In this document: piece by piece, positions 1 through 64,000 of the stretch
How the letters are laid out: the number at the start of each line of letters is the position of its first letter
Position numbering within the stretch: position 1 is the first letter of the stretch
Made by a program: the position numbers and the translations under genes
Sequence record: ON528737
Length of the DNA: 64,000 nucleotides
Source: Shigella phage ESh27
Direction: 5' to 3' (one strand)
The notes under the pieces: model-generated
The model's database searches: none
Told to the model about the DNA's origin: nothing
What the model saw: only the letters and a program-made list of their open reading frames with translations

Positions 1-246
1 GTTAAAGTTAGAGCTGGGTTATATTTAATTATTCGCGAAAATTCTGAATTCCCTAATGGAGTAGCTCCAGGCGGTGTACGTAAAAACTACATGGCAGCGA
101 TCAGTTCATTTGTTGATGCAGCTTACGAAATCTATAAAGAAGATTATAAAGAATATCAGCAGTCACAACCGGTTATTCGTTCGATTGGTGTAAATAAACA
201 AGCACAAAAATCTATTTGGCAACGTATTAAGGAATGGTTTAAATGA
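1..246 (+). CDS. hypothetical protein, C-terminal fragment (5' end outside window)
   Basis: Frame-1 open from window edge to TGA 244-246 (..[11 protein letters not shown]); stop overlaps next start (ATGA); no family recognised. Confidence 0.45.
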
Positions 247-704
247 AATCATTTAAAGAACGCTTAGAGCTATTAGATTTAGCCTTGTCTCGTGAGACTC
301 CTGAAAGTCTAGCAGAAAAATTCCAGTCCTACGGTTATAATTATTCTGCTGATGATATAATGAATGAAGTTCCTGAAATCTGTTGGCAAACGTGCTATTG
401 GAACAATGACCAAAAAGTTCAACGTGTTATAGTATGTGCAGCTAATAGGTTTAAATTGAAGAGTGGTGGAACTCTGGTTATTCCTGGAGTTCGTCATTAC
501 TCTAAAGATATGGCTGAAGTACTTGATATAGTTGGTCCTCAATTAGTCTCGCAACAAGTTTGTGGTGACGACCAAGGCTTTATTGACCAATACTCTAATT
601 ACTGGACACGTGAAGAAGCAATGATTATTGCAACGTATGCTGGACAGGTATGTATTGAACGTGGCGGAAGTGAGAAAGAACTTTATTCAGAGGACCTTTA
701 CTAA
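243..704 (+). CDS. hypothetical early protein (153 aa)
   Basis: ORF track; ATGA overlap with upstream ORF and abutting downstream ORF, typical T-even early operon packing; no family recognised. Confidence 0.55.
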
Positions 705-985
705 TGAACCTTAAACAACTCCAGAAAGATGCTATTGAATCACGTATCCAAGATATCAAACGTCTTAATCATATGATGGAAGAAAACTATGGCATGTATG
801 CTAATCAGCCAGGTTGGGATGCTTTAGATCATCCTTATTTGGTCAATCTATGTAAAGGTGATACATTAGCAATTATTCGTGAAGGGTTAAAACCTTTCTT
901 GCGTGACATGTATATTAAAATGAACGAAGAAATTATTAGCTCGTTGCAATATCAATTAAGGAAATTAGATGATGAGAATAATTGA
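704..985 (+). CDS. hypothetical early protein (93 aa)
   Basis: ORF track; tightly packed in early operon upstream of asiA. Confidence 0.5.
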   Translation: MNLKQLQKDAIESRIQDIKRLNHMMEENYGMYANQPGWDALDHPYLVNLCKGDTLAIIREGLKPFLRDMYIKMNEEIISSLQYQLRKLDDENN

Positions 986-1196
986 TTCTAAAGCAGATTA
1001 TTTTAATTCTGTTAATGATAAGAATAAAGCTTTAATTCGCCACTTTATTACTGAGATGGGTTATACTGACTCTAAAGATTTGAAAGAACACATTATCGAA
1101 TGTTCTGTGGCTAAAAAGTTTTCTTTTACCGATAAATGTTTAAATGAGGTTATAAATCATTATGAACAATCTTGTAGCAAAACACGATTTCAATAA
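969..1196 (+). CDS. hypothetical early protein (75 aa)
   Basis: ORF track; exact start uncertain. Confidence 0.4.
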   Translation: MMRIIDSKADYFNSVNDKNKALIRHFITEMGYTDSKDLKEHIIECSVAKKFSFTDKCLNEVINHYEQSCSKTRFQ

Positions 1197-1270
1197 GGCT
1201 TCCGTCCATAAGGACAAGAAGAAATCGGAACTTCAATCTAAACGTAAACAAAAACATAAGGGTAAAGACT

Positions 1271-1558
1271 ATGCTTACTAAAATCAAAGAAAATCCTGCC
1301 ACTGAACTTGTTATTCGATGTGAAGAACTTGCAGAGCTTTATCAGGTTAACCGAGAAGTATATCGTAGTGTTGTTGCCGATATGGCAGACGAAGTATGTT
1401 CTCGTATTCCTTTTAGTGTCGATTTCAATCATATGAAGCCTGGTGAAATCACTATCGTATTTGGTTCTGACTATACTGAAGAACGGGCTTTTAATGTCCT
1501 AGAATATGAAATGTCATTCTTTGACATACAGGACTACATTGATAGTTATAAGGAATGA
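1271..1558 (+). CDS. hypothetical acidic protein (95 aa); possible Arn-like DNA mimic
   Basis: About 21 Asp/Glu vs 9 Lys/Arg; size and position near asiA match T4 arn (92 aa) but sequence identity not verifiable from memory. Confidence 0.45.
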   Translation: MLTKIKENPATELVIRCEELAELYQVNREVYRSVVADMADEVCSRIPFSVDFNHMKPGEITIVFGSDYTEERAFNVLEYEMSFFDIQDYIDSYKE

Positions 1559-1559
1559 T

Positions 1560-1721
1560 ATGAGCCATAATCTTCAGAACGTAGTAGAGGCAGAACGTGA
1601 GCGTGAGGCTTTAGTCTATAATGAACTATTAGCCACGTTCTTGGCCTTACACTCGTATGAACAAGAAGACTACACTGATTACGTTAAAAGTGTAGAAAAA
1701 GCTGTTTACAATCAACACTGA
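1560..1721 (+). CDS. hypothetical small protein (53 aa)
   Basis: ATG at 1560 directly after stop of upstream ORF; track lists a longer alternative start at 1506. Confidence 0.35.
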   Translation: MSHNLQNVVEAEREREALVYNELLATFLALHSYEQEDYTDYVKSVEKAVYNQH

Positions 1722-1767
1722 TAATGGTACTATAATCGTATCAACCAAATGGAATGAATAAAACGTT

Positions 1768-2040
1768 ATGAATAAAGATATTGAAATTGTACGTGAAATT
1801 ATTACTGTTGCTTCTATTTTGATTAAATTCTCGAGGGAAGATATTGTTGAAGACCGAGCAAATTTCATCGGATTCTTGAATGAGATTGGAATTAAAAAAG
1901 ATGGTCGACAGCTAAATCAGAGTTCGTTCAGAAAACTAATTACAAATTTAACTGCCGAAGAAAAGAAAACACTGATTAGTGAATTCAATGAAGGTTTTGA
2001 AAATATTTATCGCCATTTGACGATGTATTCTAACAACTAA
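1768..2040 (+). CDS. asiA: anti-sigma70 protein AsiA
   Basis: 90 aa, near-identical over its length to T4 AsiA as recalled (MNK.I..VREIITVASILIKFSREDIVE.RANFI.FLNEIG...). Confidence 0.9.
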   Translation: MNKDIEIVREIITVASILIKFSREDIVEDRANFIGFLNEIGIKKDGRQLNQSSFRKLITNLTAEEKKTLISEFNEGFENIYRHLTMYSNN

Positions 2041-2700
2041 TTATTTAGCCCGCCCTAATATCCTTGCTGCTTGGTTGCATATTGCAGCCAAGCGTTCTTC
2101 ATTTAACACATCCGACCCCTTATACCAATACATAGAAACAGTTCCAGCATATATGTTATCCAAATTGAAGTAAGGACAACTATACATATATGCCAGTTCC
2201 GGAGTTTTTGATTTGGTAGGTAAGAAAGCAAAATCTGTTTTAGAAGTAAAGTGAAGTCCACTTAAATGGACCGAATACTCTGCTGTCGTTTTATCGACAG
2301 GAAATCCTCCCATAGATTTTTCAGTTACTGTGCTAGGTAACTTACCTTCATACGCAATAAGGTCGACGAAATAATTTAGATTTTTAGGTCTGAAAGAATA
2401 CACCGAACTAAAATCCGCCCTTGATGTGACGTGGACTATTTGTAGTTGTTCTAAAGCCGCAGATTCAAATCGTGTATTTCTTTCTTTTTGAATTACTTCT
2501 GTGTAAGTATCATATTTCGACCTCACGTAATAATCCATAAAAATATTCCCCTTGTACCATATTAGTGCCATTAGGAACAAAAGAACTACAACAGCAACTC
2601 TGGAAATAAGAATATTTCCAGAGGCGTTATCTTTGAAAATGCGGTCTAGCAACCCAAATAAAATATCACTAAGCGAAAATGATATTCTAGGTGCTGCCAT
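2041..2700 (-). CDS. t: holin T (lysis timing)
   Basis: 219 aa; MAAPRISFS..ILFG.LDR.FKDNA N-terminus, single TMD, C-terminal ..CNQAARILGRAK as in T4 holin (218 aa). Confidence 0.92.
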   Translation of the reverse strand: MAAPRISFSLSDILFGLLDRIFKDNASGNILISRVAVVVLLFLMALIWYKGNIFMDYYVRSKYDTYTEVIQKERNTRFESAALEQLQIVHVTSRADFSSVYSFRPKNLNYFVDLIAYEGKLPSTVTEKSMGGFPVDKTTAEYSVHLSGLHFTSKTDFAFLPTKSKTPELAYMYSCPYFNLDNIYAGTVSMYWYKGSDVLNEERLAAICNQAARILGRAK

Positions 2701-2718
2701 AGACCCTCCTTTTAAGGA

Positions 2719-2726
2719 TATTTATA
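2719..2726 (-). promoter_or_regulatory. late promoter TATAAATA (gene t)
   Basis: Reverse-strand TATAAATA followed by AAGGAGG SD and ATG at 2700. Confidence 0.6.
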
Positions 2727-2745
2727 TGCTGAGAGGTATTACCAT

Positions 2746-3525
2746 TTAAATCCAGGAACCATAGATCGTGCCTGTTGCACCCCATGACGGTGAACTTCCG
2801 AATACTGCTCTGCCAGGAGCACCGCCACCAGATCTAGATAAGTGATTACCCCATCCATCTCCGCCCCGACCTCCAGCATCGCCGCCATTGCCTCCGCCGA
2901 ATTGGGAAGTGTAACCGGCGCCGCCCGGGGCGTCATAACTAGCATTACCACCCGGCCAATTAACACCACCGCCACCGAGACCAAATGGTCTGCCACCGCC
3001 ACCACCAGCTGTAGCATTTGGCGCCCAGCTATTCTGTAATGACACTGCACCACCACCGCCACCGCCTGATGCAATAACGCCATAGTTCCAAATACGAAGT
3101 CTTCCGCCGATATCATTTTGGATTACATCGCCGCCATTTGTGCCTGGGTTTCCGTTTACAGTACCGTTACCACCTCGTCCCCACATATGAACACCGCCGT
3201 GAATATTCAAAGTGACATATTCGTTAGGAGTATCACCATACATGAAGAATAAAGGAACGTCTTTAGAATATGATACCAAATTTCCGGTGATATTAAACAC
3301 TATAGGCGCACTACCTGCCTCAAAACATCTATCTCGGAACCATTGACCATTGAAGTTATGGTCTGCTCCAAGTGTGTGAATAATTTCTCTTGAGCGACCT
3401 GCAAATTGACTCATCCAGCAAGGAACACCCAATCTTAATTGACCAGCTGCTTGACTCATCCAGCGCTGACCCGTTTCATTTACGGCTGAACTTCCAATCC
3501 AGCCAGGAACTCCAACTACTGCCAT
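2746..3525 (-). CDS. 38: gp38 receptor-recognising adhesin (T2-type, glycine-rich motifs)
   Basis: 259 aa; conserved N-terminus [36 protein letters not shown]-terminal poly-Gly motifs separated by variable segments; lies between 37 and t. Confidence 0.85.
2810..3180 (-). repeat. glycine-rich motif / hypervariable segment array in gp38 adhesin
   Basis: Runs of GGN codons (CC-rich on + strand, e.g. CCACCGCCACCGCC) encoding GGGGGG, GGGGG, GGGG, GGGNGG blocks separated by short variable segments. Confidence 0.8.
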
Positions 3526-3561
3526 AATTTATACTCCAAAGGGGGCATTTCCCCCTTGTTG

Positions 3562-6500
3562 TTAGAATTTAAAATATTTACTAATTTTGCGAGCAATTTT
3601 AGTAAAGAGAGGCGTTTTCAATTCTTTAATTTCTTCGCTCATTTCCTGAATGGCCTTAATTAAAAGCGCGTTCACTGCGGAGTTTGAAATTGTTAAAATT
3701 TCTTCTGGGTTATCCTGAGATCCGACACTAGAAGTGCTAACAGCTTCCGGTAATACTTCTTGCAAATCCTGTGCGATAATACCAATCTCATGGCCGATAA
3801 CTTCGCGGTCAGAAAGAGATTTAACTTTATCATAGGTTTTAACTTTGAGTTTATTTACCTTATCCACCGCATTCTCTTCGTAGTCTTCGACATTAATTTT
3901 CAGACGACGGTCAGAACGAATATAAACGTCGTTACAATATACAGCAGCACCAGCAGTAAAATCACCGTTAGATGCAAATGCATAATCACTCCCACCCACA
4001 TGCAATACAACATGAGGATTACCACCGCCAGCATGAACACCCATCGCCGCAAGGTGCTGTTCGCCCCAATGAGTAGCTTTCCAAATGTTATATGCTTGAT
4101 TTCGTGAGTCCTGACAGTCTACCAACAATCCAGCCGGACGGTCTCGCCAGTCTACCCATGCACCACCGGAAATATTACCACGGATAAGAGCGTATTCACT
4201 ATTATATGGAACACGCTCTCCCGCTAGAATCATTGCACCCTGGAAGTGATGACTAAATGAACCACCATGATTATTGTGAATATGTAAAATACCCTCATCT
4301 GTAGCCCAGATAACAGCCTTTTCTGCATCGCTATCATCTCTAAACCAGATATGTCGTGCACCAGTTGAGTTTTTGATGGTTATTCCGTTAGGTCCATGCA
4401 CGGTCAAAGCACCAGCAACATCAAACATCAAACTGTTATCTGTCCTGCGTTCAGCATAGAAGTGATAACCTTTTGAATCGCCGACTTCCAATACTGCCGC
4501 GCGACCAACTTCTGAATTTCCCCAATTGTTGATAGAGAATCGTTCAGAGCTATTATTCATCTGATTTAGGTATAATGTACCATCAGTGAATGTTTCGCCA
4601 AAGAAACGAGTTTTAATTGCACCTGTCGCTAAAGTACGTTCAGTGGAAAAATGAGCGCCTTGACTATCTTCTAACTGGATGATGTTATCACGACCATTAT
4701 TACTATCACCCCAATGGTTAAATTTAAAATAATCTCGTGATCCTAAACGTCCCGGGTCAAAAGTCATCACGCCTTTCATGTTAATATCACCGCTGACCAG
4801 AACGTTATCTGGGAAGTTAACAGTACCGTCTTGATTAAAACGAGACGCATGGCCTTGTGAACCATCTTCTTTCAGATGATGAATAACGAATGTACCTGAT
4901 TCAATTTCGGTACCTAAAGACCAAACGGATTTACCGTTTAAAAACTTCTGTTTAACAATAGGATAATATTTGCTTACAGCGTCATCATCGATTTCCTGGA
5001 AAATAGGAGCCGCTTGAACATATTGAATGTCATAACCGCCGGCACCCGCTCCATGACCAACAAATTTAATATAGCCATTCGCAGCAAACGTATTGTAACT
5101 TGATTGTAAATCTGGAATAGTAACTTTACCGGTATCTAAAGCCATACTAAACGGGCGAAGTGGACCGATATCACCATGTTTACCTTCACCATAAGCAGTT
5201 GGAATAATATGAAGACTGCCTTCTGAACGTCTAAAAATGGCTCCATAATCTGCGTTCCAAATACGAAGAGCATTCACTGCTCCAGATGAAATTTCACCTG
5301 TTGTGTGAACTCCTCTATCTCCAGCAGTAACACCAGATGATTCAAATGAACCATTAACGTTCATTTCTACTTCGCCAGTAGTAAGTCTTTGAATATAGCT
5401 CATCCAGCTAGTTGCATCAGAAATTTCCATAATGTTTTTACGGATACCTCCGCTTGGATCAACAAACGTATTACCCCAAACTTTAATATCCATATTATCA
5501 ACCGAGCTGTATCCTGTTGTGTTGCCTCTAAACATTAGTGTAGAAGAATTATTTCTACCATCTATATTAACAGAACCACCAATAACGTCAATATTACCAG
5601 GAGTAACTAACAAACCGCCATGAGTATTAATGTTTGTGGTACCCTTGCCGCGGAAATAATGATGATAGTTACCGCCTTGATAATATCCTAAAAGAGTTTG
5701 ACCATCGCCGTATGCGTTATTATCATGGTAAGTAACAACAGTGGCCAAAGCATAGTTTTCTGTCGGTGGCGTTGTCATAAGAAGCCCATCTGGAGAATAA
5801 CCCATAACCATTTTTCTAAGGCTTTGTGTTTCCGCAGGACCGTAAATGAAAGTTTTTGTTCCGTTGTTTACTGTATGGAAATATCCATCCTGATGCCACT
5901 TAAATCCGGTATCATTATCACCAAGAACAATTGAGGCCGTTCCTAATTCAGAATATCCTTTTGGACCACCTGGAAGACCTACAGCGATAGAATGACCGGC
6001 TTTCAATCCACCGGACCAGGTAAACGACCAAAGATAAGTGTCTAAGCCATCTCCGGAATACCAGGTTATTCCGTCATTAACATTAACTTCGTGGAAAATA
6101 CCTGCTCCTACAGCATTTCGCATAACACGGAGGTGGTTAATAGCCGTTTCGCTTTCTGCCAATGGAGTGTTATTTGATAATGAATAGATGTCATAATCGC
6201 CTGTCTTCTTCCCATTTGTAATAACTTTGTCGGTCAGAATTTGTGGAGACGAAATAGATTTCCATGCTGATACTTCAGGTGAAGTAAATAGTCCACTGCC
6301 CGAAAATGCATAGGTGCTTTCATCACCAGCGGCGTAGTCTTGAACCCTGATATTAAGTACTTGTGTAGTTAAACCATCATTAGCCGGGGCATAAATGATT
6401 CCACGTTCGCGACTATTGTTATCGAAAAAACGAACATGTGCTGTACCTGAACTTTTTGTAATAAGTTCACCGCCTTCAGTCATAATCTGCCCAGCGGCAA

Positions 6501-6795
6501 TAATATCACGAGTTACTCGAGCAATACCAGTTAAATTAAAATTACCTGTCTGAGTGAAGACACCATTTAAAGTATAATCGCCAGTTTGGTTATAATTACC
6601 TGTATGAATAACATTCCCGTCAATACTACCGCCTTTAGCAAAACCCAGATCAATAATATTTCCTTGGTCATCTTTAGTAAAAAGTACACGGTCTTTTAAG
6701 TTTATAGCCAATTCACCTTCGGCTAATACTGAAGCGGCAGGACGTGCTCCTGCAGTTTTGCTTCTTTTAAATTGTATTTGTTTTAAAGTAGCCAT
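3562..6795 (-). CDS. 37: gp37 long tail fibre distal subunit
   Basis: 1077 aa; position between 36 and 38; N-terminal MATLKQIQFKRSKTAG.. as in T-even gp37. Confidence 0.9.
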   Translation of the reverse strand: MATLKQIQFKRSKTAGARPAASVLAEGELAINLKDRVLFTKDDQGNIIDLGFAKGGSIDGNVIHTGNYNQTGDYTLNGVFTQTGNFNLTGIARVTRDIIAAGQIMTEGGELITKSSGTAHVRFFDNNSRERGIIYAPANDGLTTQVLNIRVQDYAAGDESTYAFSGSGLFTSPEVSAWKSISSPQILTDKVITNGKKTGDYDIYSLSNNTPLAESETAINHLRVMRNAVGAGIFHEVNVNDGITWYSGDGLDTYLWSFTWSGGLKAGHSIAVGLPGGPKGYSELGTASIVLGDNDTGFKWHQDGYFHTVNNGTKTFIYGPAETQSLRKMVMGYSPDGLLMTTPPTENYALATVVTYHDNNAYGDGQTLLGYYQGGNYHHYFRGKGTTNINTHGGLLVTPGNIDVIGGSVNIDGRNNSSTLMFRGNTTGYSSVDNMDIKVWGNTFVDPSGGIRKNIMEISDATSWMSYIQRLTTGEVEMNVNGSFESSGVTAGDRGVHTTGEISSGAVNALRIWNADYGAIFRRSEGSLHIIPTAYGEGKHGDIGPLRPFSMALDTGKVTIPDLQSSYNTFAANGYIKFVGHGAGAGGYDIQYVQAAPIFQEIDDDAVSKYYPIVKQKFLNGKSVWSLGTEIESGTFVIHHLKEDGSQGHASRFNQDGTVNFPDNVLVSGDINMKGVMTFDPGRLGSRDYFKFNHWGDSNNGRDNIIQLEDSQGAHFSTERTLATGAIKTRFFGETFTDGTLYLNQMNNSSERFSINNWGNSEVGRAAVLEVGDSKGYHFYAERRTDNSLMFDVAGALTVHGPNGITIKNSTGARHIWFRDDSDAEKAVIWATDEGILHIHNNHGGSFSHHFQGAMILAGERVPYNSEYALIRGNISGGAWVDWRDRPAGLLVDCQDSRNQAYNIWKATHWGEQHLAAMGVHAGGGNPHVVLHVGGSDYAFASNGDFTAGAAVYCNDVYIRSDRRLKINVEDYEENAVDKVNKLKVKTYDKVKSLSDREVIGHEIGIIAQDLQEVLPEAVSTSSVGSQDNPEEILTISNSAVNALLIKAIQEMSEEIKELKTPLFTKIARKISKYFKF

Positions 6796-6803
6796 AAGTC
6801 CTC

Positions 6804-7460
6804 TTAATAATAGCCGAAATCTTGAACAGAATCCTTAATAACAATTTGGTCAAATCGTGGAACATGCGAGGGTTGAGATGCAGGATTCTGTGAGAAAAAG
6901 TTTGGGGCTGTTAGAGCGCCGGTCATCGTATCTCCTGAACGGAGTACGCGACTGTTTGCATTAGCATTAACTGTATTTATTTGACTATCAACATAATCTT
7001 TGCGAGTAAGGTCGTAATTATTTAAAGGTGCTAACGTTGTGGCTCTGAATTGAGATGCTTCAATAACGCCTTTAGAACTTATATTACCGGTGCGAGTATC
7101 AATTACAACAGTTCTTTCACCGGTACCTTGAGATGATTTAAACCCAATACCATACCACGAAACAATATCCATGTTTGTTTGGTCGAATGTCGCGGCGTCA
7201 CCACCACCAGAAAAAATACCATTCGTTTGGTCATCTGCTGTTTTGACTGCAACACCTTCGTTAAAGATTACCTTTTTGAGATATGTCCCGCCGTTTGCTT
7301 TAGATACGAAATCGTTATCAGCCGCTTTTGGCTTGTTATATTCAGTGTATAATTTAAATGTTTTATATAGGATGTCATCGCCAGCTGGCATTAAAGGAAA
7401 ATTGCCTTGATGCCATATGACGGAACCACCAACTGTACTTCCGGCTTTTAAATCGGCCAT
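6804..7460 (-). CDS. 36: gp36 long tail fibre distal connector
   Basis: 218 aa (T4 gp36 about 221 aa); synteny 35-36-37; late promoter upstream. Confidence 0.85.
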   Translation of the reverse strand: MADLKAGSTVGGSVIWHQGNFPLMPAGDDILYKTFKLYTEYNKPKAADNDFVSKANGGTYLKKVIFNEGVAVKTADDQTNGIFSGGGDAATFDQTNMDIVSWYGIGFKSSQGTGERTVVIDTRTGNISSKGVIEASQFRATTLAPLNNYDLTRKDYVDSQINTVNANANSRVLRSGDTMTGALTAPNFFSQNPASQPSHVPRFDQIVIKDSVQDFGYY

Positions 7461-7487
7461 TTCGTGTCTCCTTATTAATATTAAAAG

Positions 7488-7495
7488 TATTTATA
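7488..7495 (-). promoter_or_regulatory. late promoter TATAAATA (gene 36)
   Basis: Reverse-strand TATAAATA ~28 nt upstream of gene 36 ATG, just downstream of the gene 35 terminator. Confidence 0.55.
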
Positions 7496-7500
7496 CGCGA

Positions 7501-7522
7501 AAAGGAGACCGAAGTCTCCTTT
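7501..7522 (-). terminator. stem-loop terminator after gene 35
   Basis: GGAGAC-UUCG-GUCUCC hairpin (minus-strand reading) followed by UUUU. Confidence 0.6.
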
Positions 7523-8645
7523 ATTCTGTGTACTCTTTAAATTCCTGCCCAAATACCTTACCCGTGTCGTTAGATAACTGAGTAGGCAAGTCCATTATAT
7601 CATTACCGGTTAATGATTCATCGATGTAATTAGCACGAATACCATTTAGGCCAAACTCGGCAGGTTTTGCTATACTTCCGTTACATGATACTTCAGTGAA
7701 AATAACATTTCTTAGTCCACCTTGACCGACTGGGGCCGTACGGTAACAATATACTGTAAAGCCATCGGCTTCAGCTGGTATTTCAACATATTCTTCATAT
7801 AGCTTCCACACCCCGGCAGTTCCGTCAAAGTTTATATCTTTAGATGATATAGGAGAGCTAGATGGAGACTTAAAGAAACGAATTGAAAGTCTTGTGGTTC
7901 CTTCCTCTAGTAATGCTTCATCAGCCATTAATTGAAATTTCAAATAAAGAAAATCTGTAGGCTTTAATCCATAGTTTGCGATAGGAGTAACAAGGGATGA
8001 TGTAGGCACCCTTTTTATTTCGTTGTTAGTTCCTCCAACAGGAGATAAAAACGTTTCTAGAGCTTCATATGTACGTCTAGGATAGCCGGTAGCACCTATA
8101 TCAGCAATAGAGTCATATACAATATCTAATGGAGTTGAGTAATCCGAAATTGTTTTCTTATTACTGTATTTTATGTGTTCTAATGCAATAGTATTTTTAC
8201 CTGAAACATAAAACGCTGAATATGAAATATCAACAAGACTAGCAACTTCAATTGACGGTATAACTGAACTCCCGGCAGCTTTAAACCATTCAATTATTTC
8301 TGGCGGCAAATTAAATTTGTTATTAGAAATAAATGCGAAAATGAAATTATCTGCGTATGTATTAACAAACGAAATAAATGCAGCCGAAGTTGCATTATTT
8401 GTAGGCGCAAAATTGTATAATTTACTATCAACTATAGTTCCATTTTCCGGATTTATTACCCTAACATTTAGTCCAATACCAAAAGACTGCAACCCTAAAG
8501 GCTCGTTTTGGAACAAAATATACGGATTAGTTGTTGAAAGCGGGCATGAACCCGCTATACTTAGTTTAAATCTAACTGAATTGCTTTCCGATAAAAATGG
8601 CGTTTGGACGTATCCCTGTCCAAACCTTGCCATAAATTTTTCCAT
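7521..8645 (-). CDS. 35: gp35 long tail fibre hinge
   Basis: 374 aa (T4 gp35 372 aa); synteny between 34 and 36. Confidence 0.85.
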   Translation of the reverse strand: MEKFMARFGQGYVQTPFLSESNSVRFKLSIAGSCPLSTTNPYILFQNEPLGLQSFGIGLNVRVINPENGTIVDSKLYNFAPTNNATSAAFISFVNTYADNFIFAFISNNKFNLPPEIIEWFKAAGSSVIPSIEVASLVDISYSAFYVSGKNTIALEHIKYSNKKTISDYSTPLDIVYDSIADIGATGYPRRTYEALETFLSPVGGTNNEIKRVPTSSLVTPIANYGLKPTDFLYLKFQLMADEALLEEGTTRLSIRFFKSPSSSPISSKDINFDGTAGVWKLYEEYVEIPAEADGFTVYCYRTAPVGQGGLRNVIFTEVSCNGSIAKPAEFGLNGIRANYIDESLTGNDIMDLPTQLSNDTGKVFGQEFKEYTE

Positions 8646-8653
8646 ATAACCTC

Positions 8654-11600
8654 TTATTCAACCCATATAAATTTAACGGTTTTGTTAACCGGGTCTGGAA
8701 CAATTCTCACATTTCCTAATTGTAAGAAGTCTCGAACAGTAAGGTTTCCAATAACAGCATTATCAGATGGGATAGCACCGACATCGCTAGGTGAAGGCGG
8801 GTTGCCACTATCAAATACCATTGCAAATGAAGTCCAAGCATCTTTATTTTTCTGCCAGGTACGAGTATAACGAATACTACCACCATTTGCACCTGTAGGA
8901 TAACAAATCCAATCCTGATAAAGCGAATCTAAGCTATTACCAAATTGAGTCAAAGTACCAGGATATTTAATTTCTTGGTCACGGTTACCTTTGTTATCAC
9001 GCGTCCAATATCCAGGGAATTGGCTATATACGGCAGAATCGTTAATGTCAATAGACCAAAAACCTACAGTAGAAGCTGTTGGTTTATCGGTATAAACCGT
9101 AGCAGTTTTAACGCCGTTAGAAATAATCCTGTTATTTACAGTTAACCCACCAGTAGTTATTGTTGCACCACTTGTGATTTGAACACCATTGTCAAGACGA
9201 ACTAATCCTGTGGCATTGTTAATCGTGATCGGGCGTAAGTTATTAAACGTCCCGGTCTGGTCACCTGAGTTAGTTAATGCAATATAAGAACTGTTACCGG
9301 CATTATAAAGCATAACACCATAGTTACCGTTAATAGCTCTGAATGCAATAGGAGAACTAGAAACAATTTCGCCTGTAGCACTAATAGGCCCGGTAAAGGT
9401 AGAAACACCTGTAACATTTAATCCATTTGTAGAAACAATGCCTGTTGAATAAAGTGTTCCATTAATATTAAACGATACTTTATTATCAGAAGCGCGCTGA
9501 GAATAGAAATGGTATCCTGTTTCGTCACCAGCTTCAAATATTGTATCACGGGCACCATCTGTAGCGCTATTACCCCATGCTCTAACAACGAAATTCTCTT
9601 TATTACTAAGAGATTGGGTTCCTTTAGTGAAAACTATTTCAGAACCGCTAGAGTCATTAAGAGTTAATCTACGAGTAACAGATGCTTCGGACCCAAAAGA
9701 AGCAGTGCTTGTAGATACTAAAGGAGCACTCAGGTTGGTCTGTTTAGTAAGACTTAAAGAACCATTAACCGTCTGGTCGATGTCTCTACGGATGAACTGA
9801 AGAGAATCTAGACCATCTAACAGATTACTATCTACGGCTTTAGCTTTCAATGGCAAATAGTTAGCAAGTACACGGTTTAATTCATATGGAGATATAGCAT
9901 AGCTATTTTTTTCATATGATTCTAAAGGTTGTGTTGAACCAACTGTATCATTACCAACGAATGTAATTGAACCAGATGAAGTTTTAACAAAACCTCTTAT
10001 TGCAGTAGTAGCAGCCCATGTTGGTTCATTCTGGACAATCCATTTTAAATTCTTAGGAGATACAGCAGTATTAGCAGAAGTTCCTGTTACAGTTTCAGCC
10101 TGAGTAGCAACCTTAATCACGCCTTCAGAAGTTTCAGTGGACTTAGTCCCTAAAAGCTTTTTAGGAGTAATAAGAACATCATCTAAAGTTCCTGCATTAG
10201 ATTCAGCTTGGGTCGCTACACGAAGTGTACCACGTTGTGTTTCATTTGCTTTAGAAATATCAAGAGTATAATGGTTCCACAAGGTTCCTTCTTCAATAAG
10301 TCCGGAATCAGAATTAACACTGGTACGGTCAGAAGAATCAAAATGAGTTTTAATTTTCAGTGGAGACGAGATACGAGTATCGTCAGTTCCAGTATCAAAT
10401 TCAACTTGCGTAGCAATTTCGGCTATGCCGGATAATCCTTCCGTAGCTTTCCTATCATTTAACGTCTTAGGCGTTACTGCTCTAGTATAATCAGTTCCAG
10501 TGTTAGTTTCTGCTTGCGTAGCAATTTCAATTAAACCAATACGCCCATCAGTAGAAGTTTTCTTATGCAGAGTTTCAGGAGTCACTACAGCATTAGCCCA
10601 ACCGGCTTGTGATTCGCCAGCGATAACTTCACTTTCAATAGCAAGAATTACTGCGCCCTGTTGAGTAGGGGTAGCTTTATACTGGTCAAGAGCCTTTGGA
10701 GAAATAGTTAAATTATCTACGGCTTTGTTATAAACGTTAGTCCCAGCATTACCACGAATAGTAGCAGCTGTAGTACCAGACGTAGATGTGTATTTTACAA
10801 TACCAGATAAAACTTCAGAACCTTGACGGGCATCCAATTTCTTAGGAGTAATAATAGTGGTATCATCTGTGCCAGCATTAGTTTCAGCCTGAGTTGCAAC
10901 TTCAGCAACACCTCTACGGGTTTCAGTTGCTGTACGTTCGTTCAATTTCTTAGGAGAAATAATCAAGTCGTCTTGGAATGCAAAATCAGTATTCTGGTTA
11001 ACTTGTGCAGTTGTTGCAATACGAGCAATACCACGACGAGTTTCAGTTGCTGTACGATTTGCTAATGTTTCCGGAGTAATAGCCAGTTCTTTACCAGGAG
11101 CATTTTCTAAATCAACATTTGCTTGCGCTTGAGAAGCAAGAGCAATAACACCTAAACGAGCTCGAGTGGTATTGCTCGATGCATCGACTCGTTCGACGGT
11201 TACGGTGTTTTGTTGAACTACCCAATATTTTGTTTCAGATGAATAATCTTCTATATAAGCTAACTCAAGTACAGGTACATACGAAGTATCACCATTAAAT
11301 TCCAACTCACTAACAGAAACCCATTGTGCATCAGGTGGATACTCCGAACGTTTTGGGAACTGTAATAAAGAAATACTGCTAGCAATTGTATCGCCTTCAG
11401 CAGCTTTAATTTTTACAGTTTGCCCTTTACGCATATAATTCAACGATATTTTAACAGTATCGCCAGACAAAATATCTGTAGGCAAAGTAAGATTTACCGT
11501 CGAGATTGTATCATTATTAGTTCCAAAAACAAGAACTTCTTCATTAGGGTGTAAATCAGTATCATTACGAACTATACGTAAACGAGATTTCTGGTCACCT

Positions 11601-12487
11601 TCCCAAACACGCCATAAGCTATTAGCAGAATCATAAACAAAGAATGCTTCCGCAGTATTACGTCCTTCTGCTACATGAACACCAGCTTCTCGTATAGAAG
11701 TTGTATCATCGTAAGTTTTGACAATTGTGTGATATAATGGGTTTAATTTGTCTAAATCAACTAAATTAATAATATCGCCATTATTAGCATTACGAGGCAA
11801 TGTAATATTAATAGGAGCGGCTGATGTAAAACGTCGAATGATAAAATCATTAGGTTGCGCCTGATATGGCTTAGCAGGAGTTACTGTGACTGCATTACGT
11901 TCGTAATCAGAAACATACATTTGCCATAGGCGGTTGCTAAAAATGAAGACCATTTTAGATTTTGGGTGCGTCATTAAAACTGAACGAACCTGTTGTCCTC
12001 TAAAGTTTACAATACTTTGAGCCTCTGCAGTAATTTGAACTTTTACATAGCCTACTCTACCGCCAATATCAGACAAAATAACTGTATCGCCATCTAAAGG
12101 ATTTTGAGGCAAAGTGAAATTAATATCAGTGCCAGCTGAAGTATCAACCGCGATAGAGTTACCTACTGATAATTGGAAATCTCCGCCTTGAACTGTAATC
12201 CATTCTGCATCTGTACGAGTTGCCTTCCATTTAGCCAAAGAGAAAGGGCCCGCCGGAGCTGGAATATCGTTTAAAGCTTGATAAAAACGATTATCATAAA
12301 GAACAATAAAATCTTTTGTATACGCGCGCGTCTCGTCATAATTCTGTACGGTGTTTTCTTGCACCAAAAAGTCAACGTTCACGCCATCGGTGCCAACTGT
12401 GCGGTCAGCAAGCGCAACGTTAACTATCTTATCACCGCCTGCGTCAAGACCATCTTCGGCCCTGAACTTACGTTTGATGTCAACCAT
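8654..12487 (-). CDS. 34: gp34 long tail fibre proximal subunit
   Basis: 1277 aa (T4 1289 aa); repeated ..ATQAETN.GTDD..ITPKKL.. units; AAGAGGA SD and TATAAATA late promoter upstream. Confidence 0.92.
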   Translation of the reverse strand: MVDIKRKFRAEDGLDAGGDKIVNVALADRTVGTDGVNVDFLVQENTVQNYDETRAYTKDFIVLYDNRFYQALNDIPAPAGPFSLAKWKATRTDAEWITVQGGDFQLSVGNSIAVDTSAGTDINFTLPQNPLDGDTVILSDIGGRVGYVKVQITAEAQSIVNFRGQQVRSVLMTHPKSKMVFIFSNRLWQMYVSDYERNAVTVTPAKPYQAQPNDFIIRRFTSAAPINITLPRNANNGDIINLVDLDKLNPLYHTIVKTYDDTTSIREAGVHVAEGRNTAEAFFVYDSANSLWRVWEGDQKSRLRIVRNDTDLHPNEEVLVFGTNNDTISTVNLTLPTDILSGDTVKISLNYMRKGQTVKIKAAEGDTIASSISLLQFPKRSEYPPDAQWVSVSELEFNGDTSYVPVLELAYIEDYSSETKYWVVQQNTVTVERVDASSNTTRARLGVIALASQAQANVDLENAPGKELAITPETLANRTATETRRGIARIATTAQVNQNTDFAFQDDLIISPKKLNERTATETRRGVAEVATQAETNAGTDDTTIITPKKLDARQGSEVLSGIVKYTSTSGTTAATIRGNAGTNVYNKAVDNLTISPKALDQYKATPTQQGAVILAIESEVIAGESQAGWANAVVTPETLHKKTSTDGRIGLIEIATQAETNTGTDYTRAVTPKTLNDRKATEGLSGIAEIATQVEFDTGTDDTRISSPLKIKTHFDSSDRTSVNSDSGLIEEGTLWNHYTLDISKANETQRGTLRVATQAESNAGTLDDVLITPKKLLGTKSTETSEGVIKVATQAETVTGTSANTAVSPKNLKWIVQNEPTWAATTAIRGFVKTSSGSITFVGNDTVGSTQPLESYEKNSYAISPYELNRVLANYLPLKAKAVDSNLLDGLDSLQFIRRDIDQTVNGSLSLTKQTNLSAPLVSTSTASFGSEASVTRRLTLNDSSGSEIVFTKGTQSLSNKENFVVRAWGNSATDGARDTIFEAGDETGYHFYSQRASDNKVSFNINGTLYSTGIVSTNGLNVTGVSTFTGPISATGEIVSSSPIAFRAINGNYGVMLYNAGNSSYIALTNSGDQTGTFNNLRPITINNATGLVRLDNGVQITSGATITTGGLTVNNRIISNGVKTATVYTDKPTASTVGFWSIDINDSAVYSQFPGYWTRDNKGNRDQEIKYPGTLTQFGNSLDSLYQDWICYPTGANGGSIRYTRTWQKNKDAWTSFAMVFDSGNPPSPSDVGAIPSDNAVIGNLTVRDFLQLGNVRIVPDPVNKTVKFIWVE
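10040..11170 (-). repeat. intragenic tandem repeat units within gene 34
   Basis: Recurrent ~40-aa units (..TETRRG.A.VATQAETN.GTDD..ITPKKL..); DNA repeats e.g. GTTTCAGTTGCTGTACG at ~10920 and ~11042. Confidence 0.7.
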
Positions 12488-12521
12488 GGTAGTCCTCTTA
12501 TCATTATGTGTTCTATTTTAC

Positions 12522-12529
12522 TATTTATA
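12522..12529 (-). promoter_or_regulatory. late promoter TATAAATA (gene 34)
   Basis: Reverse-strand TATAAATA ~35 nt upstream of AAGAGGA SD and gene 34 ATG. Confidence 0.6.
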
Positions 12530-12544
12530 AATGAGTAAAAGACT

Positions 12545-12574
12545 ATTTACGCTTTCGAACTAGTATGTTACTAT
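12545..12574 (+). promoter_or_regulatory. early sigma70-type promoter (rnh)
   Basis: -35 ATTTAC, 18-nt spacer, -10 TACTAT inside conserved TGTTACTATAG block. Confidence 0.4.
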
Positions 12575-12607
12575 AGTCCAAGTTGACTAACTGAACAAGA
12601 GGTTCAT

Positions 12608-13525
12608 ATGGATTTAGAAATGATGTTGGATGAGGATTACAAAGAAGGTATTGCACTTGCAGACTTTAGTAACATTGCATTAGCAGCTGCATTAAACAAC
12701 TTTGAAGACGGTGATAAAATTACTGTTCCGATGGTTCGCCATGTAATCTTGAATTCAATTCGTAAAAACGTAGTGATGTTCCGTAAGCAAGGTTATACAA
12801 AATTTGTATTGTGCATGGATAACGCTACTTCCGGGTATTGGCGACGCGACTTTGCTTACTATTACAAGAAAAATCGTAAAACTGATCGTGAAGCTTCAAA
12901 GTGGGATTGGGAAGGATATTTTACTGCACTCCATCAAGTCGTTGATGAGATTAAGAAATATATGCCATACGTTGTAATGGATATTGACAAATACGAAGCG
13001 GATGACCATATCGGTGTATTAACTAAATATTTGTCATTAGCTGGTCATAAGGTGTGTATTGTTGCATCAGATGGTGACTTTACACAATTACACAAATACC
13101 CTAACGTTAAACAGTGGTCGCCACCGCAGAAAAAATGGGTTAAAATTAAGAATGGTTCTGCCGAAATTGATTGCATGACTAAAATTCTTAAAGGCGACCG
13201 TAAAGATGGTGTTGCGTCTGTTCGAGTTCGTGGTGATTTCTGGTTTACTCGAGTTGAAGGCGAACGAACTCCGAGTATGAAAACAACGATTATTGAAGCA
13301 ATTGCTAATGACCGTTCTCAAGCTGAAGTATTATTAAGTGCAGAAGAATATAAACGGTATCAAGAAAATTTGGTTCTCATTGATTTTGATTATATCCCTG
13401 ATAATATTGCTTCAACCATTATAGAGTATTATAACTCATATAAACAACAACCTAAAGGCAAGATTTATTCATACTTTGTAAAATCCGGCCTTTCTAAATT
13501 AACAAGTGTAATTAACGAATTCTGA
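12608..13525 (+). CDS. rnh: RNase H (5'-3' exonuclease / flap endonuclease)
   Basis: 305 aa; MDLEMMLDEDYKEG..., DNATSGYWRRDFAYYYKKNR, YEADDHI, SDGDFTQLHKYPNVKQWSP motifs match T4 RNase H. Confidence 0.93.
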   Translation: MDLEMMLDEDYKEGIALADFSNIALAAALNNFEDGDKITVPMVRHVILNSIRKNVVMFRKQGYTKFVLCMDNATSGYWRRDFAYYYKKNRKTDREASKWDWEGYFTALHQVVDEIKKYMPYVVMDIDKYEADDHIGVLTKYLSLAGHKVCIVASDGDFTQLHKYPNVKQWSPPQKKWVKIKNGSAEIDCMTKILKGDRKDGVASVRVRGDFWFTRVEGERTPSMKTTIIEAIANDRSQAEVLLSAEEYKRYQENLVLIDFDYIPDNIASTIIEYYNSYKQQPKGKIYSYFVKSGLSKLTSVINEF

Positions 13526-13532
13526 GGTAAAC

Positions 13533-13802
13533 ATGGCTAAGAAAGAAGCAGTTGAATTTAATCAAGATGTGCATGGTGAAGAACTGGCTAAACTAGTCAA
13601 GGAAGCTTCCGATAACAAACTTAAAATTTCTGGTTATAATGAACTGATTAAAGACATTCGTACTCGTGCTAAAGAAGAGCTTGGCGTTGATGGAAAAATG
13701 TTTAATCGTTTGTTAGCTCTTTATCATAAAGATGCTCGTGACCAATTTGAAGCTGAAAACGAAGAGGTAGTCGAGCTTTATGACACAGTTTTCACTAAGT
13801 GA
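13533..13802 (+). CDS. dsbA: dsDNA-binding protein DsbA (late transcription enhancer)
   Basis: 89 aa, size and position between rnh and 33 as in T4. Confidence 0.8.
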   Translation: MAKKEAVEFNQDVHGEELAKLVKEASDNKLKISGYNELIKDIRTRAKEELGVDGKMFNRLLALYHKDARDQFEAENEEVVELYDTVFTK

Positions 13803-14118
13803 TATTAAACCGGTTGATGAGGCCGGTTTATCTGAACAAGAGTTAGCAGTAAAACACGATAAAGATGATATCGCTAAATTGCTTGACCGTCAAGAAAACG
13901 GATTCATTATCGAATCCATGGTTGAACAATTTGGTATGTCTTATTTAGAAGCAACAACTGCTTTCTTGGAAGAAAATTCTATTCCAGAAACACAATTTGC
14001 TAAATTTATTCCTACAGGAATTGTTGAAAAAATTACAAGTGAAGCAATTGACGAAAACATGCTTCGCCCATCAGTTGCTCGTGGTGAAAAAACTAATACG
14101 TTAGATTTCTTATTATGA
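13780..14118 (+). CDS. 33: gp33 late-promoter transcription co-activator
   Basis: 112 aa (T4 gp33 112 aa); synteny dsbA-33-59-32. Confidence 0.85.
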   Translation: MTQFSLSDIKPVDEAGLSEQELAVKHDKDDIAKLLDRQENGFIIESMVEQFGMSYLEATTAFLEENSIPETQFAKFIPTGIVEKITSEAIDENMLRPSVARGEKTNTLDFLL

Positions 14119-14768
14119 TTAAAATACGCATGCCTCCTGATGGAGAACGTTATATTAATGGAAAATCGGTATACAAACTATACTTGATGTGCAAACAACA
14201 TTTTAATGGTCGGTATGACGTAATCAAATATAACTGGTGCATGCGTGTTTCGGATAATGCGTATCAAAAACGCCGAGATAAATATTTCTTTGAGAAACTA
14301 GCAGAGAAATATAAGTTAAAGGAACTCACTTTGATATTCATCAGTAACTTAGTTGCTAACCAAGATGCATGGATTGGTGAGATATCAGACGCTGATGCAT
14401 TAGTTTTCTATAGGGAATATATTGGACGTCTCAAACAGGCCAAGGAGACATTTGCTGAAGATGTACGTAACATCTACTATTTCAGTAAGAAAGTGGAAGT
14501 TAGTGCGCTTCAAGAGATATTTGATTATAATAATAAAGTTCAGTCGAGCTACATATTTAAATTGCTACAAAGCAATATAATTTCGTTTGAAACCTTCTTG
14601 TTGTTGGATTCATTCTTGAATATTATAGATAAGCATGACGAACTTACTGACAATTTAGTCTGGCAAAATTATTCTACCAAATTAAAGGCATATCGAAAAA
14701 TACTTCAAATCGATGGAAATGCTGCTAAGAAATTGTTCATAGAAACAATCAAATCATGTAAGTATTAA
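14115..14768 (+). CDS. 59: gp59 helicase loader
   Basis: 217 aa (T4 gp59 217 aa); immediately upstream of gene 32. Confidence 0.88.
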   Translation: MIKIRMPPDGERYINGKSVYKLYLMCKQHFNGRYDVIKYNWCMRVSDNAYQKRRDKYFFEKLAEKYKLKELTLIFISNLVANQDAWIGEISDADALVFYREYIGRLKQAKETFAEDVRNIYYFSKKVEVSALQEIFDYNNKVQSSYIFKLLQSNIISFETFLLLDSFLNIIDKHDELTDNLVWQNYSTKLKAYRKILQIDGNAAKKLFIETIKSCKY

Positions 14769-14797
14769 GCTTTATTTCTTGTGTGTTAAAATTACTT

Positions 14798-14805
14798 TAT
14801 AAATA
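14798..14805 (+). promoter_or_regulatory. late promoter TATAAATA (gene 32)
   Basis: Exact TATAAATA about 80 nt upstream of gene 32 ATG. Confidence 0.5.
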
Positions 14806-14815
14806 AATCATACCA

Positions 14816-14884
14816 GCTACGAGGTATAAGTGTCGTAGCAACCAACTGTAAATAAATTAAATAATCTAAATAAAGGTAAATATA
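14816..14884 (+). promoter_or_regulatory. gene 32 translational operator (hairpin/pseudoknot stem plus AU-rich unstructured leader)
   Basis: Stem GCTACGA(14816-22)/TCGTAGC(14833-39) followed by UAAAUAAAUUAAAUAAUCUAAAUAAAGG to the ATG; matches the known gp32 autoregulation layout. Confidence 0.65.
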
Positions 14885-15787
14885 ATGTTTAAACGTAAAT
14901 CTACTGCTGACCTCGCTGCTCAAATGGCTAAACTGAACGGTAACAAAGGTTTCTCTTCAGAAGATAAAGGCGAATGGAAGCTGAAGCTAGATGCATCAGG
15001 TAATGGTCAAGCGGTAATTCGTTTCTTGCCAGCAAAAACTGATGACGCACTACCATTTGCAATTCTTGTTAACCACGGTTTCAAGAAAAATGGTAAATGG
15101 TATATTGAAAATTGCTCTTCTACACATGGTGATTACGACTCTTGTCCTGTATGTCAGTACATTAGTAAAAATGACCTGTACAATACCAACAAAACTGAAT
15201 ATTCTCAACTGAAACGTAAAACTTCTTATTGGGCTAATATTCTGGTTGTTAAAGACCCTCAAGCTCCAGATAACGAAGGTAAAGTATTTAAATATCGTTT
15301 CGGTAAAAAGATTTGGGACAAAATCAATGCAATGATTGCAGTTGATACCGAAATGGGTGAAACTCCAGTTGATGTTACTTGCCCGTTTGAAGGTGCTAAC
15401 TTCGTTCTGAAAGCTAAGCAGGTTTCTGGTTTTAGCAACTATGATGAATCTAAATTCTTGGGTCAATCTGAAATTCCTCGTATTAATGACGAAGCATTCC
15501 AGAAAGAACTGTATGACCAGATGGTAGACCTTACTACTTTGACGGCTAAAGACCAGTTCAAATCCTTCGAAAAATTAAATGAATCTTTCGCTAAGGTTCT
15601 TGGTACTGCGGCTCTTGGTGGTGCAGCAGCCGCAGCAGCTTCTGTTGCAGATAAAGTTGCTTCTGACCTTGATGATTTTGATAAAGACATGGAAGCCTTT
15701 AGTTCTGCAAAAACTGAAGATGACTTCATGAGCTCTACCTCATCCTCTGATGATGGCGACCTTGATGACCTGTTAGCTGGTCTATAA
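14885..15787 (+). CDS. 32: gp32 single-stranded DNA-binding protein
   Basis: 300 aa; [35 protein letters not shown], Zn motif region HGDYDS.P.CQY, acidic C-terminus; matches T4 gp32. Confidence 0.96.
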
Positions 15788-15793
15788 TAAATC

Positions 15794-15815
15794 GGGAGAC
15801 TTCGGTCTCCCTTTT
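15794..15815 (+). terminator. rho-independent terminator after gene 32
   Basis: GGGAGAC-TTCG-GTCTCCC hairpin followed by TTTTG. Confidence 0.7.
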
Positions 15816-15842
15816 GAGTATCTGTAAATTACCGAAAAGGTT

Positions 15843-15871
15843 GTTTACTTCTTCCCTGGATGTGTTAGTAT
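15843..15871 (+). promoter_or_regulatory. early sigma70-type promoter
   Basis: -35 GTTTAC, 17-nt spacer ending GATGTGT, -10 TAGTAT; GAGGAAA leader follows. Confidence 0.55.
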
Positions 15872-15900
15872 AGACTTATCAACAACATGAGGAAATCAAA

Positions 15901-16293
15901 ATGGAAATCGGAAAATCTTATATCATTAACCCTTTATTTAAAGACGACTTTGTTCAAGAAGCACCACACAATAACGCTAAGATGTTAAAATTGATTGAAC
16001 TCCATGGGCCTAGTTTTGTTGTAAACGGAATGGAACCTGATTATGATAGCGATACGCCAAACGTAGTAAGTGTAACTATGGAAGATGGTACTGTATGTTC
16101 TGCCGCTGGTGAAATTGAAACTTATTTTGAGATTTATCCTGACGAGTTCAAATACTTTACTGAGGTAGATTTAGTAAAGCCTCAACCTACTAACGAAGGT
16201 ATAACTTTAGGTGTAACAAAAATCCATTGTATCGTAGATGAAACCAACGTCGACGAAATCATCGAACTTTTGCAAAAAACTTTTAAAAAGTAG
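15901..16293 (+). CDS. hypothetical protein (130 aa; frd-upstream accessory ORF)
   Basis: ORF track; own early promoter at 15843-15871 and purine-rich leader. Confidence 0.5.
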   Translation: MEIGKSYIINPLFKDDFVQEAPHNNAKMLKLIELHGPSFVVNGMEPDYDSDTPNVVSVTMEDGTVCSAAGEIETYFEIYPDEFKYFTEVDLVKPQPTNEGITLGVTKIHCIVDETNVDEIIELLQKTFKK

Positions 16294-16355
16294 TGTATAA
16301 TCAGATAGGGTTATGTTATAGTAGCCCTATCAAATCAAAAGTGAAGGAGAATAAA

Positions 16356-16604
16356 ATGAGATTACAACGTCAGAGCATCAAAGATTCTGAAGTTAAAGGT
16401 AAATGGTATTTCAACATCGTTGGTAAAGACGCTGAACTCCTTGAACAAGCTGAAGAAGCTTTACGTGAAATGGGTTGGAATGAAGAATGTGATGGATGTC
16501 CACTCTACGAAGACGGCGAAAGTGCAGGATTCTGGATTCACCACTCTGACGTTGAATCGTTTAAAGCCGATTGGAAAGTTGTTAAGAAAAATCTGAGGAA
16601 ATAA
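16356..16604 (+). CDS. hypothetical protein (82 aa)
   Basis: ATG 16356 preceded by GAAGGAGA SD; the track's longer start at 16293 lacks an SD. Confidence 0.45.
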   Translation: MRLQRQSIKDSEVKGKWYFNIVGKDAELLEQAEEALREMGWNEECDGCPLYEDGESAGFWIHHSDVESFKADWKVVKKNLRK

Positions 16605-16606
16605 AA

Positions 16607-17194
16607 ATGCTTAAATTAGTATTCGCGTGTGCTCCGACTAAAACAGTTGATGATAAACTGGAATATGCTTTTGGATTAGGTGATGGGCTGCCATGGAAGC
16701 ATATCAAACAAGATATGAGTAACTTTGTTGCTCGCACTAAAAACACTGTAATGGTTATGGGTGCTAAGACTTTTGCATCATTACCTCGTCTACTCCCAGA
16801 TCGTACTCATGTGGTTGTCACTGATATGGCCAGAAAACTGCCTAGGACTAAAACTGATGAACTTGCACGGTTCTATATCACCCAAGCAGAATTTATTACC
16901 TTGGTAATGGGTAGTGAAATTAACTTGTTAAGCCCTTCAACCGACGTACCGTTTAAACTTTCTACTGAACATGTCGATGTCTCGGTTATCGGCGGTCCTG
17001 CTCTACTTAAACAAGCATTGCCTTATGCTGATGAAATTGTTATGACTAAAATCATTAAGAAATGTCGTGTTAATTCAGACGTTCAACTTGATAAAGATTT
17101 CATCCAAGATATTATGCTTCAACGTTCTATGGTAGAATCTCATTACTACAGAATCGATGAACTCACCGAAATTACTGAGAGCGTATATAAATGA
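16607..17194 (+). CDS. frd: dihydrofolate reductase
   Basis: 195 aa; position directly upstream of td with ATGA overlap; T4 frd is 193 aa. Confidence 0.9.
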   Translation: MLKLVFACAPTKTVDDKLEYAFGLGDGLPWKHIKQDMSNFVARTKNTVMVMGAKTFASLPRLLPDRTHVVVTDMARKLPRTKTDELARFYITQAEFITLVMGSEINLLSPSTDVPFKLSTEHVDVSVIGGPALLKQALPYADEIVMTKIIKKCRVNSDVQLDKDFIQDIMLQRSMVESHYYRIDELTEITESVYK

Positions 17195-18051
17195 AACAAT
17201 ACCAATACCTGATTAATGATATCCTAGAAAATGGCTACGAAACAGACGACCGTACAGGCACAGGAACAATTGCCCTGTTCGGAACTAAATTACGTTGGGA
17301 TCTGACTAAAGGATTCCCTGCAGTAACAACTAAGAAATTAGCATGGAAAGCTTGTATTGCCGAGTTACTGTGGTTCATGTCAGGTTCTACTAATGTTAAT
17401 GAATTACGTCTTCGTACTCATGGTAGTCTAATTGAAGGTAAAACTATTTGGGACGATAATTACGAAAATCAGGCAAAAGACCTTGGTTATCATAGTGGTG
17501 AACTTGGTCCTATATATGGTAAACAATGGCGTGATTTCGGTGGTGTGGACCAATTAGTTGAAACAATCGACCGTATTAAAAAATTACCAACTGATCGCCG
17601 TCAAATTGTTTCTGCCTGGAATCCGGCCGAAATAAATCAAATGGCTCTTCCTCCTTGCCATATGTTCTATCAGTTCAATGTGCGTAATGGTCATCTTGAT
17701 TTACAATGGTATCAACGCAGTGTAGATGTTTTCTTGGGCCTGCCGTTCAACATTGCCTCGTACGCTGCCTTGACGCATATTGTGGCTAAGATGTGTAATC
17801 TTATCCCGGGTGATTTAGTGTTCTCAGGCGGCAATACGCATATCTACAGCAACCACGTAGAGCAATGCAAAGAAGTTTTACGTCGTGAACCTAAAGAGTT
17901 GTGTTCTCTTGAAATTAATTGGCCTAGTAATTTTGAGAATTGGCCTACAAAAATCCAAATGGACTGGGTTACTGGAACGATGACACATTCTGATTTCGTT
18001 CTTAAAAATTACGAATCACATCCAGCTATCAAAGCTAAAATGGCGGTATAA
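17191..18051 (+). CDS. td: thymidylate synthase (uninterrupted, no intron)
   Basis: 286 aa continuous ORF; TGTGT..FG, active-site PPCH, full-length ThyA architecture. Confidence 0.95.
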   Translation: MKQYQYLINDILENGYETDDRTGTGTIALFGTKLRWDLTKGFPAVTTKKLAWKACIAELLWFMSGSTNVNELRLRTHGSLIEGKTIWDDNYENQAKDLGYHSGELGPIYGKQWRDFGGVDQLVETIDRIKKLPTDRRQIVSAWNPAEINQMALPPCHMFYQFNVRNGHLDLQWYQRSVDVFLGLPFNIASYAALTHIVAKMCNLIPGDLVFSGGNTHIYSNHVEQCKEVLRREPKELCSLEINWPSNFENWPTKIQMDWVTGTMTHSDFVLKNYESHPAIKAKMAV

Positions 18052-18052
18052 A

Positions 18053-18307
18053 ATGATTTTACGTTTTATTAATTCATATGGCACCACAATTTTTGAAATG
18101 AAAAATCCAAGTGAACTGGATATCCCTTCACCAAATAGTGAAATCACAGTTAAAGGTGAACGATTCGTTTGTTATTCACATGAACGAATTTATGAATATC
18201 GTGAATTTTGTGGTGGATTCGGTATGGAAAAAGAACCATTGGTTTATTTCGATATCACGGTCTTGACTCCTAAAGAATACAAAGAAATTATTGCTAAGAA
18301 TAATTAA
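18053..18307 (+). CDS. hypothetical protein (84 aa)
   Basis: ORF track; between td and nrdA. Confidence 0.45.
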   Translation: MILRFINSYGTTIFEMKNPSELDIPSPNSEITVKGERFVCYSHERIYEYREFCGGFGMEKEPLVYFDITVLTPKEYKEIIAKNN

Positions 18308-18330
18308 CGCTTCAGTTTAAAAGTGTATAA
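18304..18330 (+). promoter_or_regulatory. possible middle promoter upstream of nrdA (imperfect MotA box)
   Basis: TAACGCTTCA (one mismatch to TGCTT core), 11-nt spacer, -10 TATAAT. Confidence 0.3.
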
Positions 18331-18394
18331 TAAATTAACGGGATAAATACTATCCCGTTTGGAGTAATGTCTATCAACCTATACCGAGGAATAT

Positions 18395-20650
18395 ATGCAA
18401 GTAACTAAGAGCAGTGGGGTATCCCAAAATTTTGATGCACAGAAAATTATTCAAGTATTAACTTGGCAATGTGAAGGAACACAAATCGACCCATATGAAT
18501 TGTACGAAGAAATTAAGACCCATCTTGTTGACGGGATGAGCACCAAAGATATTCAGAAGATTTGTATTAAAGTTGCAGCCAACTCGATTTCTGTCGAAGA
18601 ACCTGATTATCAATATGTTGCCGCTAAAGGATTAATGTTTGCACTTCGTAAAGATGTGTACGGACAGTTTGAACCTCCTGCTTTTATCGACCATATCTCG
18701 TATTGTGTTAATGAAGGCAAATACGACCCTGAGTTGTTGTCTAGATATTCTGCAGAAGAAATCATTTATCTCGATTCTCAGATTAAACATGAACGAGATT
18801 TTGATCTGACTTATGCTGGTGCTATGCAGCTTAAAGAAAAATACCTGGTTAAAGATAAAACAACTGGGAAGATTTATGAAACTCCACAGTTTGCTATCAT
18901 GGCTATTGGTATGGCCTTACATCAAGACGAAACTCATGACCGTTTGAAACATATTATTCGTTTTTATGATGCTGTTTCTACTCATCAAGTTTCATTGCCT
19001 ACCCCAATTATGGCAGGTGCTCGTACTCCAACTCGCCAGTTCTCTAGTTGTGTAGTTATTGAAGCCGGTGATTCGTTAAAATCTATTAACAAAACTTCAG
19101 CATCAATTATTGAATATATTTCTAAACGAGCTGGTATTGGTATCAACGTTGGTATGCTTCGTGCAGAAGGTTCTAAGATCGGTACGGGTGAAGTTCGACA
19201 TACGGGTGTTATTCCGTTCTGGAAACATTTCCAAACTGCAGTAAAATCTTGTTCTCAAGGTGGTATTCGTGGTGGTGCTGCTACGGCGTATTATCCGATG
19301 TGGCACTTAGAAGTAGAGAACCTGTTGGTTCTGAAAAATAACAAAGGTGTGGATGAAAACCGTATTCGACATATGGACTACGGAATTCAGATTAATGACC
19401 TTATGATGGAACGCCTTGGTAAAAATGATTATATTACTTTATTTAGCCCTCACGAAATGTCAGGCGAACTATATTACTCATTCTTTGAAGATCAAGATAA
19501 ATTCCGTGAGCTTTATGAGAAAGCTGAAAAAGACCCAACAATCAGAAAGAAAAGAATCAAAGCACTAGAACTCTTTGAATTGTTCATGACTGAACGTTCT
19601 GGTACTGCTCGAATTTATCCACAGTTTGTTGATAACACGAATAACTACACTCCGTTTATTCGTGAAAAAGCTCCAATTCGTCAGAGTAACTTATGCTGTG
19701 AAATCGCTATTCCAACTAATGATGTGAATGGTCCTGATGCTGAAATTGGTTTATGTACGCTGTCTGCATTCGTGCTAGATAACTTTGATTGGCAAGACCA
19801 AGACAAAATTAATGAGCTCGCTGAAGTCCAGGTACGTGCATTGGATAATCTATTAGATTATCAAAGCTATCCTGTTCCTGAAGCTCTGAAGGCTAAGAAA
19901 CGTCGTAACTTGGGTGTCGGTGTGACGAACTATGCTGCATGGTTAGCTTCTAACTTTGCTTCATATGAAGACGCTAACGATTTGACTCATGAATTGTTTG
20001 AGAGATTGCAATATGGCCTTATCAAAGCTTCAATCAAACTCGCCAAAGAAAAAGGACCTTGTGAGTATTATTCAGACACTAAATGGTCTAGAGGCGAATT
20101 ACCTATCGACTGGTACAATAAAAAGATTGACCAAATCGCAGCCCCGAACTACGTCTGTGACTGGGAAGAACTTCGAGCTGAACTCAAAGAACATGGAATT
20201 CGTAACAGTACACTTAGTGCTCTCATGCCATGCGAATCAAGCAGTCAAGTCTCAAATAGCACAAACGGTATAGAACCACCTCGTGGACCTGTAAGTATTA
20301 AAGAATCTAAAGAAGGCAACTTCCGTCAGGTTGTTCCTAATATCGAACATAACATGAGTCTTTACGACTACGCGTGGAAACTTGCTAAGAAAGGTAATAA
20401 ACCTTATTTGACCCAAGTTGCTATCATGTTGAAATGGGTGTGCCAATCTGCTTCTGCTAATACTTACTATGACCCGGCAGTATTTGAGAAAGGTAAAGTG
20501 CCAATGTCAGTAATGCTTGACGATCTGCTTTACTTCTGGTACTTTGGCGGAAAAAATCTCTACTATCATAACACTCGTGATGGGTCAGGTACAGATGACT
20601 ATGAATTAGAAACACCTAAAGCCGAAGATTGCTCTGCTTGTAAGCTTTAA
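18395..20650 (+). CDS. nrdA: ribonucleotide reductase class Ia large subunit
   Basis: 751 aa; ATP-cone N-terminus, active-site region NLCCEIAIP, C-terminal redox Cys pair (CSACKL). Confidence 0.95.
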   Translation: MQVTKSSGVSQNFDAQKIIQVLTWQCEGTQIDPYELYEEIKTHLVDGMSTKDIQKICIKVAANSISVEEPDYQYVAAKGLMFALRKDVYGQFEPPAFIDHISYCVNEGKYDPELLSRYSAEEIIYLDSQIKHERDFDLTYAGAMQLKEKYLVKDKTTGKIYETPQFAIMAIGMALHQDETHDRLKHIIRFYDAVSTHQVSLPTPIMAGARTPTRQFSSCVVIEAGDSLKSINKTSASIIEYISKRAGIGINVGMLRAEGSKIGTGEVRHTGVIPFWKHFQTAVKSCSQGGIRGGAATAYYPMWHLEVENLLVLKNNKGVDENRIRHMDYGIQINDLMMERLGKNDYITLFSPHEMSGELYYSFFEDQDKFRELYEKAEKDPTIRKKRIKALELFELFMTERSGTARIYPQFVDNTNNYTPFIREKAPIRQSNLCCEIAIPTNDVNGPDAEIGLCTLSAFVLDNFDWQDQDKINELAEVQVRALDNLLDYQSYPVPEALKAKKRRNLGVGVTNYAAWLASNFASYEDANDLTHELFERLQYGLIKASIKLAKEKGPCEYYSDTKWSRGELPIDWYNKKIDQIAAPNYVCDWEELRAELKEHGIRNSTLSALMPCESSSQVSNSTNGIEPPRGPVSIKESKEGNFRQVVPNIEHNMSLYDYAWKLAKKGNKPYLTQVAIMLKWVCQSASANTYYDPAVFEKGKVPMSVMLDDLLYFWYFGGKNLYYHNTRDGSGTDDYELETPKAEDCSACKL

Positions 20651-20705
20651 GACTTTTGATTATAATTTACTCATGGATGAGTTAATAACTAAGTGAGAAA
20701 ATATA

Positions 20706-21881
20706 ATGAGTACAGTTTTTAACACGCAACAAGTCGATGTTTTGAATGAACCGATGTTCTTTGGTTCTGGTCTTGGCCTCGCACGGTATGATATTCAGCG
20801 TCATAAAGTTTTCGAAGAACTTATTGAAAAGCAATTGTCGTTTTTCTGGCGCCCAGAAGAGGTAAACTTGATGTTGGACTCTGCGCAGTTCAATAAGCTT
20901 CCTCAGTTCCAACAGGACATCTTTACAAACAATCTTAAGTATCAATCATTATTAGATTCTATACAAGGCAGGGCCCCATCTGCGGTACTTATGGCACTTA
21001 TTTCTGACCCTTCATTAGATACATGGGTTGCAACATGGACATTCAGTGAAACTATTCACTCTCGTTCATATACTCATATTATGCGAAATCTTTATACCGA
21101 TCCATCTAAGGTATTTGATGAAATTGTATTAGACGAAGCAATCATGAAACGAGCTGAATCAATAGGTAAATATTATGATGATGTTCTAGTCAAGACTCGC
21201 CATTGGGAAAATGCTAAGGAAAATTATGAGTATTCACTAGGCTCATGCCAGCAGAATGATATTGAGATGTACGAAGAAATAATGTTTAACGCCAAGCGTG
21301 AGCTAATGAAATCTCTTTATCTCTGTTTGCACGTTATCAACTCCTTAGAAGCTATTCGTTTTTACGTATCATTTGCATGTACTTTCAACTTCCATAAAAA
21401 TATGGAAATTATGGAAGGCAATGCAAAGATTATGAAGTTCATTGCTCGTGACGAACAACTCCACCTTAAGGGTACTCAGTACATTATCCGTCAACTTCAA
21501 TCTGGTACTGACGGCGATGAGTGGGTTCAAATTGCTAAAGAATGTGAACAAGAAGCAGTTGACATTTTTATGGAAGTAAATAGTCAAGAGAAGGAATGGG
21601 CTGCGCACCTCTTTAAAGACGGTACATGTCCAGGTATAAATACACAGAGTATGTGTGCTTTTGTTGATTACTTGACTGTGTCTCGTATGAAACAGTGTGG
21701 TTTGCCGTGTCCAATTACTGATGCTCCGACCAAACATCCGTATCCTTGGATTCGTGAATATCTGAACTCTGATTTAGTTCAAGCAGCTCCTCAGGAAGTT
21801 GAAATCAGTTCTTATCTTGTTGCACAAATTGATAATGATGTAGACCAAAATGTAATCAATTCATACAAAAAATATTTCTAA
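20706..21881 (+). CDS. nrdB: ribonucleotide reductase class Ia small subunit (uninterrupted)
   Basis: 391 aa continuous ORF with di-iron/tyrosyl radical family layout; follows nrdA. Confidence 0.95.
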   Translation: MSTVFNTQQVDVLNEPMFFGSGLGLARYDIQRHKVFEELIEKQLSFFWRPEEVNLMLDSAQFNKLPQFQQDIFTNNLKYQSLLDSIQGRAPSAVLMALISDPSLDTWVATWTFSETIHSRSYTHIMRNLYTDPSKVFDEIVLDEAIMKRAESIGKYYDDVLVKTRHWENAKENYEYSLGSCQQNDIEMYEEIMFNAKRELMKSLYLCLHVINSLEAIRFYVSFACTFNFHKNMEIMEGNAKIMKFIARDEQLHLKGTQYIIRQLQSGTDGDEWVQIAKECEQEAVDIFMEVNSQEKEWAAHLFKDGTCPGINTQSMCAFVDYLTVSRMKQCGLPCPITDAPTKHPYPWIREYLNSDLVQAAPQEVEISSYLVAQIDNDVDQNVINSYKKYF

Positions 21882-21885
21882 GGAC

Positions 21886-21907
21886 GGGACTTCGGTCCCA
21901 CTTTATT
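21886..21907 (+). terminator. stem-loop (weak terminator) after nrdB
   Basis: GGGAC-TTCG-GTCCC followed by ACTTTATT. Confidence 0.45.
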
Positions 21908-22318
21908 ATGAAAGATATTGCCGCCGAATATTCCTTTATTAAATATATAGAATTGGAGCTATTAGAAGATGCAACAATTAAAACCATTGATGCCCCTAAT
22001 AAGAAAAATGTCATATACGCTATTGCTATAGATGACGAACTTGTGTATATTGGTAAAACCAAGAATTTAAAGAAACGCATTAACTATTATCGAACAGCCA
22101 TAAATCGAAAAGACCAGACTTCAGATTCAAGAAAATCACTTATGATTTTGGATGCCTTAATGCAAGGCAAAAAGGTTGAATTCTGGGCCCGCCAATGTTT
22201 TGACCTTTCAGTCACTAACGAACTCGGTTCAATGACCATTGCAACAATGGACCTTGAAGAACCGCTTTTTATCAAAAAGTTCAACCCGCCTTGGAATATC
22301 CAACATAAGAAAAAGTAG
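21908..22318 (+). CDS. denA: endonuclease II
   Basis: 136 aa (T4 EndoII 136 aa); GIY-YIG-like core VIYAIAIDDELVYIGKTKNLKKRINYY; follows nrdB. Confidence 0.88.
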   Translation: MKDIAAEYSFIKYIELELLEDATIKTIDAPNKKNVIYAIAIDDELVYIGKTKNLKKRINYYRTAINRKDQTSDSRKSLMILDALMQGKKVEFWARQCFDLSVTNELGSMTIATMDLEEPLFIKKFNPPWNIQHKKK

Positions 22319-22347
22319 TTTACATACCACAAGGATTGTGGTACAAT
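22318..22347 (+). promoter_or_regulatory. early sigma70-type promoter (rnlA)
   Basis: -35 GTTTAC, 18-nt spacer, -10 TACAAT. Confidence 0.5.
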
Positions 22348-22363
22348 TTAAAAAACTAACTGA

Positions 22364-23497
<1,134 letters not shown>

Positions 23498-23499
23498 TG

Positions 23500-23529
23500 G
23501 TTTACAAACACCAAGGAAGGTGTTACTAT
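23500..23529 (+). promoter_or_regulatory. early sigma70-type promoter
   Basis: -35 GTTTAC, 18-nt spacer, -10 TACTAT. Confidence 0.45.
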
Positions 23530-23559
23530 GGCTTTTATCAACAACACGAGGAGAAAATT

Positions 23560-24060
23560 ATGAATATGCAATTGATTACTAACGATATGGTCGTAACCGC
23601 TTTTGGAGACACAACTGACGGAATCCGAGTCTTTAAGAAAGGACGTCCAGTTGGTTATCTTACTGACCTCCGTGTTACACTGGCCAAAAATCTTAAAAAG
23701 AAAGTAAAACAAAAAGAGTATTCCACCCGATACGCCGAAGAGAAACGCGAAGCGATGCCGGAAGCAGTTAATGCCATGGTAGAATTTCTTCAAAACAATT
23801 TGACTAAATATGACGCTAATGTGTTCATTAATATTAGTCAACCAAACGTACATATCGCAGGTATAAAATTCTACATTATTTGCGACCCTCTTACCGACAA
23901 ATTCAACCGCCTCGGAATTTCAAGCCCGTATCATACAGCAGAAGAGTTGTGTGTATTGTTTGAATCGTACAAAATCCAGTGTGATGGTTTGAAAACCGTT
24001 CTTATCAATGGATTATCCCGAGATGAAATCATTGAGATTATTAAAACATGCTTAAAGTAA
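23560..24060 (+). CDS. alc: putative Alc (transcription termination on dC-DNA), by synteny
   Basis: 166 aa from internal ATG 23560 (T4 Alc 167 aa); position between rnlA and pseT.3; sequence identity not verifiable from memory. Confidence 0.4.
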   Translation: MNMQLITNDMVVTAFGDTTDGIRVFKKGRPVGYLTDLRVTLAKNLKKKVKQKEYSTRYAEEKREAMPEAVNAMVEFLQNNLTKYDANVFINISQPNVHIAGIKFYIICDPLTDKFNRLGISSPYHTAEELCVLFESYKIQCDGLKTVLINGLSRDEIIEIIKTCLK

Positions 24061-24404
24061 ATCCGATTTATGCTATAGTAGCAGCTTTTGCTCTAGCTTC
24101 TACGGTAACAATAGTTGTCTTAAACAACAAAGTTGATTCGTTGAATACTGAATTAGCTTCTGTCAAAGAGACCGCTAAAAACAATGCTAAAGTATTAGAC
24201 GACTTCAAAGTTCAATATCAGTCAATCGAAGAAATGACTTATAAGAACCGTGTTTTAGTTGACCAACTTAAGGCTGAAAATGAAAAGCTCCGTAAGGATT
24301 CGAAGAAGAAGAACGTGGTGGCAAGTAAACCAGGATTGGTTGAAAAACAAATCAACAGGTCCTTCGATTCCTTTGCAGAAGACCTCAGGAAGCTCTCAGA
24401 ATGA
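24048..24404 (+). CDS. i-spanin (Rz-like, pseT.3 equivalent)
   Basis: 118 aa; N-terminal TMD PIYAIVAAFALASTVTIVVL followed by coiled-coil-like charged region; overlaps downstream lipoprotein gene. Confidence 0.6.
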   Translation: MLKVNPIYAIVAAFALASTVTIVVLNNKVDSLNTELASVKETAKNNAKVLDDFKVQYQSIEEMTYKNRVLVDQLKAENEKLRKDSKKKNVVASKPGLVEKQINRSFDSFAEDLRKLSE

Positions 24405-24691
24405 TTAAATTAACCGCAGTTGTATTATCTATTGGCATTTTGGCTGGATGTGCCCAAGATGTGCCCTTAAGCCCTAAAGAAACTTTACATCCGCAATGGC
24501 CTGAATCTATTGTTGAATATAACCAGAAATGGCAGGTAAAGGTTATTGATGGTAATCCATGGGTTGGAATGCCATTTGAAGACTCTCAAGAATTTCGTAT
24601 CTGGTTAAACGACGTAAAAAGATATGTACATGACCAGAAGACTATGTTATGTTATTATCGTAGTGGTTTAAAAGAGGAAAAATGCCAATGA
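24401..24691 (+). CDS. o-spanin lipoprotein (Rz1-like, pseT.2 equivalent)
   Basis: 96 aa; signal peptide with lipobox ILAGC; immediately after the i-spanin gene. Confidence 0.65.
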   Translation: MIKLTAVVLSIGILAGCAQDVPLSPKETLHPQWPESIVEYNQKWQVKVIDGNPWVGMPFEDSQEFRIWLNDVKRYVHDQKTMLCYYRSGLKEEKCQ

Positions 24692-24906
24692 CTAAAGAAC
24701 AGCATGAATACATTAAAGGGCTTATCTATGAATCTGAAATGGCGGCTATGATTTATGGCCGTCTGATTCAACGATTAGAATCTTTGCCTCCGACTAATGA
24801 CCGCTTGTTAGTTCAGTCTCGTGCTAATCTGAAAAATGAATATCAGAACAAGTGGGCAGTAGCGACTAAAGCTCTTCATGAGTATATCGAATCTTTAGTA
24901 AAATAG
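24682..24906 (+). CDS. hypothetical protein (74 aa)
   Basis: ORF track; in pseT-upstream small-gene run. Confidence 0.45.
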   Translation: MPMTKEQHEYIKGLIYESEMAAMIYGRLIQRLESLPPTNDRLLVQSRANLKNEYQNKWAVATKALHEYIESLVK

Positions 24907-24935
24907 TTTACAAACTCTCGGGAGCAGAGTATAAT
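24906..24935 (+). promoter_or_regulatory. early sigma70-type promoter
   Basis: -35 GTTTAC, 18-nt spacer, -10 TATAAT; GAGGAAA SD downstream. Confidence 0.55.
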
Positions 24936-24963
24936 GCTCCTATGGATAATTGAGGAAATCTAA

Positions 24964-25262
24964 ATGAAAACATTACTAGAGAATTATATCAAACGGTCAG
25001 ATGAGTATATTGATATCTGCCGTGGAATGTCACTTGTCAATTATGATAAAGATGCAGCAAAGGCCATAGATGAAGCAGGTAAAGCTCTTCGTAAAGCTGC
25101 TAAAGAAAAAGGGTTGGATTTGCAACAACTCAAAAGTCATATGATTAAATTTATTTCTTCAAACGTTAGAAGTACGTCAATTAATAAAAACGTTGCTGAA
25201 ATTAATAAAGACCGGCGCGAACATAACATTCGTATTCTTGAAGCTTTCTTAGGAATAAAATA

Positions 25263-25263
<1 letters not shown>
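24964..25263 (+). CDS. hypothetical protein (99 aa)
   Basis: ORF track; early promoter at 24906-24935 and GAGGAAA SD. Confidence 0.5.
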
Positions 25264-26349
<1,086 letters not shown>

Positions 26350-26350
<1 letters not shown>

Positions 26351-26541
26351 TGAAACGATTATATGAAGTGATTGAGGCCATCGAACAGCATAAAGAATAT
26401 TTGTTTGTAGCCTGGCCTTTAGTAAATGGACAGTTCGGTATTGATGTGCTGGACTATGAGCATGAAGAACGTTTGGACGGTGGTATATTTGATAACGTCG
26501 ACCAGGCAATTGAATGGTTAAATGAAAATTATGTACGATAA
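26350..26541 (+). CDS. hypothetical protein (63 aa)
   Basis: ORF track; cd.x-like slot. Confidence 0.4.
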
Positions 26542-26746
26542 ACATCATGAAATCGAAGATGAAGCATACAAAATGCTTCGTAAACTAGTAGGACTTAATA
26601 TGAGTTCTACATTAATCAACAAGCTTACCGAAATTCGTAACGACCTGAATACTCGTTACAAAGGCGAATATCATGTAGAGTTTGTTCCTGTAGGCGAACC
26701 GACCGAGCAATTTGTTGTTCGAGTTAAAGTAAATACTGTACACTGA
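26522..26746 (+). CDS. hypothetical protein (74 aa)
   Basis: ORF track; cd.x-like slot. Confidence 0.4.
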   Translation: MKIMYDKHHEIEDEAYKMLRKLVGLNMSSTLINKLTEIRNDLNTRYKGEYHVEFVPVGEPTEQFVVRVKVNTVH

Positions 26747-26753
26747 GGTAATT

Positions 26754-27029
26754 ATGTTCCCTAAATATTCTGAAATTGTAAAGGTCGTTTTTAGTCAGAT
26801 TATCGCAAATCATTTCTTTGATAAGCTGGATACTGCTACCGAGCTTAAGGTCCACTCTGAACTACTCTACGTTTTGAATACACTAGTGCCTGACCAAGTG
26901 GATTCTGTGTCTGTTACGTTGTTGCCCAGCTCGGCTCATGTGATTGTTGTGTTTGGTCTTGATGCTGAACTAGTAATTCAGTGTGAAGTTGATTTCGATT
27001 CACAAGAAATTAAATGTTTTGCAATTTAA
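26754..27029 (+). CDS. hypothetical protein (91 aa)
   Basis: ORF track; cd.x-like slot. Confidence 0.4.
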   Translation: MFPKYSEIVKVVFSQIIANHFFDKLDTATELKVHSELLYVLNTLVPDQVDSVSVTLLPSSAHVIVVFGLDAELVIQCEVDFDSQEIKCFAI

Positions 27030-27059
27030 GTTTACAACACCGTAGAGTTGTGATATGAT
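27030..27059 (+). promoter_or_regulatory. early sigma70-type promoter
   Basis: -35 GTTTAC, 18-nt spacer, -10 TATGAT; GAGGAAA SD downstream. Confidence 0.5.
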
Positions 27060-27086
27060 GACTCTACCAACAATGAGGAAATTGAA

Positions 27087-27323
27087 ATGCTAAGTGAAAA
27101 TCCAATTACAGTACACGAATTTCAGATTAAAGTAAAAGAATTTGCTCAAGCACTCATCAATAAAGTGTCTGAACGTTTCCAGGATGCAACATTACGAGTT
27201 ATTCAAGAATCTCCACGTTCTTTTCTCATAATCGTTAATCCTAAAGATGGTGACCAAATTACTAATCTTAAATTAGGCAGTGATGGTCTTGTTGAAGCAA
27301 CTCGAGTATATGGAACACTATAA
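27087..27323 (+). CDS. hypothetical protein (78 aa)
   Basis: ORF track; early promoter 27030-27059 and GAGGAAA SD upstream. Confidence 0.45.
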   Translation: MLSENPITVHEFQIKVKEFAQALINKVSERFQDATLRVIQESPRSFLIIVNPKDGDQITNLKLGSDGLVEATRVYGTL

Positions 27324-27443
27324 TGAGAGCTATCTCATTACTATCGAGAATGGTCATAAATCTGAGCACTACCAACTTAACCTGTCTAATCCGGTTAAAG
27401 GTATTGTTGAATCAGAATCTGTTTATATCTCCTAAGGATTGTT

Positions 27444-28436
27444 ATGTTACCTGTCGTCGGAAAACTTATTTCTCCAAAAGAACTGGCTGAGATTATTCCT
27501 TTGTCGGAAGCTTACGCATCACAAGTGGCTTCTCATCGCGAACAAGTTAATTCGATTATGAATGGTGAAGACCCACGCAAACTTATTGTTGTAGGTCCTT
27601 GTTCAATTCATGACCCTATTGCTGCTGTTGAATACGGCAAACGTCTGGCTGAACTTCAAACTCGTCTTCCTAATGTTCTGTTAGTGATGCGCGTTTATTT
27701 TGAAAAGCCTCGAACTACCGTAGGTTGGAAAGGTCTTGTAAATGATCCATATCTTGACGGAAGTTTTGATATGAACCACGGTCTTATAGTTGCACGAACA
27801 TTGTGTCGTAAACTTCTACGTATGGGACTTCCATTAGCAACTGAAGTATTAGACCCATTCACGATTAAGTATCTTTCTGGTATTTTCTCATGGGTTGCTA
27901 TTGGCGCCCGTACGACTGAAAGTCAGACACATCGTGAAATTGCTTCAGGTCTACCGATGTGCGTAGGCTTTAAGAACGCAACCAATGGTTCTATTAAAGT
28001 AGCTACAGACGCGATGTATAGTGCCGCCTGGCCTCATCGGTATATGGGTATGGACGTCGATGGTACTGTAGGCATTGTTGAAGCTGAAGGTAATCAGAAT
28101 ACGCATATCGTATTGCGTGGCGGGACCAACGGCCCGAACTATCATTCTTCTGATATTCAAGAAGCTTCTAACAAAGCAAGGGCAGTAGGTCTGAATCATT
28201 ATGTAATGGTTGACTGTAGCCATGCAAACGCTGATGGGCATTATAGCAATCAAATTGGTATTGGTAAAAATTTAGCAGCTAATGATTTGGTCAAAGGAAT
28301 TATGATAGAATCGTTCCTACATGAAGGAAATCAAAAAATTTCTGATAATATGTCCTATGGCGTTTCCGTTACCGATGCGTGCATCAGTTGGGAACAAACT
28401 AAAGAGCTGTTAACTTATATTAATAAGGTTCAATAA
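27444..28436 (+). CDS. 3-deoxy-D-arabino-heptulosonate-7-phosphate (DAHP) synthase, type I-alpha (AroG/F/H-like)
   Basis: 330 aa; GPCSIHDP, YFEKPRTTVGWKGL, GARTTESQ, DCSHAN, ESFLHEGNQ, TDACI motifs colinear with E. coli AroG; AAGGA SD 5 nt upstream. Confidence 0.9.
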   Translation: MLPVVGKLISPKELAEIIPLSEAYASQVASHREQVNSIMNGEDPRKLIVVGPCSIHDPIAAVEYGKRLAELQTRLPNVLLVMRVYFEKPRTTVGWKGLVNDPYLDGSFDMNHGLIVARTLCRKLLRMGLPLATEVLDPFTIKYLSGIFSWVAIGARTTESQTHREIASGLPMCVGFKNATNGSIKVATDAMYSAAWPHRYMGMDVDGTVGIVEAEGNQNTHIVLRGGTNGPNYHSSDIQEASNKARAVGLNHYVMVDCSHANADGHYSNQIGIGKNLAANDLVKGIMIESFLHEGNQKISDNMSYGVSVTDACISWEQTKELLTYINKVQ

Positions 28437-29017
28437 TGAAAGCTAGCACATACCTTCAGATTGCATATCTGATTTCTCAAGAATCAAAATGTTGTTCATG
28501 GAAAGTAGGTGCCGTCATTGAAAAAGATGGACGTATCATTTCTACTGGGTATAACGGTAGCCCGGCAGGTGGTATAAACTGTTGTGACCATGCTACTGAA
28601 CAAGGTTGGTTGAAGAATAAACCAAGCCCGGTCATCGTTGCTGGGCATAAAGAAGGCACTACAGCATTTGGACGGGCCGATAATTTTGTTTTGGCTAAAG
28701 AACATCGGGCTGCTCATAGTGCATGGTCTGCTAATAACGAAATCCATGCGGAACTGAACGCAATTTTGTTTGCAGCTCGTAAAGGTAATTCTATTGAAGG
28801 TGCTACGTTATATACGACGCTTTCTCCGTGTCCTGATTGCACTAAAGCTATTACGCAGTCAGGTATTAAAAAGGTTGTATATGCAGAATTATATGACCGA
28901 TCTCCTGAAAATTGGGCAGACATTCTAAAACAAGCTGGTATTGAAGTAATTCAGTACTCTCGTAATAATCTTCGTTCTCTGAATTGGGAACAAATCCGAA
29001 ACTTTTGTGGTGAATAA
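28436..29017 (+). CDS. cd: dCMP deaminase
   Basis: 193 aa (T4 Cd 193 aa); zinc motifs HAE and PCxxC (SPCPDCTKAI); follows accessory block. Confidence 0.92.
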   Translation: MKASTYLQIAYLISQESKCCSWKVGAVIEKDGRIISTGYNGSPAGGINCCDHATEQGWLKNKPSPVIVAGHKEGTTAFGRADNFVLAKEHRAAHSAWSANNEIHAELNAILFAARKGNSIEGATLYTTLSPCPDCTKAITQSGIKKVVYAELYDRSPENWADILKQAGIEVIQYSRNNLRSLNWEQIRNFCGE

Positions 29018-29018
29018 T

Positions 29019-29315
29019 ATGATTTTAACTGAACAAGAAACTGTGGTTCTTCGTGAACGTATTAAAACTATTCTGTCTGTAGGCGTTCATTGTGTTGTAT
29101 TTGAAAAGGCTAACGGTGATGTTCGTACGATGTTTGCTTCGCGCGACGAACTTGAAGTCAAATACGAAAATAACAATCCGGCAACAGAAGTTCGTTATGA
29201 ACCTCGTGAATCAGTTCGAGCATTCGATACCAAGTTAGGTCAGTGGCGTTCTTTCCGCCTTGATAAAGTAATTTCGGTTGATGGTACTCCGGTGGAACGT
29301 TTGCTTCTTATGTAA
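29019..29315 (+). CDS. hypothetical protein (98 aa)
   Basis: ATG 29019 just after cd stop; track shows a GTG-extended start at 29007. Confidence 0.45.
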   Translation: MILTEQETVVLRERIKTILSVGVHCVVFEKANGDVRTMFASRDELEVKYENNNPATEVRYEPRESVRAFDTKLGQWRSFRLDKVISVDGTPVERLLLM

Positions 29316-29372
29316 TATGCTTTACGAATAGTATGGTATTATTAATCTATCGTCAAACAACAAGGAAATAAG

Positions 29373-29705
29373 ATGTCTGAAGTACAACTCCCAATTCGTG
29401 CTGTTGGTGAATATGTCATTCTGGTTTCTGAACCCGCTCAAGCAGGTGATGAAGAAGTTACCGAATCAGGACTTGTGATTGGTAAACGTGTTCAAGGTGA
29501 AGTTCCTGAACTATGTGTAGTTCATTCTGTAGGTCCTGATGTTCCTGAAGGTTTTGTTGAAGTCGGTGATTTGACTCCACTACCAGTTGGACAAATTCGA
29601 AATGTTCCACATCCATTTGTGGCTTTAGGTCTTAAACAACCTAAAGAAATTAAACAGAAATTCGTAACATGCCACTATAAAGCTATTCCGTGTCTTTATA
29701 AGTGA
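29373..29705 (+). CDS. 31: gp31 co-chaperonin (GroES analogue for capsid folding)
   Basis: 110 aa; [34 protein letters not shown]...[11 protein letters not shown] essentially as recalled for T4 gp31. Confidence 0.94.
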
Positions 29706-29713
29706 TATAAATA
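29706..29713 (+). promoter_or_regulatory. possible late promoter TATAAATA upstream of rIII
   Basis: Exact TATAAATA directly after gene 31 stop, ~118 nt before rIII ATG. Confidence 0.3.
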
Positions 29714-29829
29714 ACTATATGAAGAGAACACTCTTCTAAGCGGTAGCCTACAACTGAGAGACTTGTCGAAAGAAGGTGAAATTCAGACGAACGTGGCTAC
29801 TAAATATTATCTCGAATTGAGAATTTAAA

Positions 29830-30078
29830 ATGATTAAACAATTACAACACGCTCTTGAACTGCAACGCAACGCATGGAATAATGGCCACGAAAACTACGG
29901 CGCGTCAATTGATGTTGAAGCCGAAGCACTGGAAATCCTGCGATATTTCAAACATCTGAATCCAGCACAGGCCGATCTTCGTGATATCCTGGCTCAGAAA
30001 GATGAATTGAAATATGCTAAGCCTCTGGCTTCAGCAGCTCGTAAAGCAGTTCGTCATTTTGTTATTACCCTGAAGTAA
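29830..30078 (+). CDS. rIII: rIII lysis-inhibition accessory protein
   Basis: 82 aa (T4 RIII 82 aa); position after gene 31. Confidence 0.85.
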   Translation: MIKQLQHALELQRNAWNNGHENYGASIDVEAEALEILRYFKHLNPAQADLRDILAQKDELKYAKPLASAARKAVRHFVITLK

Positions 30079-30448
30079 GTTAAATCGAGGAGCCGTCGAA
30101 TTGTCTGATTATCGATTTGCGAATCGGTATGTTTTAGAAGTACCGCCCCGACAATTTTACGGTGTACCTCTTGAATGTTGTTCTTATAACGGTAAGTGCA
30201 TGCTACCCCGAGGTGATGGCTAATCGGGAGTACGCCTCAAGGCCTATATATCCATCAGTATATATCTTATCCTCGAGAAATCGAACCCGGAACCTTTAAG
30301 CTAACGGTGTGCAACAGATAAGAGTTATAAGGTATGATGACGGGTTTATGGTTATCCTGTCGTTAAATATCCAAAACCTATGTTCCCCTTGAGGGCTTGA
30401 GCAGGCAATGTCAATAAGTCCTGCATTTTCATTTAAAGAGAATTTATA

Positions 30449-30625
30449 ATGGCAAAACAAACTAAAGCAAAGAAAGCAGTTGAAAAGAAAGTCGGTGATT
30501 CTAAACGCGCTGGATACAAGCGTGGGTCGAACTCTCGTATTAATCAAACAGTTGAGAAGATCATGCGCAGAGCACGTGCAGTTCTTCGAGATGATGCTTC
30601 TCGTTTTGGAAAGGTTGTTGCATAA
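30449..30625 (+). CDS. small basic protein (58 aa, Lys/Arg-rich)
   Basis: ATG 30449, stop 30623-30625, followed at 30631 by a perfect GGGAGAC-UUCG-GUCUCCC terminator; below the track's length cut-off. Confidence 0.5.
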   Translation: MAKQTKAKKAVEKKVGDSKRAGYKRGSNSRINQTVEKIMRRARAVLRDDASRFGKVVA

Positions 30626-30630
30626 TTTTA

Positions 30631-30652
30631 GGGAGACTTCGGTCTCCCTTTT
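30631..30652 (+). terminator. rho-independent terminator after small basic-protein gene
   Basis: GGGAGAC-TTCG-GTCTCCC hairpin followed by TTTT. Confidence 0.7.
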
Positions 30653-30684
30653 GTGTGTTTAGGGCAGAAAAAGTTTAAAAAGAT

Positions 30685-30713
30685 GTTTACTCTCCTGTAG
30701 GATGTGTTACTAT
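30685..30713 (+). promoter_or_regulatory. early sigma70-type promoter (paralogue A cassette)
   Basis: -35 GTTTAC, 17-nt spacer ending GATGTGT, -10 TACTAT. Confidence 0.55.
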
Positions 30714-30755
30714 AGACTTGTACCACCTAATCAATAAAACAAACTGGAGAATAAA

Positions 30756-31124
30756 ATGAAAATCAATCTGAACTCATACATCGAATGTAAAGACCACGAC
30801 GGTTATAAAGCTATCGAAATTAAAGAATTCCAGTGGATGTTATACAAAGAGCAATTTGAGATCGTAGGTTGTATGACCCCTGAAGGTCCTTCAAATGATT
30901 TCTCTTGGAAAATTGTGTTAGCAAACTTTTTCACAGGTGACACATACGAATTAAAAACTATTATTACCGGTAAAATTCGTTCAGAAACATATGTTGACGA
31001 AGAAACTGGTTACTCTGAAGATGTTACATGGTATCAAAATGGACGCATTACAGCAGATAACCTTATCGAAAAAATGAAAGCCAAAGGTGTTTTAAATTTA
31101 GACAATTGGATTAAAGTTGCATAA
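30756..31124 (+). CDS. hypothetical protein (122 aa), paralogue A
   Basis: Own early promoter 30685-30713 and GGAGAATAAAATG leader; shares CMTP-containing core with the next ORF. Confidence 0.55.
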   Translation: MKINLNSYIECKDHDGYKAIEIKEFQWMLYKEQFEIVGCMTPEGPSNDFSWKIVLANFFTGDTYELKTIITGKIRSETYVDEETGYSEDVTWYQNGRITADNLIEKMKAKGVLNLDNWIKVA

Positions 31125-31128
31125 AACA

Positions 31129-31157
31129 GTTTACTTTGGTACAGGTTATGTTATTAT
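31129..31157 (+). promoter_or_regulatory. early sigma70-type promoter (paralogue B cassette)
   Basis: -35 GTTTAC, 17-nt spacer, -10 TATTAT; leader nearly identical to cassette A. Confidence 0.55.
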
Positions 31158-31198
31158 AGACCTGTACCAACAAACAACTTAAACATCCGGAGAATAAA

Positions 31199-31564
31199 AT
31201 GAACTACATCAACTTCGAACGTAAATATGTTTCTAACGGTATCGCTGGTTCTTCTGAAGTTATTTGCTTATGGAAACACAAAAACGGTACAGTTTGTGAA
31301 ATCGAACAGTGCATGACTCCTAATTACGTTTATATGCGATTTGAAAATGGCATCACGGTTTCAATCACGATGGAAGGTTCTACTTTTAAAATCGCTTTAG
31401 ATGATGATTTCCGTCAACGTGATTTAGGTACTCATCCTTGCTGGAATGGTGTTAATCGTAAACTTCTGGTTAAAACTTGGATTCGTCATATCCTGAGTAA
31501 CCGAGCTAAACCTGAACATCTCGAAGCAATCTTTGATGTAGTTCTTAATGAATTCGATATCTAA
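31199..31564 (+). CDS. hypothetical protein (121 aa), paralogue B
   Basis: Own early promoter 31129-31157 with leader nearly identical to that of paralogue A. Confidence 0.55.
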   Translation: MNYINFERKYVSNGIAGSSEVICLWKHKNGTVCEIEQCMTPNYVYMRFENGITVSITMEGSTFKIALDDDFRQRDLGTHPCWNGVNRKLLVKTWIRHILSNRAKPEHLEAIFDVVLNEFDI

Positions 31565-31570
31565 TTTAAC

Positions 31571-31588
31571 TGGGAGCTTCGGCTCCCA
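31571..31588 (+). terminator. intercistronic UUCG-tetraloop hairpin (terminator or processing/stability element)
   Basis: TGGGAGC-TTCG-GCTCCCA; no clear U-run. Confidence 0.35.
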
Positions 31589-31603
31589 ATTGAGGAAAAT
31601 ATT

Positions 31604-31891
31604 ATGTTTATGACCACTTATTTTGATACCCGCAAAAACTTTTGTGAAGTTGTTTTCTCTAAAGCACCTAAAGACCTTCCGGCCCATTTGCAACCTACTA
31701 GCGAGTCAATTAAACACTATGTCAACGTAGTATGTCCTTTGGAGTTTCGTACAGTAAATGGGCATGATACTTTAGCTATCACTAAACTTAATCGTGAAAT
31801 TGACATCGATCCTTCGATCGCAAGTGAAATTAACATTTCTGATATTGGCGGCGGTAATGTTAAATCACATGGCTTTCAGATGAGGTTCTAA
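31604..31891 (+). CDS. hypothetical protein (95 aa)
   Basis: ORF track; GAGGAAAA SD; 30.x slot. Confidence 0.45.
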   Translation: MFMTTYFDTRKNFCEVVFSKAPKDLPAHLQPTSESIKHYVNVVCPLEFRTVNGHDTLAITKLNREIDIDPSIASEINISDIGGGNVKSHGFQMRF

Positions 31892-31895
31892 TAAA

Positions 31896-32114
31896 ATGCT
31901 TAAAAAATTAATCAAGAAATTGTTTGGTACGGAAATGATTGAAGTTACTTATCGTGTAACAGACGTTTTTCCATATTATGCAGAAAACCGTTTAGAACCA
32001 TACGTTACGTCAATTAAAATGCCTAAAAATGACGGAAATTTATCTATCGAAGACCGTATACCTGGTTATGGTCATTGGGCTGATGTTGAAATTATAAGTG
32101 TTAAAGATGTCTGA
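31896..32114 (+). CDS. hypothetical protein (72 aa)
   Basis: ORF track; 30.x slot. Confidence 0.4.
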   Translation: MLKKLIKKLFGTEMIEVTYRVTDVFPYYAENRLEPYVTSIKMPKNDGNLSIEDRIPGYGHWADVEIISVKDV

Positions 32115-32565
32115 ATTAGAAATAAGAAGTAATTTCAAATGGCCGTCATGTGCATTAAGTAATTTCGCCCAATGGCCTTTTGTCATGGATGGTATTCAAT
32201 TCGGAGGTCTTGAAGGATTTCTCCAAGGATGTAAGGTGAAAAATGTTGAACATCAAAGACGTATATTTGGGTTGTCTGGATTGGCTGCACAGCAAGCTGG
32301 AAGGTCTTATGCAAGAGCTCAGGGCCATGGGACTCTCTTCTGGTTAGGAGTTCCATTTTCAAGATACTCTGAAGCGTGGAAAGAATTATACACAAATGCA
32401 TATTTTGAAGCAGCGATCCAAAACAAGGGGTTTCGCGATGCCTTACAAGCCTCTAAAGGAAAAATTTTGAAGCATAGCATGGCCAGCCACCTAACAAAAG
32501 ATGATACAATACTAACTGAAGCTGAATTTATTGATGTGTTAAACCTATTAAGAGACTCTTTATGA
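32098..32565 (+). CDS. YbiA/NADAR-like (DUF1768) protein, 30.3-like
   Basis: 155 aa; FSNF..W, QFGGLEGFLQG, GLSGLAAQQAG resemble YbiA-family N-glycosidase fold; position two genes before ligase. Confidence 0.5.
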   Translation: MLKMSELEIRSNFKWPSCALSNFAQWPFVMDGIQFGGLEGFLQGCKVKNVEHQRRIFGLSGLAAQQAGRSYARAQGHGTLFWLGVPFSRYSEAWKELYTNAYFEAAIQNKGFRDALQASKGKILKHSMASHLTKDDTILTEAEFIDVLNLLRDSL

Positions 32566-33380
32566 AGCCTACTATTTTGACTGATATTGATGGTGTATGT
32601 TTAAGCTGGCAATCTGGACTTCCTTATTTTGCCCAAAAATATAATCTTCCATTAGAACATATTTTAAAAATGATTCAGGACGAAAAATTTATTTCTCCTG
32701 GTAAACTATTCAATACCGACGATAACCTCGGTAAACAATTAATAGAAAAATATAATCGCTCTGATTTTATTCGTTACTTAGCGCCTTATTCGGATGCTCT
32801 TCGAGTTATCAATAAACTAAAAGAAGACTATAATTTTGTAGCCGTAACGGCGTTAGGTGATTCAATTGATGCTCGATTGAATAGACAATTTAATTTGAAT
32901 GCTTTGTTCCCAGGCGCTTTCTCTGAAGTAATGATGTGTGGTCATGATTCTTCAAAGGAACAATTATTCGAACTAGCTAAAACAAAATATAACGTAATTT
33001 GTTACGTTGACGATTTAGCTCATCATTGTGACCATGCGGCAGAAATTCTTAATGTACCGATTTATTGGTTGGCCCGTGGTGAACGTGATGATATTCCTCG
33101 TACTGCACAACGTGTACACACGTGGGATGATATTGAATCTCGTTTGGTTCCACCCGAGCATAATTCAGATTCAGATCGTGAAGACCTTTTAAAACGATTG
33201 GCGGATTTGCTTAAAGAATCTGGTGCAACAAGTCCAGGTGCATGGCCTAATCAAATTGGTGGCCCCTCGACAACACGTACTCCATATACCTGGCGAACCC
33301 CAGGACCAACCGATATGCAGCCATGGTGGACGATTCAAAACTTTCCTTTAGATTCGTCTAAATGGACTATAAATTGTTAA
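32562..33380 (+). CDS. HAD-superfamily hydrolase-like protein, 30.2-like
   Basis: 272 aa; N-terminal DxDGV motif (ILTDIDGVCL) typical of HAD phosphatases; synteny with T4 30.2. Confidence 0.5.
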   Translation: MKPTILTDIDGVCLSWQSGLPYFAQKYNLPLEHILKMIQDEKFISPGKLFNTDDNLGKQLIEKYNRSDFIRYLAPYSDALRVINKLKEDYNFVAVTALGDSIDARLNRQFNLNALFPGAFSEVMMCGHDSSKEQLFELAKTKYNVICYVDDLAHHCDHAAEILNVPIYWLARGERDDIPRTAQRVHTWDDIESRLVPPEHNSDSDREDLLKRLADLLKESGATSPGAWPNQIGGPSTTRTPYTWRTPGPTDMQPWWTIQNFPLDSSKWTINC

Positions 33381-33389
33381 GGGTTAATT

Positions 33390-33659
33390 ATGTTTGTAGT
33401 TCATGATATTACAGATGGCAAAAATACCACACGTGACTACGGTCACGTTAACATGTTCTTTCGAGACTGGCCGTTGTTTCGTTCAGTAAAAGACGCAGAA
33501 ATATTTAAAGAGTGTGTTGAACAAGGGTTCATCTACATTTCAGAATATTATGTTGAAGGACTCGGTAAACGGGTTACCACTTATCAGAAAACGCTGAAAT
33601 CGCTTCTAGATGAAGTGGCTTATAATAGAACCGTAACCAAAATCGAGGATATCAAATGA
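33390..33659 (+). CDS. hypothetical protein (89 aa), 30.1 slot
   Basis: ORF track; ATGA overlap with ligase start. Confidence 0.45.
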   Translation: MFVVHDITDGKNTTRDYGHVNMFFRDWPLFRSVKDAEIFKECVEQGFIYISEYYVEGLGKRVTTYQKTLKSLLDEVAYNRTVTKIEDIK

Positions 33660-35149
33660 TTTTAGATATTTTAAACCAAATAGCTGCGATCGGTTCTACT
33701 AAAACAAAACAGGAAATCCTTAAGAAAAATAAGGACAACAAATTACTTGAACGTGTGTATCGTTTAACATATGCACGTGGTATCCAGTATTATATTAAGA
33801 AATGGCCAGGACCAGGTGAAAGGTCCCAAGCATATGGTCTTCTTGAATTAGATGACATGTTGGATTTTATTGAGTTCACATTAGCCACTCGTAAACTCAC
33901 TGGTAATGCTGCAATTAAAGAGCTCATGGGTTATATCGCTGATGGTAAACCTGATGATGTAGAAGTCCTTCGTCGTGTAATGATGCGCGACCTTGAAGTA
34001 GGTGCTTCAGTGTCTATCGCGAATAAGGTGTGGCCTGGTCTTATTCAATTGCAACCACAGATGTTAGCATCTGCATATGATGAGAAATTGATTACTAAAA
34101 ATATTAAATGGCCCGCATTTGCCCAATTAAAAGCAGATGGTGCTCGTTGTTTCGCTGAAGTTCGCGATGATGGTGTTCAATTCTTTTCTCGCGCCGGTAA
34201 CGAATACCATGGTCTTACCCTATTAGCAGATGAACTAATGGAAATGACTAAAGAAGCTCGTGAAAGACACCCTAATGGGGTTTTAATTGATGGTGAATTA
34301 GTTTATCATTCATTTGATATTAAAAAGGCTGTGAGCTCAGGAAATGACCTGTCGTTCTTATTTGGCGATAATGAAGAATCCGAAGAAGTACAAGTTGCAG
34401 ACCGTAGCACTTCAAACGGTTTAGCAAATAAATCTCTTCAAGGGACTATTTCTCCTAAAGAAGCTGAAGGTATGGTTCTTCAAGCCTGGGACTATGTTCC
34501 TTTAGATGAAGTCTATTCTGATGGCAAAATTAAAGGTCAGAAATACGATGTTCGTTTTGCTGCTCTTGAAAATATGGCTGAAGGCTTTAAACGAATTGAG
34601 CCAATTGAAAATCAGTTAGTTCGTAATCTTGACGAAGCTAAAGTGGTTTATAAAAAATATGTTGACCAAGGTCTTGAAGGTATTATCCTTAAAAACCGTG
34701 ATTCATATTGGGAAAACAAACGCTCTAAGAACCTAATTAAATTTAAAGAAGTTATTGATATCGCTTTAGAAGTTGTAGGATACTATGAACACTCTAAAGA
34801 CCCTAACAAATTGGGTGGTGTCGAACTCGTATCACGTTGTCGTCGTATTACAACTGATTGTGGTTCAGGTTTTAAAGATACAACTCATAAAACAGTTGAC
34901 GGTGTAAAGGTTCTTATTCCTTTAGACGAGCGTCATGATTTAGACCGTGAACGATTAATGACCGAAGCTCGTGAAGGTAAATTGATCGGACGTATCGCTG
35001 ATTGCGAATGTAATGGTTGGGTTCATTCTAAAGGCCGTGAAGGTACTGTAGGTATTTTCCTTCCAATTATTAAAGGGTTCCGTTTTGATAAAACAGAAGC
35101 GGATTCATTTGAAGACGTATTTGGACCGTGGTCCCAGACAGGTTTATAA
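33656..35149 (+). CDS. 30: ATP-dependent DNA ligase
   Basis: 497 aa; MILDILNQIAAIGSTK..., adenylation lysine motif QLKADGARC, strong match to recalled T4 ligase. Confidence 0.95.
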   Translation: MILDILNQIAAIGSTKTKQEILKKNKDNKLLERVYRLTYARGIQYYIKKWPGPGERSQAYGLLELDDMLDFIEFTLATRKLTGNAAIKELMGYIADGKPDDVEVLRRVMMRDLEVGASVSIANKVWPGLIQLQPQMLASAYDEKLITKNIKWPAFAQLKADGARCFAEVRDDGVQFFSRAGNEYHGLTLLADELMEMTKEARERHPNGVLIDGELVYHSFDIKKAVSSGNDLSFLFGDNEESEEVQVADRSTSNGLANKSLQGTISPKEAEGMVLQAWDYVPLDEVYSDGKIKGQKYDVRFAALENMAEGFKRIEPIENQLVRNLDEAKVVYKKYVDQGLEGIILKNRDSYWENKRSKNLIKFKEVIDIALEVVGYYEHSKDPNKLGGVELVSRCRRITTDCGSGFKDTTHKTVDGVKVLIPLDERHDLDRERLMTEAREGKLIGRIADCECNGWVHSKGREGTVGIFLPIIKGFRFDKTEADSFEDVFGPWSQTGL

Positions 35150-35337
35150 TGAAAGCTTATTTAGAAACAGTTATTGTAGCTAAGAAGGATGGTGGAGATG
35201 TTTCCACCTCTTGCTCTCAGATTATATTAGATTTTCCTAATGAAAATTCGTATCGGGTTTTTGTAGATAACGTTAATGGGTACGAAAAAGGCCCTAATTT
35301 TGAAGTTTATCGTACTTTGCTCCCGATTGTGGATTAA
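35149..35337 (+). CDS. hypothetical protein (62 aa), alt.1 slot
   Basis: ATG 35149 overlapping ligase stop (TAATG); followed by a terminator hairpin. Confidence 0.4.
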   Translation: MKAYLETVIVAKKDGGDVSTSCSQIILDFPNENSYRVFVDNVNGYEKGPNFEVYRTLLPIVD

Positions 35338-35356
35338 GAGCCTTCGGGCTCTTTTT
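35337..35356 (+). terminator. rho-independent terminator upstream of alt
   Basis: AGAGCC-TTCG-GGCTCT hairpin followed by TTTT. Confidence 0.65.
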
Positions 35357-35392
35357 GGCATAAATATAAATTATTACTAAAAGGAAAACACT

Positions 35393-37480
35393 ATGTCTGA
35401 ACAATTAAATGAAGTGTTTGAATCTGAAGGCAGTCTTCCTGTCGTCAATTTGAACCCTAAAGCTAAAGTTCCACAAGTCTGGAAAATTGGTGATATCGAT
35501 ACAAATATTGTAGTTCGTTTATTCTCTTACCTTTCTGAAGGCGATGCTGTAAAACAAGTTAAACTTGGTGACAAATACGCTCATGTCGTTATTATGAGTC
35601 TGTCTGAAAAGGGTAATCTCGCTGAATTGAAAAATGGCCTTGGTCCTGCTCCTATTGATGCAATCAACACCATTTTCAATACAGTGTATGAACAGGTTAA
35701 AGCTCTTCGTATGGATGCAGTTCTGTTTCGATTCCCTACCAAGAAATTGAAAGGACGTGGACAGCAGCTTCAAACTCTTCTTGCTCGTTTAGTTTCTACT
35801 AAAACCGGTGGTCGTTTTAAAGTATTGTCTGCAATGTATCAATTCACAGGTAAACACACATATGTGATGATGGTTCGTAAAAATGCCAACATTGAAGATA
35901 TTAAAGGCATCCCTAACATTAACACAGAGTTGTACACGAAAGTAGATTCTGATGTTGGCGAAGTTTATGTGAGTAAAAAGACCGGCGAAAAAGTCACCAA
36001 AGAAACGGCTATCGCTGGTTCTATTGCTGCTGTAGAAGAAAAACGTAAAGATAAGCCTGTTATTGCTCGTACTAAAATTTCTCGTCGTGCTATTGCAGCA
36101 AGCCAATCTTTAGAAGCAGATCGCCAAGAAGGTGAGCTATTCCAGAAATACGAAAATTCTGCTAAAGAAGTTAGTGGCCCAGCTACAGCCGAATTACTTC
36201 CTGAAGCATATGAAATCGTACTAGCCCAAGCATCGTCCACAGCAAAAGGCACTTTAGTTGCTGATATCGAAAATAAGATTTATAATCGTATTGATGAATC
36301 CTTTAGATTTGCTGATGAAGTTTCTTATGGTAGTGTTATTAAGCCGACTTTAGAAAAGTTTGCTAAGAAAATTAAAACCGAAAAAACAACATCTGTTAAA
36401 GCATTAGCTGCTTTTGTTGAAGCTGCAAATGAAATTGCAGACTCTATTAAAGACGAATGGTTTGAAGATTTTAGACGAGATAATTTCCAACTGGCTGACG
36501 ACGTTTTAGCTGAAGTATCTGAAAAAACTTGGAAACAACGTAAATCAGCGTTCTTGTCTAATGTGATGTATACTTATGCACGAGAATCGGCCAGAGGCAC
36601 CTTTAATATAACAATGAATCGGGACCCTAAACAATACTCTGTTGCTGAAAAACGAGCTATTCGTGAATATGCCTCTTCTGCGTATACCGATATCAATAAT
36701 ATGTTGTTAGGTCGTTATAAACCGGATTTTTATGATGTTGCAGATGAAGATGAAGTTAAACGCGCTATTGATGGTCTTGATTCGGCGTTTTTAAATGGAG
36801 ACCGTTTACCTGAAGGACTAACGTTATATAGAGCCCAGTCTATCAGAATGCCTATTTACGAAGCAATGGTTAAAAATAAGGTATTCTACTTCAGAAACTA
36901 TGTTTCTACTTCATTAGCTCCTATTATTTTCGGCGGGTTTAAAGAGAACGTTGCCCTTGGACTTGCTCCTGAAGAAGTTCGCAAAGAGCTTAACATTGAC
37001 AATAATGACGAAGGTGTTACTATTTCTCCTAGTCAAGTAAGAACAGCTATGCATGCACCAGAACAAATCCGTGTTAACGTTGGATGGGCTATTGATGGCG
37101 CTCATAAAGTTAACGTGATTTACCCAGGACAGTTGAGTAATCACCCTAATGAGCAAGAAATTATTTTGCCTAGAGGCATTCTCTTGCAGATAAATAAAAT
37201 TACAGATGCGTCATCTGATACCGGTGCAGGTTTAGAATCAAACCTTAAATTTATTCAAGCTGAAGTTATGTCCTCAGACCAGTTGGATGAAGCTGTCATT
37301 TACGATGGTGATGTTCTCATGGAAACAGGCGAGGTGGTTGCTATGACGGGTGAAATCGAATCAGATGAGCCGGTATCTTTTGCCTCATTCGTAGAAATAA
37401 ACAGTGCACCTAAAGGATTGAAACTGTTAGCATCTTTAATGGATTTGGAATCGGTTCCATTTAAATTTGTTCAAGGATAG
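35393..37480 (+). CDS. alt: Alt ADP-ribosyltransferase (virion-packaged, modifies host RNA polymerase)
   Basis: 695 aa (T4 Alt 682 aa); position after ligase and before baseplate gene 54; LYRAQS segment in C-terminal ART region. Confidence 0.85.
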   Translation: MSEQLNEVFESEGSLPVVNLNPKAKVPQVWKIGDIDTNIVVRLFSYLSEGDAVKQVKLGDKYAHVVIMSLSEKGNLAELKNGLGPAPIDAINTIFNTVYEQVKALRMDAVLFRFPTKKLKGRGQQLQTLLARLVSTKTGGRFKVLSAMYQFTGKHTYVMMVRKNANIEDIKGIPNINTELYTKVDSDVGEVYVSKKTGEKVTKETAIAGSIAAVEEKRKDKPVIARTKISRRAIAASQSLEADRQEGELFQKYENSAKEVSGPATAELLPEAYEIVLAQASSTAKGTLVADIENKIYNRIDESFRFADEVSYGSVIKPTLEKFAKKIKTEKTTSVKALAAFVEAANEIADSIKDEWFEDFRRDNFQLADDVLAEVSEKTWKQRKSAFLSNVMYTYARESARGTFNITMNRDPKQYSVAEKRAIREYASSAYTDINNMLLGRYKPDFYDVADEDEVKRAIDGLDSAFLNGDRLPEGLTLYRAQSIRMPIYEAMVKNKVFYFRNYVSTSLAPIIFGGFKENVALGLAPEEVRKELNIDNNDEGVTISPSQVRTAMHAPEQIRVNVGWAIDGAHKVNVIYPGQLSNHPNEQEIILPRGILLQINKITDASSDTGAGLESNLKFIQAEVMSSDQLDEAVIYDGDVLMETGEVVAMTGEIESDEPVSFASFVEINSAPKGLKLLASLMDLESVPFKFVQG

Positions 37481-37509
37481 TTTACAAGCACATGGATGTG
37501 TGATACTAT
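37480..37509 (+). promoter_or_regulatory. early sigma70-type promoter
   Basis: -35 GTTTAC, 18-nt spacer ending GATGTGTGA, -10 TACTAT. Confidence 0.5.
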
Positions 37510-37538
37510 CATCCCATCAACAACATGAGGAAAACGTT

Positions 37539-37832
37539 ATGAAATCTATGCTTCGCTTTAATGGTCAAGAACTAGTAGTTGAAGATGTTATCCCAGCGGA
37601 TGATGCTTTTAACGAAGCCGTGATTGACGAATTGAATCGAGTATTCCCAGGTGCATTCCATATTGCTATGGAACCTCTTAAAAACTTTCGTGACCCTGAG
37701 CACACCGACCAAATTTTTATCGGTGTGGTGACAGGTCATTTAGAAACAGAGGTACCAATGGTTGTATTAGTTAAATACTCTAAAGATGATACTCCATTCC
37801 GAGCACCAGCATTCCTTTCATTCCGTAAATAA
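37539..37832 (+). CDS. hypothetical protein (97 aa), alt-adjacent
   Basis: ATG 37539 with ATGAGGAAAA SD; track start 37467 overlaps alt and the promoter. Confidence 0.45.
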   Translation: MKSMLRFNGQELVVEDVIPADDAFNEAVIDELNRVFPGAFHIAMEPLKNFRDPEHTDQIFIGVVTGHLETEVPMVVLVKYSKDDTPFRAPAFLSFRK

Positions 37833-37840
37833 ACCCCTAA

Positions 37841-37864
37841 AGGGAGACAACGTCTCCCTTTTTC
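37841..37864. terminator. terminator between convergent alt-side operon and gene 54
   Basis: AGGGAGAC..GTCTCCCT hairpin then TTTTTC. Confidence 0.55.
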
Positions 37865-38827
37865 TTATAGTCCTAAAACTCTTGATGCAGAATTCACCAC
37901 ACCTGTCAATGTGTTTATATTAGACACACCTCCAGCAGTCCCACCTAATCTAGAAAGTCTTGATACCGCACTTCCTAGCCCAGAATCATTCTGGTTATTT
38001 CCAAACATTCCTGAAACGCTACTAATAAGTCCTGATTCCAGCCATTCTAAAGCGGCCTGCCTATTTACAGCACCTGATTGCATAACGCGATAAGCAAATG
38101 TTACATCAAAAACTGTTATCTGATTATCACCATCATACGTTAACTCAGGAGAAGAGACACTAACAGGAATACATCCGGTGAACATGACAGCTGTATGTGG
38201 TAAACCATTTCGTGCGTGTAAATTAACCTGAATATCTGCTTCGACGTCTTGTGGTAAAGCACGAAGACCTGTTACAGGGTCTTGGACAGAGTTTACCCAG
38301 TCTTGCATTGCTCTAAAGTTAGATGCTTCGGAATCCATTCTAAAGCTTATTACTAACGGGTCCATTTCACGACCGGTAATTCGGATGTTCGGTGAGTTAT
38401 AGTTGAAATCTGTTTCATAAGATAATCGGTTCTCAGGCATTTTTACAGAATAAATCATTAAACCTGTATTATTATATGCCATATTGAAGAAGTCTATCAG
38501 ATAAGCTCCTACTGTGAATTCACCTAACAAGCTTTGTACCGTACGTTGACTCATTGCTCCAATCAGATATTTACTTACACCTGATTTTCGAATTAATTTC
38601 TGTGTTCCTGCTGTAATCAGGGTTGTTACGCCCTGATTGATATCACCTTGAGTCAATCCTAGCCAATCTGAATCCAACCCTAAGTTATTATAAGCAAAAC
38701 TGCCAATTGACGAAATTAGTGAAGACGATTTGGTCGACGGTGTAGTAGCAAATACACAACTAAACATATTGTTTCGTTGGAAATCTGCATTTATAGCTTG
38801 GTTATTAAATTCTTCTAAAGAGTACAT
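37865..38827 (-). CDS. 54: gp54 baseplate tail-tube initiator
   Basis: 320 aa (T4 gp54 320 aa); synteny 54-48-29. Confidence 0.88.
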   Translation of the reverse strand: MYSLEEFNNQAINADFQRNNMFSCVFATTPSTKSSSLISSIGSFAYNNLGLDSDWLGLTQGDINQGVTTLITAGTQKLIRKSGVSKYLIGAMSQRTVQSLLGEFTVGAYLIDFFNMAYNNTGLMIYSVKMPENRLSYETDFNYNSPNIRITGREMDPLVISFRMDSEASNFRAMQDWVNSVQDPVTGLRALPQDVEADIQVNLHARNGLPHTAVMFTGCIPVSVSSPELTYDGDNQITVFDVTFAYRVMQSGAVNRQAALEWLESGLISSVSGMFGNNQNDSGLGSAVSRLSRLGGTAGGVSNINTLTGVVNSASRVLGL

Positions 38828-39936
38828 TAGAAAGTCCCCGCATAAAGTGAAGAACGGTTTAATGTAATAATTTCTCGCATTGTTATCTCTAACGTAAATG
38901 TTGATGGTAAGTTAGGAGCAACAGCGAGACCATTAAATTGTCCATTTGGAGTTTTATCAAAACGTACGCTTTGAATTTGACATGGGCCAAATACATCAGT
39001 TAACCCGTCAAATTTAGACGTGTGTCCAAAGTTTTTAACCATCCAAATTGTAGGGTTGCTTACAACTAATACGTTTGTTAATGACGCAGTAATCTTTTCA
39101 AACAATGTCTTATTTTTTACAGCATCGTCTGGTGTCATAGGCTCAATAAACGTTGAACGGTACCATTCGTCTAAATAACTTTTAATCTCTTGGGCGTATT
39201 GTGATTTACCAGTCTCGCCATATGAGAAATAGTTAAAATATTGGTAAATGTTTATAATAGCCATAAGGTCTTCAGTTGAACGTGGAGTTAAATCCCATGT
39301 AAAGACTTTAGTACGGTTCTCAGCACCGCCGTACATACTACGAGAAGTCGTATAAATCTGTTCGTTATTATCAGCCATAAGCCCTTGAGTAATAGAATCT
39401 AATGCACCAAAGACTGCAGTAGAAGCAATGTTACTTAAAACACCTGTAGCAGTACCTCCACCTTTAGTAATAAGGCTATCACCGATATCATTAAAACGAT
39501 GCGAAGTTGTATCAACGTCAGATTTAGAACGCGGCAAAAGGATATTAGCAACAGGAGTTTTATTTATAGTAGATTTATTAGCTCCGGCAGGAAGCAATCC
39601 ATTTGAGAATTTAGTCACTGCATCTTTCACATTATCAGTTAAATCTGATATGATACCATTAGATGAAGTCCCGGCGTATGCCGGACGTAAATTCCTGAGG
39701 GATCCTGAATCGCGTGCAGACATATTGTACGCGGTAAATAATAATCCATTCTTATAAAGGTCTGTTACCTGGAAGTCTCCTGTGGAGTCATTTCCGGCTG
39801 CTCTTCCTGTAGGAAATTGAGCAACATAAGTTTTAGTAGTTGTTTCGGTTTTAGTGCTTTGCCCAGCACTTTCTGAGACTGGGATTGCTTTATTTAAATC
39901 CTTTGCATCTACTACTATTTCTTTTACACTAATCAT
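38827..39936 (-). CDS. 48: gp48 baseplate tail-tube cap
   Basis: 369 aa (T4 gp48 364 aa); synteny. Confidence 0.88.
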   Translation of the reverse strand: MISVKEIVVDAKDLNKAIPVSESAGQSTKTETTTKTYVAQFPTGRAAGNDSTGDFQVTDLYKNGLLFTAYNMSARDSGSLRNLRPAYAGTSSNGIISDLTDNVKDAVTKFSNGLLPAGANKSTINKTPVANILLPRSKSDVDTTSHRFNDIGDSLITKGGGTATGVLSNIASTAVFGALDSITQGLMADNNEQIYTTSRSMYGGAENRTKVFTWDLTPRSTEDLMAIINIYQYFNYFSYGETGKSQYAQEIKSYLDEWYRSTFIEPMTPDDAVKNKTLFEKITASLTNVLVVSNPTIWMVKNFGHTSKFDGLTDVFGPCQIQSVRFDKTPNGQFNGLAVAPNLPSTFTLEITMREIITLNRSSLYAGTF

Positions 39937-39944
39937 AATAATCC

Positions 39945-41717
39945 TTAATTAACACCGGTGGCATGGAAAATTCCAGGAGCCGTTGTACTTGTTACAGGGG
40001 TCATATTCTGGACTACGGTATTCTTTTTGACGACATTATTTGTGTTACTAATCGTCGCTACCGGTTGCTGTTGTTTAGATTCAGAAGCACGTCCTTTCTC
40101 TATTGACTGAACTTGTTTTGCTTCCGGAGATTTAGTTGAAGATTCAGGCTTAACTGTTGTCTGAGCTTTTTTGGCTTCAGCCATTTTATTATTTAGCTTT
40201 TCAAATCTAGCATCTAATTCCTTTTTAACGACAGGAGTTTTATTAAGTTCAGGGTCTTTAATAAGTTTACTTAAATCAGCATAAGACTTCTCAACGTTTT
40301 TAGCATTTTCCGGATTAGTCATATCGATTTTATCGATATAATCCTCAAATCTAACTAAGGCTGCCCGAGTTTCATTAGCTTTTATATATGCCTCTTTACG
40401 TTCCTCTTCAGGTAACTCTTTTAATTTTGCCGATTCCGCAGCACGCTCATCGCTTGTACTAAACTCTTCTTTATTGTCATTACCACGAACCCAGTTAGTA
40501 ACGAATGTTTTGCCGCGTTGTAACATATCAAGACCTTTAGAAACGGTTCCTAATTCCCCGTCGTCACGCTTCATTTGATATTTAGCGACTTTCTCTTGGT
40601 CTTCTTTCTTTAATTTGTTCCCAGTAGTTTCTTGGAATCCTTCTAAAGCACGTCCTTCTATTTCGTCCGCGGTATCACCAAAACCTATAGCACGCAATAT
40701 AGACGCGGAGAGTTTAGCCATTCCTAATTGAATTAGTTCACCTAAGTTCATTAATGCTGTTCCTACACCTTTGACAATAGCAACAGTTAAACCACCCCAG
40801 TCTCCAGCTTCCCACAATTGTTTTATCGAGTCAATAGAAGTGAATATATCGCTTAAGAATTTACCCCACTCTTTAGCTTCATCGGAGAATTTAGTAAAGT
40901 TTTCATCAAATAAATCCCAGGCAGAAGTGAACTTGTCTGTCCAATATTTGAAATGGACTATCAATAAATCAATACCGATAACAATACCGAGAATAAGTGC
41001 GGCCATTTTTGCTGCTTCAATAGCAGCCGTTATAGTGTATTTGAAAAGCATTCCGGCAATTCTGTCTGAAATTGATATTGATTTATTAAACCCGGTTTGA
41101 ACTGTTTTGGTGAGCATTGCAATTTTATCGCTCAATTTAAAGCTAATTCCGCCTTTAGAATCAGAAGTAGAATTAGCACTTTCTTGAACCGGGGCCGGGA
41201 AGAAATCTTCGTCTGGCTTATTATCAATCTTTTCAGGTGTAGGGAATGCTTTAAACAACTCATCAGAAGTTTCATTCTCAACCACTTTAACAGGTATTGC
41301 GTTCTCAATTACTTCAAGAGAGGTGCCTCCTGTATTTTGAATAGCGGTAGATGTTTGTAATTTTTGCTCTAATAATGTAGCTAATCGGTCTAACTTAGAG
41401 CTTATTGCACTAGAAACTTCGTTTATACTTTTAGTGACTTCAGTTTGTTTTTCAATAACTTCTGCGATAAGCTCTGTGCCTTCAGCAGTATTATCCGTCG
41501 AATTCTTTAAGTCTCCAATTGATTCAATAATTCCATTGCCTTTATCTTCTACACTTTGTGATGTGAGTTCAGACGCGGCTTGGACATCGTCTAGTTTTGA
41601 TGAAATGTTATTCAATGCTTCTAATGAATCGGTAGCTGCTGTTGCAGCTACTTTTTGTGGTTTATTATCGGCAATGACCTTATTTCTACGCATGGATTTC
41701 ATTTCTTCAGGTTTCAT
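39945..41717 (-). CDS. 29: gp29 baseplate hub / tail length tape-measure
   Basis: 590 aa (T4 gp29 590 aa); low-complexity coiled-coil N-terminal half; synteny. Confidence 0.88.
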   Translation of the reverse strand: MKPEEMKSMRRNKVIADNKPQKVAATAATDSLEALNNISSKLDDVQAASELTSQSVEDKGNGIIESIGDLKNSTDNTAEGTELIAEVIEKQTEVTKSINEVSSAISSKLDRLATLLEQKLQTSTAIQNTGGTSLEVIENAIPVKVVENETSDELFKAFPTPEKIDNKPDEDFFPAPVQESANSTSDSKGGISFKLSDKIAMLTKTVQTGFNKSISISDRIAGMLFKYTITAAIEAAKMAALILGIVIGIDLLIVHFKYWTDKFTSAWDLFDENFTKFSDEAKEWGKFLSDIFTSIDSIKQLWEAGDWGGLTVAIVKGVGTALMNLGELIQLGMAKLSASILRAIGFGDTADEIEGRALEGFQETTGNKLKKEDQEKVAKYQMKRDDGELGTVSKGLDMLQRGKTFVTNWVRGNDNKEEFSTSDERAAESAKLKELPEEERKEAYIKANETRAALVRFEDYIDKIDMTNPENAKNVEKSYADLSKLIKDPELNKTPVVKKELDARFEKLNNKMAEAKKAQTTVKPESSTKSPEAKQVQSIEKGRASESKQQQPVATISNTNNVVKKNTVVQNMTPVTSTTAPGIFHATGVN

Positions 41718-42247
41718 TCAAGCAATCCAATAATTTCTGCTATACCCTTAATAGGTCCATTAGGACCTGGAATAGCAATGGTTGTCGAAAGGTCTTCTGC
41801 CCATTTGATTACAAAAGCAGGCATCTCAAGGAAAGAAATTTCTTTCTCTTCGTCATTAACTTTTATTAAGCAACTTGATAACATTTCACTGATTGTAGCG
41901 AATTGTTCAAATTTGCCTGGAGGTCTAAAATAAAAAGTATTGCCTTGGAATTGGAATTCTGTTCGTTGGCATACATAGACGTCATCTAGTTTATAAGTGA
42001 ATCCGTCTTTTTCAACTTCAGACTTAAGTTTGTTATTAAATTCCAATATGTGTAGACATGCAAAATCAAAATCTGCGGGACTCATATTTTTACAAATAGA
42101 ATCAGCTAAGATTTTCATGTTTTCATCAGGGCCTTTAACGTCCTTTAAAAGATTATAATGTTTGAGCCCTAATTTAGGAATCATTACCTTTTTATTAGAC
42201 TGTGGTAGAATTATTTTCTTTAGAGGTAGAATCAGATTTAAGTTCAT
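41714..42247 (-). CDS. 28: gp28 baseplate hub distal subunit
   Basis: 177 aa (T4 gp28 177 aa); synteny. Confidence 0.8.
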
Positions 42248-43367
42248 TTTTAACCTTAACTGGGTTAACAGGTTCTAACACCATTGAGTTGGTAAACATG
42301 TATAGATGAGTTTGTGAGTTGTTATTTGATAACTCATGAATAACTTCATCTACGTAAAATTCGGATTTGAATTGGTTCTTTTGGTCAACAAATATAATTT
42401 TAGTAGCAGGCGTTATGTTAAAATTACCTGTAGTAGTGCATTTAGCATATCCGTCATATTGAGCCATTGTCTGAAGACGACTTGCTTCTTCAAATCCATT
42501 ACGATAGGTCATTTCGGAATATCCGCCGGATCTTGACACAAGAATAGCATTATCACCATCACCTGTAACAATAACCGGAATAGATGTATCTAAAAATGAA
42601 TGGGCGAATATCGTGGCGTTTTTAATAGGGTCTCTTGTAAATTGGTTGGCTTTAGTCATCCAGGTAAAATCCCATACTAATGGATACTCAAGCTCTTGAA
42701 TATACTGACCTACAGTATTTGGCTCACCTACAATCATCTTAATGCCTTCCTGGCCAATAAGAGTATCGTAGTCAATCATGTTTACGCCTAAAATATCTTG
42801 CCATACGAATACGAACTTATCACTCGCTGTAGCAAGTCCTAATTCTCTGACATATGCCAAATAATCATCAAATGTGCTTGTCCAAGGAATATCAGGAACA
42901 TAAGCATTAATAGTGTTTATTGGCGGAGTAATTAACGTACGGTCTTTGTATATGACACCTAACATTTCACGTATAGATTCTCCTGCGTCCGGGAAGAATG
43001 GACGCCCAAATTTAAGGTTCTCTATAGAATGTATTGTTCCAAGCTCAATTGCAATAATATTGTCACCTTTTGAGTCCACAGACACAGAATAATGTCTACA
43101 TCCGTAAATTCGAGTTCTAACTTGAAGAGGTGTGTTTGAATTTGAAACAGAGATTTGAACTATCTGTCTACCATCCATTTTAGTGTGGATGTTTTTAGTG
43201 TCATAAAATTGAAGAATCCCTTCATTTCTTCCATATAGTGAATCTCGCATGGTTAAAGTTGTTATTGTTGCTGCGAGTTCAACATATCTATTTTCTTGCC
43301 AAGCCGAATAATCTTGGTATAATTTAACGCTTAAGTTAGGATATCCTGGACGTTGGAATACTGTCAT
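42195..43367 (-). CDS. 27: gp27 baseplate hub subunit
   Basis: 390 aa (T4 gp27 391 aa); synteny. Confidence 0.88.
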
Positions 43368-44116
43368 TTTTTATGGTCCTTTTCTACTAATGTTAAAGCA
43401 ATACCACGTTCAACAGGAATCATTTGCATAATAGAATCCAATGTGTATTGACTCTTTACTAGTGAATGGTTTATCTGATAGAATGTAAAAATCTCATCAG
43501 GGTTAACTAACAATTTAAAAACCTCTAAGATATCAGTATATGTTTTAACATGACGTTCACAACAACCTAATCTAAGGGTCAAATTAATAGGATTCATAGA
43601 AGCAATAACCTTCTCGAGAGAGTCAATGTCTATTGCTTCTATTACTTGGATTTGGTTCTCTTCAGTCAAATCATTCCATGGGTACCATTCATCGTTATAA
43701 TATATTTCTTTTATGTTTTCACTTATCATTAATGCTTTGTTGTCATAAAACTTTTCAGGGAAAGAAAAACGTATTTTTATACCAGCAACATCAAGTTCAG
43801 GTTCGACTAGTTCTTTTTGATATATCTCAAATGGTGCAGTTTTTTCTTTAGAGCATTTAGGACAAGTGAAAATAACGGGAACTTTTGTTTTGCCTATAGA
43901 GCCTGCAAAAACTTGCAGGAATATAAATGGTTGCCATGTTTTAGGGTACTCGCCAAAATAATCATCAATCAGATCAGCAATTATTTCTTTTTGTTCTTGC
44001 GGCGAACGATGTTCGATATCATTTCTAACTAGTAAAAAGTCTCTATAATCCGCCACAGTGAACGGCTTAAAACGATGAACACCATCCGGTAATTTACAAC
44101 GAATTATATTAGCCAT
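43364..44116 (-). CDS. 51: gp51 baseplate hub assembly catalyst
   Basis: 250 aa (T4 gp51 249 aa); divergent from gene 26 with shared late-promoter palindrome. Confidence 0.8.
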
Positions 44117-44133
44117 AATTACTCCTTTTCTAT

Positions 44134-44141
44134 TATTTATA
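44134..44141 (-). promoter_or_regulatory. late promoter TATAAATA (gene 51)
   Basis: Reverse-strand TATAAATA overlapping the gene 26 promoter; AAAAGGAG SD before gene 51 ATG. Confidence 0.55.
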
Positions 44142-44145
44142 AATA
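44138..44145 (+). promoter_or_regulatory. late promoter TATAAATA (gene 26)
   Basis: TATAAATA 18 nt before AAAGGAG SD and ATG 44164; part of palindrome TATTTATAAATA. Confidence 0.55.
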
Positions 44146-44163
44146 CACAATAAAGGAGTTAAC

Positions 44164-44790
44164 ATGTACAAATATACGTTTACCGTACGTTTAGGCGATA
44201 AAGAAGTGAATTGTAGAGCCTTTACTTTAAAAGAATATTTAGGGCTCATAGGTGCTCGTGCTACTGGTACTATTGAATCAGCAGTGAACAATATTATCAC
44301 TAATTGCTCTAATGCTAAAAACTTGTCTAAACAAGAAGCCGAGTTATTGTTGGTAAATCTGTGGGCACATTCATTAGGTGAAGTGAATCAAGAACACACC
44401 TGGAATTGTTCCTGTGGGCATTCATTTCAAGTCTATATGAATTTATTGCACACTCAATTAGATGAACAGGCCGATCCCTGGTATTCGTTCAGTGGTATTA
44501 AAATTAAGTTCCGTCAACCTAAATTATTTGACGATAAAAATATCGCATTAATGATTGCTTCATGTATTGAGACTGTTTTTGTCAATGGAGAGTCCATCCC
44601 TGTTGAAGATTTAACTGAAGCAGAAATAAACGACCTTTACGGCCTTATAACAGAAGATGACATGATCAATATTAAAAATCTTTTGGTATCGCCATCAATT
44701 TATCTGGCAACCCCTATTAAATGTCCCAAATGTGGGGCGTCACATGTTCACACAATACGAGGCCTCAAAGAATTCTTTGAGTTATTATAA
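44164..44790 (+). CDS. 26: gp26 baseplate hub subunit
   Basis: 208 aa (T4 gp26 208 aa); synteny. Confidence 0.85.
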   Translation: MYKYTFTVRLGDKEVNCRAFTLKEYLGLIGARATGTIESAVNNIITNCSNAKNLSKQEAELLLVNLWAHSLGEVNQEHTWNCSCGHSFQVYMNLLHTQLDEQADPWYSFSGIKIKFRQPKLFDDKNIALMIASCIETVFVNGESIPVEDLTEAEINDLYGLITEDDMINIKNLLVSPSIYLATPIKCPKCGASHVHTIRGLKEFFELL

Positions 44791-45188
44791 TGTCTAATAT
44801 CAATAAACTTTATTCAGATATCGACCCAGAAATGCGTATGGATTGGAATAAGGACGTTGCTCGTTCTGTAGGACTTCGTTCTATTAAAAATAGTCTTCTT
44901 GGCATAGTGACAACCAGAAAAGGCTCACGCCCATTCGACCCTGAATTTGGATGCGATTTGGTTGATGAACTTTTCGAGAACATGACACCACTTACAGCCG
45001 ATACTATTGAGCGTAATATCCAGGCAGCTGTCCGTAACTATGAGCCTCGCATCGACAAACTTTCTGTAAGTGTAACGCCAGTATATGATGACTATACGGT
45101 TATAGTAGAGATTAGATTTTCGGTCGTAGACAACCCTGACGATATTGAACAAATTAAACTTCAGTTAGCGTCAAGCAATAGAGTGTAA
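44790..45188 (+). CDS. 25: gp25 baseplate wedge subunit (lysozyme-like fold)
   Basis: 132 aa; M.NINKLYSDIDPEM.MDWNKDV...IEQIKLQLASSNRV nearly identical to recalled T4 gp25. Confidence 0.92.
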   Translation: MSNINKLYSDIDPEMRMDWNKDVARSVGLRSIKNSLLGIVTTRKGSRPFDPEFGCDLVDELFENMTPLTADTIERNIQAAVRNYEPRIDKLSVSVTPVYDDYTVIVEIRFSVVDNPDDIEQIKLQLASSNRV

Positions 45189-45213
45189 TGCTTCAAGGCA
45201 ACCTATGTATAAT
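45186..45213 (+). promoter_or_regulatory. MotA-dependent middle promoter (uvsY)
   Basis: MotA box TAATGCTTCA (45186-45195), 12-nt spacer, -10 TATAAT (45208-45213). Confidence 0.6.
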
Positions 45214-45268
45214 GGTTTTAGGTCCTTCCGATACAGCCGGGAGATTATTAGTTAAAAGAGAGAACATT

Positions 45269-45682
45269 ATGAAGCTGGAAGATTTACAGGAAGAGTTAGA
45301 CGCAGACTTAGCTATTGATACGACAAAGTTGCAATATGAGACGGCGAATAATGTTAAGTTATACAGCAAATGGCTGCGTAAACACTCATTTATTCGTAAA
45401 GAAATGTTGCGTATAGAGACTCAGAAGAAAACTGCTCTAAAAGCAAGATTAGACTACTACTCGGGACGAGGTGATGGTGATGAATTCAGTATGGACCGAT
45501 ACGAGAAATCTGAAATGAAAACTGTCCTGGCCGCAGATAAAGATGTGCTTAAAATAGAGACTACTTTACAATACTGGGGGATTTTACTTGAGTTCTGTAG
45601 TGGTGCACTTGATGCAGTTAAGTCTCGTAGTTTTGCACTTAAACATATTCAAGATATGCGAGAATTTGAAGCGGGGCAATAA
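45269..45682 (+). CDS. uvsY: UvsY recombination mediator
   Basis: 137 aa from ATG 45269 (M.LEDLQEEL...YYSGRGDGDEFSMDRYEKSEMKTVL...); MotA-type promoter upstream; track's 164-aa start is upstream of promoter. Confidence 0.9.
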   Translation: MKLEDLQEELDADLAIDTTKLQYETANNVKLYSKWLRKHSFIRKEMLRIETQKKTALKARLDYYSGRGDGDEFSMDRYEKSEMKTVLAADKDVLKIETTLQYWGILLEFCSGALDAVKSRSFALKHIQDMREFEAGQ

Positions 45683-45906
45683 TGCGTTATTCAATTGAAG
45701 ATGCATTTAATAATGATGAAGAATTTGAAACTGAAATTAAATTCTTAATGGAAAAGTATCGTCTACGACGTCAGGATATTCGTATTCTGGCCGACCACCC
45801 TTGTGGTGAAGACGTCCTTTATATTAAAGGGAAGTTTGCCGGGTACATCGACGAGTATTTTTATACAAAAGATATGGGTATCGATATGTGCATGCGAGTG
45901 GTATAA
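45682..45906 (+). CDS. hypothetical protein (74 aa), uvsY.-1 slot
   Basis: ORF track; ATGA overlap with uvsY stop. Confidence 0.5.
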   Translation: MRYSIEDAFNNDEEFETEIKFLMEKYRLRRQDIRILADHPCGEDVLYIKGKFAGYIDEYFYTKDMGIDMCMRVV

Positions 45907-45938
45907 ATAGATATGTAATTTCAACTTAGGAGGCAATC

Positions 45939-46106
45939 ATGTCAGATAAGATTTGTGTTGTCTGTAAAACTCCAATCGATTCTGCATTGGTTGTTGAAAC
46001 AGACAAAGGTCCAGCACATCCTGGTCCTTGTTATAATTATGTACAACAATTGCCGGTTTCAGAAAGTTCAGAAGAGCAATTGAACGAAACCCAACTTTTA
46101 CTATAG
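45939..46106 (+). CDS. hypothetical small Cys-rich protein (55 aa), uvsY.-2 slot
   Basis: ATG 45939 with AGGAGG SD; CVVCK..and PCYNY Cys pairs suggest a small zinc-binding fold; below track cut-off. Confidence 0.5.
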   Translation: MSDKICVVCKTPIDSALVVETDKGPAHPGPCYNYVQQLPVSESSEEQLNETQLLL

Positions 46107-46110
46107 TGTT

Positions 46111-46160
46111 ACCTTTTTTGCCTATGGTTTTGGCCCTTCCAAAAAGGTCGGGCCTTTTTT
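46111..46160. terminator. bidirectional terminator between uvsY-side operon and uvsW.1
   Basis: GGCCC..GGGCC and AAAAAGG/CCTTTTT stems flanked by T-runs on both strands. Confidence 0.5.
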
Positions 46161-46162
46161 AA

Positions 46163-46393
46163 TTAGAAATCTTCTTCCGCATCCTCATCGTCGCCTTCAA
46201 GTTCGGCACGCTTACCTGCTAAGGCATCCCTGACAGAAATATCATCTGTATCTTTTAATTCCGTTTCTTTTATACGTTTCTTATAATAAGCTTCCAATTC
46301 TTCAAGCCCTTCTAGTGTATGACAACTAGCAATTTTACCCATGAATTCGTCAATAGATGCTTCGTATAAAAATTGTTTAAATTCAAGTACCAT
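46163..46393 (-). CDS. uvsW.1: UvsW.1 (UvsW-associated small protein)
   Basis: 76 aa, directly downstream of uvsW on the same strand as in T4. Confidence 0.6.
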   Translation of the reverse strand: MVLEFKQFLYEASIDEFMGKIASCHTLEGLEELEAYYKKRIKETELKDTDDISVRDALAGKRAELEGDDEDAEEDF

Positions 46394-46418
46394 TTTTATC
46401 TCCTAAGGGCCGAAGCCC

Positions 46419-47933
46419 TTATAAATTAATTGTTTTCATTACATAGTTAAATTTCTCATCAGCGTAACGTTGGATACGATCAATACCGTGTTTTAACAAG
46501 TAATTAAGATGAGTATACTTCTTTTTAGTATTTAATGATTTAGGTTTTACACCTGCGTCATCGATGAGATCCCAAACTGTAGCAACAGCTTTAGAACCAT
46601 GCTTACGAAGCACGCGACCTACGGTTTGAAGTACGATAATTTTTGATTTAACACCATGGGCAAAAATAACATGATGAAGATTCTTGACTGAAATACCGGT
46701 AGAGAATACTCCATATGATGCGACAATAATAATGCCTTTACCATTTTCTGCCATGACTTTAAGCGCGTTACGTGTTTCAGTATCAACTTCACCTGATACG
46801 TAATAAACTTTTTCGTATCCAAGCTCTTTAATAGCTTCAAATATTTCTTTACCGTGTGTAACGTGTTTAAACATTACAAAGGCGTTCTCGTCTTTCTTAG
46901 CCAATTTGACTGAAAGTTGAGCAATCCACTTTGTGCGTCGTTTTAGTCCGGTAATAATTTTAACTTCTTCTTGGTATGTTTTACCTTTTAATTTGGTGGC
47001 GAATTCGTCCGGATAACGAAGGAAAATACTATTAATCTTAAGCTCAGTTACCTGTCCGTCTTCCATTAATTTAGACGTGCTAACAGGACGGAAGATTTCG
47101 CCGAACATACCTACGTACTGCATTACATTGGCTTTTCCGTCTCTTAATGAGCCGGATAAACCGAATTTAAACATGCAATTATTTAATCCTGAGATGATTG
47201 AAGAAATACTTTTGCCTGTTGCTAAGTGGCATTCATCGTTCATCATCATACCGAACTGAGAGAACCATTCTTTAGGCTGCTTAACTACCGTTTGCCATGT
47301 GCCAACAATAATTGGAGCGTCGTTTTTAGATTTGTCCGCTTTATCAGCACCACCGCCAATTTTCTTAATCATCGAATGACTAAACAAGCGATAATCAACA
47401 AAATCATTAGCCATCTGGGTTGTCAATGCTGTTGTAGGGACGATAATGAGAATTTTACCTTCATAGTTCTCTAGATAATATCGAGCTAAAAGTGCTTGGA
47501 TTAGTGATTTACCTGCTGATGTCGGAAGGTTTAAAATTCGACGACGATTAACTAGTCCTTCATATACTGCATCTTTTTGATACCAATGTGGTTCGATTTT
47601 GGCATTGCCTGAATAAATTTCTTGTTTAGAAAGCCATGCGTCAAAATCTTCCCTGGTAAGGTCTTCGGTCTCAAAGATTTTAGGGTCAATCCATACAGAA
47701 TAACTCATATTGTTACAGAACTTTTTTATTTGTCCTACAAGTCCATATGGTAACAAACGATTGTAATCTAAAAGTCGAATTCTACCATCCCAGTTCCCAT
47801 ATTTGTAACGCGGGTTGAATTTGTACCCATCGGCTTCAAAGCTAAAAAAGTCGCGTAATTCATAGAACACGCTTTCGTCGCATTCAATTCTTACATGGCT
47901 AAAATCATAAAAATGTACTTTAATATCTGTCAT
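46419..47933 (-). CDS. uvsW: UvsW DNA/RNA helicase (SF2)
   Basis: 504 aa; Walker A PTSAGKS, DEAH-like NDECH, helicase C-terminal motifs; synteny. Confidence 0.92.
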   Translation of the reverse strand: MTDIKVHFYDFSHVRIECDESVFYELRDFFSFEADGYKFNPRYKYGNWDGRIRLLDYNRLLPYGLVGQIKKFCNNMSYSVWIDPKIFETEDLTREDFDAWLSKQEIYSGNAKIEPHWYQKDAVYEGLVNRRRILNLPTSAGKSLIQALLARYYLENYEGKILIIVPTTALTTQMANDFVDYRLFSHSMIKKIGGGADKADKSKNDAPIIVGTWQTVVKQPKEWFSQFGMMMNDECHLATGKSISSIISGLNNCMFKFGLSGSLRDGKANVMQYVGMFGEIFRPVSTSKLMEDGQVTELKINSIFLRYPDEFATKLKGKTYQEEVKIITGLKRRTKWIAQLSVKLAKKDENAFVMFKHVTHGKEIFEAIKELGYEKVYYVSGEVDTETRNALKVMAENGKGIIIVASYGVFSTGISVKNLHHVIFAHGVKSKIIVLQTVGRVLRKHGSKAVATVWDLIDDAGVKPKSLNTKKKYTHLNYLLKHGIDRIQRYADEKFNYVMKTINL

Positions 47934-47938
47934 AATAA

Positions 47939-48682
47939 TTACCTTAAACGGCCTTTAACATATCCATCTGGGATGGATAACGGATTTACTAATTTATTTA
48001 TAGCCCCGTTATTTACCCATATTCTGCCGGTGGTCGTAGGTTTTACTTCACAACCCTTTCTAGATTTTCTATTAAGTTGGACCATTCCTTTTACAAATCC
48101 TTCAGGCATCGGGTCCTCGGCTGATATAAATCTGTTTTCTTTACCGTTGTTAACACAAATTTTATTTAGAGTTGTAGGATTTTTAGGACCTTTAATTTTA
48201 TCAATCTTTGGCTTTCCTGTACCATACCGCCCGTGGCATGTTGGGTCTTCAGAGTATCGACGTTTATTTGTTTCAGATAGTTTTCTTTTTGTTTCTTCCG
48301 ATCTGTGTTTTCCTAAAAGATTATGACCAAGCCTCTTTATTCGTTCTTTAGCACTATTAGACATTTTAGTCTTATCAGCTTCGGTGTACTTATACCTTCC
48401 ACCTTCACCGCCTTGGCGCATATTATAATACTCGTTAGATTTGACCAAATCCTCTGTTACTAACTGAGCTTCGTATTCTAAAGCTTCAGCGGAAGTTTCA
48501 AATTGTTTAATTATTGAACGTTTAAATGATTCTTCTCCGTATTTTTTGATAGCGCGATTTAAGGCAACACCTGACCCTAGATACGAATCATTTAAATTTT
48601 CTGTAGAATGTTTGCCAATGTACTTTTTACCATTGATTAAATTTACGGTCTCATAAACAAAGTGATACATACTCTTTTCCAT
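47939..48682 (-). CDS. GIY-YIG homing endonuclease (Seg-like, SegE-position)
   Basis: N-terminal YHFVYETVNLINGKKYIGK (GIY-YIG variant), NUMOD-like HSEETKRKLSE repeats, C-terminal RIWVNNG; alternative start at 48670. Confidence 0.75.
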   Translation of the reverse strand: MEKSMYHFVYETVNLINGKKYIGKHSTENLNDSYLGSGVALNRAIKKYGEESFKRSIIKQFETSAEALEYEAQLVTEDLVKSNEYYNMRQGGEGGRYKYTEADKTKMSNSAKERIKRLGHNLLGKHRSEETKRKLSETNKRRYSEDPTCHGRYGTGKPKIDKIKGPKNPTTLNKICVNNGKENRFISAEDPMPEGFVKGMVQLNRKSRKGCEVKPTTTGRIWVNNGAINKLVNPLSIPDGYVKGRLR

Positions 48683-48698
48683 GTAATAAATATAGTTA

Positions 48699-48706
48699 TA
48701 TTTATA
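48699..48706 (-). promoter_or_regulatory. late promoter TATAAATA (Seg-like endonuclease)
   Basis: Reverse-strand TATAAATA 17-29 nt upstream of the candidate start codons. Confidence 0.45.
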
Positions 48707-48719
48707 ATGAGGAAATATC

Positions 48720-49388
48720 ATGATCGATAAAGACTATATTGAAGAGTTACGTGCTCTTTCTGATAAAAAGGAAGCCAAAGCTAAACTGTTCGAATATGCG
48801 AAACAATTTGGCATTAGTGTTAAGAAAACAAAATCATTCGATAATATTGTTATTGATATCGAAGAAGCTCTTAACGCACTGGCTGATGAACCGTTACCTG
48901 AAACTGATGGATTATCTATTACTGATTTAATTACTGCCGCAGATGATGTGGACGGTGTTAATTTCACCAACGAAGAAGTTAAAGAAGAAGCTATTCTGTT
49001 GTTTGATTCTCCAACAGAACAAGTTGAAGTATTAGAAGTTGTCGAACAAGAAAAAGAATTCGACCATGATAAATTTGAAGAAGCAATTACTCAGGTTGTT
49101 GAATCTGAAAAGGAGCCTGAGACAGAGGTAAATAAAGAAGTAAAATTTGTTCTGCCTGAAAATTTTAGTCCTACACTCATTAAATTAGGCAAAGGCCTAG
49201 GATATGTTACTGTTCCTTGGTGGATTTATCAATGGATAGCCGAAACACCTGATTGGAAATCTCGCCCAACCAGTTTTGTGCACGCTTCTGCTCACCAAAC
49301 ATTATTTAGCTTAATTTATTATATTAATCGCGATGGATCAGTTCTAATTCGTGAAACTCGTAATTCTTCTTTCATAACATTAAAATAA
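48720..49388 (+). CDS. inh: putative Inh (inhibitor of prohead protease), by synteny
   Basis: 222 aa, acidic; immediately upstream of hoc as in T4. Confidence 0.5.
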   Translation: MIDKDYIEELRALSDKKEAKAKLFEYAKQFGISVKKTKSFDNIVIDIEEALNALADEPLPETDGLSITDLITAADDVDGVNFTNEEVKEEAILLFDSPTEQVEVLEVVEQEKEFDHDKFEEAITQVVESEKEPETEVNKEVKFVLPENFSPTLIKLGKGLGYVTVPWWIYQWIAETPDWKSRPTSFVHASAHQTLFSLIYYINRDGSVLIRETRNSSFITLK

Positions 49389-49397
49389 GGATAACTT

Positions 49398-50540
49398 ATG
49401 ACATTCACTGTCACGTTATCTCCTTTAACTCCTACAGGGGTTATTGGAGGTTCACAAACATTCACTGCTACACCTGCAGGTGAAACTCCAGATGGTACTA
49501 TTACATATGTCTGGACTGTAGATGATATAGCACAGGAGTCTACGGCTGCTACAATGGATTATACTCTTGCTTCTCCGGCAGGAACAAAAAAAATTAAAGT
49601 GGTTGCAACTAATACACTTTCCGCAGGAGATCCGGAAATAGCTGAAGCGTCAACAACTATCACTGTTAATAAGAAAGAAAATAATTCTACCGTCGCTGTT
49701 ACTCCGGCTTCTCCGGCGGCAGTAGAAATTGGAACAGCAACAACATTCACTGCTAATGTAAGCAATCAACCTAGTGGTGCTGCTATTGCTTATACATGGA
49801 AAGTTGATGGGGTCGCTGTTGATGGTCAAAAGCAATCAACCTTTGAATATACACCAACAACTGAAGGAACTAAGTCTATAACTTGCTCTGTCACAGTGAC
49901 TGCAACTGATTACGTTGATAAAACAGTAGAATCATCAGCGGTTTCTTTGACTGTAAATAAAAAGGCTAATTCTTCAACACTAAAAATTACGCCTGAGTCT
50001 CCGACTACAGTCTTTGGTGTTCCTATTACTTTAACTGCAAATGTCTCCGGTGCACCTTCAGGTGCTACTACATCATTCCAGTGGTCAATGGATGACAGTA
50101 ATATTCCAGATGCAACTTCTGCTACGTATAAATTCACTCCAACCGAGGTCGGAAGTAAAACTCTTAAATGCACCGTATCTGTTTCTGCATCAAATTATGT
50201 TACAAAAGAAATTTCAGCAGAAGCAACAGTAGTAACTAATAATGCTACATTTAATAGTGCCACCATTTCTTTATCTCCCCCATCAGTTAATACTACTGTT
50301 GGTGGAACTGCAACTTTAACAGCATCTGTTACTGGTGCTCCAGGTGATACTAATATTGTGTATTCTTGGAAGAAAGACAACGTAGCAGAAAGTAATTCTA
50401 CTAATACTTACAGTATTGATACCTCCTCAGCTGGTACTCATACAATTAAAGTTGAAGCAGTATTAACTAAAGATAACTATACTTCAAAGACAATTAGTTC
50501 AACCGCTGAAGTTGTTATTGCTGAACGGACTCCAATTGAA
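49398..50540 (+). repeat. four tandem Ig-like domain repeats in hoc
   Basis: Four ~95-aa units each with (T/S)F(T/Q)A..., Y.W... and T..VT/VS..NY/DY signatures. Confidence 0.7.
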
Positions 50541-50813
50541 CCAGAAGGTGAACTACCTTATGTTCATCCTCTTCCACACCGTACTTCAGCTTACATCTGG
50601 TGTGGTTGGTGGGTTATGGATGAAATCCAAAAAATGACTGAAGAAGGTAAAGATTGGAAAATTGACGATCCAGGTAGTAAGTATTACTTGCATCGTTATA
50701 CGCTTCAGAAGATGATGAAAGACTATCCAGAAGTTGATGTTCAAGAATCACGTAATGGATACATCATCCATAAAACTGCGCTAGAAACTGGTATCATTTA
50801 TACATATCCATAA
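49398..50813 (+). CDS. hoc: Hoc highly immunogenic outer capsid protein (4 Ig-like domains + capsid-binding domain)
   Basis: 471 aa; N-terminus MTFTV...TFTATP and C-terminal EPEGELPYVHPLPHR.SAYIWCGWWVMDEIQKMTEEGKDWK match T4 Hoc; four ~95-aa Ig-like repeats. Confidence 0.92.
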   Translation: MTFTVTLSPLTPTGVIGGSQTFTATPAGETPDGTITYVWTVDDIAQESTAATMDYTLASPAGTKKIKVVATNTLSAGDPEIAEASTTITVNKKENNSTVAVTPASPAAVEIGTATTFTANVSNQPSGAAIAYTWKVDGVAVDGQKQSTFEYTPTTEGTKSITCSVTVTATDYVDKTVESSAVSLTVNKKANSSTLKITPESPTTVFGVPITLTANVSGAPSGATTSFQWSMDDSNIPDATSATYKFTPTEVGSKTLKCTVSVSASNYVTKEISAEATVVTNNATFNSATISLSPPSVNTTVGGTATLTASVTGAPGDTNIVYSWKKDNVAESNSTNTYSIDTSSAGTHTIKVEAVLTKDNYTSKTISSTAEVVIAERTPIEPEGELPYVHPLPHRTSAYIWCGWWVMDEIQKMTEEGKDWKIDDPGSKYYLHRYTLQKMMKDYPEVDVQESRNGYIIHKTALETGIIYTYP

Positions 50814-50817
50814 TCGT

Positions 50818-50845
50818 AAGGGGCTTCGGCCCCTTTCTTCGTTTT
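50818..50845 (+). terminator. rho-independent terminator after hoc
   Basis: AAGGGGC-TTCG-GCCCCTT hairpin followed by T-rich tract. Confidence 0.6.
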
Positions 50846-50907
50846 AAAGCATATAAAACACAACTTGAGATTGATGTATATAATGGCACAAACCAAATAA
50901 CACTGGA

Positions 50908-51108
50908 TTGATTATGAGAGCTGAAGTTGAAGTTTATACATTACATGAGGCGGGATTTTCATTCGTAGAAATTGCTCAAAAAATCGGTTTACAACCTAAA
51001 GAAGTTGGATTACTATGGACTAAAGCCGAGACAGCTCGGTCAAAGTTTAAAGCAAAAGAAAAAGTTGTATACCGTAAACGTTTGATTAACAAAAAGGTGA
51101 AGAAATGA
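50908..51108 (+). CDS. hypothetical protein (66 aa), 24.3 slot
   Basis: ORF track; between hoc and rnlB. Confidence 0.45.
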   Translation: MIMRAEVEVYTLHEAGFSFVEIAQKIGLQPKEVGLLWTKAETARSKFKAKEKVVYRKRLINKKVKK

Positions 51109-51356
51109 GTTTTGCACAGGAATTAAGAGAAAGGGCCCTGGCCACTAAAGCCAATTTGTTGAGTGATTTTATTACTAACTTCTCTGTGATGGCAGAGAAA
51201 GCCGCTGACAAAGGCCAGACACAATTCACGTACTATCCGTCAAAGAATGATTTAACTATAACTGAACAAGTCGGTCAATGGCTTCGTGATAATGGCTTTC
51301 AGTACAAAATTAATCATGACCAGCGTGATGGTCATTGGATAGAAATCAAGTTCTAA
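51105..51356 (+). CDS. hypothetical protein (83 aa), 24.2 slot
   Basis: ORF track; ATGA overlap with upstream ORF. Confidence 0.45.
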   Translation: MSFAQELRERALATKANLLSDFITNFSVMAEKAADKGQTQFTYYPSKNDLTITEQVGQWLRDNGFQYKINHDQRDGHWIEIKF

Positions 51357-51384
51357 TATGCTTTACATTTTTTGATGGTATAAT
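51356..51384 (+). promoter_or_regulatory. MotA-dependent middle promoter (rnlB)
   Basis: MotA box ATATGCTTTA (51356-51365), 13-nt spacer, -10 TATAAT (51379-51384). Confidence 0.5.
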
Positions 51385-51475
51385 GAATCTAGGTTCTATC
51401 CATTCAAATTAAACATCGGGTCGGAGATAGAGTCTCTGCTAATTATTTTGATATTATTATTTATAATGGTGATTT

Positions 51476-52483
51476 ATGTTTAAGAAATACAGCAGTCTTG
51501 AAAACCACTACAATAGCAAGTTTATTGAGAAAATTCGTTCACAAGGACTTGATGTAGGCGTTTGGGTAGCACGTGAGAAAATCCATGGGACCAACTTCTC
51601 GTTAATAATTGAACGTGACAACGTCACATGCGCCAAGCGCACAGGCCCTATTCTTCCAGCAGAAGATTTTTATGGTTATGAAATAGTACTCAAAAAGTAT
51701 GATAAAGCTATTAAAGGCGTTCAAGAAGTCATGGGCAGTATTTCAACTTCAGTGCCGGTGACATATCAAGTCTTTGGTGAATTCGCTGGTGGTGGAATTC
51801 AGAAAGGTGTTGACTACGGTGAAAAAGATTTCTATGTATTCGATATCATCATAAACACTGAAAGCGGTGATACTTATTACATGAGTGATTACGAAATGCA
51901 AGATTTCTGTAATACGTTTGGTTTTAAAATGGCACCAATGCTTGGACGTGGAACATTTGATGCTCTTATCATGATTCCAAACGACCTTGATTCCGTCTTA
52001 GCCGCTTATAACGCTACTGCATCAGAAGACCTTGTCGAAGCAAATAATTGCGTATTTGATGCTAATGTTATTGGCGATAATACGGCAGAAGGTTATGTTC
52101 TGAAGCCTTGTTTCCCTAAATGGCTGCCAAACGGTACTCGTGTAGCGATTAAGTGCAAGAACTCTAAATTCAGTGAAAAGAAAAAGTCTGATAAGCCTAT
52201 TAAAACTCAGGTTCCATTAACTGAAATTGACAAAAACTTGCTTGATGTTCTAGCTTGTTATGTTACATTAAATCGTGTTAATAATGTTATTTCTAAGATT
52301 GGGACTGTAACGCCAAAAGATTTTGGCAAAGTGATGGGATTGACTGTTCAAGATATTCTGGAAGAAACTTCTCGTGAAGGTATTGTATTAACATCATCTG
52401 ATAATCCGAATCTTGTTAAGAAAGAATTAGTCCGAATGGTGCAAGATGTTCTGCGTCCTGCATGGATTGAATTAGTATCATAA
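51476..52483 (+). CDS. rnlB: RNA ligase 2
   Basis: 335 aa; [19 protein letters not shown]... and adenylation lysine motif [10 protein letters not shown] match recalled T4 Rnl2 (334 aa). Confidence 0.92.
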
Positions 52484-52484
52484 C

Positions 52485-52515
52485 AAAAAAAAAAGGGACC
52501 GTAAGGTCCCTTTTT
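52485..52515. terminator. bidirectional terminator between rnlB and gene 24
   Basis: A10-GGGACC-GTAA-GGTCCC-T5: symmetric hairpin with A-run and T-run. Confidence 0.7.
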
Positions 52516-52518
52516 CGT

Positions 52519-53802
52519 TTATTCATCTATAATAATTTTAGGCAATTTAACACCAAGTAAAACAGACAAGTCTGAACGTCCTGCCATTTTATCCATGTCC
52601 CCGCCATCAATTACTCTCGCTTCTTTTTCATCTTTTGCTACTGTGTAAGGATTTGCTGATAAAGCATATCTAACCAATAAACCTATAGATGGTTGTAAGC
52701 TTTCCGGATCAACTACAACTTTAAATGCACCGACATGTTCCGGGTCGTCTAAATCCATTCCTTCAGTGTATGGAGCATAAAAGATGGACCCTACAATTTC
52801 TTTTTCGCCGATATTTTCTACAACACCCACAATAACATAATCTAACGGACTGTTAGTATCGCAATAAAGCGGTAAACCATTAGCTAAGAACCCGTAAGCA
52901 TTTTGTGAAAGATACTTATCATCTTCTGGTTTATGTTTTAACCAACCGGAAGCAGCAAGAATAGCAGCTGCACGAGCTGAAGCTACACAAAACGTCGCAG
53001 TATAAGTTGACTCTTTTTGAATGTGGGATACCATTTCACACACCATTCGATATAACGAACGACCTGCTTCCGGAGCGGATGCATAGCTCAAGTCAATAAA
53101 TCCAGTGTCAGTAATTCCAGTAACTTTATAACGTTTCGATACAGTAATTAAAGACTGAAGAATATCTTTATTAATTTCATCAGCCATTTCAGTAGCAAGC
53201 AAATCTTCTAAGAAGTTAGGGGCATCAAATCCATTCGCTTCCAAATCTTGCGCTAATTCAACCGTGAGACCGGTTTTAAGTTTACGAGATTTGACTGAAG
53301 TTTGCCATTTATTAATCTGGAATCTTGCATCAGAAATTTCGCTACCAGAGCTTTCAAATTTGCTTGTCACCGCTGCATCTGAAAATAACCGTACCTTTAA
53401 ATGAACGACTGCAATCTGAAGAGCCAATTCTAGATCACTTTCTTGAATATCTGCAAATGGCGTATCTTCTAACACTTTATAGACGATATTATTATATTTG
53501 AAAAAATCGCCTTTATTTAGTGTGACTTTTGATTCTTCTGTGAGCTCGGTAATTTTTTCTCGGTCTACATATCCAGCTTCACCTGCATAAGTAGCACCAG
53601 TTTTAAACGTTAATTCGTTGTCTGGGTTAAGATATTTGATACCATAAAAAGCAGCAACAGGTTGATTAGTTCTTTGTGTTGCTACAATGTCAGAATATAT
53701 TAATTTAGTCGTAGCGCGAGTCAAAGCAACGAGATTTGGGCGACCAATTGAGTTGCTAGTAGACGTTGTAGATTCACGCAATAATTTTTGGATTTTACTC
53801 AT
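52519..53802 (-). CDS. 24: gp24 head vertex protein
   Basis: 427 aa (T4 gp24 427 aa); gp23-like fold region; synteny; late promoter upstream. Confidence 0.9.
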   Translation of the reverse strand: MSKIQKLLRESTTSTSNSIGRPNLVALTRATTKLIYSDIVATQRTNQPVAAFYGIKYLNPDNELTFKTGATYAGEAGYVDREKITELTEESKVTLNKGDFFKYNNIVYKVLEDTPFADIQESDLELALQIAVVHLKVRLFSDAAVTSKFESSGSEISDARFQINKWQTSVKSRKLKTGLTVELAQDLEANGFDAPNFLEDLLATEMADEINKDILQSLITVSKRYKVTGITDTGFIDLSYASAPEAGRSLYRMVCEMVSHIQKESTYTATFCVASARAAAILAASGWLKHKPEDDKYLSQNAYGFLANGLPLYCDTNSPLDYVIVGVVENIGEKEIVGSIFYAPYTEGMDLDDPEHVGAFKVVVDPESLQPSIGLLVRYALSANPYTVAKDEKEARVIDGGDMDKMAGRSDLSVLLGVKLPKIIIDE

Positions 53803-53828
53803 TGCATTTTTCCTTATGTGATATAGAT

Positions 53829-53836
53829 TATTTATA
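53829..53836 (-). promoter_or_regulatory. late promoter TATAAATA (gene 24)
   Basis: Reverse-strand TATAAATA ~27 nt upstream of gene 24 ATG. Confidence 0.55.
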
Positions 53837-53842
53837 AAGATT

Positions 53843-53872
53843 GTTTACAACGTATTTGGTATGTGATACTAT
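53843..53872 (+). promoter_or_regulatory. early sigma70-type promoter (89-aa ORF between 24 and 23)
   Basis: -35 GTTTAC, 18-nt spacer, -10 TACTAT in TGTGATACTATAGAC block. Confidence 0.5.
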
Positions 53873-53902
53873 AGACTTATTAACTACAGAGGAGTAAACA
53901 AA

Positions 53903-54172
53903 ATGACTAAAGCACGTTTCTTACGAGATACTTTAAAAGTTCTGGAAGCTGAAGCGGTTAAGTTAGTAGAAAAATATGGTGCAAAAGTTAATGGTAATGC
54001 CTTCAACAAAGTATGGATGAAAGTTGATTCTGAAGCTCGAGCTAAAGGCTATTGGGCCACCGATAAACTTGCATCATTCAAAAACAAAGACGGTTCTCCA
54101 GCATATGTCCAAGAAGGTATGCCTAATTGGCAAAATATTTTGAAAACTTACATCGAAATTGCACAGAAATAA
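53903..54172 (+). CDS. hypothetical protein (89 aa) in the 23/24 intergenic accessory slot
   Basis: Own early promoter 53843-53872 and AGAGGAG SD; opposite strand to flanking late genes; T4 carries segD at this position. Confidence 0.5.
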   Translation: MTKARFLRDTLKVLEAEAVKLVEKYGAKVNGNAFNKVWMKVDSEARAKGYWATDKLASFKNKDGSPAYVQEGMPNWQNILKTYIEIAQK

Positions 54173-54200
54173 AACCAAAAATGGGAGACCGAAGTCTCCC
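54171..54200 (-). terminator. rho-independent terminator after gene 23
   Basis: Minus-strand GGGAGAC-UUCG-GUCUCCC then AUUUUUGGUUUU. Confidence 0.7.
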
Positions 54201-54224
54201 AAAATAAGATTTAATCAATTAAGA

Positions 54225-55793
54225 TTAGATGCCTTTTACATATACACGGCGGAAGTAAGCGTTCTTACCAAGGCTGTTCAGGATAGACGGCATACCGGAC
54301 TGGATGCGAGCACCTGGAGCCTGCAGGGAACTTTCAGCAAACGGGTTAACACCGATACCGTAACGAGTTTTAAAGCCCATTACCGGCTGGAAGTTCTTAG
54401 GATCGGAACCACGCAGTGGGGTAAGTGCAACGTAAGGAGCATAGTAAATACCTGCATCCATTTCGTTAGCGCCTTTGTAACCAACGGTGAAGTAATCCTG
54501 TTTAGCATATTGGTCGATGTATACGCGGTATTTACCACCAAGTACACCGGCAAATACGGACTTAGTAGTGTCGGTATTAAAACCAGAAGCCAGACCCTGT
54601 GCAGCATAAGAAATGCCAGTATCAACTGAAGCCAGTACGTTAACTACGTTACGGGAAGCGATAATGAAGTTACCTTCACCACGACCGGTTTGACGAGCAA
54701 TTTCAACTGCTTCTTTATCAATCTGGAACAACAGAGATTTAAAGCTTTCACCAGCCCAACGAGCACCACGGATATCAATCGGGTCCTGGAAGTCAAATAC
54801 ACCAGCTTTAGAACCCGGAGTCAGGGTCATACCAGATTTACCAACCTGAGCGGAGTAGTTAATCCAGTCAACAACTTCACGGTTGATTTCTAGCATAATT
54901 TCTGTAGCCAGGATACCGCTCAGTTCAGCATCAGCATCCATACCGTGTACTGCACGGAGGTCTTGTGCCAATTCGATGGAGTAAGCTGCTTTCAGCTGAC
55001 GAGATTTAGCTTCAATAACTTGTTTGTCGATACGGAAGCCCATTTCGTTCCATGGGTTATCAGTAGAACCGTTGAAACCTTCCTGGAGTTCAGCGATAGA
55101 AGTAGCCATACCTTCAGCGATTTCTACCAGTGCACCAGCTTCCATTTGTTTCTTAATTTCAGCATCTAATTTAGTTGCATCGTTAGCACTAGCATCGATT
55201 GTTACTACAGCGGAAGCTTGCAGATATACAGTACCAGTTTCCTGGAAGAAGTGAGTATAGATATCACCTACAACGGTTTGTGTGCTAGCAGCCAACGCCG
55301 GGAATTTCTTAGCAGCGCCCTGACCAGAGAACATTGCATCCGGAGCATACATCGGATGGAAAGCTTCTTTAGCGCCAGCAGCGATAGGGTCTTTACCATA
55401 TACTGCACGGAGAGCAAATACCTGACCGGTAGGGCTGTTCATAGGCTGAACACCACAAATATCAAAAGCGATCAGATTAGGAATAGCACGACGAACCATA
55501 CCCATAACTGCTGGCCCAATCTGGGTTACTGCACCAGAGGTTTGACCTGCTGCGATGTTCTGAGCATTATAACCGTGGTCACCACCAATTTCAGCTTCGG
55601 TCAAGAAAGAACCAAATGCCTGAGCGATTTTCTCGTCTTTATATTCAGGGGATACTTCGAAATCTTTTTCCTGGTTTTCGAAGATTTTAGCGATAATAGC
55701 CTGCTTGCTATTAGCGATTTCCGGCAGGCCTTCACCTTCCAGCAGTTCTTTCCATTTGTCTACGAGCTGAGCTTTAGTTTTGATAGTAGTCAT
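54225..55793 (-). CDS. 23: gp23 major capsid protein
   Basis: 522 aa; N-terminal propeptide ..FLTEAEIGGDHGYNA.. cleavage region and overall sequence match T4 gp23 (521 aa). Confidence 0.97.
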   Translation of the reverse strand: MTTIKTKAQLVDKWKELLEGEGLPEIANSKQAIIAKIFENQEKDFEVSPEYKDEKIAQAFGSFLTEAEIGGDHGYNAQNIAAGQTSGAVTQIGPAVMGMVRRAIPNLIAFDICGVQPMNSPTGQVFALRAVYGKDPIAAGAKEAFHPMYAPDAMFSGQGAAKKFPALAASTQTVVGDIYTHFFQETGTVYLQASAVVTIDASANDATKLDAEIKKQMEAGALVEIAEGMATSIAELQEGFNGSTDNPWNEMGFRIDKQVIEAKSRQLKAAYSIELAQDLRAVHGMDADAELSGILATEIMLEINREVVDWINYSAQVGKSGMTLTPGSKAGVFDFQDPIDIRGARWAGESFKSLLFQIDKEAVEIARQTGRGEGNFIIASRNVVNVLASVDTGISYAAQGLASGFNTDTTKSVFAGVLGGKYRVYIDQYAKQDYFTVGYKGANEMDAGIYYAPYVALTPLRGSDPKNFQPVMGFKTRYGIGVNPFAESSLQAPGARIQSGMPSILNSLGKNAYFRRVYVKGI

Positions 55794-55810
55794 TTGTGTT
55801 AACCTTTAAA

Positions 55811-56623
55811 TTAGAAACGAGATGCGACTTTCGCATATAAACTTACATTAGAATTCTGTTCTACCTGAGTTGTGGTAGTGTCAACTGCTTCGGCAACAAA
55901 ATTAAGACCGGCAGCGTCATTGTCAACTGTATTTATACTTTCGGTAATAGCGGCTTCTTCTTTAGTAGAACCTTTAACCATTTCTACAATAGCAGTTAAC
56001 TTAGTACCAAATGCGTCAGAATAATCCATACCTTCAACCAGGCCAATAACTTTTTCTTTCTGAGATTCAGTCAGGTCTTTTACGCTTTCATTAATAGCAG
56101 TTTCACGCTGAACGTAATTGATATATGCATCACGTTTGGTAACTTCTTCGAACAAACGAGCGGTTTCTTCTTTATGTTCGGCCAGCTCTTCTTCCATTTC
56201 TGCTACAACATCTACAGATTCTTCTGGAACAACAACGTTATGTTCAACAAACAGTTCTTTCAGACCACCAAGCATGGATTCAAACAAATCAGCTTTAATG
56301 CCTTTATCAACTGCGATTTGGTTTTCTGCGAGCCATTCTTTTGCAAGATGGTCCAGGAATTTAGAAGCTTGTTCAGCCAATTTTTTATCAGCTTTCTCTT
56401 CAGCATCTTCTTTAGCCTTTTCAACTTCTTCTTCGGCTTTTTCGGCGATGGCTTTGATATGAGATTCAGCAAGTTTGACTGCTTCCTGCTTAACGGTGGC
56501 TTCGAATACAGTGCTGAAATTAGCTTTAACGTCCGGAGACAGTTCTACTGATTCGAAAACACTATTAAGAGCAACTGAAGTCTCGATATTCTGAGCTTCT
56601 TTCAAAAGTTGTTCTTTGATCAT
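55811..56623 (-). CDS. 22: gp22 prohead scaffold core protein
   Basis: 270 aa, highly charged coiled-coil; synteny 21-22-23. Confidence 0.88.
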   Translation of the reverse strand: MIKEQLLKEAQNIETSVALNSVFESVELSPDVKANFSTVFEATVKQEAVKLAESHIKAIAEKAEEEVEKAKEDAEEKADKKLAEQASKFLDHLAKEWLAENQIAVDKGIKADLFESMLGGLKELFVEHNVVVPEESVDVVAEMEEELAEHKEETARLFEEVTKRDAYINYVQRETAINESVKDLTESQKEKVIGLVEGMDYSDAFGTKLTAIVEMVKGSTKEEAAITESINTVDNDAAGLNFVAEAVDTTTTQVEQNSNVSLYAKVASRF

Positions 56624-56653
56624 TTTAGTGTCCTGTGGTTTAGATTACATTAT

Positions 56654-56661
56654 TATTTATA
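56654..56661 (-). promoter_or_regulatory. late promoter TATAAATA (gene 22)
   Basis: Reverse-strand TATAAATA at the gene 21/22 junction. Confidence 0.5.
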
Positions 56662-57298
56662 ATGCTTTTAAACTCTCTGCGAGAGCTTTAAATGCTTCAT
56701 CAGCACTGTTTTTGGTGATTTCCACCGAATTTTCTGATTCTGATATTTGTTTAGGAGTAACCCAAGCATCTGGAGCAGAAGGTCCCCATACGGCATCTAC
56801 GCCGACGGTTAATTTAAATCCTTCGTTCACGATACGGTACCCTTTATTGGTGTCGGTTAAAGAACCAAGACCACGAGAGGAAACACCTGGAATCCAACCA
56901 GCTCGTATATTAGCAGCTAATTTATCGCCGGGACCATGGTCGCCTTCAATAATTCTAGCGCGTCCATATACATCGTTTCCTTTCCACCACATATCTTCAA
57001 TAATGATAGCGGCTTGCATAGGGTCAACATTTGCGCGAGGTGGATGGTTTAATTCTCCAAGGGCTTGTTTAGTTGCGACTTGTTCTTTAATATAGTCACT
57101 TACTGCTTTTTCCAAAACGCGTTTAGGATATAAACGTTTATTTCGGTTAACAACCTCTGCCTGAAGAAAAATACCTTCTATATAAAGCCCTGGTTTTAAG
57201 CCAGAATCTTTTCCATCATGAGATTCCAACATTGGAACGCCATCAATAATCTCACCGGGTTGACCCCAAGTTTCAATAAGTAACTCGGGTTTATTCAT
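56657..57298 (-). CDS. 21: gp21 prohead protease
   Basis: 213 aa (T4 gp21 212 aa); synteny. Confidence 0.88.
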   Translation of the reverse strand: MNKPELLIETWGQPGEIIDGVPMLESHDGKDSGLKPGLYIEGIFLQAEVVNRNKRLYPKRVLEKAVSDYIKEQVATKQALGELNHPPRANVDPMQAAIIIEDMWWKGNDVYGRARIIEGDHGPGDKLAANIRAGWIPGVSSRGLGSLTDTNKGYRIVNEGFKLTVGVDAVWGPSAPDAWVTPKQISESENSVEITKNSADEAFKALAESLKAL

Positions 57299-57723
57299 TA
57301 GCTTAATCCTAATGCTTTACGACGTTTAAGAGCTTTTTTACGCTTACGCAAGCCTTTAACTTGGCCTGAAGGGTTAGCTTTTTTAGCTTTAACGACCTTA
57401 CGAGCGATTTGTCTACGTTTTGCTTTAGAAAGACCGGTTGTTTGGAACGCGTTACGTTCACGAGTTTTACGGTCTTTAGTGCGGGTGACTTCACCGCGAG
57501 AAGAAACATGTTTAACGATAAACTCATTTAACTGTTCTTCATTAATAATGGAAGCCATTGCAACAGCTAAATCCGTTTCAGTTTCAAGCATGTTCTCGAT
57601 AATAGTATTTATATCGTCAATATCGAGAGCAGAAGACAATGCATCGATTCGGCCCTGTGCTTCAGGAATAAGTGCTTCGACATTTTCGAGTACCAATTCA
57701 TAAGATTCAGGGATAAGATACAT
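57298..57723 (-). CDS. 68: gp68 prohead core protein
   Basis: 141 aa (T4 gp68 141 aa); synteny. Confidence 0.75.
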
Positions 57724-57953
57724 TATTCATCGTCCTCATCATCTTCGTCGTCATCGTCTTCATCAGCGTCGTCTTCCGAAGCTTTAGCTTTCTTTTCTTC
57801 TTCAGGTTCTTCGCCTTCAATCAAAAATTGAGAAGCGATTTCTGCTTTGCGTGCTTCAATCAAATGAACCGTTTTTTCTGCCATTGCACTTTCAAAAAAC
57901 TTTCGAGTAGCAACGAGGTCGTTTGATTTAATAGCTTGAATTAAATCGTCCAT
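57723..57953 (-). CDS. 67: gp67 prohead core protein
   Basis: 76 aa with poly-acidic C-terminus ([11 protein letters not shown]); synteny between 20 and 68. Confidence 0.72.
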
Positions 57954-59524
57954 TAAAAATCCTCTTGTTCTTGGTCGGGGTCTTGGAAACGAGCCTCTTT
58001 CGACTCTTCTTCAATTTGCTTAGCCTCTTGTTCAATTTCCTCGTCAGACATCTGAAGAATATCTTTCATAGCTGTTCTGTGAGAAATATATTTACCAATA
58101 AATGGTTCGGCCATCTGAAGCATATTAATGCGACGCTCCAGAATCTCAGCATCCTTTAATTCCGAGAAATAACTATCCCGATGAAATTTTATCTTAATAT
58201 TATTTATTTCATCATTCCACTCATCTTCTGTAATAATTCCTTTAAGAATTAAATTGGTTTTAAGCGGATCTAGGAATATCTCTTCAAATTTATGTTGCAG
58301 CTCACGAATAAATTTACCAAATGTCAATTCATCTCGTGTAATAGAAGTACCGGCATCAAACTGTATACCGCCTTGGTCGCTTGGAATACGGGTAATTGGA
58401 ATACGTAAAGCCATATAAAGCGCATTACGGAACCAACGTACATCTTCCATATTTCCAGTATTATCTGCACCCGGTAATGTATCAACTTCTGTTACTGCTT
58501 TACCATCACGTCGTTGTAACCAATAATCTTCGGTCATCGACATAATATGCTGCTGGTTTTTAATCTTGCCTGTAGTAGCATCATATGCAATACGGTTTTT
58601 CATCGTATTCATAACATGTTGCATATGTTCTGCTGCTTTTCTTGAAGGCATATTACCTGTATCAACGTACCATACACGACGATCAGGAGCACGAGTAATA
58701 CGATAAATTACGACGGCATCTTCAAGAAGTTTTAATTGGTTCGCCGGCTTAATAGCCCGATGCAAATAACCAATGATATTTTTACCACAACAATCAACTA
58801 AACCAGAATGGGCATAAACAATCGCGGCTTTAGGGATTTTTATTTTTGTGCCAGCTTCATATATGCGACCGTCACAAGCATAAGATTCGTGTGATGTGTC
58901 ATAAATGAAATATTCTTTATAACCCTTGACTATTTTAACACCGGCTTCAGTGGTTGTAATAACTTCACGGACATATTGAACTTGACGTGGGTCTAAACGA
59001 CGAAGCTCTTTAATACCTTCTTTAGGGCGTTTAGGGTCAATAATTTTATGGAAGAAAATTCGAGAATCCACATACCAACGTCTAAAATGGTCTGAACCTT
59101 TACGTTGGAAAGATAAATGATTTAACACTTCGTTAAATTCATCCAACATCATTGATTTGATATTTGGACTAAATTTTGTGTTGTCTAAATTTATAGAAAC
59201 GACTTCTGTATCATCTTCATATACGATAGCATCGGAAACTATTTCAGAGACTGCATTGTCTACTTCATAGTTCGTCATCAAATTTCGGTATGTATCGATT
59301 AATTCACGGGTTGATTTGAGCCCTGGTTCTTGGCTACCAAACATTCTCTGAAACATAGCATTATATGTTTGCTGTGCTTCATTTTCAGATACTTCGTATT
59401 CTTTAGCACCATCATCTAATTTTGGTGTGGTAATCGATTCTAAATTTTCTTTTTCTTGGTCTTTGTAATCACGTTCGTCCATTTTTGCCCATGGAGCAAA
59501 CAAACTTAAGATATTAAATTTCAT
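57953..59524 (-). CDS. 20: gp20 portal vertex protein
   Basis: 523 aa (T4 gp20 524 aa); synteny; late promoter upstream. Confidence 0.92.
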
Positions 59525-59552
59525 TGTATTCTCCGAATGGGAATTATAGTTA

Positions 59553-59560
59553 TATTTATA
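59553..59560 (-). promoter_or_regulatory. late promoter TATAAATA (gene 20)
   Basis: Reverse-strand TATAAATA ~30 nt upstream of gene 20 ATG. Confidence 0.55.
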
Positions 59561-59584
59561 TGGACTTCTCCGTCATCACGGGAA

Positions 59585-59604
59585 GTTGGGGAGAAATCCC
59601 CAAC
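59585..59604 (-). terminator. intercistronic hairpin after gene 19
   Basis: 7-bp stem GTTGGGG/CCCCAAC with 6-nt loop, 5 nt after gene 19 stop; no U-run. Confidence 0.3.
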
Positions 59605-59608
59605 CAGA

Positions 59609-60100
59609 TTATTCCCACCAATCAAGAGCAAGAGTTACTTCGAACGTTTCAATCTCGTTATTGCTGTCCCAGTCAAGAGATACTTCACCAACGTTAGTAG
59701 GCCACAAGCCAACAATTTCAACTTCTTTAGTGACCGTTTTAGCATCACGAGCAAATTGACGAACGATAGCAGTCTTTTTATATTCAGCAGGTTTACCACC
59801 GGTAATTTCATTGCCTTGTCCTGCTGCAATACCTTGCCAATCAACAAATTTCTGACGAATACTATGAGCATCGTCGTTCATTACTGTAATAGTCCAATCA
59901 TCGAATGTACGGTCACCGGCCACGTTAATTTTACGGTTCATATAAGAAACAGGAACCTTTTCAACGATCGCAGCAGGAAGAGCAGTAGCACGACACTGGA
60001 AGCTAAAGTTTTGCCCAAGATAAGAGATTTCTACTTCGAACAGGTTAGGGCGAGCGAAATCACCAGATTCGAAGGCACGAGTTACGTCATCTACAAACAT
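59609..60100 (-). CDS. 19: gp19 tail tube protein
   Basis: 163 aa (T4 gp19 163 aa); synteny. Confidence 0.9.
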   Translation of the reverse strand: MFVDDVTRAFESGDFARPNLFEVEISYLGQNFSFQCRATALPAAIVEKVPVSYMNRKINVAGDRTFDDWTITVMNDDAHSIRQKFVDWQGIAAGQGNEITGGKPAEYKKTAIVRQFARDAKTVTKEVEIVGLWPTNVGEVSLDWDSNNEIETFEVTLALDWWE

Positions 60101-60172
60101 ATTAGCCTCTGTAGTAATATGGGCTTAGGATTAACCGGATGCCCATAGAATTAATTTTTAAACGATATAGTA

Positions 60173-60180
60173 TATTTATA
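60173..60180 (-). promoter_or_regulatory. late promoter TATAAATA (gene 19)
   Basis: Reverse-strand TATAAATA between gene 18 hairpin and gene 19 ATG. Confidence 0.55.
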
Positions 60181-60200
60181 TGGGCTACCGAAATAGCCCA
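60181..60200 (-). terminator. intercistronic hairpin after gene 18
   Basis: 7-bp stem TGGGCTA/TAGCCCA with loop CCGAAA, immediately upstream of the gene 19 late promoter. Confidence 0.4.
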
Positions 60201-60212
60201 TCAGGCGTCTTA

Positions 60213-62195
60213 TTAGCCACCTACAGCACCAATCAGTTCGTCGAAATCAGCACCAGTTGCTGTTGCTACAAAGTTCAACGTAATATAATTTATCGAGCGG
60301 GCAGGTTGTAAGTAGAAAGTAGCTACAAATTCATTACGGTCGATAACTGCTGGGGTGTTATTGGTAGTATCACAAACAACTTTAAAGTTATATACACCAC
60401 CGAGAGCTTTAATACCCTGTAGATATTGAGAAGTCTCTGTACGGAAAGAAGAACGGGTGAATGCGTTATTCAATTCAAACAGGCGATATTTGGATGCCGA
60501 ACCAATGTTCGTTTTAACCATGTTAAACAAACGACGTACGTTAATACGGTCAAATGGCGAAGGAACAGAAGTGGCAGTTTTATCACCATACAGAACATAT
60601 CCATCACCACCGGTACCAGTAACAGGGTTAATAGCTTCCTGATACAAACGATCTCGTTGTGCTTGACGAGTTTCAATTGCAAGCTTAATAACGTTAAGAA
60701 TTTGTCCACGGTTATAACCGGCTGGAGACATCCAAGGCTGAGAAATATTGTCTGTTCGAGCACAAAGACCGGCGATATCAGCAGCTAATGGAACCCAACG
60801 ATTCACATCGTTATATTTGTCATATTGATATTTATAGTTACCATCAATAGCAGCATAAGTAGAACTTATATTAAAGTTATTATCAGTGTAAGTTCCTGAC
60901 GCTGTACGCCAATCAACCAGATTATCAACTGCACGATTAACAGGAATACCAACTACAGCTGCACGTGGAGGCGAGCAAAGAACCAAGCAATCTTGACGAG
61001 AATCACCAATTGCTACAACGTGTTTCTGAACTGTAGAAGCAACTTCTAAAGATTCACCAGCACAAGAACCAGCAATAAACAGCTGTGCATTAACCGATTC
61101 ACGGTCAGCAAACAAATCCCAAGCTTCCATTAAATCACCGGCTTCAACCGTTTCATTAGATGATAAGCCACCATTCAGTTTGATTACGCCAGAGAAACCT
61201 TTTGGCCAACCTTGTGCCGTAGCGAAAATATAATTGCTTGCGCCTTTAGCAAAGAAATCGTCAATGAAGATATTGCTACCATAAATATCTCGTTCACCAC
61301 GTTTAGTAGAAAGAACTACGCTCTGGACTACCGCGTCGTTGCGACGAACGATAATTGCATATTGGTCGTCAGTCTGTGGACCGTACCCAAAGATTGCTTT
61401 AGCAGTAGAATAACGAGTGCCACCATCAGGATAAATTTTTAACTGGGCTGAAGCACCTTTGTCATAGTCTGCTTTAGATACGATTTCAATTTCGAGCTGG
61501 TCTCCAAGTTCACCTGGATAAAGAGCAACTACACCCGGGACACCATATTTTTTAATAGATTCTTGGAAAGTTAGAGAAGTAATAGCTTCTTCTGAAGTTT
61601 CAACTTCAGTCAACAGAATACCAGAATCCATTACAACTGAATCAATAGTAATTACTGCAGACAGACCAGAAGAAGACCCAGACATTTCGGCAGTCCAGTT
61701 TGAACCTAATTCAGGATATTCGCCGATTTCTTTCGCTTTAGCGATAATTTTACCTGAAGGAATAAAGATATTCAAAATTTTACCGTCAGAATCAACTGAA
61801 GTAACTTCACCGTCTGGTTCGATAACATCTGTAGAATATTTAACTACAACTTTATCACCGACTCTGTAGTTGGTGCCAGCCGAAGAAATAGTAAAATTAA
61901 TGTTTCCTGCCACAGGAGATGAGTTCTTAGCAGTATCACGATCAACAGCGCGTACAACACGAAGGTCATTACCATATTGAAGGAAGTTCATAGCAGACAT
62001 GAAATAATCTGCGGTGTCTGTGTTAGGAGTACCAAACATATCAACCAACGCAACTTCATCGGTGATTTGTTTAATCTGGAATGCAGGTCCCCATTGGAAT
62101 TTTCCAGCCAGGGCAGCAGTACCAGTGGAGTTATTAACTACAGTACTCTGTACGGTAGTTTCTTTGAGCTCAACGCCCGGAGAGAGAAGTGCCAT
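60213..62195 (-). CDS. 18: gp18 contractile tail sheath protein
   Basis: 660 aa (T4 gp18 659 aa); synteny; late promoter upstream. Confidence 0.93.
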   Translation of the reverse strand: MALLSPGVELKETTVQSTVVNNSTGTAALAGKFQWGPAFQIKQITDEVALVDMFGTPNTDTADYFMSAMNFLQYGNDLRVVRAVDRDTAKNSSPVAGNINFTISSAGTNYRVGDKVVVKYSTDVIEPDGEVTSVDSDGKILNIFIPSGKIIAKAKEIGEYPELGSNWTAEMSGSSSGLSAVITIDSVVMDSGILLTEVETSEEAITSLTFQESIKKYGVPGVVALYPGELGDQLEIEIVSKADYDKGASAQLKIYPDGGTRYSTAKAIFGYGPQTDDQYAIIVRRNDAVVQSVVLSTKRGERDIYGSNIFIDDFFAKGASNYIFATAQGWPKGFSGVIKLNGGLSSNETVEAGDLMEAWDLFADRESVNAQLFIAGSCAGESLEVASTVQKHVVAIGDSRQDCLVLCSPPRAAVVGIPVNRAVDNLVDWRTASGTYTDNNFNISSTYAAIDGNYKYQYDKYNDVNRWVPLAADIAGLCARTDNISQPWMSPAGYNRGQILNVIKLAIETRQAQRDRLYQEAINPVTGTGGDGYVLYGDKTATSVPSPFDRINVRRLFNMVKTNIGSASKYRLFELNNAFTRSSFRTETSQYLQGIKALGGVYNFKVVCDTTNNTPAVIDRNEFVATFYLQPARSINYITLNFVATATGADFDELIGAVGG

Positions 62196-62222
62196 TTTAA
62201 TTCCTCTTAATTTGCTTTATTT

Positions 62223-64000
<1,778 letters not shown>

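Follow-up and report, generated by a model that had tools for sequence, protein, structure and literature searches.

A divergent arn homologue in the arn operon of an RB69-like Mosigvirus phage

The closest described relative of the gene family discussed here is arn of phage T4, whose product is a DNA mimic that inhibits both McrBC and H-NS (PMC8501957, PMC12871103). A single substitution in this protein (N70S) removes the inhibition of one target (PMC12871103), and therefore target specificity is not transferable from T4 Arn to the 95-aa protein described below. In phage T2 the genes from arn.4 to arn form a single middle transcript, and the arn operon of T2 and T4 (arn.4-arn.3-arn.2-arn.1-arn) is under the host sRNA ArcZ, with an ArcZ/RNase E control described for T2 (bioRxiv 10.64898/2026.06.19.733364). 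Mosigvirus phages have arabinosyl-hydroxymethylcytosine (arabinosyl-hmC) DNA (PMC8594841, PMC8056088), and in a survey of the Tevenvirinae (PMC8056088, Supplementary Table 3) no Arn is given for any of the RB69-group phages, and several Tequatrovirus phages likewise have no entry.

The DNA analysed here (the window, a stretch of 64,000 nucleotides) comes from an RB69-like Mosigvirus, to which PhAPEC2 and phiC120 are 98% identical. In positions 1-1721 it carries the 'arn operon' of T-even phages in its Mosigvirus (RB69-like) form, with arn.4, arn.3, arn.2, arn.1, a basic 39-aa ORF, arn and asiA.1. The gene order (motA, arn.4, arn.3, arn.2, arn.1, arn, asiA.1, asiA, t) is exactly syntenic with T4 and is likewise that of RB69, with a 95-aa ORF in the arn position, which bears out the proposal, made earlier from the sequence alone, that this is the motA-adjacent slot where T4 carries arn. 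The genes are tightly packed, some of them overlapping, and all point in the early/middle direction, toward asiA; such packing suggests one transcript. The same sequence-only reading had described five small ORFs in this region (153, 93, 75, 95 and 53 aa), all of which were recovered with the same positions and lengths. Each of them matches a family of phage proteins in PHROGs (E 1e-31 to 3e-69), and the strength of these matches indicates that they are genes and not chance ORFs. All five are thus real, but a sixth gene, at 1162-1281, had been overlooked, and it fills the 74-nt gap between the 75-aa and 95-aa ORFs. The overlapping stops and starts claimed for the cluster are present between arn.4 and the 153-aa ORF (ATGA), the 153-aa and 93-aa ORFs (TAATG) and the 93-aa and 75-aa ORFs (a 17-nt overlap), but not on either side of the 95-aa ORF, where the 74-nt gap precedes it and 1 nt separates it from the 53-aa ORF. 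The description of the five as uncharacterised holds in that a function is known for none of them, although four are plain orthologues of named T4 genes; nor is every one of the five a homologue of a characterised T4 protein with an unrelated function.

The first gene of the cluster, downstream of motA, is arn.4, of which the 3′ part is found at 1..246 (+ strand; the gene begins before the window start). It aligns with RB69 arn.4 (phrog_33982, phrog_1594), and its stop overlaps the start of arn.3 (ATGA, 243-246). The next three genes, arn.3 (243..704, 153 aa), arn.2 (704..985, 93 aa) and arn.1 (969..1196, 75 aa), all on the + strand, belong to T4 orthologous groups, with common PHROG families, full-length matches and a conserved gene order. 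Specifically, they match phrog_839 (E 3e-69, a family shared with T4 Arn.3), phrog_1844 (E 2e-40, shared with T4 Arn.2) and phrog_4452 (E 4e-40), respectively; in the case of Arn.1, phrog_4452 and phrog_6212 match both the window and the T4 proteins. The product of arn.3 is 77% identical to T4 Arn.3 at the amino acid level and consists of an N-terminal module of about 40 aa and a C-terminal domain of about 100 aa, the latter kept across many phage groups. The gene is present in 1620 phage records (tblastn), and the invariant motifs of its product are R84-H85, QGFID and a C-terminal SEDLY. No relatives of Arn.3 were detected in Pfam, NCBIfam or the PDB, even when a profile built from 5 distant homologues was used. 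Its N-terminal 30 residues match PD-T4-9_B, a component of CmdTAC, in PADLOC, and a search with the N-terminal 50 residues returned nothing from genome contigs (scan) or plasmids (tblastn). Arn.2 is 40% identical to its T4 counterpart and 91% identical to that of slur14. Arn.1 is present in a long form: the annotated 43-aa T4 Arn.1 (73% identity) matches only the C-terminal part of the 75-aa product, and the N-terminal part has in-frame homology to what is annotated in T4 as an 'intergenic region'. A longer T4 Arn.1 of 71 aa, starting at a TTG codon, is therefore a candidate product.

The overlooked gene is a lysine-rich, basic ORF of 39 aa (1162..1281, + strand; net charge +8, pI 10.1), whose two ends overlap arn.1 on one side and the arn-like gene on the other and which bridges the only gap in the cluster. 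It matches Pfam DUF7230 (PF23876) with 49.3 bits (E 5.4e-13), above the gathering cutoff of 27, as well as phrog_1359 (E 4e-22), it is found in 1267 phage records (tblastn) and annotated in some related phages, and it is more conserved than its neighbours. T4 carries an unannotated copy between arn.1 and arn (T4 161583-161699), 79.5% identical. Between it and the window copy, 14 codons differ synonymously and 8 non-synonymously, and the third codon position accounts for 17 of the 27 substitutions. The label 'RB32ORF249c', considered as a third arn allele, was rejected as such, since it belongs to this 39-aa ORF.

At the other end of the cluster, an asiA.1-like gene of 53 aa runs from the ATG at 1560 (1560..1721, + strand), assigned by its position and by its match to phrog_5245 (E 2e-31). 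Its product is acidic (net -6) and has a conserved N-terminus of about 28 residues (MSHNL...) and a variable C-terminus. The same family is matched by T4 AsiA.1 (E 2.6e-4, residues 1-28) and by the ORF in the asiA.1 position of L004 (E 1.3e-8). In a BLASTP comparison, the 53-aa product is 33% identical to T4 AsiA.1 (E 8e-5), with an overall identity of 26%; the position between arn and asiA is conserved and the similarity is limited to the N-terminal residues. Candidate sigma-70-like promoter elements (TTTACA ... TACTATAAT; 1705..1735, + strand), recognised by their match to the consensus, lie within the 3′ end of the 53-aa gene, just upstream of asiA; in a consensus scan, the count of sigma-70-like sites in the region was not above the shuffled expectation. 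The gene asiA itself (1768..2040, + strand), for the anti-sigma-70 factor (Pfam AsiA, E 9e-33), encodes a product 73% identical to T4 AsiA and forms the conserved downstream flank of the cluster.

The gene in the arn slot (1271..1558, + strand), which we assign as a divergent arn homologue, encodes a 95-aa protein of the RB69ORF259c family (phrog_8202); it lies immediately upstream of asiA.1 and asiA, and the slot is identical in three lineages. The product had been called markedly acidic, and it is: 20 D+E against 9 K+R give a net charge of -11 and a pI of 4.37, and of the 86 crude gene calls made in the window only two have a product that is more acidic per residue. Direct searches do not reveal its relationship to Arn. 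Specifically, the identity to T4 Arn is only about 15-21%, a direct BLASTP aligns only 38 residues (E 0.004 in a single comparison, which is not significant), and the Pfam DM_Arn model (PF22134, gathering score 26 bits), against which T4 Arn scores 186.7 bits, does not match the 95-aa protein even at E 10. Scans of Pfam, NCBIfam and PADLOC returned nothing for it, and a word-indexed homologue search retrieved close relatives only (at least 81% identity). A weak, repeated sequence match to an RNA-phage coat protein in the PDB (E 0.002-0.009, with the single sequence and with a profile) was judged spurious, since it had no support from the fold search.

The connection to Arn is provided by a bridge sequence. 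When a profile restricted to ORF95 sequences (ORF95 being the 95-aa protein) was run exhaustively against 1.8 billion proteins with hmmsearch, it retrieved, at full length and E 4.8e-7, a 91-aa protein (P0022) that occupies the arn slot of another T4-like phage, followed there by an MSHNL ORF, asiA and the holin gene t. This bridge protein has an identity of 33% to T4 Arn across 90 aa (E 7e-11) and of 29% to the 95-aa protein across 89 aa (E 2e-16). At Z = 1.8e9 it is matched by both the ORF95-clade HMM (2e-9) and the Arn HMM (6e-5), it scores 16 bits against DM_Arn (E 0.015), and it matches phrog_8202 (9e-15) as well as the Arn family phrog_3151 (2e-7). T4 Arn itself matches phrog_8202 over its full length at 0.0054, and an HMM of Arn together with the bridge protein matches the ORF95 clade at 2.7e-4 to 0.23 (28-37 bits, with the best decoy at 9.6 bits). 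A first hhalign comparison of two shallow alignments of the 95-aa family and Arn gave 3.2% and was superseded by deeper alignments, which gave 59.8% (E 8.8e-5, 84 columns) without the bridge protein and 95-97% with it. Transitive and profile-profile homology of this kind argues for a common ancestry of the 95-aa protein and Arn.

Structure prediction points in the same direction. The first AF2 model (pLDDT 93; top PDB match 3WX4, T4 Arn, TM 0.81) was made from an alignment that held Arn sequences, and the prediction was therefore repeated, as a check on circularity, with an alignment free of any Arn or bridge sequence. The outcome was unchanged: this model has a pLDDT of 91.2, and 3WX4 is its only match with E<1e-3 among 350,542 PDB chains (TM 0.80/0.78, rmsd 2.3 Å over 94 columns); the second-ranked chain reaches a TM of 0.53. 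The order of elements in the Arn fold (beta-alpha-alpha-beta-beta-alpha-alpha, about 92 aa) is present in the model, and the 95-aa protein is thus predicted to share the alpha/beta fold of T4 Arn. Members of the ORF95 clade have net charges of -11 to -18 and those of the Arn family -6 to -10, and 8 of the 15 conserved acidic Arn columns are common to the 95-aa family (hypergeometric p = 0.0017). Hence the suggestion that the protein might be Arn-like, which had been made from its acidity and position, is recovered as homology through the bridge sequence, deeper profiles, structure prediction and acidic positions, and the view that the 95-aa protein belongs to the Arn family, although it has diverged greatly, is well supported. 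One curated GenBank record already names it Arn; Pfam, PHROGs, most other records and one published survey do not call the family by this name. The reassignment is useful but unsurprising.

Within the cluster, divergence is by far the greatest in arn and asiA.1, which have 21% and 26% identity to their T4 counterparts versus 72-79% for the flanking genes. The two are 94-100% identical to those of slur14, a Tequatrovirus whose outer genes are only 80-81% identical to those of the window, and this difference indicates an exchange of the cassette. More Arn-fold proteins of about 90 aa, at 14-32% identity, are encoded by Klebsiella and other T4-like phages. As this comparison shows, the arn locus diversifies rapidly, and genera exchange it with one another.

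The explanation that we prefer for the region as a whole, with a probability of about 0.72, is a version of the arn operon in which a diverged, Arn-fold 95-aa protein acts as a DNA mimic. By analogy with T4 Arn, from which we infer dimerisation, DNA mimicry, anti-restriction activity and the identity of targets, the protein most likely functions as a DNA mimic that inhibits DNA-binding defence proteins of the host. More specifically, early in infection this small, negatively charged mimic would sit on the surface with which host proteins bind DNA and thereby block them, candidate targets being the type IV restriction enzyme McrBC, H-NS and other DNA-sensing defence proteins, and the outcome would be protection of the replicating hydroxymethylcytosine DNA while arabinosylation is incomplete. 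Since no other genes of the cluster have diverged as far as arn and asiA.1, the target may not be the same as in T4.

Other explanations differ widely in how probable they are. The ORFs are short and carry the label 'hypothetical' in most database records, as might be expected if all five or six had arisen by chance or by mis-calling of genes in intergenic DNA rich in A and T, but this is refuted by the conservation data and its probability is practically nil: every ORF has a strong PHROG match, the ORFs are kept in hundreds to thousands of phage genomes, and substitutions in the 39-aa ORF are biased to synonymous ones. In addition, the T2 cluster is abundantly transcribed, and plasmid-expressed, His-tagged Arn.2 has been seen by immunoblot (bioRxiv 10.64898/2026.06.19.733364). 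It is also improbable that nothing sets the 95-aa protein apart from the many other small, acidic early proteins, its alpha/beta arrangement being a common one and a role in DNA mimicry or anti-defence being absent. Its neighbours are indeed acidic too (pI 4.6 for the 153-aa and 4.7 for the 53-aa product), the window has two further small ORFs of even stronger acidity, and ferredoxin-like and KH-like domains are found among the weak structural matches. Nevertheless, with Arn excluded from the alignment, 3WX4 is the sole significant PDB match (TM 0.80, versus at most 0.53 for all others), the link through the bridge sequence stays significant in a database of 1.8 billion proteins, the genomic slot recurs unchanged in three lineages, and acidic positions are held in common beyond chance.

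A more serious alternative, which we hold tentatively, retains the ancestry and fold of Arn and supposes that the protein has been retargeted: McrBC would no longer be inhibited and a different host factor would be neutralised, for example another type IV enzyme recognising glycosylated hmC, PUA-Cal-HAD-like systems or H-NS. In this case arn and asiA.1 would be a fast-evolving anti-defence cassette with alleles that differ in target, a view favoured by the low identity of both genes to T4 relative to their flanks, by the exchange to which the slur14 identities point, by the further Arn-fold proteins in Klebsiella and other T4-like phages, and by the finding that T4 and T2 Arn, only 3 residues apart, differ in their inhibition of PUA-Cal-HAD (PMC12871103). 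The conserved acidic columns, on the other hand, fit a retained general DNA-mimic surface, which could still bind McrBC. Rather doubtful is a broader proposal, according to which arn and asiA.1 constitute a hypervariable, horizontally exchanged anti-defence cassette between two conserved anchors, the DUF7230 gene and asiA, and the RB69-type allele has a target spectrum unlike that of T4 Arn. Its targets might then be defences that sense arabinosyl-hmC or other DNA-sensing systems, and the basic 39-aa and acidic AsiA.1-like peptides might be functional partners of the mimic.

The Arn-fold assignment fills the gap in the survey cited above for a family that Pfam and PHROGs treat as unknown, and under the preferred reading, that of a diverged Arn acting as a DNA mimic, the 95-aa protein is a concrete candidate for the way in which arabinosyl-hmC phages handle type IV restriction before their DNA is fully modified. 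Because single substitutions in T4 Arn change the defence that is blocked, natural Arn alleles such as the present one can serve directly as probes of defence specificity and also bear on the choice or engineering of therapeutic T-even phages.

Among known systems, T7 Ocr (gp0.3) and ArdA, the classical anti-restriction proteins that mimic DNA, are, like the 95-aa protein, small, strongly acidic and early-expressed proteins of phages or plasmids, and they are thought to imitate the charge pattern of DNA and so to sequester DNA-binding defence enzymes. Ocr has a much stronger acidic character, and its targets are type I restriction-modification (R-M), BREX and RNA polymerase. The folds and sequences of both are unrelated to the 95-aa protein, and neither was matched by it in PDB sequence or fold searches. 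The arn operon of T2 and T4 is much closer, as its genes, their order and their orientation are alike in the window, with the difference that arn.2 and arn.1 overlap here by 17 nt and the 70-nt spacer is missing. The ArcZ pairing site (CCAGGGAAAT) was not found in positions 1-2040, even with 2 mismatches allowed, and therefore the T2-type ArcZ/RNase E control probably does not apply here in that form. T4 AsiA.1 (50 aa) resembles the 53-aa ORF in position and in the N-terminal ~28 residues (MSHNLxxVxExE...), whereas the C-terminal half of the ORF is unrelated to it in sequence.

From T4 Arn (PF22134, 3WX4) the 95-aa protein differs in being only 15-21% identical and below every DM_Arn threshold in Pfam, in its separate PHROG (phrog_8202, 'unknown function', versus phrog_3151 for T4 Arn), and in a shorter loop between strands 2 and 3. 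Moreover, N70 of T4 Arn, critical for the inhibition of PUA-Cal-HAD, aligns with Y68, with no Asn near. What the two proteins have in common is the slot between arn.1/orf39 and asiA.1/asiA, a close length (95 versus 92 aa), the order of secondary-structure elements and the predicted fold (TM 0.80, rmsd 2.3 Å), a comparable net charge (-11 versus -9) with 8 of 15 acidic columns common, conserved hydrophobic and aromatic positions including L20, L23, Y24, Y31, F48, G58 and D88-Y89, and the C-terminal acidic 'D-Y' motif.

The acidic 95-aa product of window positions 1271-1558 (ORF95), which the sequence-only reading had likened to the DNA-mimic protein Arn, is an Arn-fold homologue, a reading supported by homology, fold, position and acidity and given here a probability of about 0.9. 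Megablast assigns the window to Mosigvirus, the RB69-like genus, with positions 1-2100 being 98.1% identical to PhAPEC2 and phiC120 and 97.8% to RB69. The RB69 counterpart is annotated as motA, arn.4, arn.3, arn.2, arn.1, RB69ORF259c, RB69ORF258c and asiA, with t, 38 and 37 on the opposite strand, and the T4 order is motA, arn.4, arn.3, arn.2, arn.1, arn (92 aa), asiA.1 (50 aa), asiA and t. The window start cuts arn.4, and therefore the five small ORFs described upstream of asiA are arn.3 (243-704), arn.2 (704-985), arn.1 (969-1196, 75 aa), the arn-slot gene (1271-1558, 95 aa) and the asiA.1-slot gene (1560-1721, 53 aa), all on the plus strand, identified by synteny with RB69/T4 and by strong PHROG matches (5/5, E 1e-31 to 3e-69), and followed by asiA (1768-2040, plus). 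All five are real, each with a plausible Shine-Dalgarno sequence, and their coordinates and lengths had been given correctly. The overlapping stops and starts ascribed to them exist at three junctions only, since the 75-aa and 95-aa ORFs are separated by a 74-nt gap, and a sixth ORF (1162-1281), which was overlooked, fills this gap, so that the original observation is partly confirmed.

The overlooked ORF, between arn.1 and arn, encodes a lysine-rich peptide of 39 aa with a net charge of +8 (MNNLVAKHDFNKASVHKDKKKSELQSKRKQKHKGKDYAY), which matches Pfam DUF7230 (E 5e-13, exceeding the gathering score) as well as phrog_1359. It is found in 1267 phage records and carries an annotation in some related phages, and its T4 counterpart (NC_000866 161583-161699, minus strand; 1700..1584 of our T4 locus) is 79.5% identical and unannotated in the reference genome. 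Because synonymous changes predominate among its substitutions (14 vs 8 non-synonymous, with 17/27 at the third codon position) and its presence is wide, the ORF is, by these sequence criteria, a genuine gene, conserved far above arn. In Klebsiella phage Roth23 (1163-1604 of that locus) the next gene after it is not arn but an unrelated one, annotated ‘anti-CBASS protein acb2’ and probably with a start placed too far upstream; this arrangement hints at a variable anti-defence slot downstream of the 39-aa ORF.

Standard searches with ORF95 yield little: Pfam DM_Arn, the family of Arn, is not matched, a PDB sequence search does not find the T4 Arn structure (3WX4), BLASTP aligns only 38 residues with T4 Arn, an initial profile-profile comparison with Arn gave 3.2%, and a word-indexed search returns only relatives at least 81% identical. 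When 1.84 billion representatives were searched exhaustively with HMMER, a profile built solely from the ORF95 family matched, end to end (E 4.8e-7), a 91-aa protein from another T4-like phage, P0022; the remaining matches were long repeat proteins and were taken as compositional. P0022 shares 29% identity with ORF95 across 89 residues (E 2e-16) and 33% with T4 Arn across 90 (E 7e-11), and its contig repeats this neighbourhood, carrying, in order, the C-terminus of the 39-aa ORF, P0022, a 42-aa ORF beginning MSHNL, asiA and holin t. With local HMMs scored at Z = 1.8e9, P0022 is recovered by both the ORF95-clade model (E 2e-9) and the Arn-family model (E 6e-5), while a model of Arn plus P0022 detects all members of the ORF95 clade (28-37 bits, E 2.7e-4 to 0.23; top decoy 9.6 bits among 535 from the window). 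Comparison of the ORF95 clade with Arn by hhalign gave 59.8% without this bridge (E 8.8e-5, 84 aligned columns) and 95-97% with P0022 added on either side. P0022 also matches two PHROGs, phrog_8202 of the ORF95 family (9e-15) and phrog_3151 of Arn (2e-7), and T4 Arn matches phrog_8202 over its full length (E 0.0054); these profile cross-matches independently agree with a kinship of ORF95 and Arn.

AlphaFold2 with an Arn-containing alignment gave a model (pLDDT 93.2) whose best PDB match is 3WX4 (TM 0.81). As such an alignment could import the Arn fold, the prediction was repeated with 11 ORF95-clade sequences only; the secondary structure is unchanged (E-H-H-E-E-H-H; pLDDT 91.2, pTM 0.77), and 3WX4 is the sole Foldseek match with E<1e-3 among 350,542 PDB chains (TM 0.80/0.78, rmsd 2.3 Å over 94 columns; runner-up TM 0.53). 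Among viral predicted structures, the model matches uncharacterised proteins of ~90 aa at TM 0.68-0.90 and 14-32% identity, from Klebsiella phages KP179 and AmPh_EK29, E. coli phage EcS1 and others, and therefore the Arn fold is, as far as predicted models go, widespread and largely unrecognised across T4-like phages. The acidity noted from sequence holds (20 acidic vs 9 basic residues, net -11, pI 4.37), and ORF95 ranks third in negative charge per residue among 86 crude gene calls in the window. Members of its clade have net charges from -11 to -18, compared with -12 for P0022 and -6 to -10 for Arn proper. Conserved acidic columns number 15 in Arn and 19 in the ORF95 clade, of which eight coincide, against a chance expectation of ~3 (hypergeometric p = 0.0017); these shared ones map to helices 1, 2 and 4 and to the beginning of helix 3. 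Separately, in P0014, an Arn-family sequence from a Logan assembly, nearly every Asp/Glu is replaced by Asn/Lys (net charge +16); since G-to-A changes throughout are expected to produce this, it is probably an artefact of sequencing chemistry or hypermutation and no real basic Arn.

The 95-aa protein is hypothetical in most GenBank records, PHROG 8202 is labelled ‘unknown function’, and the label ‘anti-restriction nuclease’ sits instead on arn.1-arn.4 homologues (RefSeq, Pharokka-style annotations). In a published survey all group II phages, RB69 and PhAPEC2 among them, have a blank Arn column, as do slur03, slur08, slur14, phiD1 and Aplg8 (PMC8056088, Supplementary Table 3); two of these five, slur14 and phiD1, carry the RB69-type arn allele. 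The BASEL record of phage ChristianSchoenbein annotates bas46_0084, of identical length, as ‘anti-restriction nuclease protein Arn’, which the associated paper does not discuss. The assignment is therefore not wholly new; it is undocumented and missing from family databases. As a side observation, the gene ends four codons earlier (window 1556-1562) here and in ChristianSchoenbein (GAA TGA) than in RB69 and slur14 (GAA CAA TAT GAG TCA TAA), giving 95 aa vs 99 and turning an 11-nt overlap with the next gene into a 1-nt gap.

T4 Arn is described as a DNA mimic, acting against McrBC and against DNA binding by H-NS (PMC8501957); it is also reported to block PUA-Cal-HAD defence, an effect abolished by the single change N70S (2026 preprint, PMC12871103). 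In T2, arn.4 to arn form a single abundant middle transcript (bioRxiv 10.64898/2026.06.19.733364), and Mosigvirus DNA contains arabinosyl-hydroxymethylcytosine. The best-supported reading is that ORF95 would be produced early with the rest of the cluster and serve as an acidic decoy that draws off host defence proteins that bind DNA, which may protect hmC DNA before glycosylation; the dimer, the mimicry and the target are what we infer here. That ORF95 is an anti-defence DNA mimic seems reasonably probable, whereas McrBC is proposed only tentatively as its target.

A retargeted Arn must be weighed against this. Amino acid identities to T4 and to Tequatrovirus slur14 are 77% and 80% for arn.3, 40% and 91% for arn.2, 73% and 100% for arn.1, 79% and 100% for the 39-aa ORF, 21% and 96% for arn, 26% and 94% for asiA.1, 73% and 96% for asiA, and 72% and 81% for t. 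Judged by these values, arn and asiA.1 are a hypervariable pair flanked by conserved anchors. From arn.2 to asiA (window 704-2040 vs slur14 locus 934-2270) the proteins are 91-100% identical, and the flanking arn.3 and holin t only 80-81%, a pattern indicating that this cassette was exchanged by recombination between Mosigvirus and Tequatrovirus. The hypervariable pair and the exchanged block fit a locus under an arms race, and retargeting therefore receives sizeable weight beside the acidic-decoy reading.

Arn.3 has two parts, an N-terminal module of ~40 residues and a C-terminal domain of ~100 residues. Residues 1-30 (window 243-332) match the PADLOC model PD-T4-9_B (E 1.9e-7) of CmdTAC, a toxin-antitoxin-chaperone defence against T4 (PMC9519451); the match could reflect antitoxin mimicry or an artefact of model construction, and a genome-contig scan and a plasmid tblastn with the N-terminal 50 residues found no bacterial counterpart. 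The C-terminal domain (residues ~43-153, window 370-701) has no relatives in Pfam or PDB and occurs in 1620 phage records, beyond T4-like phages in Kuttervirus, phiKZ-like, Erwinia and other jumbo phages (1369-1779, 1393-1836 and 1375-1806 of loci L007, L008 and L009). Its invariant motifs (R-H, QGFID and a terminal SEDLY) look enzyme-like, and it adjoins MazG or HD phosphohydrolase genes in two jumbo phages. The 53-aa protein resembles T4 AsiA.1 and the P0022-linked ORF over its first ~28 residues only. Within the 3′ end of its gene, ~35 nt upstream of asiA, lies a sigma-70-like promoter candidate (1705-1735, plus; TTTACA ... TACTATAAT), a consensus match only, which would fit an early promoter dedicated to asiA.

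The 70-nt arn.2/arn.1 ‘intergenic region’ of T4 (1807-1890 of the T4 locus, minus strand) aligns in frame with window 969-1055 and is homologous to residues 1-29 of the 75-aa Arn.1 encoded there (SKSDYFNSLNDKDKNLIRHFIVE vs SKADYFNSVNDKNKALIRHFITE); as that frame in T4 offers a TTG codon with GAAGGTGA before it, T4 Arn.1 is probably ~71 aa instead of 43. If so, the coding sequence right after the TTG start would contain both the ArcZ pairing site as published (CCAGGGAAAT) and the proposed RNase E site. The ArcZ pairing site of T2 arn.2 has no match with up to 2 mismatches in window 1-2040, and this phage has probably not conserved the control of its arn transcript by ArcZ and RNase E. In contrast to the T2 arn operon, arn.2 and arn.1 of the window overlap by 17 nt without a spacer.

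Follow-up and report, generated by a model that had tools for sequence, protein, structure and literature searches.

Introduction

In phage T4, gp38 is an assembly chaperone that is absent from the virion, and gp37 itself binds the receptor. In phages of the T2/T6 type the product of gene 38 is an adhesin, directed to FadL/OmpF in T2 and to Tsx in T6. The architecture of this adhesin, with five glycine-rich motifs separating four hypervariable segments, was defined earlier (PMC3157838), and its N-terminal tryptophans plug into the gp37 tip (PMC7917993). Structures have been solved for the S16 gp37-gp38 tip complex (6F45) and for the receptor-binding domain of PP01 gp38 (9V85). Both proteins bind OmpC, and in PP01 the OmpC specificity is governed by loop E.

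Receptors are also known for several phages whose gp38 is close to the one described here. For the Mosigvirus Bas46 (ChristianSchoenbein, MZ501056; BASEL collection), which fails to infect an ompF mutant, OmpF was determined experimentally as the primary receptor and the LPS deep core as the secondary one (BASEL supplement). Bas38 and Bas47 are OmpF-dependent, the receptors of fPS-2 and fPS-90 are OmpF and LPS (PMC7917993), that of FL33 is OmpF, and RB69 and RB51 depend on OmpF (PMC3157838). Dependence on FhuA or TolC has also been seen in some relatives and may be indirect (one source being PMC3157838).

The present study deals with genes 37 and 38 in a 64,000-nucleotide stretch of Shigella phage ESh27 (sequence record ON528737), referred to below as the window. 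Published work already covers the module as such, its fold and modular evolution, and also the receptor of exactly this gp38 protein. We are highly confident that the two genes belong to an RB69-like Mosigvirus and specify the distal half of its long tail fibre together with a separate, OmpF-binding tip adhesin. As the tail-fibre tip of such a coliphage, the module is ordinary and has been well studied.

Results and Discussion

Organization of the locus

The gene order 34-35-36-37-38-t-asiA is the same as in T2, T6 and RB69 (Table 1). The first-pass annotation had given gene 38 a 259-aa product, and the open reading frame encodes exactly that; the neighbouring stretch, which had been taken for the gp37 tip, proved to be the complete gene 37. 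A ribosome-binding site (GGAG) lies 8 nt 5' of the gene 38 ATG. G+C content at gene 38 is locally 0.46–0.47 as compared to about 0.36 in the flanks. A 125-aa ORF overlapping gene 38 in another frame (2739..3116) was judged to be a by-product of G+C-rich glycine codons.

Table 1. Features of the gene 37-38 locus in window coordinates.
Feature	Position	Strand	Basis or remark
Gene 38	2746..3525	minus	Intact ORF, exactly 259 aa; stop codon 2746-2748
gp38 residues 1-42, gp37-attachment N-terminal domain with W9, W22, W37	3400..3525	minus	PF21721; T6-like allele
Approximate recombination junction in gene 38	3370..3385	minus	Gene nt ~145-152, codon ~49-50; T6-like upstream, RB69-like downstream
gp38 residues 47-115, conserved beta-helix part of receptor-binding domain	3181..3387	minus	AF2 strands 48-115, pLDDT above 90; superposes on 9v85, 6f45
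gp38 residues 116-259, specificity domain	2749..3180	minus	Conservation/entropy profile, glycine runs
Predicted receptor loop A, T122-P127 TVNGNP	3145..3162	minus	From PP01 loop A (W119-I124)
Predicted receptor loop B, L163-T172	3010..3039	minus	From PP01 loop B
Predicted receptor loop C, G186-W190 GGVNW	2956..2970	minus	From PP01 loop C
Predicted receptor loop D, Y205-F209 YTSQF	2899..2913	minus	PP01 mapping; includes Q208
Predicted receptor loop E, W225-R231 WGNHLSR	2833..2853	minus	From PP01 loop E
G+C-rich hairpin AAGGGGG-AAAUG-CCCCCUU	3538..3556	minus	36-nt gene 37/38 spacer, directly ahead of gene 38 ribosome-binding site
Gene 37, distal subunit of long tail fibre	3562..6795	minus	ORF, 1077 aa; phrog_1699 E 0
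gp37 residues 961-1077, intramolecular chaperone domain (Peptidase_S74 family)	3565..3915	minus	PF13884 at 961-1019, E 1.3e-14; T6/fPS-like allele
gp37 residues 651-960, distal shaft and tip	3916..4845	minus	84-100% identity to phiC120/Bas46, 14-46% to RB69, per 50-aa block
gp37 residues 1-650, RB69-like proximal shaft	4846..6795	minus	68-100% identity to RB69 per 50 aa
T4-type late-promoter motif TATAAATA	7488..7495	minus	Exact motif search; 5' of gene 36

The spacer hairpin has a predicted folding energy of -14.7 kcal/mol, and hairpins with different stems are equivalently placed in T4, T2, T6, RB69, Bas38/47, FL31 and the fPS phages. Exact copies of the late-promoter motif were found 5' of gene 36, t and gene 34, and exact motif search gave none between the copy ahead of gene 36 and the end of gene 38. 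By analogy with T4, genes 36-37-38 would form one unit, probably transcribed from that copy. A sigma-70 promoter scan of 1900-7700 returned 19 candidates against 16.4 ± 3.8 in shuffled sequence; this absence of enrichment is consistent with T4-type late promoters. Scans for tRNA genes and Rfam families over the entire window gave no matches.

The best DNA match is phiC120 (NC_055718; Mosigvirus c120), with 97.4% identity over both genes and 97.7–98.2% over the whole window. Its gp38 is 99.2% identical, two residues being different (S72G, L183I), and it is without the homing-endonuclease ORF present in the window between uvsW and inh. Bas46 has the same gp38, gene order, gp37 chaperone domain and intergenic hairpin, and its gp37 differs in patches at residues 200-350 and 550-600. 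Overall amino-acid identity of gp37 is 98% to phiC120 and 90.7% to Bas46. Gene 38 differs from that of Bas46 at 40 nucleotides (94.9% identity), all of them synonymous, which indicates purifying selection on the gene.

Gp38 is an adhesin of the T2/T6 type

Gp38 matched two Pfam families well above their cut-offs of 25 bits: GP38 (PF05268) at residues 47-259 (E 2.3e-83, 279.8 bits) and Gp38_N (PF21721) at residues 1-42 (E 1.4e-20, 73.4 bits). It also matched the 'host specificity' family phrog_2056 (2e-110) and, among PDB sequences, the gp38 of PP01 (1.6e-73) and of S16 (5.5e-48). The AF2 model (pLDDT 86.7) superposed in the PDB on 9v85 (TM 0.92, rmsd 1.5 Å, E 2.5e-26) and 6f45_D (S16; TM 0.81–0.84, E 4.6e-21) only. 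Sequence identity is 62–64% to PP01 and 46% to S16. The predicted structure thus has the fold of a beta-helix joined to a polyglycine-II sandwich, and with the S16 and PP01 proteins (TM 0.81–0.92) it would share the attachment domain and five distal loops as well. The 17 N-terminal residues of the model are of low confidence, as is to be expected of a domain whose folding takes place against gp37.

The conserved N-terminal attachment domain proposed in the first-pass annotation is borne out by the Gp38_N match and by W9, W22 and W37, whose counterparts in the alignment are the three S16 gp38 tryptophans. In an alignment of 60 homologues, in which the OmpA class was represented by M1, FL08 and AV119, W9 and W22 are at least 90% conserved and W37 70–90%. 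The poly-Gly array with short variable segments, also proposed earlier for the C-terminal part, was recovered in the conservation and entropy profile of the same alignment. Five glycine-rich motifs (G116-G121, G154-G159, G174-G182, G212-G215, G233-V241) separate four hypervariable segments (122-153, 160-173, 183-211, 216-232). The glycine content is 35% in residues 110-259 as compared to 11% in residues 1-109, and 14 stretches consist of at least two consecutive glycines. Little or no variation is seen in the glycine blocks; the most variable columns are those of the intervening segments, with entropy peaks at residues 121-130, 161-170, 181-190, 201-210 and 221-230.

It could be argued that gp38 is an assembly chaperone like its T4 namesake, absent from the virion, with gp37 binding the receptor. 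The gene does occupy the T4 position, following gene 37 and preceding t, and several near-identical database proteins are labelled 'long tail fiber assembly chaperone/catalyst', but these labels are inherited annotation and the position is all that speaks for such a protein. The sequences are unrelated (BLASTP against T4 gp38, E 0.99 over 14 aligned residues), every Pfam, PHROG, PDB and fold match is to the adhesin family, and the Pfam search gave no match to a chaperone family. Moreover, gp37 ends in an S74 chaperone domain with a putative self-cleavage motif, unlike the needle tip of T4, and its last 130 aa are 0–14% identical to T4. A T4-type chaperone is refuted at the sequence level and can practically be dismissed; the distinction from T4 drawn in the first-pass annotation stands.

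Genes 37 and 38 form a mosaic

Sequence comparison resolves the locus into a three-part mosaic: a gp37 shaft of the phiC120/Bas46 type, a T6-like gp37 chaperone domain together with the gp38 N-terminus, and an RB69-like gp38 specificity domain. The junction within gene 38 was located by an informative-site scan of window, RB69 and T6 DNA. In codons 1-49 the comparison with T6 gives a pN of 0.009 and that with RB69 one of 0.32; in codons 50-259 the values are 0.29 (T6) and 0.006 (RB69). The N-terminal domain of gp38 is 98% identical to that of T6, whereas RB69 and RB51 carry a different allele that is 2 aa shorter (52% identity). In the specificity domain (50-259) RB69 is identical save L183I and RB51 differs by L183I and N82D, all loops being the same.

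The N-terminal 50 aa of gp37 show 90% identity to T4, a conservation which suggests that this end joins gp36. A Gp34_trimer-like domain occupies residues 453-550. Residues 651-960 are of a type found also in phiC120 and Bas46 and unlike RB69, T2 and T6; the distal shaft and chaperone domain of RB69 are unrelated alleles (14–36% identity). By analogy with S16, gp37 is predicted to be cut after R960, in the motif DVYIR/SDRRLK (the slash marks the cut; discussed in PMC7917993), of which VYIR/SD is conserved in T6 and T2. The final 80 aa ahead of the cut are 19–28% identical to all other classes, and the distal end DVYIR is the predicted docking face for gp38. The chaperone domain matches the S16 gp37 tip (6f45_A) and is 70–72% identical to T6/fPS-2 (72% for T6) as compared to 31–33% for RB69/Bas47. 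Across 11 related phages the gp38 N-terminal allele follows the gp37 chaperone-domain allele (Spearman 0.70, from non-independent pairs), and physical linkage is the simplest explanation.

OmpF is the predicted primary receptor

The receptor loops A-E were placed by mapping the PP01 loops through the gp38-PP01 alignment. Variability within the family is highest in loop B (entropy 2.86). All five loops are identical to those of Bas46, Bas38, Bas47, fPS-2, fPS-90, FL33, FL31 and RB69, and loop E is invariant among OmpF-dependent phages, the exception being the aberrant FL34 record. The whole protein is 100% identical to gp38 of Bas46, 99.2% to fPS-2, 98.1% to FL33, 96.5% to fPS-90, 95% to Bas38 and Bas47 and about 91% to RB69 and RB51. 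T2 and T6 share the family and architecture, but their hypervariable loops differ (specificity-domain identity 48% and 61%, respectively), and the loop sequences of S16 and PP01 are also unlike those of the window. The alignment that the first-pass annotation had called for therefore places the specificity domain in the RB69/Bas46 OmpF class, and not with T6 (Tsx) or T2 (FadL). From the identity of the adhesin to those of phages with experimentally determined receptors, assayed on E. coli K-12 and Y. pseudotuberculosis, OmpF is predicted to be the primary receptor. The LPS core is likely the secondary receptor, contacted through the short tail fibres.

It is very unlikely that the receptor on the natural host is another one, that is OmpW, FadL, OmpC, OmpA, Tsx or LPS alone. 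Adhesins of this class can be retargeted by single substitutions such as RB51 Q206L; T2 has a loop B with partial similarity (5 of 10 residues the same) and was scored FadL-dependent in the BASEL study; and phiC120, the nearest whole-genome relative, was isolated on O157:H7, where surface access is unlike that in K-12. Against this, gp38 agrees residue for residue with that of the OmpF-dependent Bas46, the five loops match every OmpF-dependent relative, and residue 208 is Q and not L.

With OmpF as the receptor, the course of adsorption can be proposed from the S16, PP01 and T2 systems, on which the presence of gp38 at the fibre tip of the virion and its adsorption role are likewise modelled. 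Gp37 would trimerise with the aid of its own C-terminal chaperone domain (961-1077), which would then cleave itself off after R960 (DVYIR/SD). The exposed hydrophobic gp37 tip would take up one gp38 monomer through the N-terminal domain and its three tryptophans. In the C-terminal part of gp38 the five glycine-rich motifs would form the polyglycine-II sandwich that holds out loops A-E, and these would bind the outer-membrane porin OmpF reversibly, so that the baseplate is positioned and the short tail fibres engage the LPS core.

In practical terms, OmpF can be named with confidence as the primary receptor from sequence alone. Resistance would be expected to arise through loss or down-regulation of ompF, through its regulators or through defects in the LPS core.

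Contribution of gp38 to host range

The variable segments had been put forward as the host-range determinants of this phage. This holds in so far as the receptor is fixed by the loops; however, the loops are invariant across the OmpF-dependent phages compared, and thus do not explain host-range differences among those relatives. It could be that gp38 provides no more than a conserved OmpF anchor and that such differences arise from other factors: the divergent distal shaft of gp37, the short tail fibres, host defence systems, or barriers formed by O-antigen or capsule. We give this serious weight, a little short of an even chance. Phages isolated on K-12, O157:H7, Shigella and Yersinia have essentially the same specificity domain; in contrast, wide variation is seen in gp37 651-960 and in the gp38 N-terminal allele. 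In addition, fPS-2 and fPS-90 differ in host range despite their common OmpF and LPS receptors (PMC7917993), and infection patterns on the ECOR strain collection differed in spite of identical Gp38. On the other hand, a swap of gp38 or of its distal half suffices to switch the primary receptor of T6-like phages (preprint 10.64898/2026.04.02.716166), and T6 adsorption is abolished by deleting any hypervariable segment or glycine-rich motif (PMC3157838). The swap and deletion results make gp38 a necessary determinant, even if not the sole one.

Codon 208 and the OmpF/OmpW switch

Q208 in loop D (codon CAA, 2902-2904) corresponds to Q206 of RB51, where the substitution Q206L (A617T) switches the receptor from OmpF to OmpW (preprint 10.64898/2026.04.02.716166). 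The window carries Q, the OmpF state of the published switch, and a single A-to-T change in this codon is the obvious candidate route to the use of OmpW. The RB68 stock of the same preprint reads L at this position and the public RB68 record (KM607004) reads Q, as RB51 does, so the preprint is the sole source for the switch. In the deposited fPS-2 genome the only ambiguous base in 2.4 kb falls on the switch nucleotide (CNA). The ambiguous fPS-2 base and the RB68 discrepancy would fit a natural one-nucleotide OmpF/OmpW toggle, possibly polymorphic within phage stocks, an idea that we regard as unlikely. Were it true, populations of this phage would maintain a standing fraction of OmpW-binding variants already able to overcome hosts with ompF-based resistance.

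Gene 38 and its predicted receptor

Genes 37 and 38 form a textbook T2-type host-range module, which is already known and ordinary. The first-pass annotation had described a gene 38 product (gp38) of 259 aa with a glycine-rich C-terminal half, and the ORF, its length and the composition were all found to be real: glycine makes up 35% of residues 110-259 vs 11% before, and the local G+C rises up to 0.47 at the gene. The protein matches the Pfam families GP38 (2.3e-83) and Gp38_N (1.4e-20), the PHROG family 'tail fiber protein; host specificity' (2e-110), and the solved T2-type adhesins PP01 gp38 (9V85, 1.6e-73) and S16 gp38 (6F45 chain D, 5.5e-48). T4 gp38, on the other hand, has no similarity to it (BLASTP E 0.99), which supports the T2-type interpretation. 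An AlphaFold2 model built with 60 homologues (pLDDT 86.7) matched only the PP01 and S16 adhesin structures in the PDB (TM 0.92, rmsd 1.5 A and TM 0.81-0.84 respectively; all others E > 2). Aligning 60 sequences showed no or almost no variation in the glycine blocks G116-G121, G154-G159, G174-G182, G212-G215 and G233-V241, and the family varies most in the segments that separate these blocks. Trojet et al. (PMC3157838) had defined this layout, with its five motifs and four segments.

The five predicted receptor loops (A-E, see table) were placed through the PP01 loop definitions and the alignment of gp38 with PP01. Loops of T6, which uses Tsx, are unrelated to them, whereas the T2 loops resemble them only in part (loop B shares 5 of 10 residues). 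All five are identical across the window and the OmpF-dependent relatives aligned, with the FL34 record as the sole exception. In that record (PP400789) the annotated CDS is longer, and beyond residue ~236 the gp38 translation no longer follows any other adhesin of the OmpF type; this has the appearance of a frameshift or a misassembly close to the beginning of the record.

Among the relatives with experimental characterisation, the closest all depend on OmpF: fPS-2 (99.2% gp38 identity to the window) and fPS-90 (96.5%) (PMC7917993), FL33 (98.1%), Bas38 (95.4%), Bas47 (95.0%), FL34 and FL31 (about 92%, FL31 being weakly dependent), and RB69 and RB51 (about 91%; PMC3157838). Moreover, gp38 is 100% identical to that of Bas46 (Escherichia phage ChristianSchoenbein, MZ501056), for which the BASEL supplement gives OmpF as the primary and LPS deep core as the secondary receptor. 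The adhesin is thus identical in sequence to one with an experimentally determined receptor, and the finding is already known. It has been reported that Q206L alone switches RB51 gp38 from OmpF to OmpW (2026 preprint, 10.64898/2026.04.02.716166); the equivalent residue here, Q208 (codon CAA), is in the OmpF state. As the loops are those of the OmpF-dependent relatives and Q208 is in this state, OmpF is predicted from the sequence, and is very probably the receptor of the phage.

Two public records deserve mention at this codon. Position 1423 of fPS-2 (LR215722) is an N, the sole ambiguous base in 2377 nt of that sequence; it occupies the second position of gp38 codon 208 (CNA) and corresponds to window position 2903. 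A change from A to T at the same nucleotide is the one reported to convert RB51 from OmpF to OmpW (10.64898/2026.04.02.716166). The N may mean that the population was mixed at this switch residue, or its position may be coincidental. The public RB68 gp38 (KM607004) is the same as that of RB51 (FJ839693), with Q at 206 (CAA), whereas the preprint ascribes the OmpW specificity of RB68 to L206 (10.64898/2026.04.02.716166). At this residue the public sequence apparently does not represent the stock used in the laboratory.

Selection on the adhesin

The OmpF-type adhesin class is under strong purifying, rather than diversifying, selection. Gene 38 differs from its Bas46 counterpart at 40 of 780 nucleotides (94.9% identity) with 0 amino-acid changes, and codons 50-259 give pS 0.21 and pN 0.006 against RB69. 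The variable segments had been proposed to determine the host range of this phage. They do fix the receptor, but phages with the same loops differ in host range; such phages were isolated on K-12, O157:H7, Shigella and Yersinia. In view of the purifying selection that proposal has to be tempered. The synonymous divergence from Bas46 (pS about 0.20) looks high relative to the surrounding region, where nucleotide identity to Bas46 is 96.4% (window 79-20000).

Gene 37 and the mosaic structure

What had been taken as the gp37 tip only (3562-6795) spans the entire gene 37. Its product matches phrog_1699 over the full length, residues 961-1019 match the Peptidase_S74 intramolecular-chaperone family (1.3e-14), and the best PDB match is the S16 gp37 tip fragment. 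The motif DVYIR|SDRRLK lies at R960|S961, leaving a C-terminal domain of 117 aa beyond. The equivalent S16 motif is an autocleavage site, and the same cut at DVYIR|SD is predicted for the fPS phages (PMC7917993); VY[IV]R|SD is kept in T2, T6, RB69, Bas38, Bas47, FL31 and the fPS phages. In the inferred mechanism gp37 would form trimers, assisted by its own chaperone domain, which would then be removed by cleavage, after which a single gp38 monomer would dock via its N-terminal domain and its polyglycine-II sandwich would offer the loops to the receptor. In this N-terminal domain, W9, W22 and W37 align with the three tryptophans of S16 gp38.

One detail goes beyond the earlier description, namely that genes 37-38 are a mosaic. 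Informative sites in gene 38 are T6-like up to nucleotide ~148 (codon ~49) and RB69-like beyond it: codons 1-49 have pN 0.009 vs T6 and 0.32 vs RB69, and codons 50-259 show the reverse pattern. In gp37, residues 1-650 are RB69-like (68-100% per 50 aa), whereas residues 651-960 are of a type common to phiC120 (NC_055718) and Bas46, with 14-46% identity to the RB69 shaft per 50-aa block; the last 80 aa of this part have 19-28% identity to the other tip classes compared. This distal shaft type is also present, at the DNA level, in the Tequatrovirus FL33. The chaperone domain resembles that of T6 and the fPS phages (70-72% identity, vs 31-33% to RB69 and Bas47). Among 11 phages, compared as non-independent pairs that carry no claim of co-evolution, the gp38 N-terminal allele tracks the chaperone-domain allele (Spearman 0.70) and the specificity domain does not (0.13); physical linkage is the simplest reading of this correlation. 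On this reading a block of ~530 nt (chaperone domain, spacer and attachment domain) is exchanged as a single unit and the OmpF cassette as another, with crossovers in the conserved flanks. Modular exchange of T-even adhesins has already been described (PMC3157838), and the mosaic fits it and is therefore not new in kind.

Expression signals and genome context

Genes 34, 36 and t are each preceded by an exact T4-type late-promoter motif (TATAAATA); sigma-70-like sites showed no enrichment. Genes 37 and 38 are separated by a spacer of 36 nt, which contains a stable G+C-rich hairpin (-14.7 kcal/mol) directly before the gene 38 ribosome-binding site. Hairpins with other stem sequences occupy the same position in T4, T2, T6, RB69, Bas38/47, FL31 and the fPS phages, many with a CUUCGG-type loop. 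As no T-run follows the hairpin, it does not qualify as a classical terminator; it may influence how stable the mRNA is or the ratio of gp37 to gp38.

Coordinates of the features discussed (window positions, or gp38 residues for the loops)
Feature	Position	Strand	Remark
Late-promoter motif, gene 34	12522-12529	-	exact match
Gene 34	8654-12487	-	1277 aa
Gene 35	7521-8645	-	
Late-promoter motif, gene 36	7488-7495	-	exact match
Gene 36	6804-7460	-	
Gene 37	3562-6795	-	1077 aa
gp37 residues 651-960	3916-4845	-	distal shaft
Spacer hairpin	~3538-3556	-	
Gene 38	2746-3525	-	259 aa
Codon 208 of gene 38	2902-2904		
Late-promoter motif, t	2719-2726	-	exact match
t (holin)	2041-2700	-	
uvsW	46419-47933		
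Homing-endonuclease ORF	47939-48721	-	260 aa
inh	48720-49388		
Predicted loop A	T122-P127		TVNGNP
Predicted loop B	L163-T172		10 residues
Predicted loop C	G186-W190		GGVNW
Predicted loop D	Y205-F209		YTSQF
Predicted loop E	W225-R231		WGNHLSR

A classical T-even long-tail-fibre cluster lies on the minus strand within the initial 12.5 kb of the window, followed on the opposite strand by counterparts of genes annotated asiA, arn and motA in close relatives. The whole window is that of an RB69-like Mosigvirus, and phiC120 is the nearest public genome (97.7-98.2% nucleotide identity in the three stretches searched). A free-standing GIY-YIG (SegE-like) homing-endonuclease ORF lies between uvsW and inh, whereas in phiC120 these two genes are adjacent and the site is without the ORF. 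It is found with at least 99% identity in 10 other phage records, including NRG-P0074, NBG1 and mar005p1.

Follow-up and report, generated by a model that had tools for sequence, protein, structure and literature searches.

In T4, td carries a group IA intron of 1017 nt and nrdB one of 598 nt, and the locus analysed here raises the question of what it means when the same two genes are uninterrupted in a T4-type phage. The original prediction was that td (286 aa) and nrdB (391 aa) are each a single ORF in this phage and that the empty sites could serve as homing targets. We consider it about 90% probable that the locus is a plain, uninvaded Mosigvirus frd-td-nrdA.2-nrdA-nrdB-denA cluster, whose empty intron sites are unoccupied alleles and presumptive homing targets.

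To place the phage, we compared the window (the whole 64-kb stretch of DNA that was analysed) with its relatives. Positions 16600-22400 are 97.5% identical to phiC120 and 95.8% identical to RB69, with colinearity across the full 5.8 kb, and the whole window is colinear with phiC120 except for two small indels. As both phages are classified in Mosigvirus according to their taxonomy lines, sequence similarity assigns the window to a Mosigvirus, i.e. an RB69-like T4-type phage. Every gene in the stretch 16607-23497 is on the + strand in the ORF list, and the cluster runs frd-td-nrdA.2-nrdA-nrdB-denA-rnlA. The features of the locus, together with a free-standing endonuclease gene elsewhere in the window, are:

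16607-17194, + strand, frd
17191-18051, + strand, td, thymidylate synthase, 286 aa, uninterrupted (ORF, Pfam PF00303, colinear with the T4 exons)
17713-17755, + strand, empty td intron site (-27 to +16), equivalent of the I-TevI homing site (junction alignment)
18053-18307, + strand, nrdA.2-like small ORF, DUF5496, 84 aa (Pfam PF17600; annotated as nrdA.2 in RB69)
18395-20650, + strand, nrdA, large subunit of ribonucleotide reductase (RNR), 751 aa, uninterrupted (ORF list, Pfam)
20651-20705, + strand, nrdA-nrdB intergenic spacer, 55 nt, without mobE or nrdB.1
20706-21881, + strand, nrdB, class Ia RNR small subunit, 391 aa, uninterrupted (ORF, Pfam PF00268, T4 alignment)
21334-21403, + strand, empty nrdB intron site (-45 to +25) (junction alignment)
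21908-22318, + strand, denA, endonuclease II, GIY-YIG fold, 136 aa (Pfam GIY-YIG, phmmer, RB69 annotation)
22373-23497, + strand, rnlA
47939-48721, - strand, SegE-like GIY-YIG homing endonuclease gene, free-standing, 260 aa, flanked by uvsW and inh (Pfam)

The ORF list reproduces the predicted coordinates and lengths of td and nrdB exactly. RB69 and phiC120 share the gene order, the uninterrupted td and nrdB, and the 55-nt spacer between nrdA and nrdB with the window, from which they differ in this region by point differences only; both lack the Seg-like endonuclease gene that the window carries elsewhere. The genes of T4 are orthologous and identically ordered (Td 82% and NrdB 86% identical), and the T4 insertion positions can be mapped onto the window to the nucleotide. 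T4 differs from the window in the two introns and in mobE and nrdB.1, which the T4 annotation places between nrdA and nrdB and which are both absent from the window. Promoter and terminator scans of 16500-22500 gave nothing above shuffled expectation, and a repeat scan of the same region gave no structure of interest.

The Td translation matches the Thymidylat_synt profile PF00303 over its whole length (positions 1-266 of 266; 325.3 bits against a cutoff of 24.3, E = 3e-97) and contains ALPPCHMFYQF, with the P-C-H motif around the catalytic cysteine; we take PPCH to be the catalytic cysteine motif of the thymidylate synthase family. When td was aligned with T4 by blastn, nt 1-548 fell on exon 1 and nt 550-861 on exon 2, with nothing between them, and the protein is identical to spliced T4 Td at 235 of 286 positions, both being 286 aa long. 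The insertion point lies between 17739 and 17740, that is, between codon 183 (GGC) and codon 184 (CTG). The target of I-TevI spans ~38 bp, with cleavage 23/25 nt ahead of the insertion site (PMC2988022). Within the cleavage motif CAACG, positions C1 and G5 are critical (5'-CNNNG-3'), and the enzyme is sequence-tolerant (PMC5009752). In the window, CAACG is found at 17713-17717 (-27 to -23), identical to T4, and supplies 5'-CNNNG-3' at the distance (23-27 nt upstream) from the insertion site at which it is required. Over -27 to +16, the site has 7 mismatches to T4 in 43 nt and three differences from the spliced exon context of two intron-carrying Mosigviruses, ECO111 5-P and vB_EcoM_G2469 (hereafter G2469). 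Across the td junction, a stretch of 300 nt matches the intron-less phage ESh15 at 100% identity.

The NrdB translation matches the Ribonuc_red_sm profile PF00268 (127.9 bits against a cutoff of 33.6, positions 9-271 of 281, E = 6e-37), and the diiron ligands and the radical tyrosine are found in FSETIHSRSYTHI and ARDEQLH. The former is presumably the iron-ligand/tyrosyl-radical motif, residue roles being assigned after E. coli NrdB. The blastn alignment with T4 places nrdB nt 1-671 on exon 1 and nt 674-1139 on exon 2 and leaves no unaligned insert. Of the 391 residues, 336 are identical to spliced T4 NrdB, and the difference of 3 aa from the T4 protein (388 aa) is due to short indels in a hypervariable loop (~aa 172-198) that differs among all relatives. 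The insertion point is between 21378 and 21379, within the Cys225 codon (between T and GT), and the site carries 10 mismatches in 70 nt to T4/RB3. I-TevIII cleaves at -14/-16 (PMC1865063), which corresponds to positions ~21363-21365 in the window. At 37 nt upstream of the insertion site, the window has a nonsynonymous change of its own, Ala to Ser (VINSLEA).

These alignments also bear on whether td or nrdB might conceal an overlooked intein, or an overlooked intron that is degenerate or lacks an ORF. Partial-coverage matches show that ORF-less, short td and nrdB introns do occur in some relatives, and Rfam at its gathering threshold is blind to introns of this kind: it gave no match in the window, but it missed the T4 introns likewise. 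Since the negative at this setting is uninformative, we dropped it as evidence and used scans in E-value mode with positive controls. In this mode, RF00028 (Intron_gpI) detected the T4 td intron (40.3 bits), the T4 nrdB intron (35.7 bits) and the nrdB intron of the Mosigvirus FL31 (35.4 bits), but gave no match in 16000-23000 at E<=10 and no group I match in the entire 64-kb window at E<=0.1. The alignments to the T4 exons leave no room for an insert either: those of exon 1 and exon 2 abut in both genes, with no non-coding insert at the known intron sites, the Pfam profiles are covered without gaps, and the protein lengths (286 versus 286 aa, 391 versus 388 aa) differ only in the known variable loop. 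A hidden intron or intein is ruled out by the alignments, and we give the idea practically no credence. Chance is of no concern here, since td and nrdB are full-length conserved enzyme genes. Thus, td and nrdB are confirmed as contiguous, intron-free genes, in agreement with the original prediction on the ORF list, Pfam coverage and T4 exon alignments alike. The alignment to the T4 exon junctions that it had proposed places both insertion points and finds both empty, and neither alignment nor RF00028 revealed an in-frame insertion or a ribozyme-like sequence in either gene. The presence of introns with endonuclease ORFs in both T4 genes, the other half of its comparison, agrees with the T4 annotation, though I-TevIII is annotated there as a defective, truncated copy.

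It has been clear since the late 1980s that the td and nrdB introns occur sporadically across T-even-type phages; the key survey of their distribution is reportedly that of Sandegren and Sjoberg 2004 (JBC), cited through PMC2993671. We asked how common the uninterrupted state is with queries across the two sites. A 300-nt query across the td site matched 1248 phage records, in which the junction is uninterrupted in 796 and split in two places in ~192, while a 160-nt query across the nrdB site matched 1277 records, 1034 of them uninterrupted and ~115 split; queries with the intron sequences matched 260 records for td and 129 for nrdB. All of these counts are rough, because the collection includes duplicates, partial records, and ORF-less introns. 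RB69 was reported in 2006 to have no group I introns (PMC1524935), and T4 has been described as the outlier (PMC2988022). The comparison with T4 makes the absence of introns look notable, yet T4 is the outlier and most relatives are uninterrupted. Uninterrupted td and nrdB are the usual and already documented state in T4-type phages, with T4 as the exception.

Some Mosigviruses have nonetheless been occupied at these positions. ECO111 5-P, G2469, and FL31 share a ~95% identical backbone with the window and differ from it in their occupied alleles. In ECO111 5-P and G2469, td is interrupted by a 1016-nt intron exactly at the position that is empty in the window; the protein it encodes, a homologue of I-TevI, shares 88% identity with the T4 enzyme, and the intron itself is 99.8% identical to the td intron of phage TuIa and 90% identical to that of T4. 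No T4-type co-conversion tract was found around this intron, the exons being Mosigvirus-type throughout, and this TuIa-type intron therefore seems to be resident in the lineage rather than a recent import from T4. G2469 has an nrdB intron besides its td intron.

FL31 presents a different picture. Its nrdB contains a 1091-nt RB3-type intron at the position that is empty in the window, and its I-TevIII is identical to that of RB3 at 268 of 269 residues. With 143 diagnostic sites, at which Mosigvirus nrdB differs from T4/RB3 nrdB, we mapped the origin of the flanking exons and found FL31 nrdB to be T4/RB3-type only at nt 483-704 (window equivalent 21188-21409) and Mosigvirus-type elsewhere. This tract of ~220 nt spans the insertion point, and its hypervariable loop matches RB3 at the protein level. 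It is the pattern expected of homing with co-conversion of the flanking exon, and a Mosigvirus nrdB allele like that of the window has evidently been invaded in nature. The close relatives thus document apparently recent intron homing from Tequatrovirus to Mosigvirus, with a sharply bounded co-conversion tract.

The introns are not the only optional inserts of this region. NHEP36 has a 115-aa ORF without a Pfam match between frd and td, which is absent from the window. In ECO111 5-P, an insertion of ~680 nt between the equivalents of 18359 and 18416, upstream of nrdA, holds a 215-aa ORF that contains an HNH-like motif, HHIIP, and matches I-TevI_DNA-bd and NUMOD3 weakly, below threshold; unlike ECO111 5-P, the window has no endonuclease gene upstream of nrdA. 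With the mobE position between nrdA and nrdB, three further optional endonuclease slots are empty (frd/td, upstream of nrdA, and nrdA/nrdB). Of the optional mobile inserts known in the frd-nrdB cluster from its genus and from T4, the phage has none and is all-empty: both introns are missing, as are mobE, the ORF between frd and td, and the endonuclease-like one ahead of nrdA. The third intron host of T4, nrdD, lies outside the window, and no anaerobic RNR appears in the syntenic annotation of phiC120.

Two explanations would give the empty sites a different history. According to one, they are empty because they are resistant, synonymous drift having blocked cutting by I-TevI and I-TevIII, so that the phage would be immune and not merely not yet invaded. 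The divergence of both sites from T4 (7/43 at td, 10/70 around nrdB) and the private Ala to Ser change near the nrdB site are in its favour, as is a possible evolutionary pressure against colonisation (PMC2988022). However, the critical CAACG motif is intact, I-TevI tolerates sequence change (PMC5009752), the exon context of the intron-carrying Mosigviruses is only three positions away from the td site of the window, and in FL31 a Mosigvirus nrdB was actually invaded. We consider resistance unlikely, and some of the 7/43 td or 10/70 nrdB site changes could reduce or abolish cleavage.

The other explanation is that an ancestor had the introns and lost them precisely, e.g. by recombination with an intron-less relative. 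The introns are polymorphic within Mosigvirus, so the genus must both gain and lose them, and the life-cycle model of homing endonucleases includes a loss step (PMC2988022). On the other side, the exons at both sites are Mosigvirus-type, without the T4/RB3-type conversion tract seen in FL31, and the td junction is the same as that of intron-less ESh15 over 300 nt. On balance, the evidence is neutral between precise loss and a site never invaded and does not distinguish the two; we regard precise loss as improbable, slightly more so than resistance.

We return to the uninvaded Mosigvirus cluster as the preferred reading. The genes are contiguous, contain no ribozyme, and have Mosigvirus-type exon flanks. 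On this basis, td and nrdB would be ordinary contiguous genes translated without splicing, and the junctions at 17739/17740 in td and 21378/21379 in nrdB would represent unoccupied alleles of the T4 intron positions. If an intron-carrying relative infected the same cell, cleavage would be expected from I-TevI, 23/25 nt upstream of the td insertion point, or from I-TevIII, 14/16 nt upstream of that in nrdB; repair of the double-strand break on the donor template would then bring in the intron along with some of the exon sequence beside it. A known parallel is provided by intron-less recipients of the T2 type, which were used in the classical T-even homing crosses: when they are co-infected with T4, their td and nrdB alleles undergo conversion at high frequency (PMC2790892, PMC2988022). 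T2 is, however, a Tequatrovirus with sites nearly identical to those of T4, whereas the sites of the window are more diverged. Genetic isolation between T4 relatives has been discussed (PMC2993671), and RB69-type and T4-type phages are partly mutually exclusive, which would leave fewer opportunities for homing. It is plausible that the empty td and nrdB sites are candidate homing targets, a view backed by the natural examples in the same genus. We would put at even odds the broader proposal that the phage is a natural all-empty recipient whose sites may be live targets for cross-genus exon transfer, including that of the hypervariable NrdB loop.

In itself, the absence of the introns has little significance: no other state is more common, and intron-free RB69-type genomes had already been reported. 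The analysis has practical by-products. It gives a nucleotide-level map of both insertion points in this genome, it points to a phage that might be used as a clean recipient for homing crosses, and it brings out FL31 as a clear natural case in which an RB3-type nrdB intron and its flanking exon appear to have moved into a Mosigvirus gene.

Finally, we examined the GIY-YIG genes of the window, since the original prediction also held that the phage has a free-standing endonuclease of this family elsewhere. A phmmer search with I-TevI, I-TevIII, MobE, and the FL31 endonuclease, combined with a GIY...YIG regex, found only DenA among the window ORFs of at least 50 aa. The ORF concerned, 21908-22318 beside nrdB, was rejected as a homing endonuclease; it is DenA/endonuclease II (phmmer E = 2e-73 against T4 DenA), and the RB69 annotation likewise calls it denA. 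This search missed the Seg-like gene, which was found as a ~740-nt insertion relative to phiC120 and then confirmed by Pfam, so that the free-standing gene at 47939-48721 (- strand) exists as predicted and is distinct from denA. It scores 29.7 bits with SegE_GIY-YIG (cutoff 25) and 25.8 bits with GIY-YIG (cutoff 22.6). A NUMOD-type DNA-binding module is typical of Seg-type endonucleases, and the ORF has a sub-threshold hint of NUMOD3 (17.1 bits against a cutoff of 20.4). Its GIY-YIG domain and its presence in some phages and absence from others mark it as a putative Seg-type homing endonuclease. RB69 and FL31 match only a 43-nt edge of the gene, which is rare, being full-length in only 10 of the 141 matching records, e.g. 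in p000y at 99.9%.

The nrdB gene of the Mosigvirus FL31 (PP400782), whose equivalent in the window is uninterrupted, contains the following element:

5281–6371 of the FL31 locus L002, RB3-type intron in nrdB with intact I-TevIII, the endonuclease of the nrdB intron.

Its insertion site is flanked by a sharply bounded co-conversion tract of the T4/RB3 type, which covers about 190 nt on the upstream side of the site and 30 nt on the downstream side (equivalent to 21188–21409 in the window) and has swapped the hypervariable NrdB loop of FL31 for the RB3 version. The intron and its tract are a natural cross-genus homing footprint.

The window sequence next to the corresponding empty site has a feature of its own. 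NrdB of the window carries a private Ala-to-Ser change, reading VINSLEA, compared with VINALEA in 7/7 compared phages; the intron site of nrdB follows 37 nt downstream of the change (window 21300–21345, nrdB residues ~200–212). A database search with 160 nt spanning the window site found no identical record, the top match being 97.5%. Separately, nrdB of the RB69 reference (NC_004928; 4407–5579 of locus L009) differs from that of all other Mosigviruses: 3 nt are deleted near nt 130, and near nt 760–880 there are two indels, −1 and +1, that compensate each other. These differences resemble old sequencing errors or a short segment read out of frame.

In td, identity between the window and its intron-less relative phiC120 (L005) is lowest, at 92–93%, in the two 60-nt bins across the homing site (phiC120 region equivalent to window 17671–17790), and is 95–100% over the rest of the gene. 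The phiC120 site has CAAAG in place of CAACG, the I-TevI cleavage motif, and 10/43 mismatches to T4. The low identity at this position could be due to chance, or to divergence driven at the homing site.

Comparison of the window with its relatives revealed further inserted genes:

3287–3934 of the ECO111 5-P locus L003 (OR844765), 215-aa ORF between nrdA.2 and nrdA.
1092–1439 of the NHEP36 locus L004 (PQ511151), 115-aa ORF between frd and td.
47939–48721 of the window, minus strand, putative free-standing SegE-like GIY-YIG homing endonuclease gene between uvsW and inh.

The 215-aa ORF contains the HNH-like motif HHIIP and matches I-TevI_DNA-bd and NUMOD3 weakly, below threshold, and it overlaps and alters the start of nrdA, giving a protein of 754 aa with a different N-terminus; its site is empty in the window (18359–18416). 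The 115-aa ORF, for which Pfam gave no match, is also missing from the window, in which the frd and td genes share 4 nt; the NHEP29 sequence is longer by a comparable amount. Compared with phiC120 and RB69, the SegE-like gene is an insertion of ~740 nt, and full-length copies were found in only 10 of the 141 matching phage records, including p000y (99.9%) and vB-Eco-KMB38 (99.6%). The other indel between the window and phiC120 genomes is at ~15878–15903, where about 240 nt of phiC120, in the interval from gene 32 to the frd.x ORFs, are missing from the window.

Follow-up and report, generated by a model that had tools for sequence, protein, structure and literature searches.

The genome of Shigella phage ESh27 (ON528737) carries, just upstream of the cd gene, a complete type I-alpha DAHP synthase (DAHPS; 3-deoxy-7-phosphoheptulonate synthase). 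We put the probability at roughly 0.65 that this is an early-expressed, feedback-insensitive and catalytically active enzyme of an old phage clade that would sustain chorismate flux, a reading built from sequence comparisons and a predicted structure. The gene is already known and annotated and has been published as a candidate auxiliary metabolic gene (AMG) of unknown role; what we add is a specific prediction of natural feedback insensitivity, convergent support for it, and a reconstructed insertion history. The window referred to throughout is the whole stretch of 64,000 nucleotides that was analyzed, and the positions of the relevant features within it are listed in Table 1.

Table 1. Positions in the window of the DAHPS gene, its neighbors, and the signals and junctions around it.
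Feature	Position	Strand	Evidence
Early-promoter-like site: GTTTACA, 17-nt spacer, TATGAT, extended -10 TG, in the cd.3/cd.2 gap	27031..27059	+	Consensus scan
cd.2 homolog, 78 aa, DUF7320, phrog_1504	27087..27323	+	Pfam and PHROG; 96% identical to RB69 cd.2, 65% to T4 cd.2
41-aa ORF in the 120-nt leader, apparent remnant of the 3' half of a foreign cd.2	27310..27435	+	phrog_15876, E=2e-31
Left-junction scar, orphan degenerate copy of the cd stop/start overlap and first codons, ATAATGAGAGCTATCTCAT	27320..27338	+	RB69 alignment overlap
Shine-Dalgarno AAGGA, 5 nt before the DAHPS ATG	27434..27438	+	Read from sequence
DAHP synthase, type I-alpha, 330 aa	27444..28436	+	Profile, structure and residue evidence
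Right 19-nt repeat copy, DAHPS stop over the functional cd start, ATAATGAAAGCTAGCACAT	28433..28451	+	RB69 alignment overlap
cd (dCMP deaminase), translationally coupled, downstream of DAHPS	28436..29017	+	PF00383, E=5e-26; 73% identical to T4 cd, 90% to RB69 cd

The sequence-only reading had described an ORF with its own Shine-Dalgarno sequence and with all the hallmark motifs, metal ligands and loops of a type I-alpha DAHPS. This description held: the ribosome-binding site stands 5 nt before the ATG, and every quoted motif was found (VVGPCSIHDP, KPRTTVGWKGL, GARTTESQ, DCSHAN, ESFLHEGNQ and TDACI), with family scores far above chance. The proposed profile search against Pfam PF00793 (DAHP_synth_1) matched the window protein with E=5.2e-75 (252 bits, cut-off 25.5). 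Among the NCBIfam models, the aroFGH equivalog TIGR00034 gave 427.7 bits (cut-off 173) and PRK12755 gave 455 bits (cut-off 343), while the cut-offs of the AroG-specific model NF006723 (568) and the AroH-specific model NF009396 (463) were not reached (363 and 386 bits, respectively). The family phrog_5045 covered the full protein (E=3.2e-182, residues 1-330 on profile positions 8-337 of 341). By sequence, E. coli AroF was the nearest protein with a solved structure (6AGM, E=5e-105), and identity was ~51% to AroF, 47% to AroG and 43% to AroH. An AlphaFold model (pLDDT 92.7) matched solved type I-alpha structures (NmeDAH7PS and AroG structures) with a TM score of 0.96 and an rmsd of 1.3 A, and showed a (beta/alpha)8 barrel with the I-alpha beta6a/6b hairpin (strands 198-203 and 209-214). 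Family, residues and fold together confirm the ORF as a complete type I-alpha DAHPS.

The catalytic site has been preserved in full. The four metal ligands of AroG, C61, H268, E302 and D326, have their counterparts in C53, H260, E289 and D311, and the eight PEP/E4P residues R92, K97, R99, T100, A164, R165, K186 and R234 (AroG numbering) are all identical in the window protein and its phage relatives. Conservation of the metal- and PEP-binding residues, which an alignment was expected to reveal, was complete: the 12 catalytic and substrate positions of the AroG structures were all invariant across 25 phage-clade and 98 cellular sequences. We infer from this conservation that the window protein is a catalytically active enzyme converting PEP and erythrose-4-phosphate (E4P) to DAHP. 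With E. coli AroF, AroG and AroH it shares the fold, the metal ligands, the PEP/E4P residues and the I-alpha hairpin; it differs from them in lacking the first ~9 residues and in belonging to a separate, phage-only clade.

Whether relatives of T-even phages already had this gene described was a question left by the sequence-only reading, and the answer is that they do. Proteins identical to the window's are annotated in ~140 Mosigvirus records, and tblastn found homologs in 212 phage records, mostly labelled DAHP synthase, AroF or AroG. Nucleotide identity of the gene is 99-100% to 121 phage records, such as those of phiC120, PhAPEC2, Shf125875 and the O157 typing phages, and its product has exact matches (100% identity) in phiC120, O157 typing phage 3 and the LF82-series phages, among others. 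The gene known as phrog_5045, or in GenBank as 'phospho-2-dehydro-3-deoxyheptonate aldolase' of Mosigvirus, Kanagawavirus, Marfavirus, Winklervirus and Bragavirus, is the same gene with no difference. The DAHPS domain is listed in the phiC120 genome paper (PMC8022965), the gene appears as a suggested AMG in a preprint (bioRxiv 10.1101/2020.01.19.911818), and the Kanagawavirus DAHPS was discussed as an amino-acid AMG in a Klebsiella-phage paper (PMC11845039). None of these three sources reports another shikimate-pathway gene for these phages, and the searchable literature yielded no enzymology, expression data or phage-mutant phenotype for a phage DAHPS. As a host-type metabolic enzyme gene in a virulent phage, outside replication and structural functions, with cellular homologs in the shikimate pathway, a Mosigvirus context and a published listing, it is aptly called an AMG, as had been proposed from the sequence. 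A wide occurrence, it had been cautioned, would remove the novelty and leave the function untouched; this is the case here, and T4 itself lacks the gene.

In a search among 5.8 billion proteins, the nearest 24 relatives of the window protein (55-98% identity, 319-343 aa) were phage proteins or lay on phage-sized contigs, and all cellular homologs were at most 55% identical and 341-388 aa long. All our trees were built by neighbor joining. In the tree with 98 cellular sequences and E. coli AroF, AroG and AroH, the phage clade was monophyletic in 200/200 bootstraps, and its nearest neighbors were a group containing AroF. The same slot between pseT and cd holds a DAHPS gene in Mosigvirus, Marfavirus, Bragavirus, Winklervirus and Kanagawavirus. 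Identity of the DAHPS to the window copy is 68% in Marfavirus, 58% in Bragavirus, 67% in Winklervirus and 77% in Kanagawavirus; in the same order, identity is 67%, 45%, 57% and 59% for pseT and 78%, 64%, 69% and 80% for cd. The divergence of the DAHPS among genera tracks that of pseT and cd. A comparison of base composition with neighboring genes, another of the suggested checks, gave a phage-like result (GC3 of 0.29 for DAHPS and 0.27 for cd). Pairs within Mosigvirus differ by 10 or fewer substitutions, too few for an informative dN/dS. The best explanation of these patterns is an old, phage-specific clade that probably descended from an AroF-like cellular enzyme. On the same comparisons, the gene is a long-term resident of phages and not a recent pick-up from a host.

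The regulatory site is where the phage enzymes depart from their cellular relatives. We scanned every AroG position for residues that are near-fixed within the phage clade and within the cellular group yet different between the two. Only seven clade-discriminating substitutions emerged (P150I, Q151K, D155G, L156I, S180P, F209Y and T223A in AroG numbering), all of them at or near the inhibitor pocket. At positions 150, 151, 156, 180, 209 and 223 the phage residue occurs in 0/98 cellular sequences; the cellular comparison sets, here and below, comprise only the ~100 nearest database matches each. The window protein has I141, K142, P171 and Y200 where AroG has Pro150, Gln151, Ser180 and Phe209, and the position that governs Tyr/Phe selectivity is an AroF-like Gly (G202). 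The replaced pocket is itself strongly conserved, with a mean column entropy in the phage clade of 0.27 at 18 pocket positions versus 0.95 for the whole protein (P=0.0003, resampling).

The N-terminus is altered as well. The phage clade has 8-12 residues before the column of AroG P19 versus 16-53 in cellular enzymes, ranges that do not overlap, and a longer N-terminus was ruled out in four genera by in-frame stops upstream. Both termini had been described from the sequence as about 10 residues shorter than those of AroG, which is roughly right: the N-terminus is 8-9 residues shorter than in AroG or AroF, and the C-terminus falls only ~5 residues short of AroG (~9 short of AroF). The segment missing from the phage clade includes the counterparts of AroG Asp6 and Asp7, which reportedly contact the bound Phe (Shumilin and colleagues, 2002).

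These positions coincide with those at which feedback inhibition has been broken experimentally. In AroG, Q151 and S180 (AroF Q152 and S181) bind the inhibitor through its main chain, a salt bridge from D155 lends the site stability, and feedback-resistant AroG variants include P150L, S180F, L175D, L179A, F209A/S and V221A (PMC9529685). AroF becomes insensitive to Tyr when Pro148 or Gln152 is replaced (P148L) or when Ile11 is deleted (PMC5791370); the phage truncation removes the region preceding the Ile11 position. The yeast ARO4 allele Q166K is feedback-resistant (PMC5879953; PMC7513737), and because Q166 sits in the column of AroG Q151, as two offset calculations, made independently from PDB alignment coordinates, both give, the phage Gln-to-Lys change is the same substitution. 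The phage clade is naturally altered at positions changed in laboratory variants of AroG (P150, S180, F209), AroF (Pro148, Gln152) and ARO4 (Q166), including the identical Gln-to-Lys. Those laboratory variants carry single changes, whereas the phage clade combines seven fixed substitutions with a truncation, and its resistance is a prediction.

Given the remodeled regulatory pocket and the lost N-terminal segment, the phage DAHPS is most likely insensitive to Phe, Tyr and Trp, although some residual response to Tyr is conceivable, the selectivity position being an AroF-like Gly. The earlier speculation about the effect of shorter termini on feedback regulation gains strong support from a clade-wide N-terminal truncation and the replacement of inhibitor-contacting residues. 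The rebuilt pocket is not decaying: its residues may lock the active conformation or may form a site for a new ligand. Its strong conservation could mean that something still binds there and that the pocket is not just filled.

A second phage lineage offers a comparison. Aeromonas phage HJ05 (79 kb) and three metagenomic relatives encode a DAHPS that shares just 38% identity with the window protein, keeps all catalytic residues and has A150, H/S151, P155, F156, P180 and V209 in the pocket (AroG numbering). Among the 117 nearest cellular relatives of this lineage, P150 is found in 107, Q151 in 105, S180 in 109 and F209 in 110; variant pockets occur in a few of these cellular enzymes (Q to A in 8, S to G in 6). 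The T4-like and HJ05 lineages were each monophyletic in 100/100 bootstraps and were joined in only 7/100. The HJ05 enzyme is like those of the T4-like clade in being a phage-borne I-alpha enzyme with an intact catalytic site, altered at 150, 151, 155, 156, 180 and 209, with S180P common to both. It is unlike them in its long N-terminus (36 residues before the P19 column), in its other replacement residues and in its genome context. Judged from these alignments and trees, two independent phage captures appear to have changed the same regulatory positions, including an identical S180P. We lean towards viewing phage DAHPSs as naturally deregulated, flux-controlling enzymes of the shikimate pathway, in which two lineages convergently dismantled the same pocket, S180P included, and the T4-like clade acquired a Q166K-type change in addition.

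Other readings of the gene have to be weighed against this evidence. It is unlikely that the protein is an active DAHPS still inhibited by Tyr as AroF is, and merely an extra isozyme of host type. Its nearest structure and tree neighbors are of AroF type, it has the AroF-like Gly at the selectivity position, and its pocket residues are conserved; but both holders of the inhibitor main chain (Q151 to K, S180 to P) are replaced, as is Pro150, and the N-terminal segment is gone. Each such change alone abolishes inhibition in the E. coli or yeast enzymes, and K151 and P180 are both absent from all 98 cellular homologs. The pocket of an active DAHPS might also have been retuned to another effector, such as a phage-relevant metabolite, in which case the enzyme would be re-regulated and not deregulated. 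We regard this as improbable, even though the seven replacements are almost fixed in a clade that has diverged to ~55-60% identity and the pocket entropy is low. The HJ05 lineage altered the same positions to other residues (A, H/S, P, F, V), a pattern that resembles the loss of an old site more than the gain of one particular new site. The N-terminal segment, which helps to close the site, is missing, and packing that holds the enzyme in its active conformation could explain the conservation just as well.

It is very improbable that the protein is instead a sugar-acid synthase, KDO8P-synthase-like or otherwise, or that it is catalytically dead and serves a different role. PF00793 does also cover KDO8P synthases, and the wording of the phiC120 paper mentions lipopolysaccharide (PMC8022965). 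Against this, the score on the aroFGH equivalog is high (428 bits) and NCBIfam returns DAHPS models only (E<=0.001), all E4P, PEP and metal residues are invariant, the model fits type I-alpha DAH7PS (TM 0.96), and the nearest structures by sequence and by fold are all DAH7PS; on the DAHPS-only matches and the residue conservation we dropped both the KDO8PS and the pseudo-enzyme readings. We give next to no weight to a recent, selectively neutral passenger from a bacterial host. The gene does lie in a plastic region and close relatives do without it, yet no cellular protein among the 5.8 billion exceeds 55% identity to its product, the phage clade is monophyletic and holds the same slot in five or more genera, the base composition is entirely that of a phage gene, and the catalytic site is conserved over deep divergence. 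Recent host capture was rejected, with identity, phylogeny and composition all against it.

Early expression of the enzyme is suggested by its context. The promoter-like site upstream of cd.2 matches T4 and RB69 at almost every base where T4 has its annotated early promoter Pe133295, between cd.3 and cd.2. Promoter-like sites overall were not above shuffles in the consensus scan (13 vs 15.1), and the sole promoter site used here is the one homologous to this annotated T4 promoter. A terminator scan found none on the plus strand between this site and cd. A search of positions 26900-28600 against Rfam at a permissive threshold returned no RNA element, so we assign no riboswitch or attenuator to the leader. 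We infer that cd.2, DAHPS and cd are co-transcribed early from the site in the cd.3/cd.2 gap.

When aromatic amino acids are plentiful, host AroF, AroG and AroH are repressed and inhibited, and after infection, with the host shut off, they would no longer be renewed. Under the preferred reading, of an active, feedback-insensitive and early-expressed phage DAHPS, the gene would be transcribed early together with cd from the promoter upstream of cd.2, and an enzyme blind to feedback would restore the entry of PEP and E4P into the shikimate pathway. The downstream enzymes of the host would then supply chorismate, and from it aromatic amino acids and possibly pABA/folate and quinones could be made, to the presumed benefit of the phage. 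Least certain of all is which of the products made from chorismate matters. That the gene lies beside cd hints at a connection to nucleotides or folate but does not amount to evidence of one.

The sequence pattern turns the label 'AMG, function unknown' into a sharp and cheap question, namely whether Phe, Tyr and Trp leave the enzyme unaffected. Should that be so, these phages would exemplify a general viral rule of taking the rate-limiting step and stripping its feedback control, and evolution would have reached the same residues that metabolic engineers mutate. The phage enzyme would also provide a natural, multiply substituted, feedback-resistant DAHPS scaffold for the production of aromatic compounds.

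The arrival of the gene in Mosigvirus has left traces in the window, which belongs to this genus (Straboviridae, Tevenvirinae). The gene order is pseT (25451-26350), cd.4, an ORF like RB69 ORF227, cd.3, cd.2, a 120-nt stretch, DAHPS, cd, 31.1 and gp31. The sequence TAATG at 28434-28438 places the DAHPS stop codon over the start of cd. In T4, the interval between pseT and cd holds only cd.1-cd.5, without a DAHPS, and in RB69, the type Mosigvirus, cd.2 abuts cd directly, an empty site also found in about 10-11 other close Mosigvirus records versus ~139 filled ones. The view of this interval as a plastic slot that in T4 contains only small cd.x ORFs is borne out by both genomes. The gene is dispensable in principle, T4 being without it and RB69 and others having the empty site.

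Relative to RB69, the extra DNA in the window spans 27339-28432, and the two pieces of the RB69 alignment overlap by 19 nt. The left and right copies of this 19-nt sequence match at 16/19 bases, and only 1/1128 pairs of TAATGA sites in the window are this alike downstream. Acquisition into the slot had been suggested before, and the junction scar shows that an insertion took place. The 41-aa ORF in the leader weakly matches phrog_1504, the cd.2 family (E=2e-5, positions 44-76 of 77). It is 50% identical to the cd.2 C-terminus of Kanagawavirus Entb_45 and 49% to that of Marfavirus PWKp18, and only 26% identical to the window's own cd.2 and to those of RB69 and T4.

The simplest reading of these junctions is that recombination with a phage resembling Kanagawavirus or Marfavirus brought the DAHPS into Mosigvirus. 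The donor would have had the arrangement cd.2-DAHPS-cd, and a block comprising the 3' half of its cd.2, the DAHPS gene and the start of cd would have entered an empty site like that of RB69 by recombination. On the right, the crossover would have been homologous, inside cd, and on the left illegitimate, just within the start of the recipient cd. Phages of the RB69 type would either never have received the block or have lost it via recombination between the repeats. If the DAHPS is deregulated as predicted, the filled and empty Mosigvirus alleles (the window type versus RB69) would form ready pairs for determining how much a T4-like phage gains from additional shikimate flux.

The 1.1-kb block that carries the DAHP synthase gene (DAHPS) is bounded by an imperfect direct repeat of 19 nt, in which 16 of the 19 bases match (see table). 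A 55-aa ORF (MRAIS...) begins at the left copy, which is an orphan cd start; a search for a family match to this ORF found none. A second short ORF, of 41 aa, lies in the DAHPS leader. It is a fossil: what is left of a foreign cd.2 gene's C-terminal half, with roughly 50% identity to cd.2 of Kanagawavirus and Marfavirus, compared with 26% to the cd.2 of the window itself. Some GenBank records, namely those of PNJ-6 and JK45, give this ORF as a gene.

Features in and around the pseT-cd slot and in comparison phages
Feature	Location	Strand	Remarks
cd.3 homolog	window 26754-27029		
41-aa leader ORF	window 27310-27435	+	phrog_15876
19-nt repeat, left copy	window 27320-27338		orphan cd start
55-aa ORF	window 27323-27490		
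19-nt repeat, right copy	window 28433-28451		
gp31.1 homolog	window 29007-29315	+	WYL_2 / Sm-like SH3 domain, Pfam E=4e-9
Homing endonuclease, Proteus phage PM2 (L007)	1606-2322		between pseT and DAHPS
SegD homing endonuclease, Escherichia phage PNJ-9 (H101)			pseT-cd slot
DAHP synthase, Aeromonas phage HJ05 (L009)	3899-5062		labelled only 'hypothetical protein'

In some relatives, homing endonuclease genes occupy the same pseT-cd slot as DAHPS, and these could help in moving adjacent DNA, the DAHPS block for example, from one phage to another during co-infection. The cd.3 homolog shares 68% identity with RB69 cd.3, against 93-100% for the neighbouring genes; this divergence marks a local mosaic patch directly upstream of the early promoter. 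In Shigella phage JK45 (NC_054940.1), DAHPS and its flanks have 98.5% protein identity to the Mosigvirus copy, while the RefSeq name is Tequatrovirus jaykay; this implies a doubtful taxonomic placement or else a mosaic genome.

DAHP synthase genes were also found in other phage records. HJ05, an unrelated 79-kb Aeromonas phage, acquired its gene independently. The encoded enzyme has a long, His-rich N-terminus, an intact catalytic site and changed regulatory residues. Among the 117 nearest cellular type I-alpha relatives of this enzyme, 6-8 have a non-canonical pocket too (D146Q, P150A, Q151A, S180G and F209H, AroG numbering), and this minority may be a cellular subfamily with different regulation. 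Genes at 35-48% identity occur on short phage-labelled contigs assigned to Acinetobacter phage MD-2021a (H86/H87) or to human faecal 'Bacteriophage sp.' (H89/H90). Such genes may come from contaminating bacterial DNA and not from phages; one record set among such contigs holds two copies (aroF_1 and aroF_2).

Downstream, the start codon of the gp31.1 homolog is a GTG overlapping the 3' end of cd; the RefSeq annotation of the phiC120 ortholog places the start later.

Follow-up and report, generated by a model that had tools for sequence, protein, structure and literature searches.

Introduction

Among the RNAs known from T4-type phages are rnaC and rnaD of T4 (species 1 and 2), which are encoded within the tRNA cluster and undergo tRNA-like processing. 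At approximately 120–140 nt, and as dispensable RNAs of T4-type phages, they resemble the element described here. Homology with either was considered and discarded: the sequences are unrelated, and the covariance model of the element (R1) found nothing at E-values up to 10 in positions 69000–118999 of T4, where rnaC (70908–71046) and rnaD (71053–71171) are encoded. A further kind of RNA module in these phages is the PeSL cassette, which consists of an early promoter and a simple stem-loop (PMC2839356; PMC4122927). PeSL cassettes and the locus considered here have in common a hyperplastic region with shuffled, short and conserved hairpin modules at insertion/deletion boundaries; they differ in that no early promoter was found in the gap at this locus and the element within it is a 152-nt multi-junction fold of 44 pairs.

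The locus lies in Shigella phage ESh27 (sequence record ON528737), of which a stretch of 64,000 nt, hereafter the window, was analyzed; positions are those of the window. It represents a Mosigvirus-type T4-like phage whose closest match over 29700–30800 is Escherichia phage phiC120 (98.5% identity), and its gene order on the plus strand is cd, 31.1, gene 31, rIII, gap, 30.9, and 30.8. The gap had been singled out in an earlier note as rich in inverted repeats and devoid of reading frames, and had been read there as a structured non-coding RNA, a regulatory leader, a decayed gene or a mobile-element scar. Covariation strongly supports the first of these options for the central 152 nt (30182–30333), which very probably constitute a real and functional structured RNA.

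The rIII–30.9 Gap

The 370-bp gap (30079–30448) extends from the stop of rIII to the start of 30.9 and, when ATG-initiated ORFs of at least 40 amino acids are counted on both strands, is the longest ORF-free stretch of the window, the runner-up among internal stretches measuring 130 bp. As the earlier note had maintained, it holds no plausible ORF on either strand; only TTG- or GTG-initiated frames of at most 45 amino acids lie inside it. A scan for sigma-70-type promoters found none within 30079–30448, the scanned region yielding three sites, all outside the gap, against 2.9 expected, and a scan for intrinsic terminators (a GC-rich hairpin followed by a U-tract) found none in the gap either, its sole call falling past 30.9. 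Since neither promoter nor terminator was found within the gap, the element, which sits in the 3′ untranslated region of rIII, is most likely transcribed as part of an rIII–30.9 transcript. The terminator beyond 30.9 is the likely 3′ end of this transcript. The consensus of T4 late promoters is well established, and an octamer resembling it, TATAAATA, is a candidate promoter for the transcript that carries the element.

When compared with its relatives, the gap proves to be a mosaic of RNA hairpin modules, parts of which are matched by approximately 1,000 phage records. Its outer parts (30079 to approximately 30181 and approximately 30334 to 30448) are common to T4 and to most Tequatrovirus and Mosigvirus phages, while the middle 150 nt are absent from T4 and occur in 178 records of Tequatrovirus, Mosigvirus, and Dhakavirus. 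The 5′ outer part contains an extended imperfect hairpin, M1, for which a consensus fold of eight relatives gives 25 pairs, four of them with compensatory changes, in the stems GAGG…CCUC, GCCGU…ACGGU, AAUUGUC…GACAAUU, and CGAUU-UGCG-AAUCG. A second module, M2, lies downstream of the element here and upstream of it in Jiaodavirus. Closer to 30.9 there is a small local hairpin, which in relatives takes the forms CCCC-UAGA-GGG, CCC-UUUGA-GGG, and CCC-UUA-GGG, and a possible hairpin over the ribosome-binding region of 30.9, to which UCUCC…GGAAGA in other genera is analogous.

Three inverted repeats had been claimed for the gap, two of which are true helices. The repeat CTTATC/GATAAG is real, at positions one base away from those first given (30266–30271 with 30317–30322), and forms part of stem P5 of the element. 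The GCAGG…CCTGC hairpin (arms 30401–30405 and 30420–30424) is likewise genuine and its place is kept in other genera with different stems (GGGAGC/GCUCCC, GAGAG/CUCUC, and ACUGG/CCAGU); the terminator scan did not call it. The third, CCTCAAGG (30235–30242) with CCTTGAGG (30387–30394), is present as sequence, but pairing between the two is unsupported. This long-range helix was rejected on the variants of Kosakonia phage 305, CCUCAUGG and CCCCUAGAGGG, which do not compensate; CCTCAAGG is a junction strand of the element that never varies, and CCTTGAGG is part of the local hairpin CCCC-UUGA-GGG. Nor does the description of the gap as rich in inverted repeats hold for the single sequence, in which they are at chance level: the gap folds with a z-score of −0.98 and the element with one of −0.58. 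As single-sequence folding is unremarkable, the case for structure rests on comparison with relatives.

Architecture of the Element

Model R1 matches the window once, at full length, with 177.7 bits (E = 1.4e-35). The predicted fold has a closing stem, P1, and a four-way junction from which P2/P3, P4, and P5 emanate; P5 in turn leads to a nested three-way junction that bears P5a, a hairpin capped by a GNRA loop, and P5b (Table 1). Compensatory changes in P1 include A-U to G-C in 14–15 sequences, and the stem occurs as CUUAUAAC/GUUAUAAG and as CUUAUAGC/GCUAUAAG. The tip of P3 is divergent in JC221 and EcS1, P4 occurs as AUAUAU/AUAUAU, AUACAU/GUGUAU, and AUGCAU/GUGCAU, and P5a as UCGA-GAAA-UCGA, CCGA-UAAA-UCGG, and CUGA-GAAA-UCAG. 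Within the P5 domain (30265–30323) the loop and junction ACCCGGAMCC…GCUAACGGUGUGCAACAG is invariant. Among 22 aligned sequences, 63 of the 152 positions (approximately 40%) do not vary, and these are concentrated in the junctions and in the loop of P5b, in the segments GGCAAGKGCAUG, CCUnAnGGCCUA, ACCYGGAMCC, and GCUAACRGUGnGCAAC. Two pseudoknots proposed by eye were discarded: GCAUG/UGUGC is contradicted by the IT22 variant, which compensates within P5b instead, and AAG/CUU in the P5b loop by EcS1.

Table 1. Features of the rIII–30.9 region and helices of the 152-nt element, in order of position in the window.
Feature	Position	Strand	Basis
TATAAATA, T4-late-promoter-like octamer, just past the stop of gene 31 and 5′ of rIII	29706–29713	+	Sequence match
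rIII, lysis-inhibition accessory protein	29830–30078	+	ORF; PHROG 1457, E = 1.6e-42; annotation in relatives
Module M1, extended imperfect hairpin, common to T4	30087–30170	+	Consensus fold of eight relatives; single-sequence fold
Structured RNA element, 152 nt, full-length covariance-model match	30182–30333	+	Model R1 and covariation statistics
P1, closing stem (CUUAUAAC with GUUAUAAG)	30183–30190 with 30324–30331	+	5/5 modelled pairs compensated
P2 (5′ GGU, 3′ GCC)	30191–30193 with 30242–30244	+	Columns invariant
Junction AAGKGCAU, invariant, 3′ of the P2 5′ strand	within 30191–30201	+	Invariant columns
P3, long hairpin with variable apical part	30202–30214 with 30219–30235	+	8/10 basal pairs compensated
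Invariant junction CUnAnG, then P2 3′ strand; overlaps CCTCAAGG	30236–30244	+	Alignments
P4, hairpin UAUAUAU/GUAUAUA with variable loop	30245–30251 with 30258–30264	+	4/7 pairs compensated
P5 (includes CTTATC/GATAAG)	30265–30271 with 30317–30323	+	6/7 pairs compensated
P5a, GAAA tetraloop	30273–30276 with 30281–30284	+	3/4 pairs compensated
P5b, mostly invariant	30285–30289 with 30305–30310	+	2/5 pairs compensated, in the Olmo and IT22 copies
Module M2, hairpin GAUGACGGG…CCUGUCGUU, then invariant CGUUAAAUAUCCAAAAC	30336–30377	+	Alignments; pairing by eye, without statistics
Small local hairpin CCCC-UUGA-GGG, includes CCTTGAGG	30385–30395	+	Alignments with relatives
Hairpin GCAGG-(14 nt)-CCUGC, then AUUUUCAUUU, just 5′ of 30.9	30401–30424	+	Alignments
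Possible hairpin UUUUC-AUUUAAA-GAGAA that overlaps the ribosome-binding region of 30.9	30426–30442	+	Read from the sequence
Gene 30.9, small basic protein, 58 aa	30449–30625	+	ORF; PHROG 1427, E = 1.4e-30
Strong intrinsic terminator AGGGAGAC-UUCG-GUCUCCCU and U-run, after 30.9	30630–30649	+	Terminator scan

Evidence for a Conserved RNA Fold

Comparison across relatives shows that the fold is kept by compensatory changes in 20–29 of its 44 pairs, depending on the alignment. In a structure-blind MAFFT alignment of 22 sequences, 97.3% of cells are paired and 20 of the 44 pairs have changed on both sides; none of 500 shuffles did as well, and shifting the register reduced pairing to 27–42%. In an alignment of 43 copies (36 distinct) fitted to the model, 99.0% of cells are paired and 29 of the 44 pairs are compensated, again with 0/500 shuffles as good and with 25–43% pairing in shifted registers. 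The latter alignment is biased towards the structure, and the MAFFT result is therefore the fairer test. At four positions G-U or U-G pairs occur that on the opposite strand would become A-C mismatches, indicating that it is the plus strand that folds, in the same sense as rIII and 30.9. As P2 and the greater part of P5b are invariant, covariation neither supports nor opposes these helices.

The element is 78–97% identical in nucleotide sequence to its counterparts in other genera, against 54–92% for gp31, rIII, 30.9, and 30.8, and is under strong purifying selection. Most of the approximately 440 copies are close relatives and only some eight lineages are truly divergent, so that the tree on which the junctions are seen to be invariant is a shallow one. 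Taken together, a 152-nt fold with approximately 60 invariant nucleotides, conservation above that of the coding neighbors, and transfer as a bare RNA cassette among Straboviridae lineages and to a 7-11-like podovirus (see below) speak for selection of a function at the level of the RNA.

Although the genomes of T4-type phages are among the best studied, the element is unannotated in every record inspected, several of which mislabel it as “hypothetical protein” or “glycogen branching enzyme.” The ORFs annotated across it differ in strand and frame between records. That the gap might be a decayed gene, as once suggested, is contradicted by stops in all six frames of 36/36 distinct copies and by the absence of three-base periodicity, variable columns being distributed 33/32/36 by position modulo 3. 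Nor does a known RNA family account for it: covariance models of 4,227 Rfam 15 families, including riboswitches, ribozymes, RNase P, tmRNA, 6S, and sRNAs, gave no hit inside the element at E-values up to 10, and six divergent members were also without hits at E-values up to 1. ARAGORN found no tRNA or tmRNA gene in the whole window. Exact-sequence and keyword searches of a literature collection that includes few subscription journals, so that an earlier report is possible, returned no description of the RNA. The element is thus regarded here as a previously unannotated structured-RNA family of approximately 150 nt, among the conserved structured RNA motifs of phages.

Distribution and Mobility

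About 400–440 phage records carry the element, always as a single copy. Full-length copies matching R1 occur between rIII and 30.9 in Tequatrovirus, Mosigvirus, Dhakavirus, Jiaodavirus, Karamvirus, Kanagawavirus, and Roskildevirus, all Tevenvirinae, and full-length copies at the same locus are also found in Citrobacter and Serratia phages; outside Tequatrovirus, Mosigvirus, and Dhakavirus, an approximately 92% identical element is carried there by phages of Klebsiella, Enterobacter, and Kosakonia. More than 95% of all copies lie upstream of 30.9. The exceptions are of two kinds. In Pseudotevenvirus (Yersinia phage JC221 and Klebsiella phage Olmo), the element occupies another locus, where it follows the uvsY operon within a long stretch that is poor in ORFs and has a terminator at its end. 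In PKM.Lu.22.1, a 76-kb podovirus of the Grimontviridae related to Salmonella phage 7-11, it is detected at 142 bits, preceded by an SSB-like gene and followed by an intrinsic terminator, beyond which lies an ECF sigma gene. In all three contexts the element lies at the 3′ side of the upstream gene and in its sense, and no protein partner is common to them (rIII and 30.9; the uvsY operon; the SSB-like and ECF sigma genes).

In comparison with its 98.6%-identical sister PKM.Hi.22.6, PKM.Lu.22.1 carries a clean insertion from P1 to P1; both the sister and phage 7-11 are without the element. The same P1-to-P1 boundary separates T4 from G4500. It had been asked whether a gene such as 30.9 occupies the position of the gap in other T4-like genomes; in T4, 30.9 is kept downstream and it is the central element that is missing. 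The element is gained and lost with exact P1 boundaries and has moved horizontally between phage families without an attached protein gene, and it appears dispensable, given that T4 and most Tequatrovirus and Mosigvirus phages are without it. The suggestion that the region is a mobile-element scar is therefore apt in so far as the element behaves as an insertion/deletion module at different loci and in different phage families, but strong purifying selection on it indicates that it is not a scar.

Beyond these phages, a sequence-pattern scan of bacterial genomes gave no hits, none of 5,426 E. coli genomes was matched in a blastn search, and metagenome and further viral scans returned only T4-like copies near the lineages already found. 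A degenerate pattern of the 5′ half produced 37 extra loci in viral contigs, all of which were dismissed as chance matches lacking a model hit.

Possible Roles

On balance, we lean towards the view that the element would act as an autonomous partner-binding module rather than as a switch for 30.9, a reading suggested by the pattern of conservation. The invariant unpaired core may form a tertiary pocket for a conserved partner, whether a protein of the host or the phage, an RNA or a small molecule. The RNA might function as a self-contained accessory module, still embedded in the mRNA as one of its domains or once freed from it, and would probably not serve as a dedicated switch for 30.9. The preponderance of copies that precede 30.9, such that a cis role is possible there, has been counted against an autonomous module. 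A bolder and rather doubtful proposition is that the element is the first of a new functional RNA class, either a ribozyme or a stand-alone ligand- or protein-binding RNA exchanged among virulent enterobacterial phages as a protein-free accessory cassette. It could, for example, serve as a decoy or sponge that targets a host factor or immune signal, an RNA analogue of the small anti-defence proteins of these hyperplastic regions.

The main competitor, which takes up the regulatory leader raised for the gap at the outset and which we consider unlikely, is a riboswitch or protein-binding leader, with the aptamer controlling 30.9 through the hairpins at 30385–30442, or the terminator before the sigma-factor gene in PKM.Lu.22.1. 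Its aptamer-like complexity, with a four-way junction, the closing stem P1, and 63 invariant positions, is that of a structured domain, and in the Tevenvirinae the element always precedes 30.9, from which it is separated by conserved hairpins and the possible hairpin masking the ribosome-binding site, while in PKM.Lu.22.1 it is followed by an intrinsic terminator and then the ECF sigma gene. However, T4, HX01, and STML-198 have no element and yet retain 30.9 with the same hairpins upstream of it, and the terminator and hairpin of PKM.Lu.22.1 are already present in sister phages without the element and so predate its insertion. Conversely, no 30.9 lies downstream of the element in Pseudotevenvirus or in the 7-11-like podovirus, that of JC221 and Olmo being followed only by the ORF-poor stretch and terminator. 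The next hairpin follows at a variable distance of approximately 10 to 60 nt, M2 lies upstream or downstream of the element according to genus, and a conserved alternative pairing with the 3′ strand of P1 was not found. With three downstream contexts, the element shows neither the fixed 5′-leader position of a riboswitch nor a recognizable expression platform that would compete with the aptamer.

Small ribozymes in phage genomes are often intergenic, protein-free, and horizontally spread, with an invariant junction core and a pseudo-symmetric closed architecture, all traits of the element, and it might be a self-cleaving or otherwise catalytic RNA that processes a polycistronic transcript; this seems improbable, given that no Rfam ribozyme family matches, that 152 nt exceeds the length of most self-cleaving classes, and that a cleavage-site signature was not identified. 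About as improbable is a cis-acting element of the transcript, whether a barrier to 3′-end ribonucleases or an RNA promoting terminator read-through in the way of put of phage HK022, which modifies RNA polymerase. The placement at the 3′ side of the upstream gene, in its sense, in all three contexts and with terminators downstream would suit such a role, but a plain stability element would not need approximately 60 invariant unpaired and junction nucleotides across phage families, and to our knowledge put RNA bears no resemblance to the element in size or form. That the DNA itself is the functional entity, be it a hot spot for recombination, an origin or a structure of single-stranded DNA, is very improbable. 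The site is indeed a hot spot for insertion and deletion, with nothing in T4, a different insert of approximately 50 nt in HX01-type phages and the element in others, and the neighboring modules are shuffled; against this, strand-asymmetric G-U pairs and a constant sense orientation fit a transcript, compensatory changes in stems would be unneeded in a duplex DNA site, and from the annotation of T4 and general background we know of no origin mapped here. There is next to no prospect that the region is a decayed protein-coding gene or an unconstrained spacer with chance repeats: some GenBank records annotate short ORFs across the element and its single-sequence folding energy is ordinary, but stops occur in every frame, conservation exceeds that of the coding neighbors and the covariation was reached by none of the 500 shuffles.

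The function of the element can be put to direct test, as near-identical pairs of phages with and without the element exist (PKM.Lu.22.1 and PKM.Hi.22.6, and many Tequatrovirus pairs). A demonstration that the RNA is a ribozyme, an orphan aptamer or an RNA anti-defence factor would provide both a new tool and a new layer of phage–host biology; at a minimum, the model is worth adding to Rfam and to phage annotation pipelines.

Relationship to Known Structured RNAs

A likeness to the specificity domain of RNase P RNA, suspected from several short motifs, was reduced in the best local alignment to an exact 10-mer, GUGCAACAGA, shared with a strand of that domain in E. coli rnpB (positions 125–134); 33 of 500 shuffles scored equally, so the match is not significant. 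In the element the 10-mer is invariant and largely unpaired; the element gives no hit to RNase P in Rfam and has no counterpart of P4 or of the catalytic domain, and the helix context differs, so that the shared segment may serve as a lead only.

The element resembles riboswitch aptamers in its size (approximately 150 nt), in being closed by a P1 stem, in its multi-way junctions with invariant unpaired nucleotides, and in a GNRA loop that may dock, whereas it is set apart from them by its position at the 3′ sides of transcripts and by having no fixed regulated gene or recognizable expression platform. The orphan structured RNA motifs identified through comparative genomics in intergenic regions of phages and bacteria, of the kind that Rfam has gathered from the Weinberg and Breaker surveys, offer a further comparison (PMC2864571; PMC5737381). 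The element differs from these in its restriction to virulent phages of Enterobacterales and in matching nothing in Rfam 15, but it is like them in combining covarying stems with invariant junctions and in being intergenic, with no associated protein.

Rearrangement of modules within the gap

The 152-nt structured RNA element of the window (30182-30333) has neighbors whose order varies between genera. The conserved module M2 lies 3′ of the element in the window and in Tequatrovirus and 5′ of it in Jiaodavirus, and its placement on opposite sides according to genus therefore indicates that the modules of the gap have been shuffled. In copies located downstream of the element the module's tail, CGUUAAAUAU.CAAAAC, never varies. 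At exactly the same junction, most Mosigvirus phages carry an insert of ~50 nt that is unrelated to the element (as in the HX01 type), the window carries the element, and T4 carries nothing. The junction between TTGAATGT and ATGATGAC is an insertion/deletion point that has been used repeatedly.

Most Tevenvirinae copies of the element contain a self-complementary GCAUGC in its invariant junction, and the inner palindrome CAUG is present in all copies; that it might support RNA-RNA dimerization is pure speculation.

Positions of features in the window and in the loci compared with it (L-numbers)
Feature	Phage or group	Position
M2, GUAUGAUG...GGUUAUCC...CGUWAAAYAUCCRAAACC	ESh27 (window)	30336-30377
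M2		L005 ~1428-1475
~50-nt insert	HX01-type Mosigvirus	L003 ~985-1040
GCAUGC palindrome	ESh27 (window)	30197-30202
40-aa ORF	ESh27 (window)	30101-30223
Element-bearing stretch	Pseudotevenvirus (Yersinia phage JC221)	L012 ~950-1630
Element-bearing stretch	Pseudotevenvirus (Klebsiella phage Olmo)	L072
~30-nt motif		L073 1555-1585; L094 ~1500-1530; L012 1253-1285; L005 ~1462-1490; L007 ~1352-1385
Pre-30.9 hairpin	Jiaodavirus, Karamvirus, and related phages	L005 ~1675-1735; L009; L021

Annotation of the gap

Public GenBank records label the non-coding gap (30079-30448) inconsistently (e.g., OR525701, MZ868638, PP658200, OR352951, NC_018855, MK327945, and NC_031087). Both "1,4-alpha-glucan (glycogen) branching enzyme, GH-13-type" and "hypothetical protein", the latter on one strand or the other, are among the labels used, and they look like artifacts of automatic pipelines. 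In the window, a GAGGAG motif inside the upstream hairpin module M1 precedes an ORF of 40 aa that starts with TTG. This ORF is not conserved, since the corresponding T4 start codon is CTG. The GGAG ahead of it could be a RegB cleavage site.

Further structures in other phages

In other genera, the simple GCAGG...CCUGC hairpin of the window is replaced ahead of 30.9 by a ~58-nt structure in which GGGAGC...GCUCCC encloses two copies of CGAAAG, with compensatory changes at one inner pair (CCGA/UCGG and CUGA/UCAG); the structure has no match in Rfam. Pseudotevenvirus phages carry the element within ~650 nt lacking a convincing ORF, located between the uvsY operon and a bidirectional terminator; several additional hairpin modules are present in this stretch, and further RNAs may be encoded there.

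The element is also adjoined by a motif of ~30 nt, AGGUGAUUYGCUACCUUARUGCRGCU. Within this motif are a Shine-Dalgarno-like AGGUGAU and a small hairpin with the stem variants CAC/GUG, CGC/GCG, and UGC/GCA. The motif is common to T4-like phages and to 7-11-like podoviruses (relatives of Salmonella phage 7-11) without the element, and it may represent a recombination or regulatory cassette common to both phage groups.
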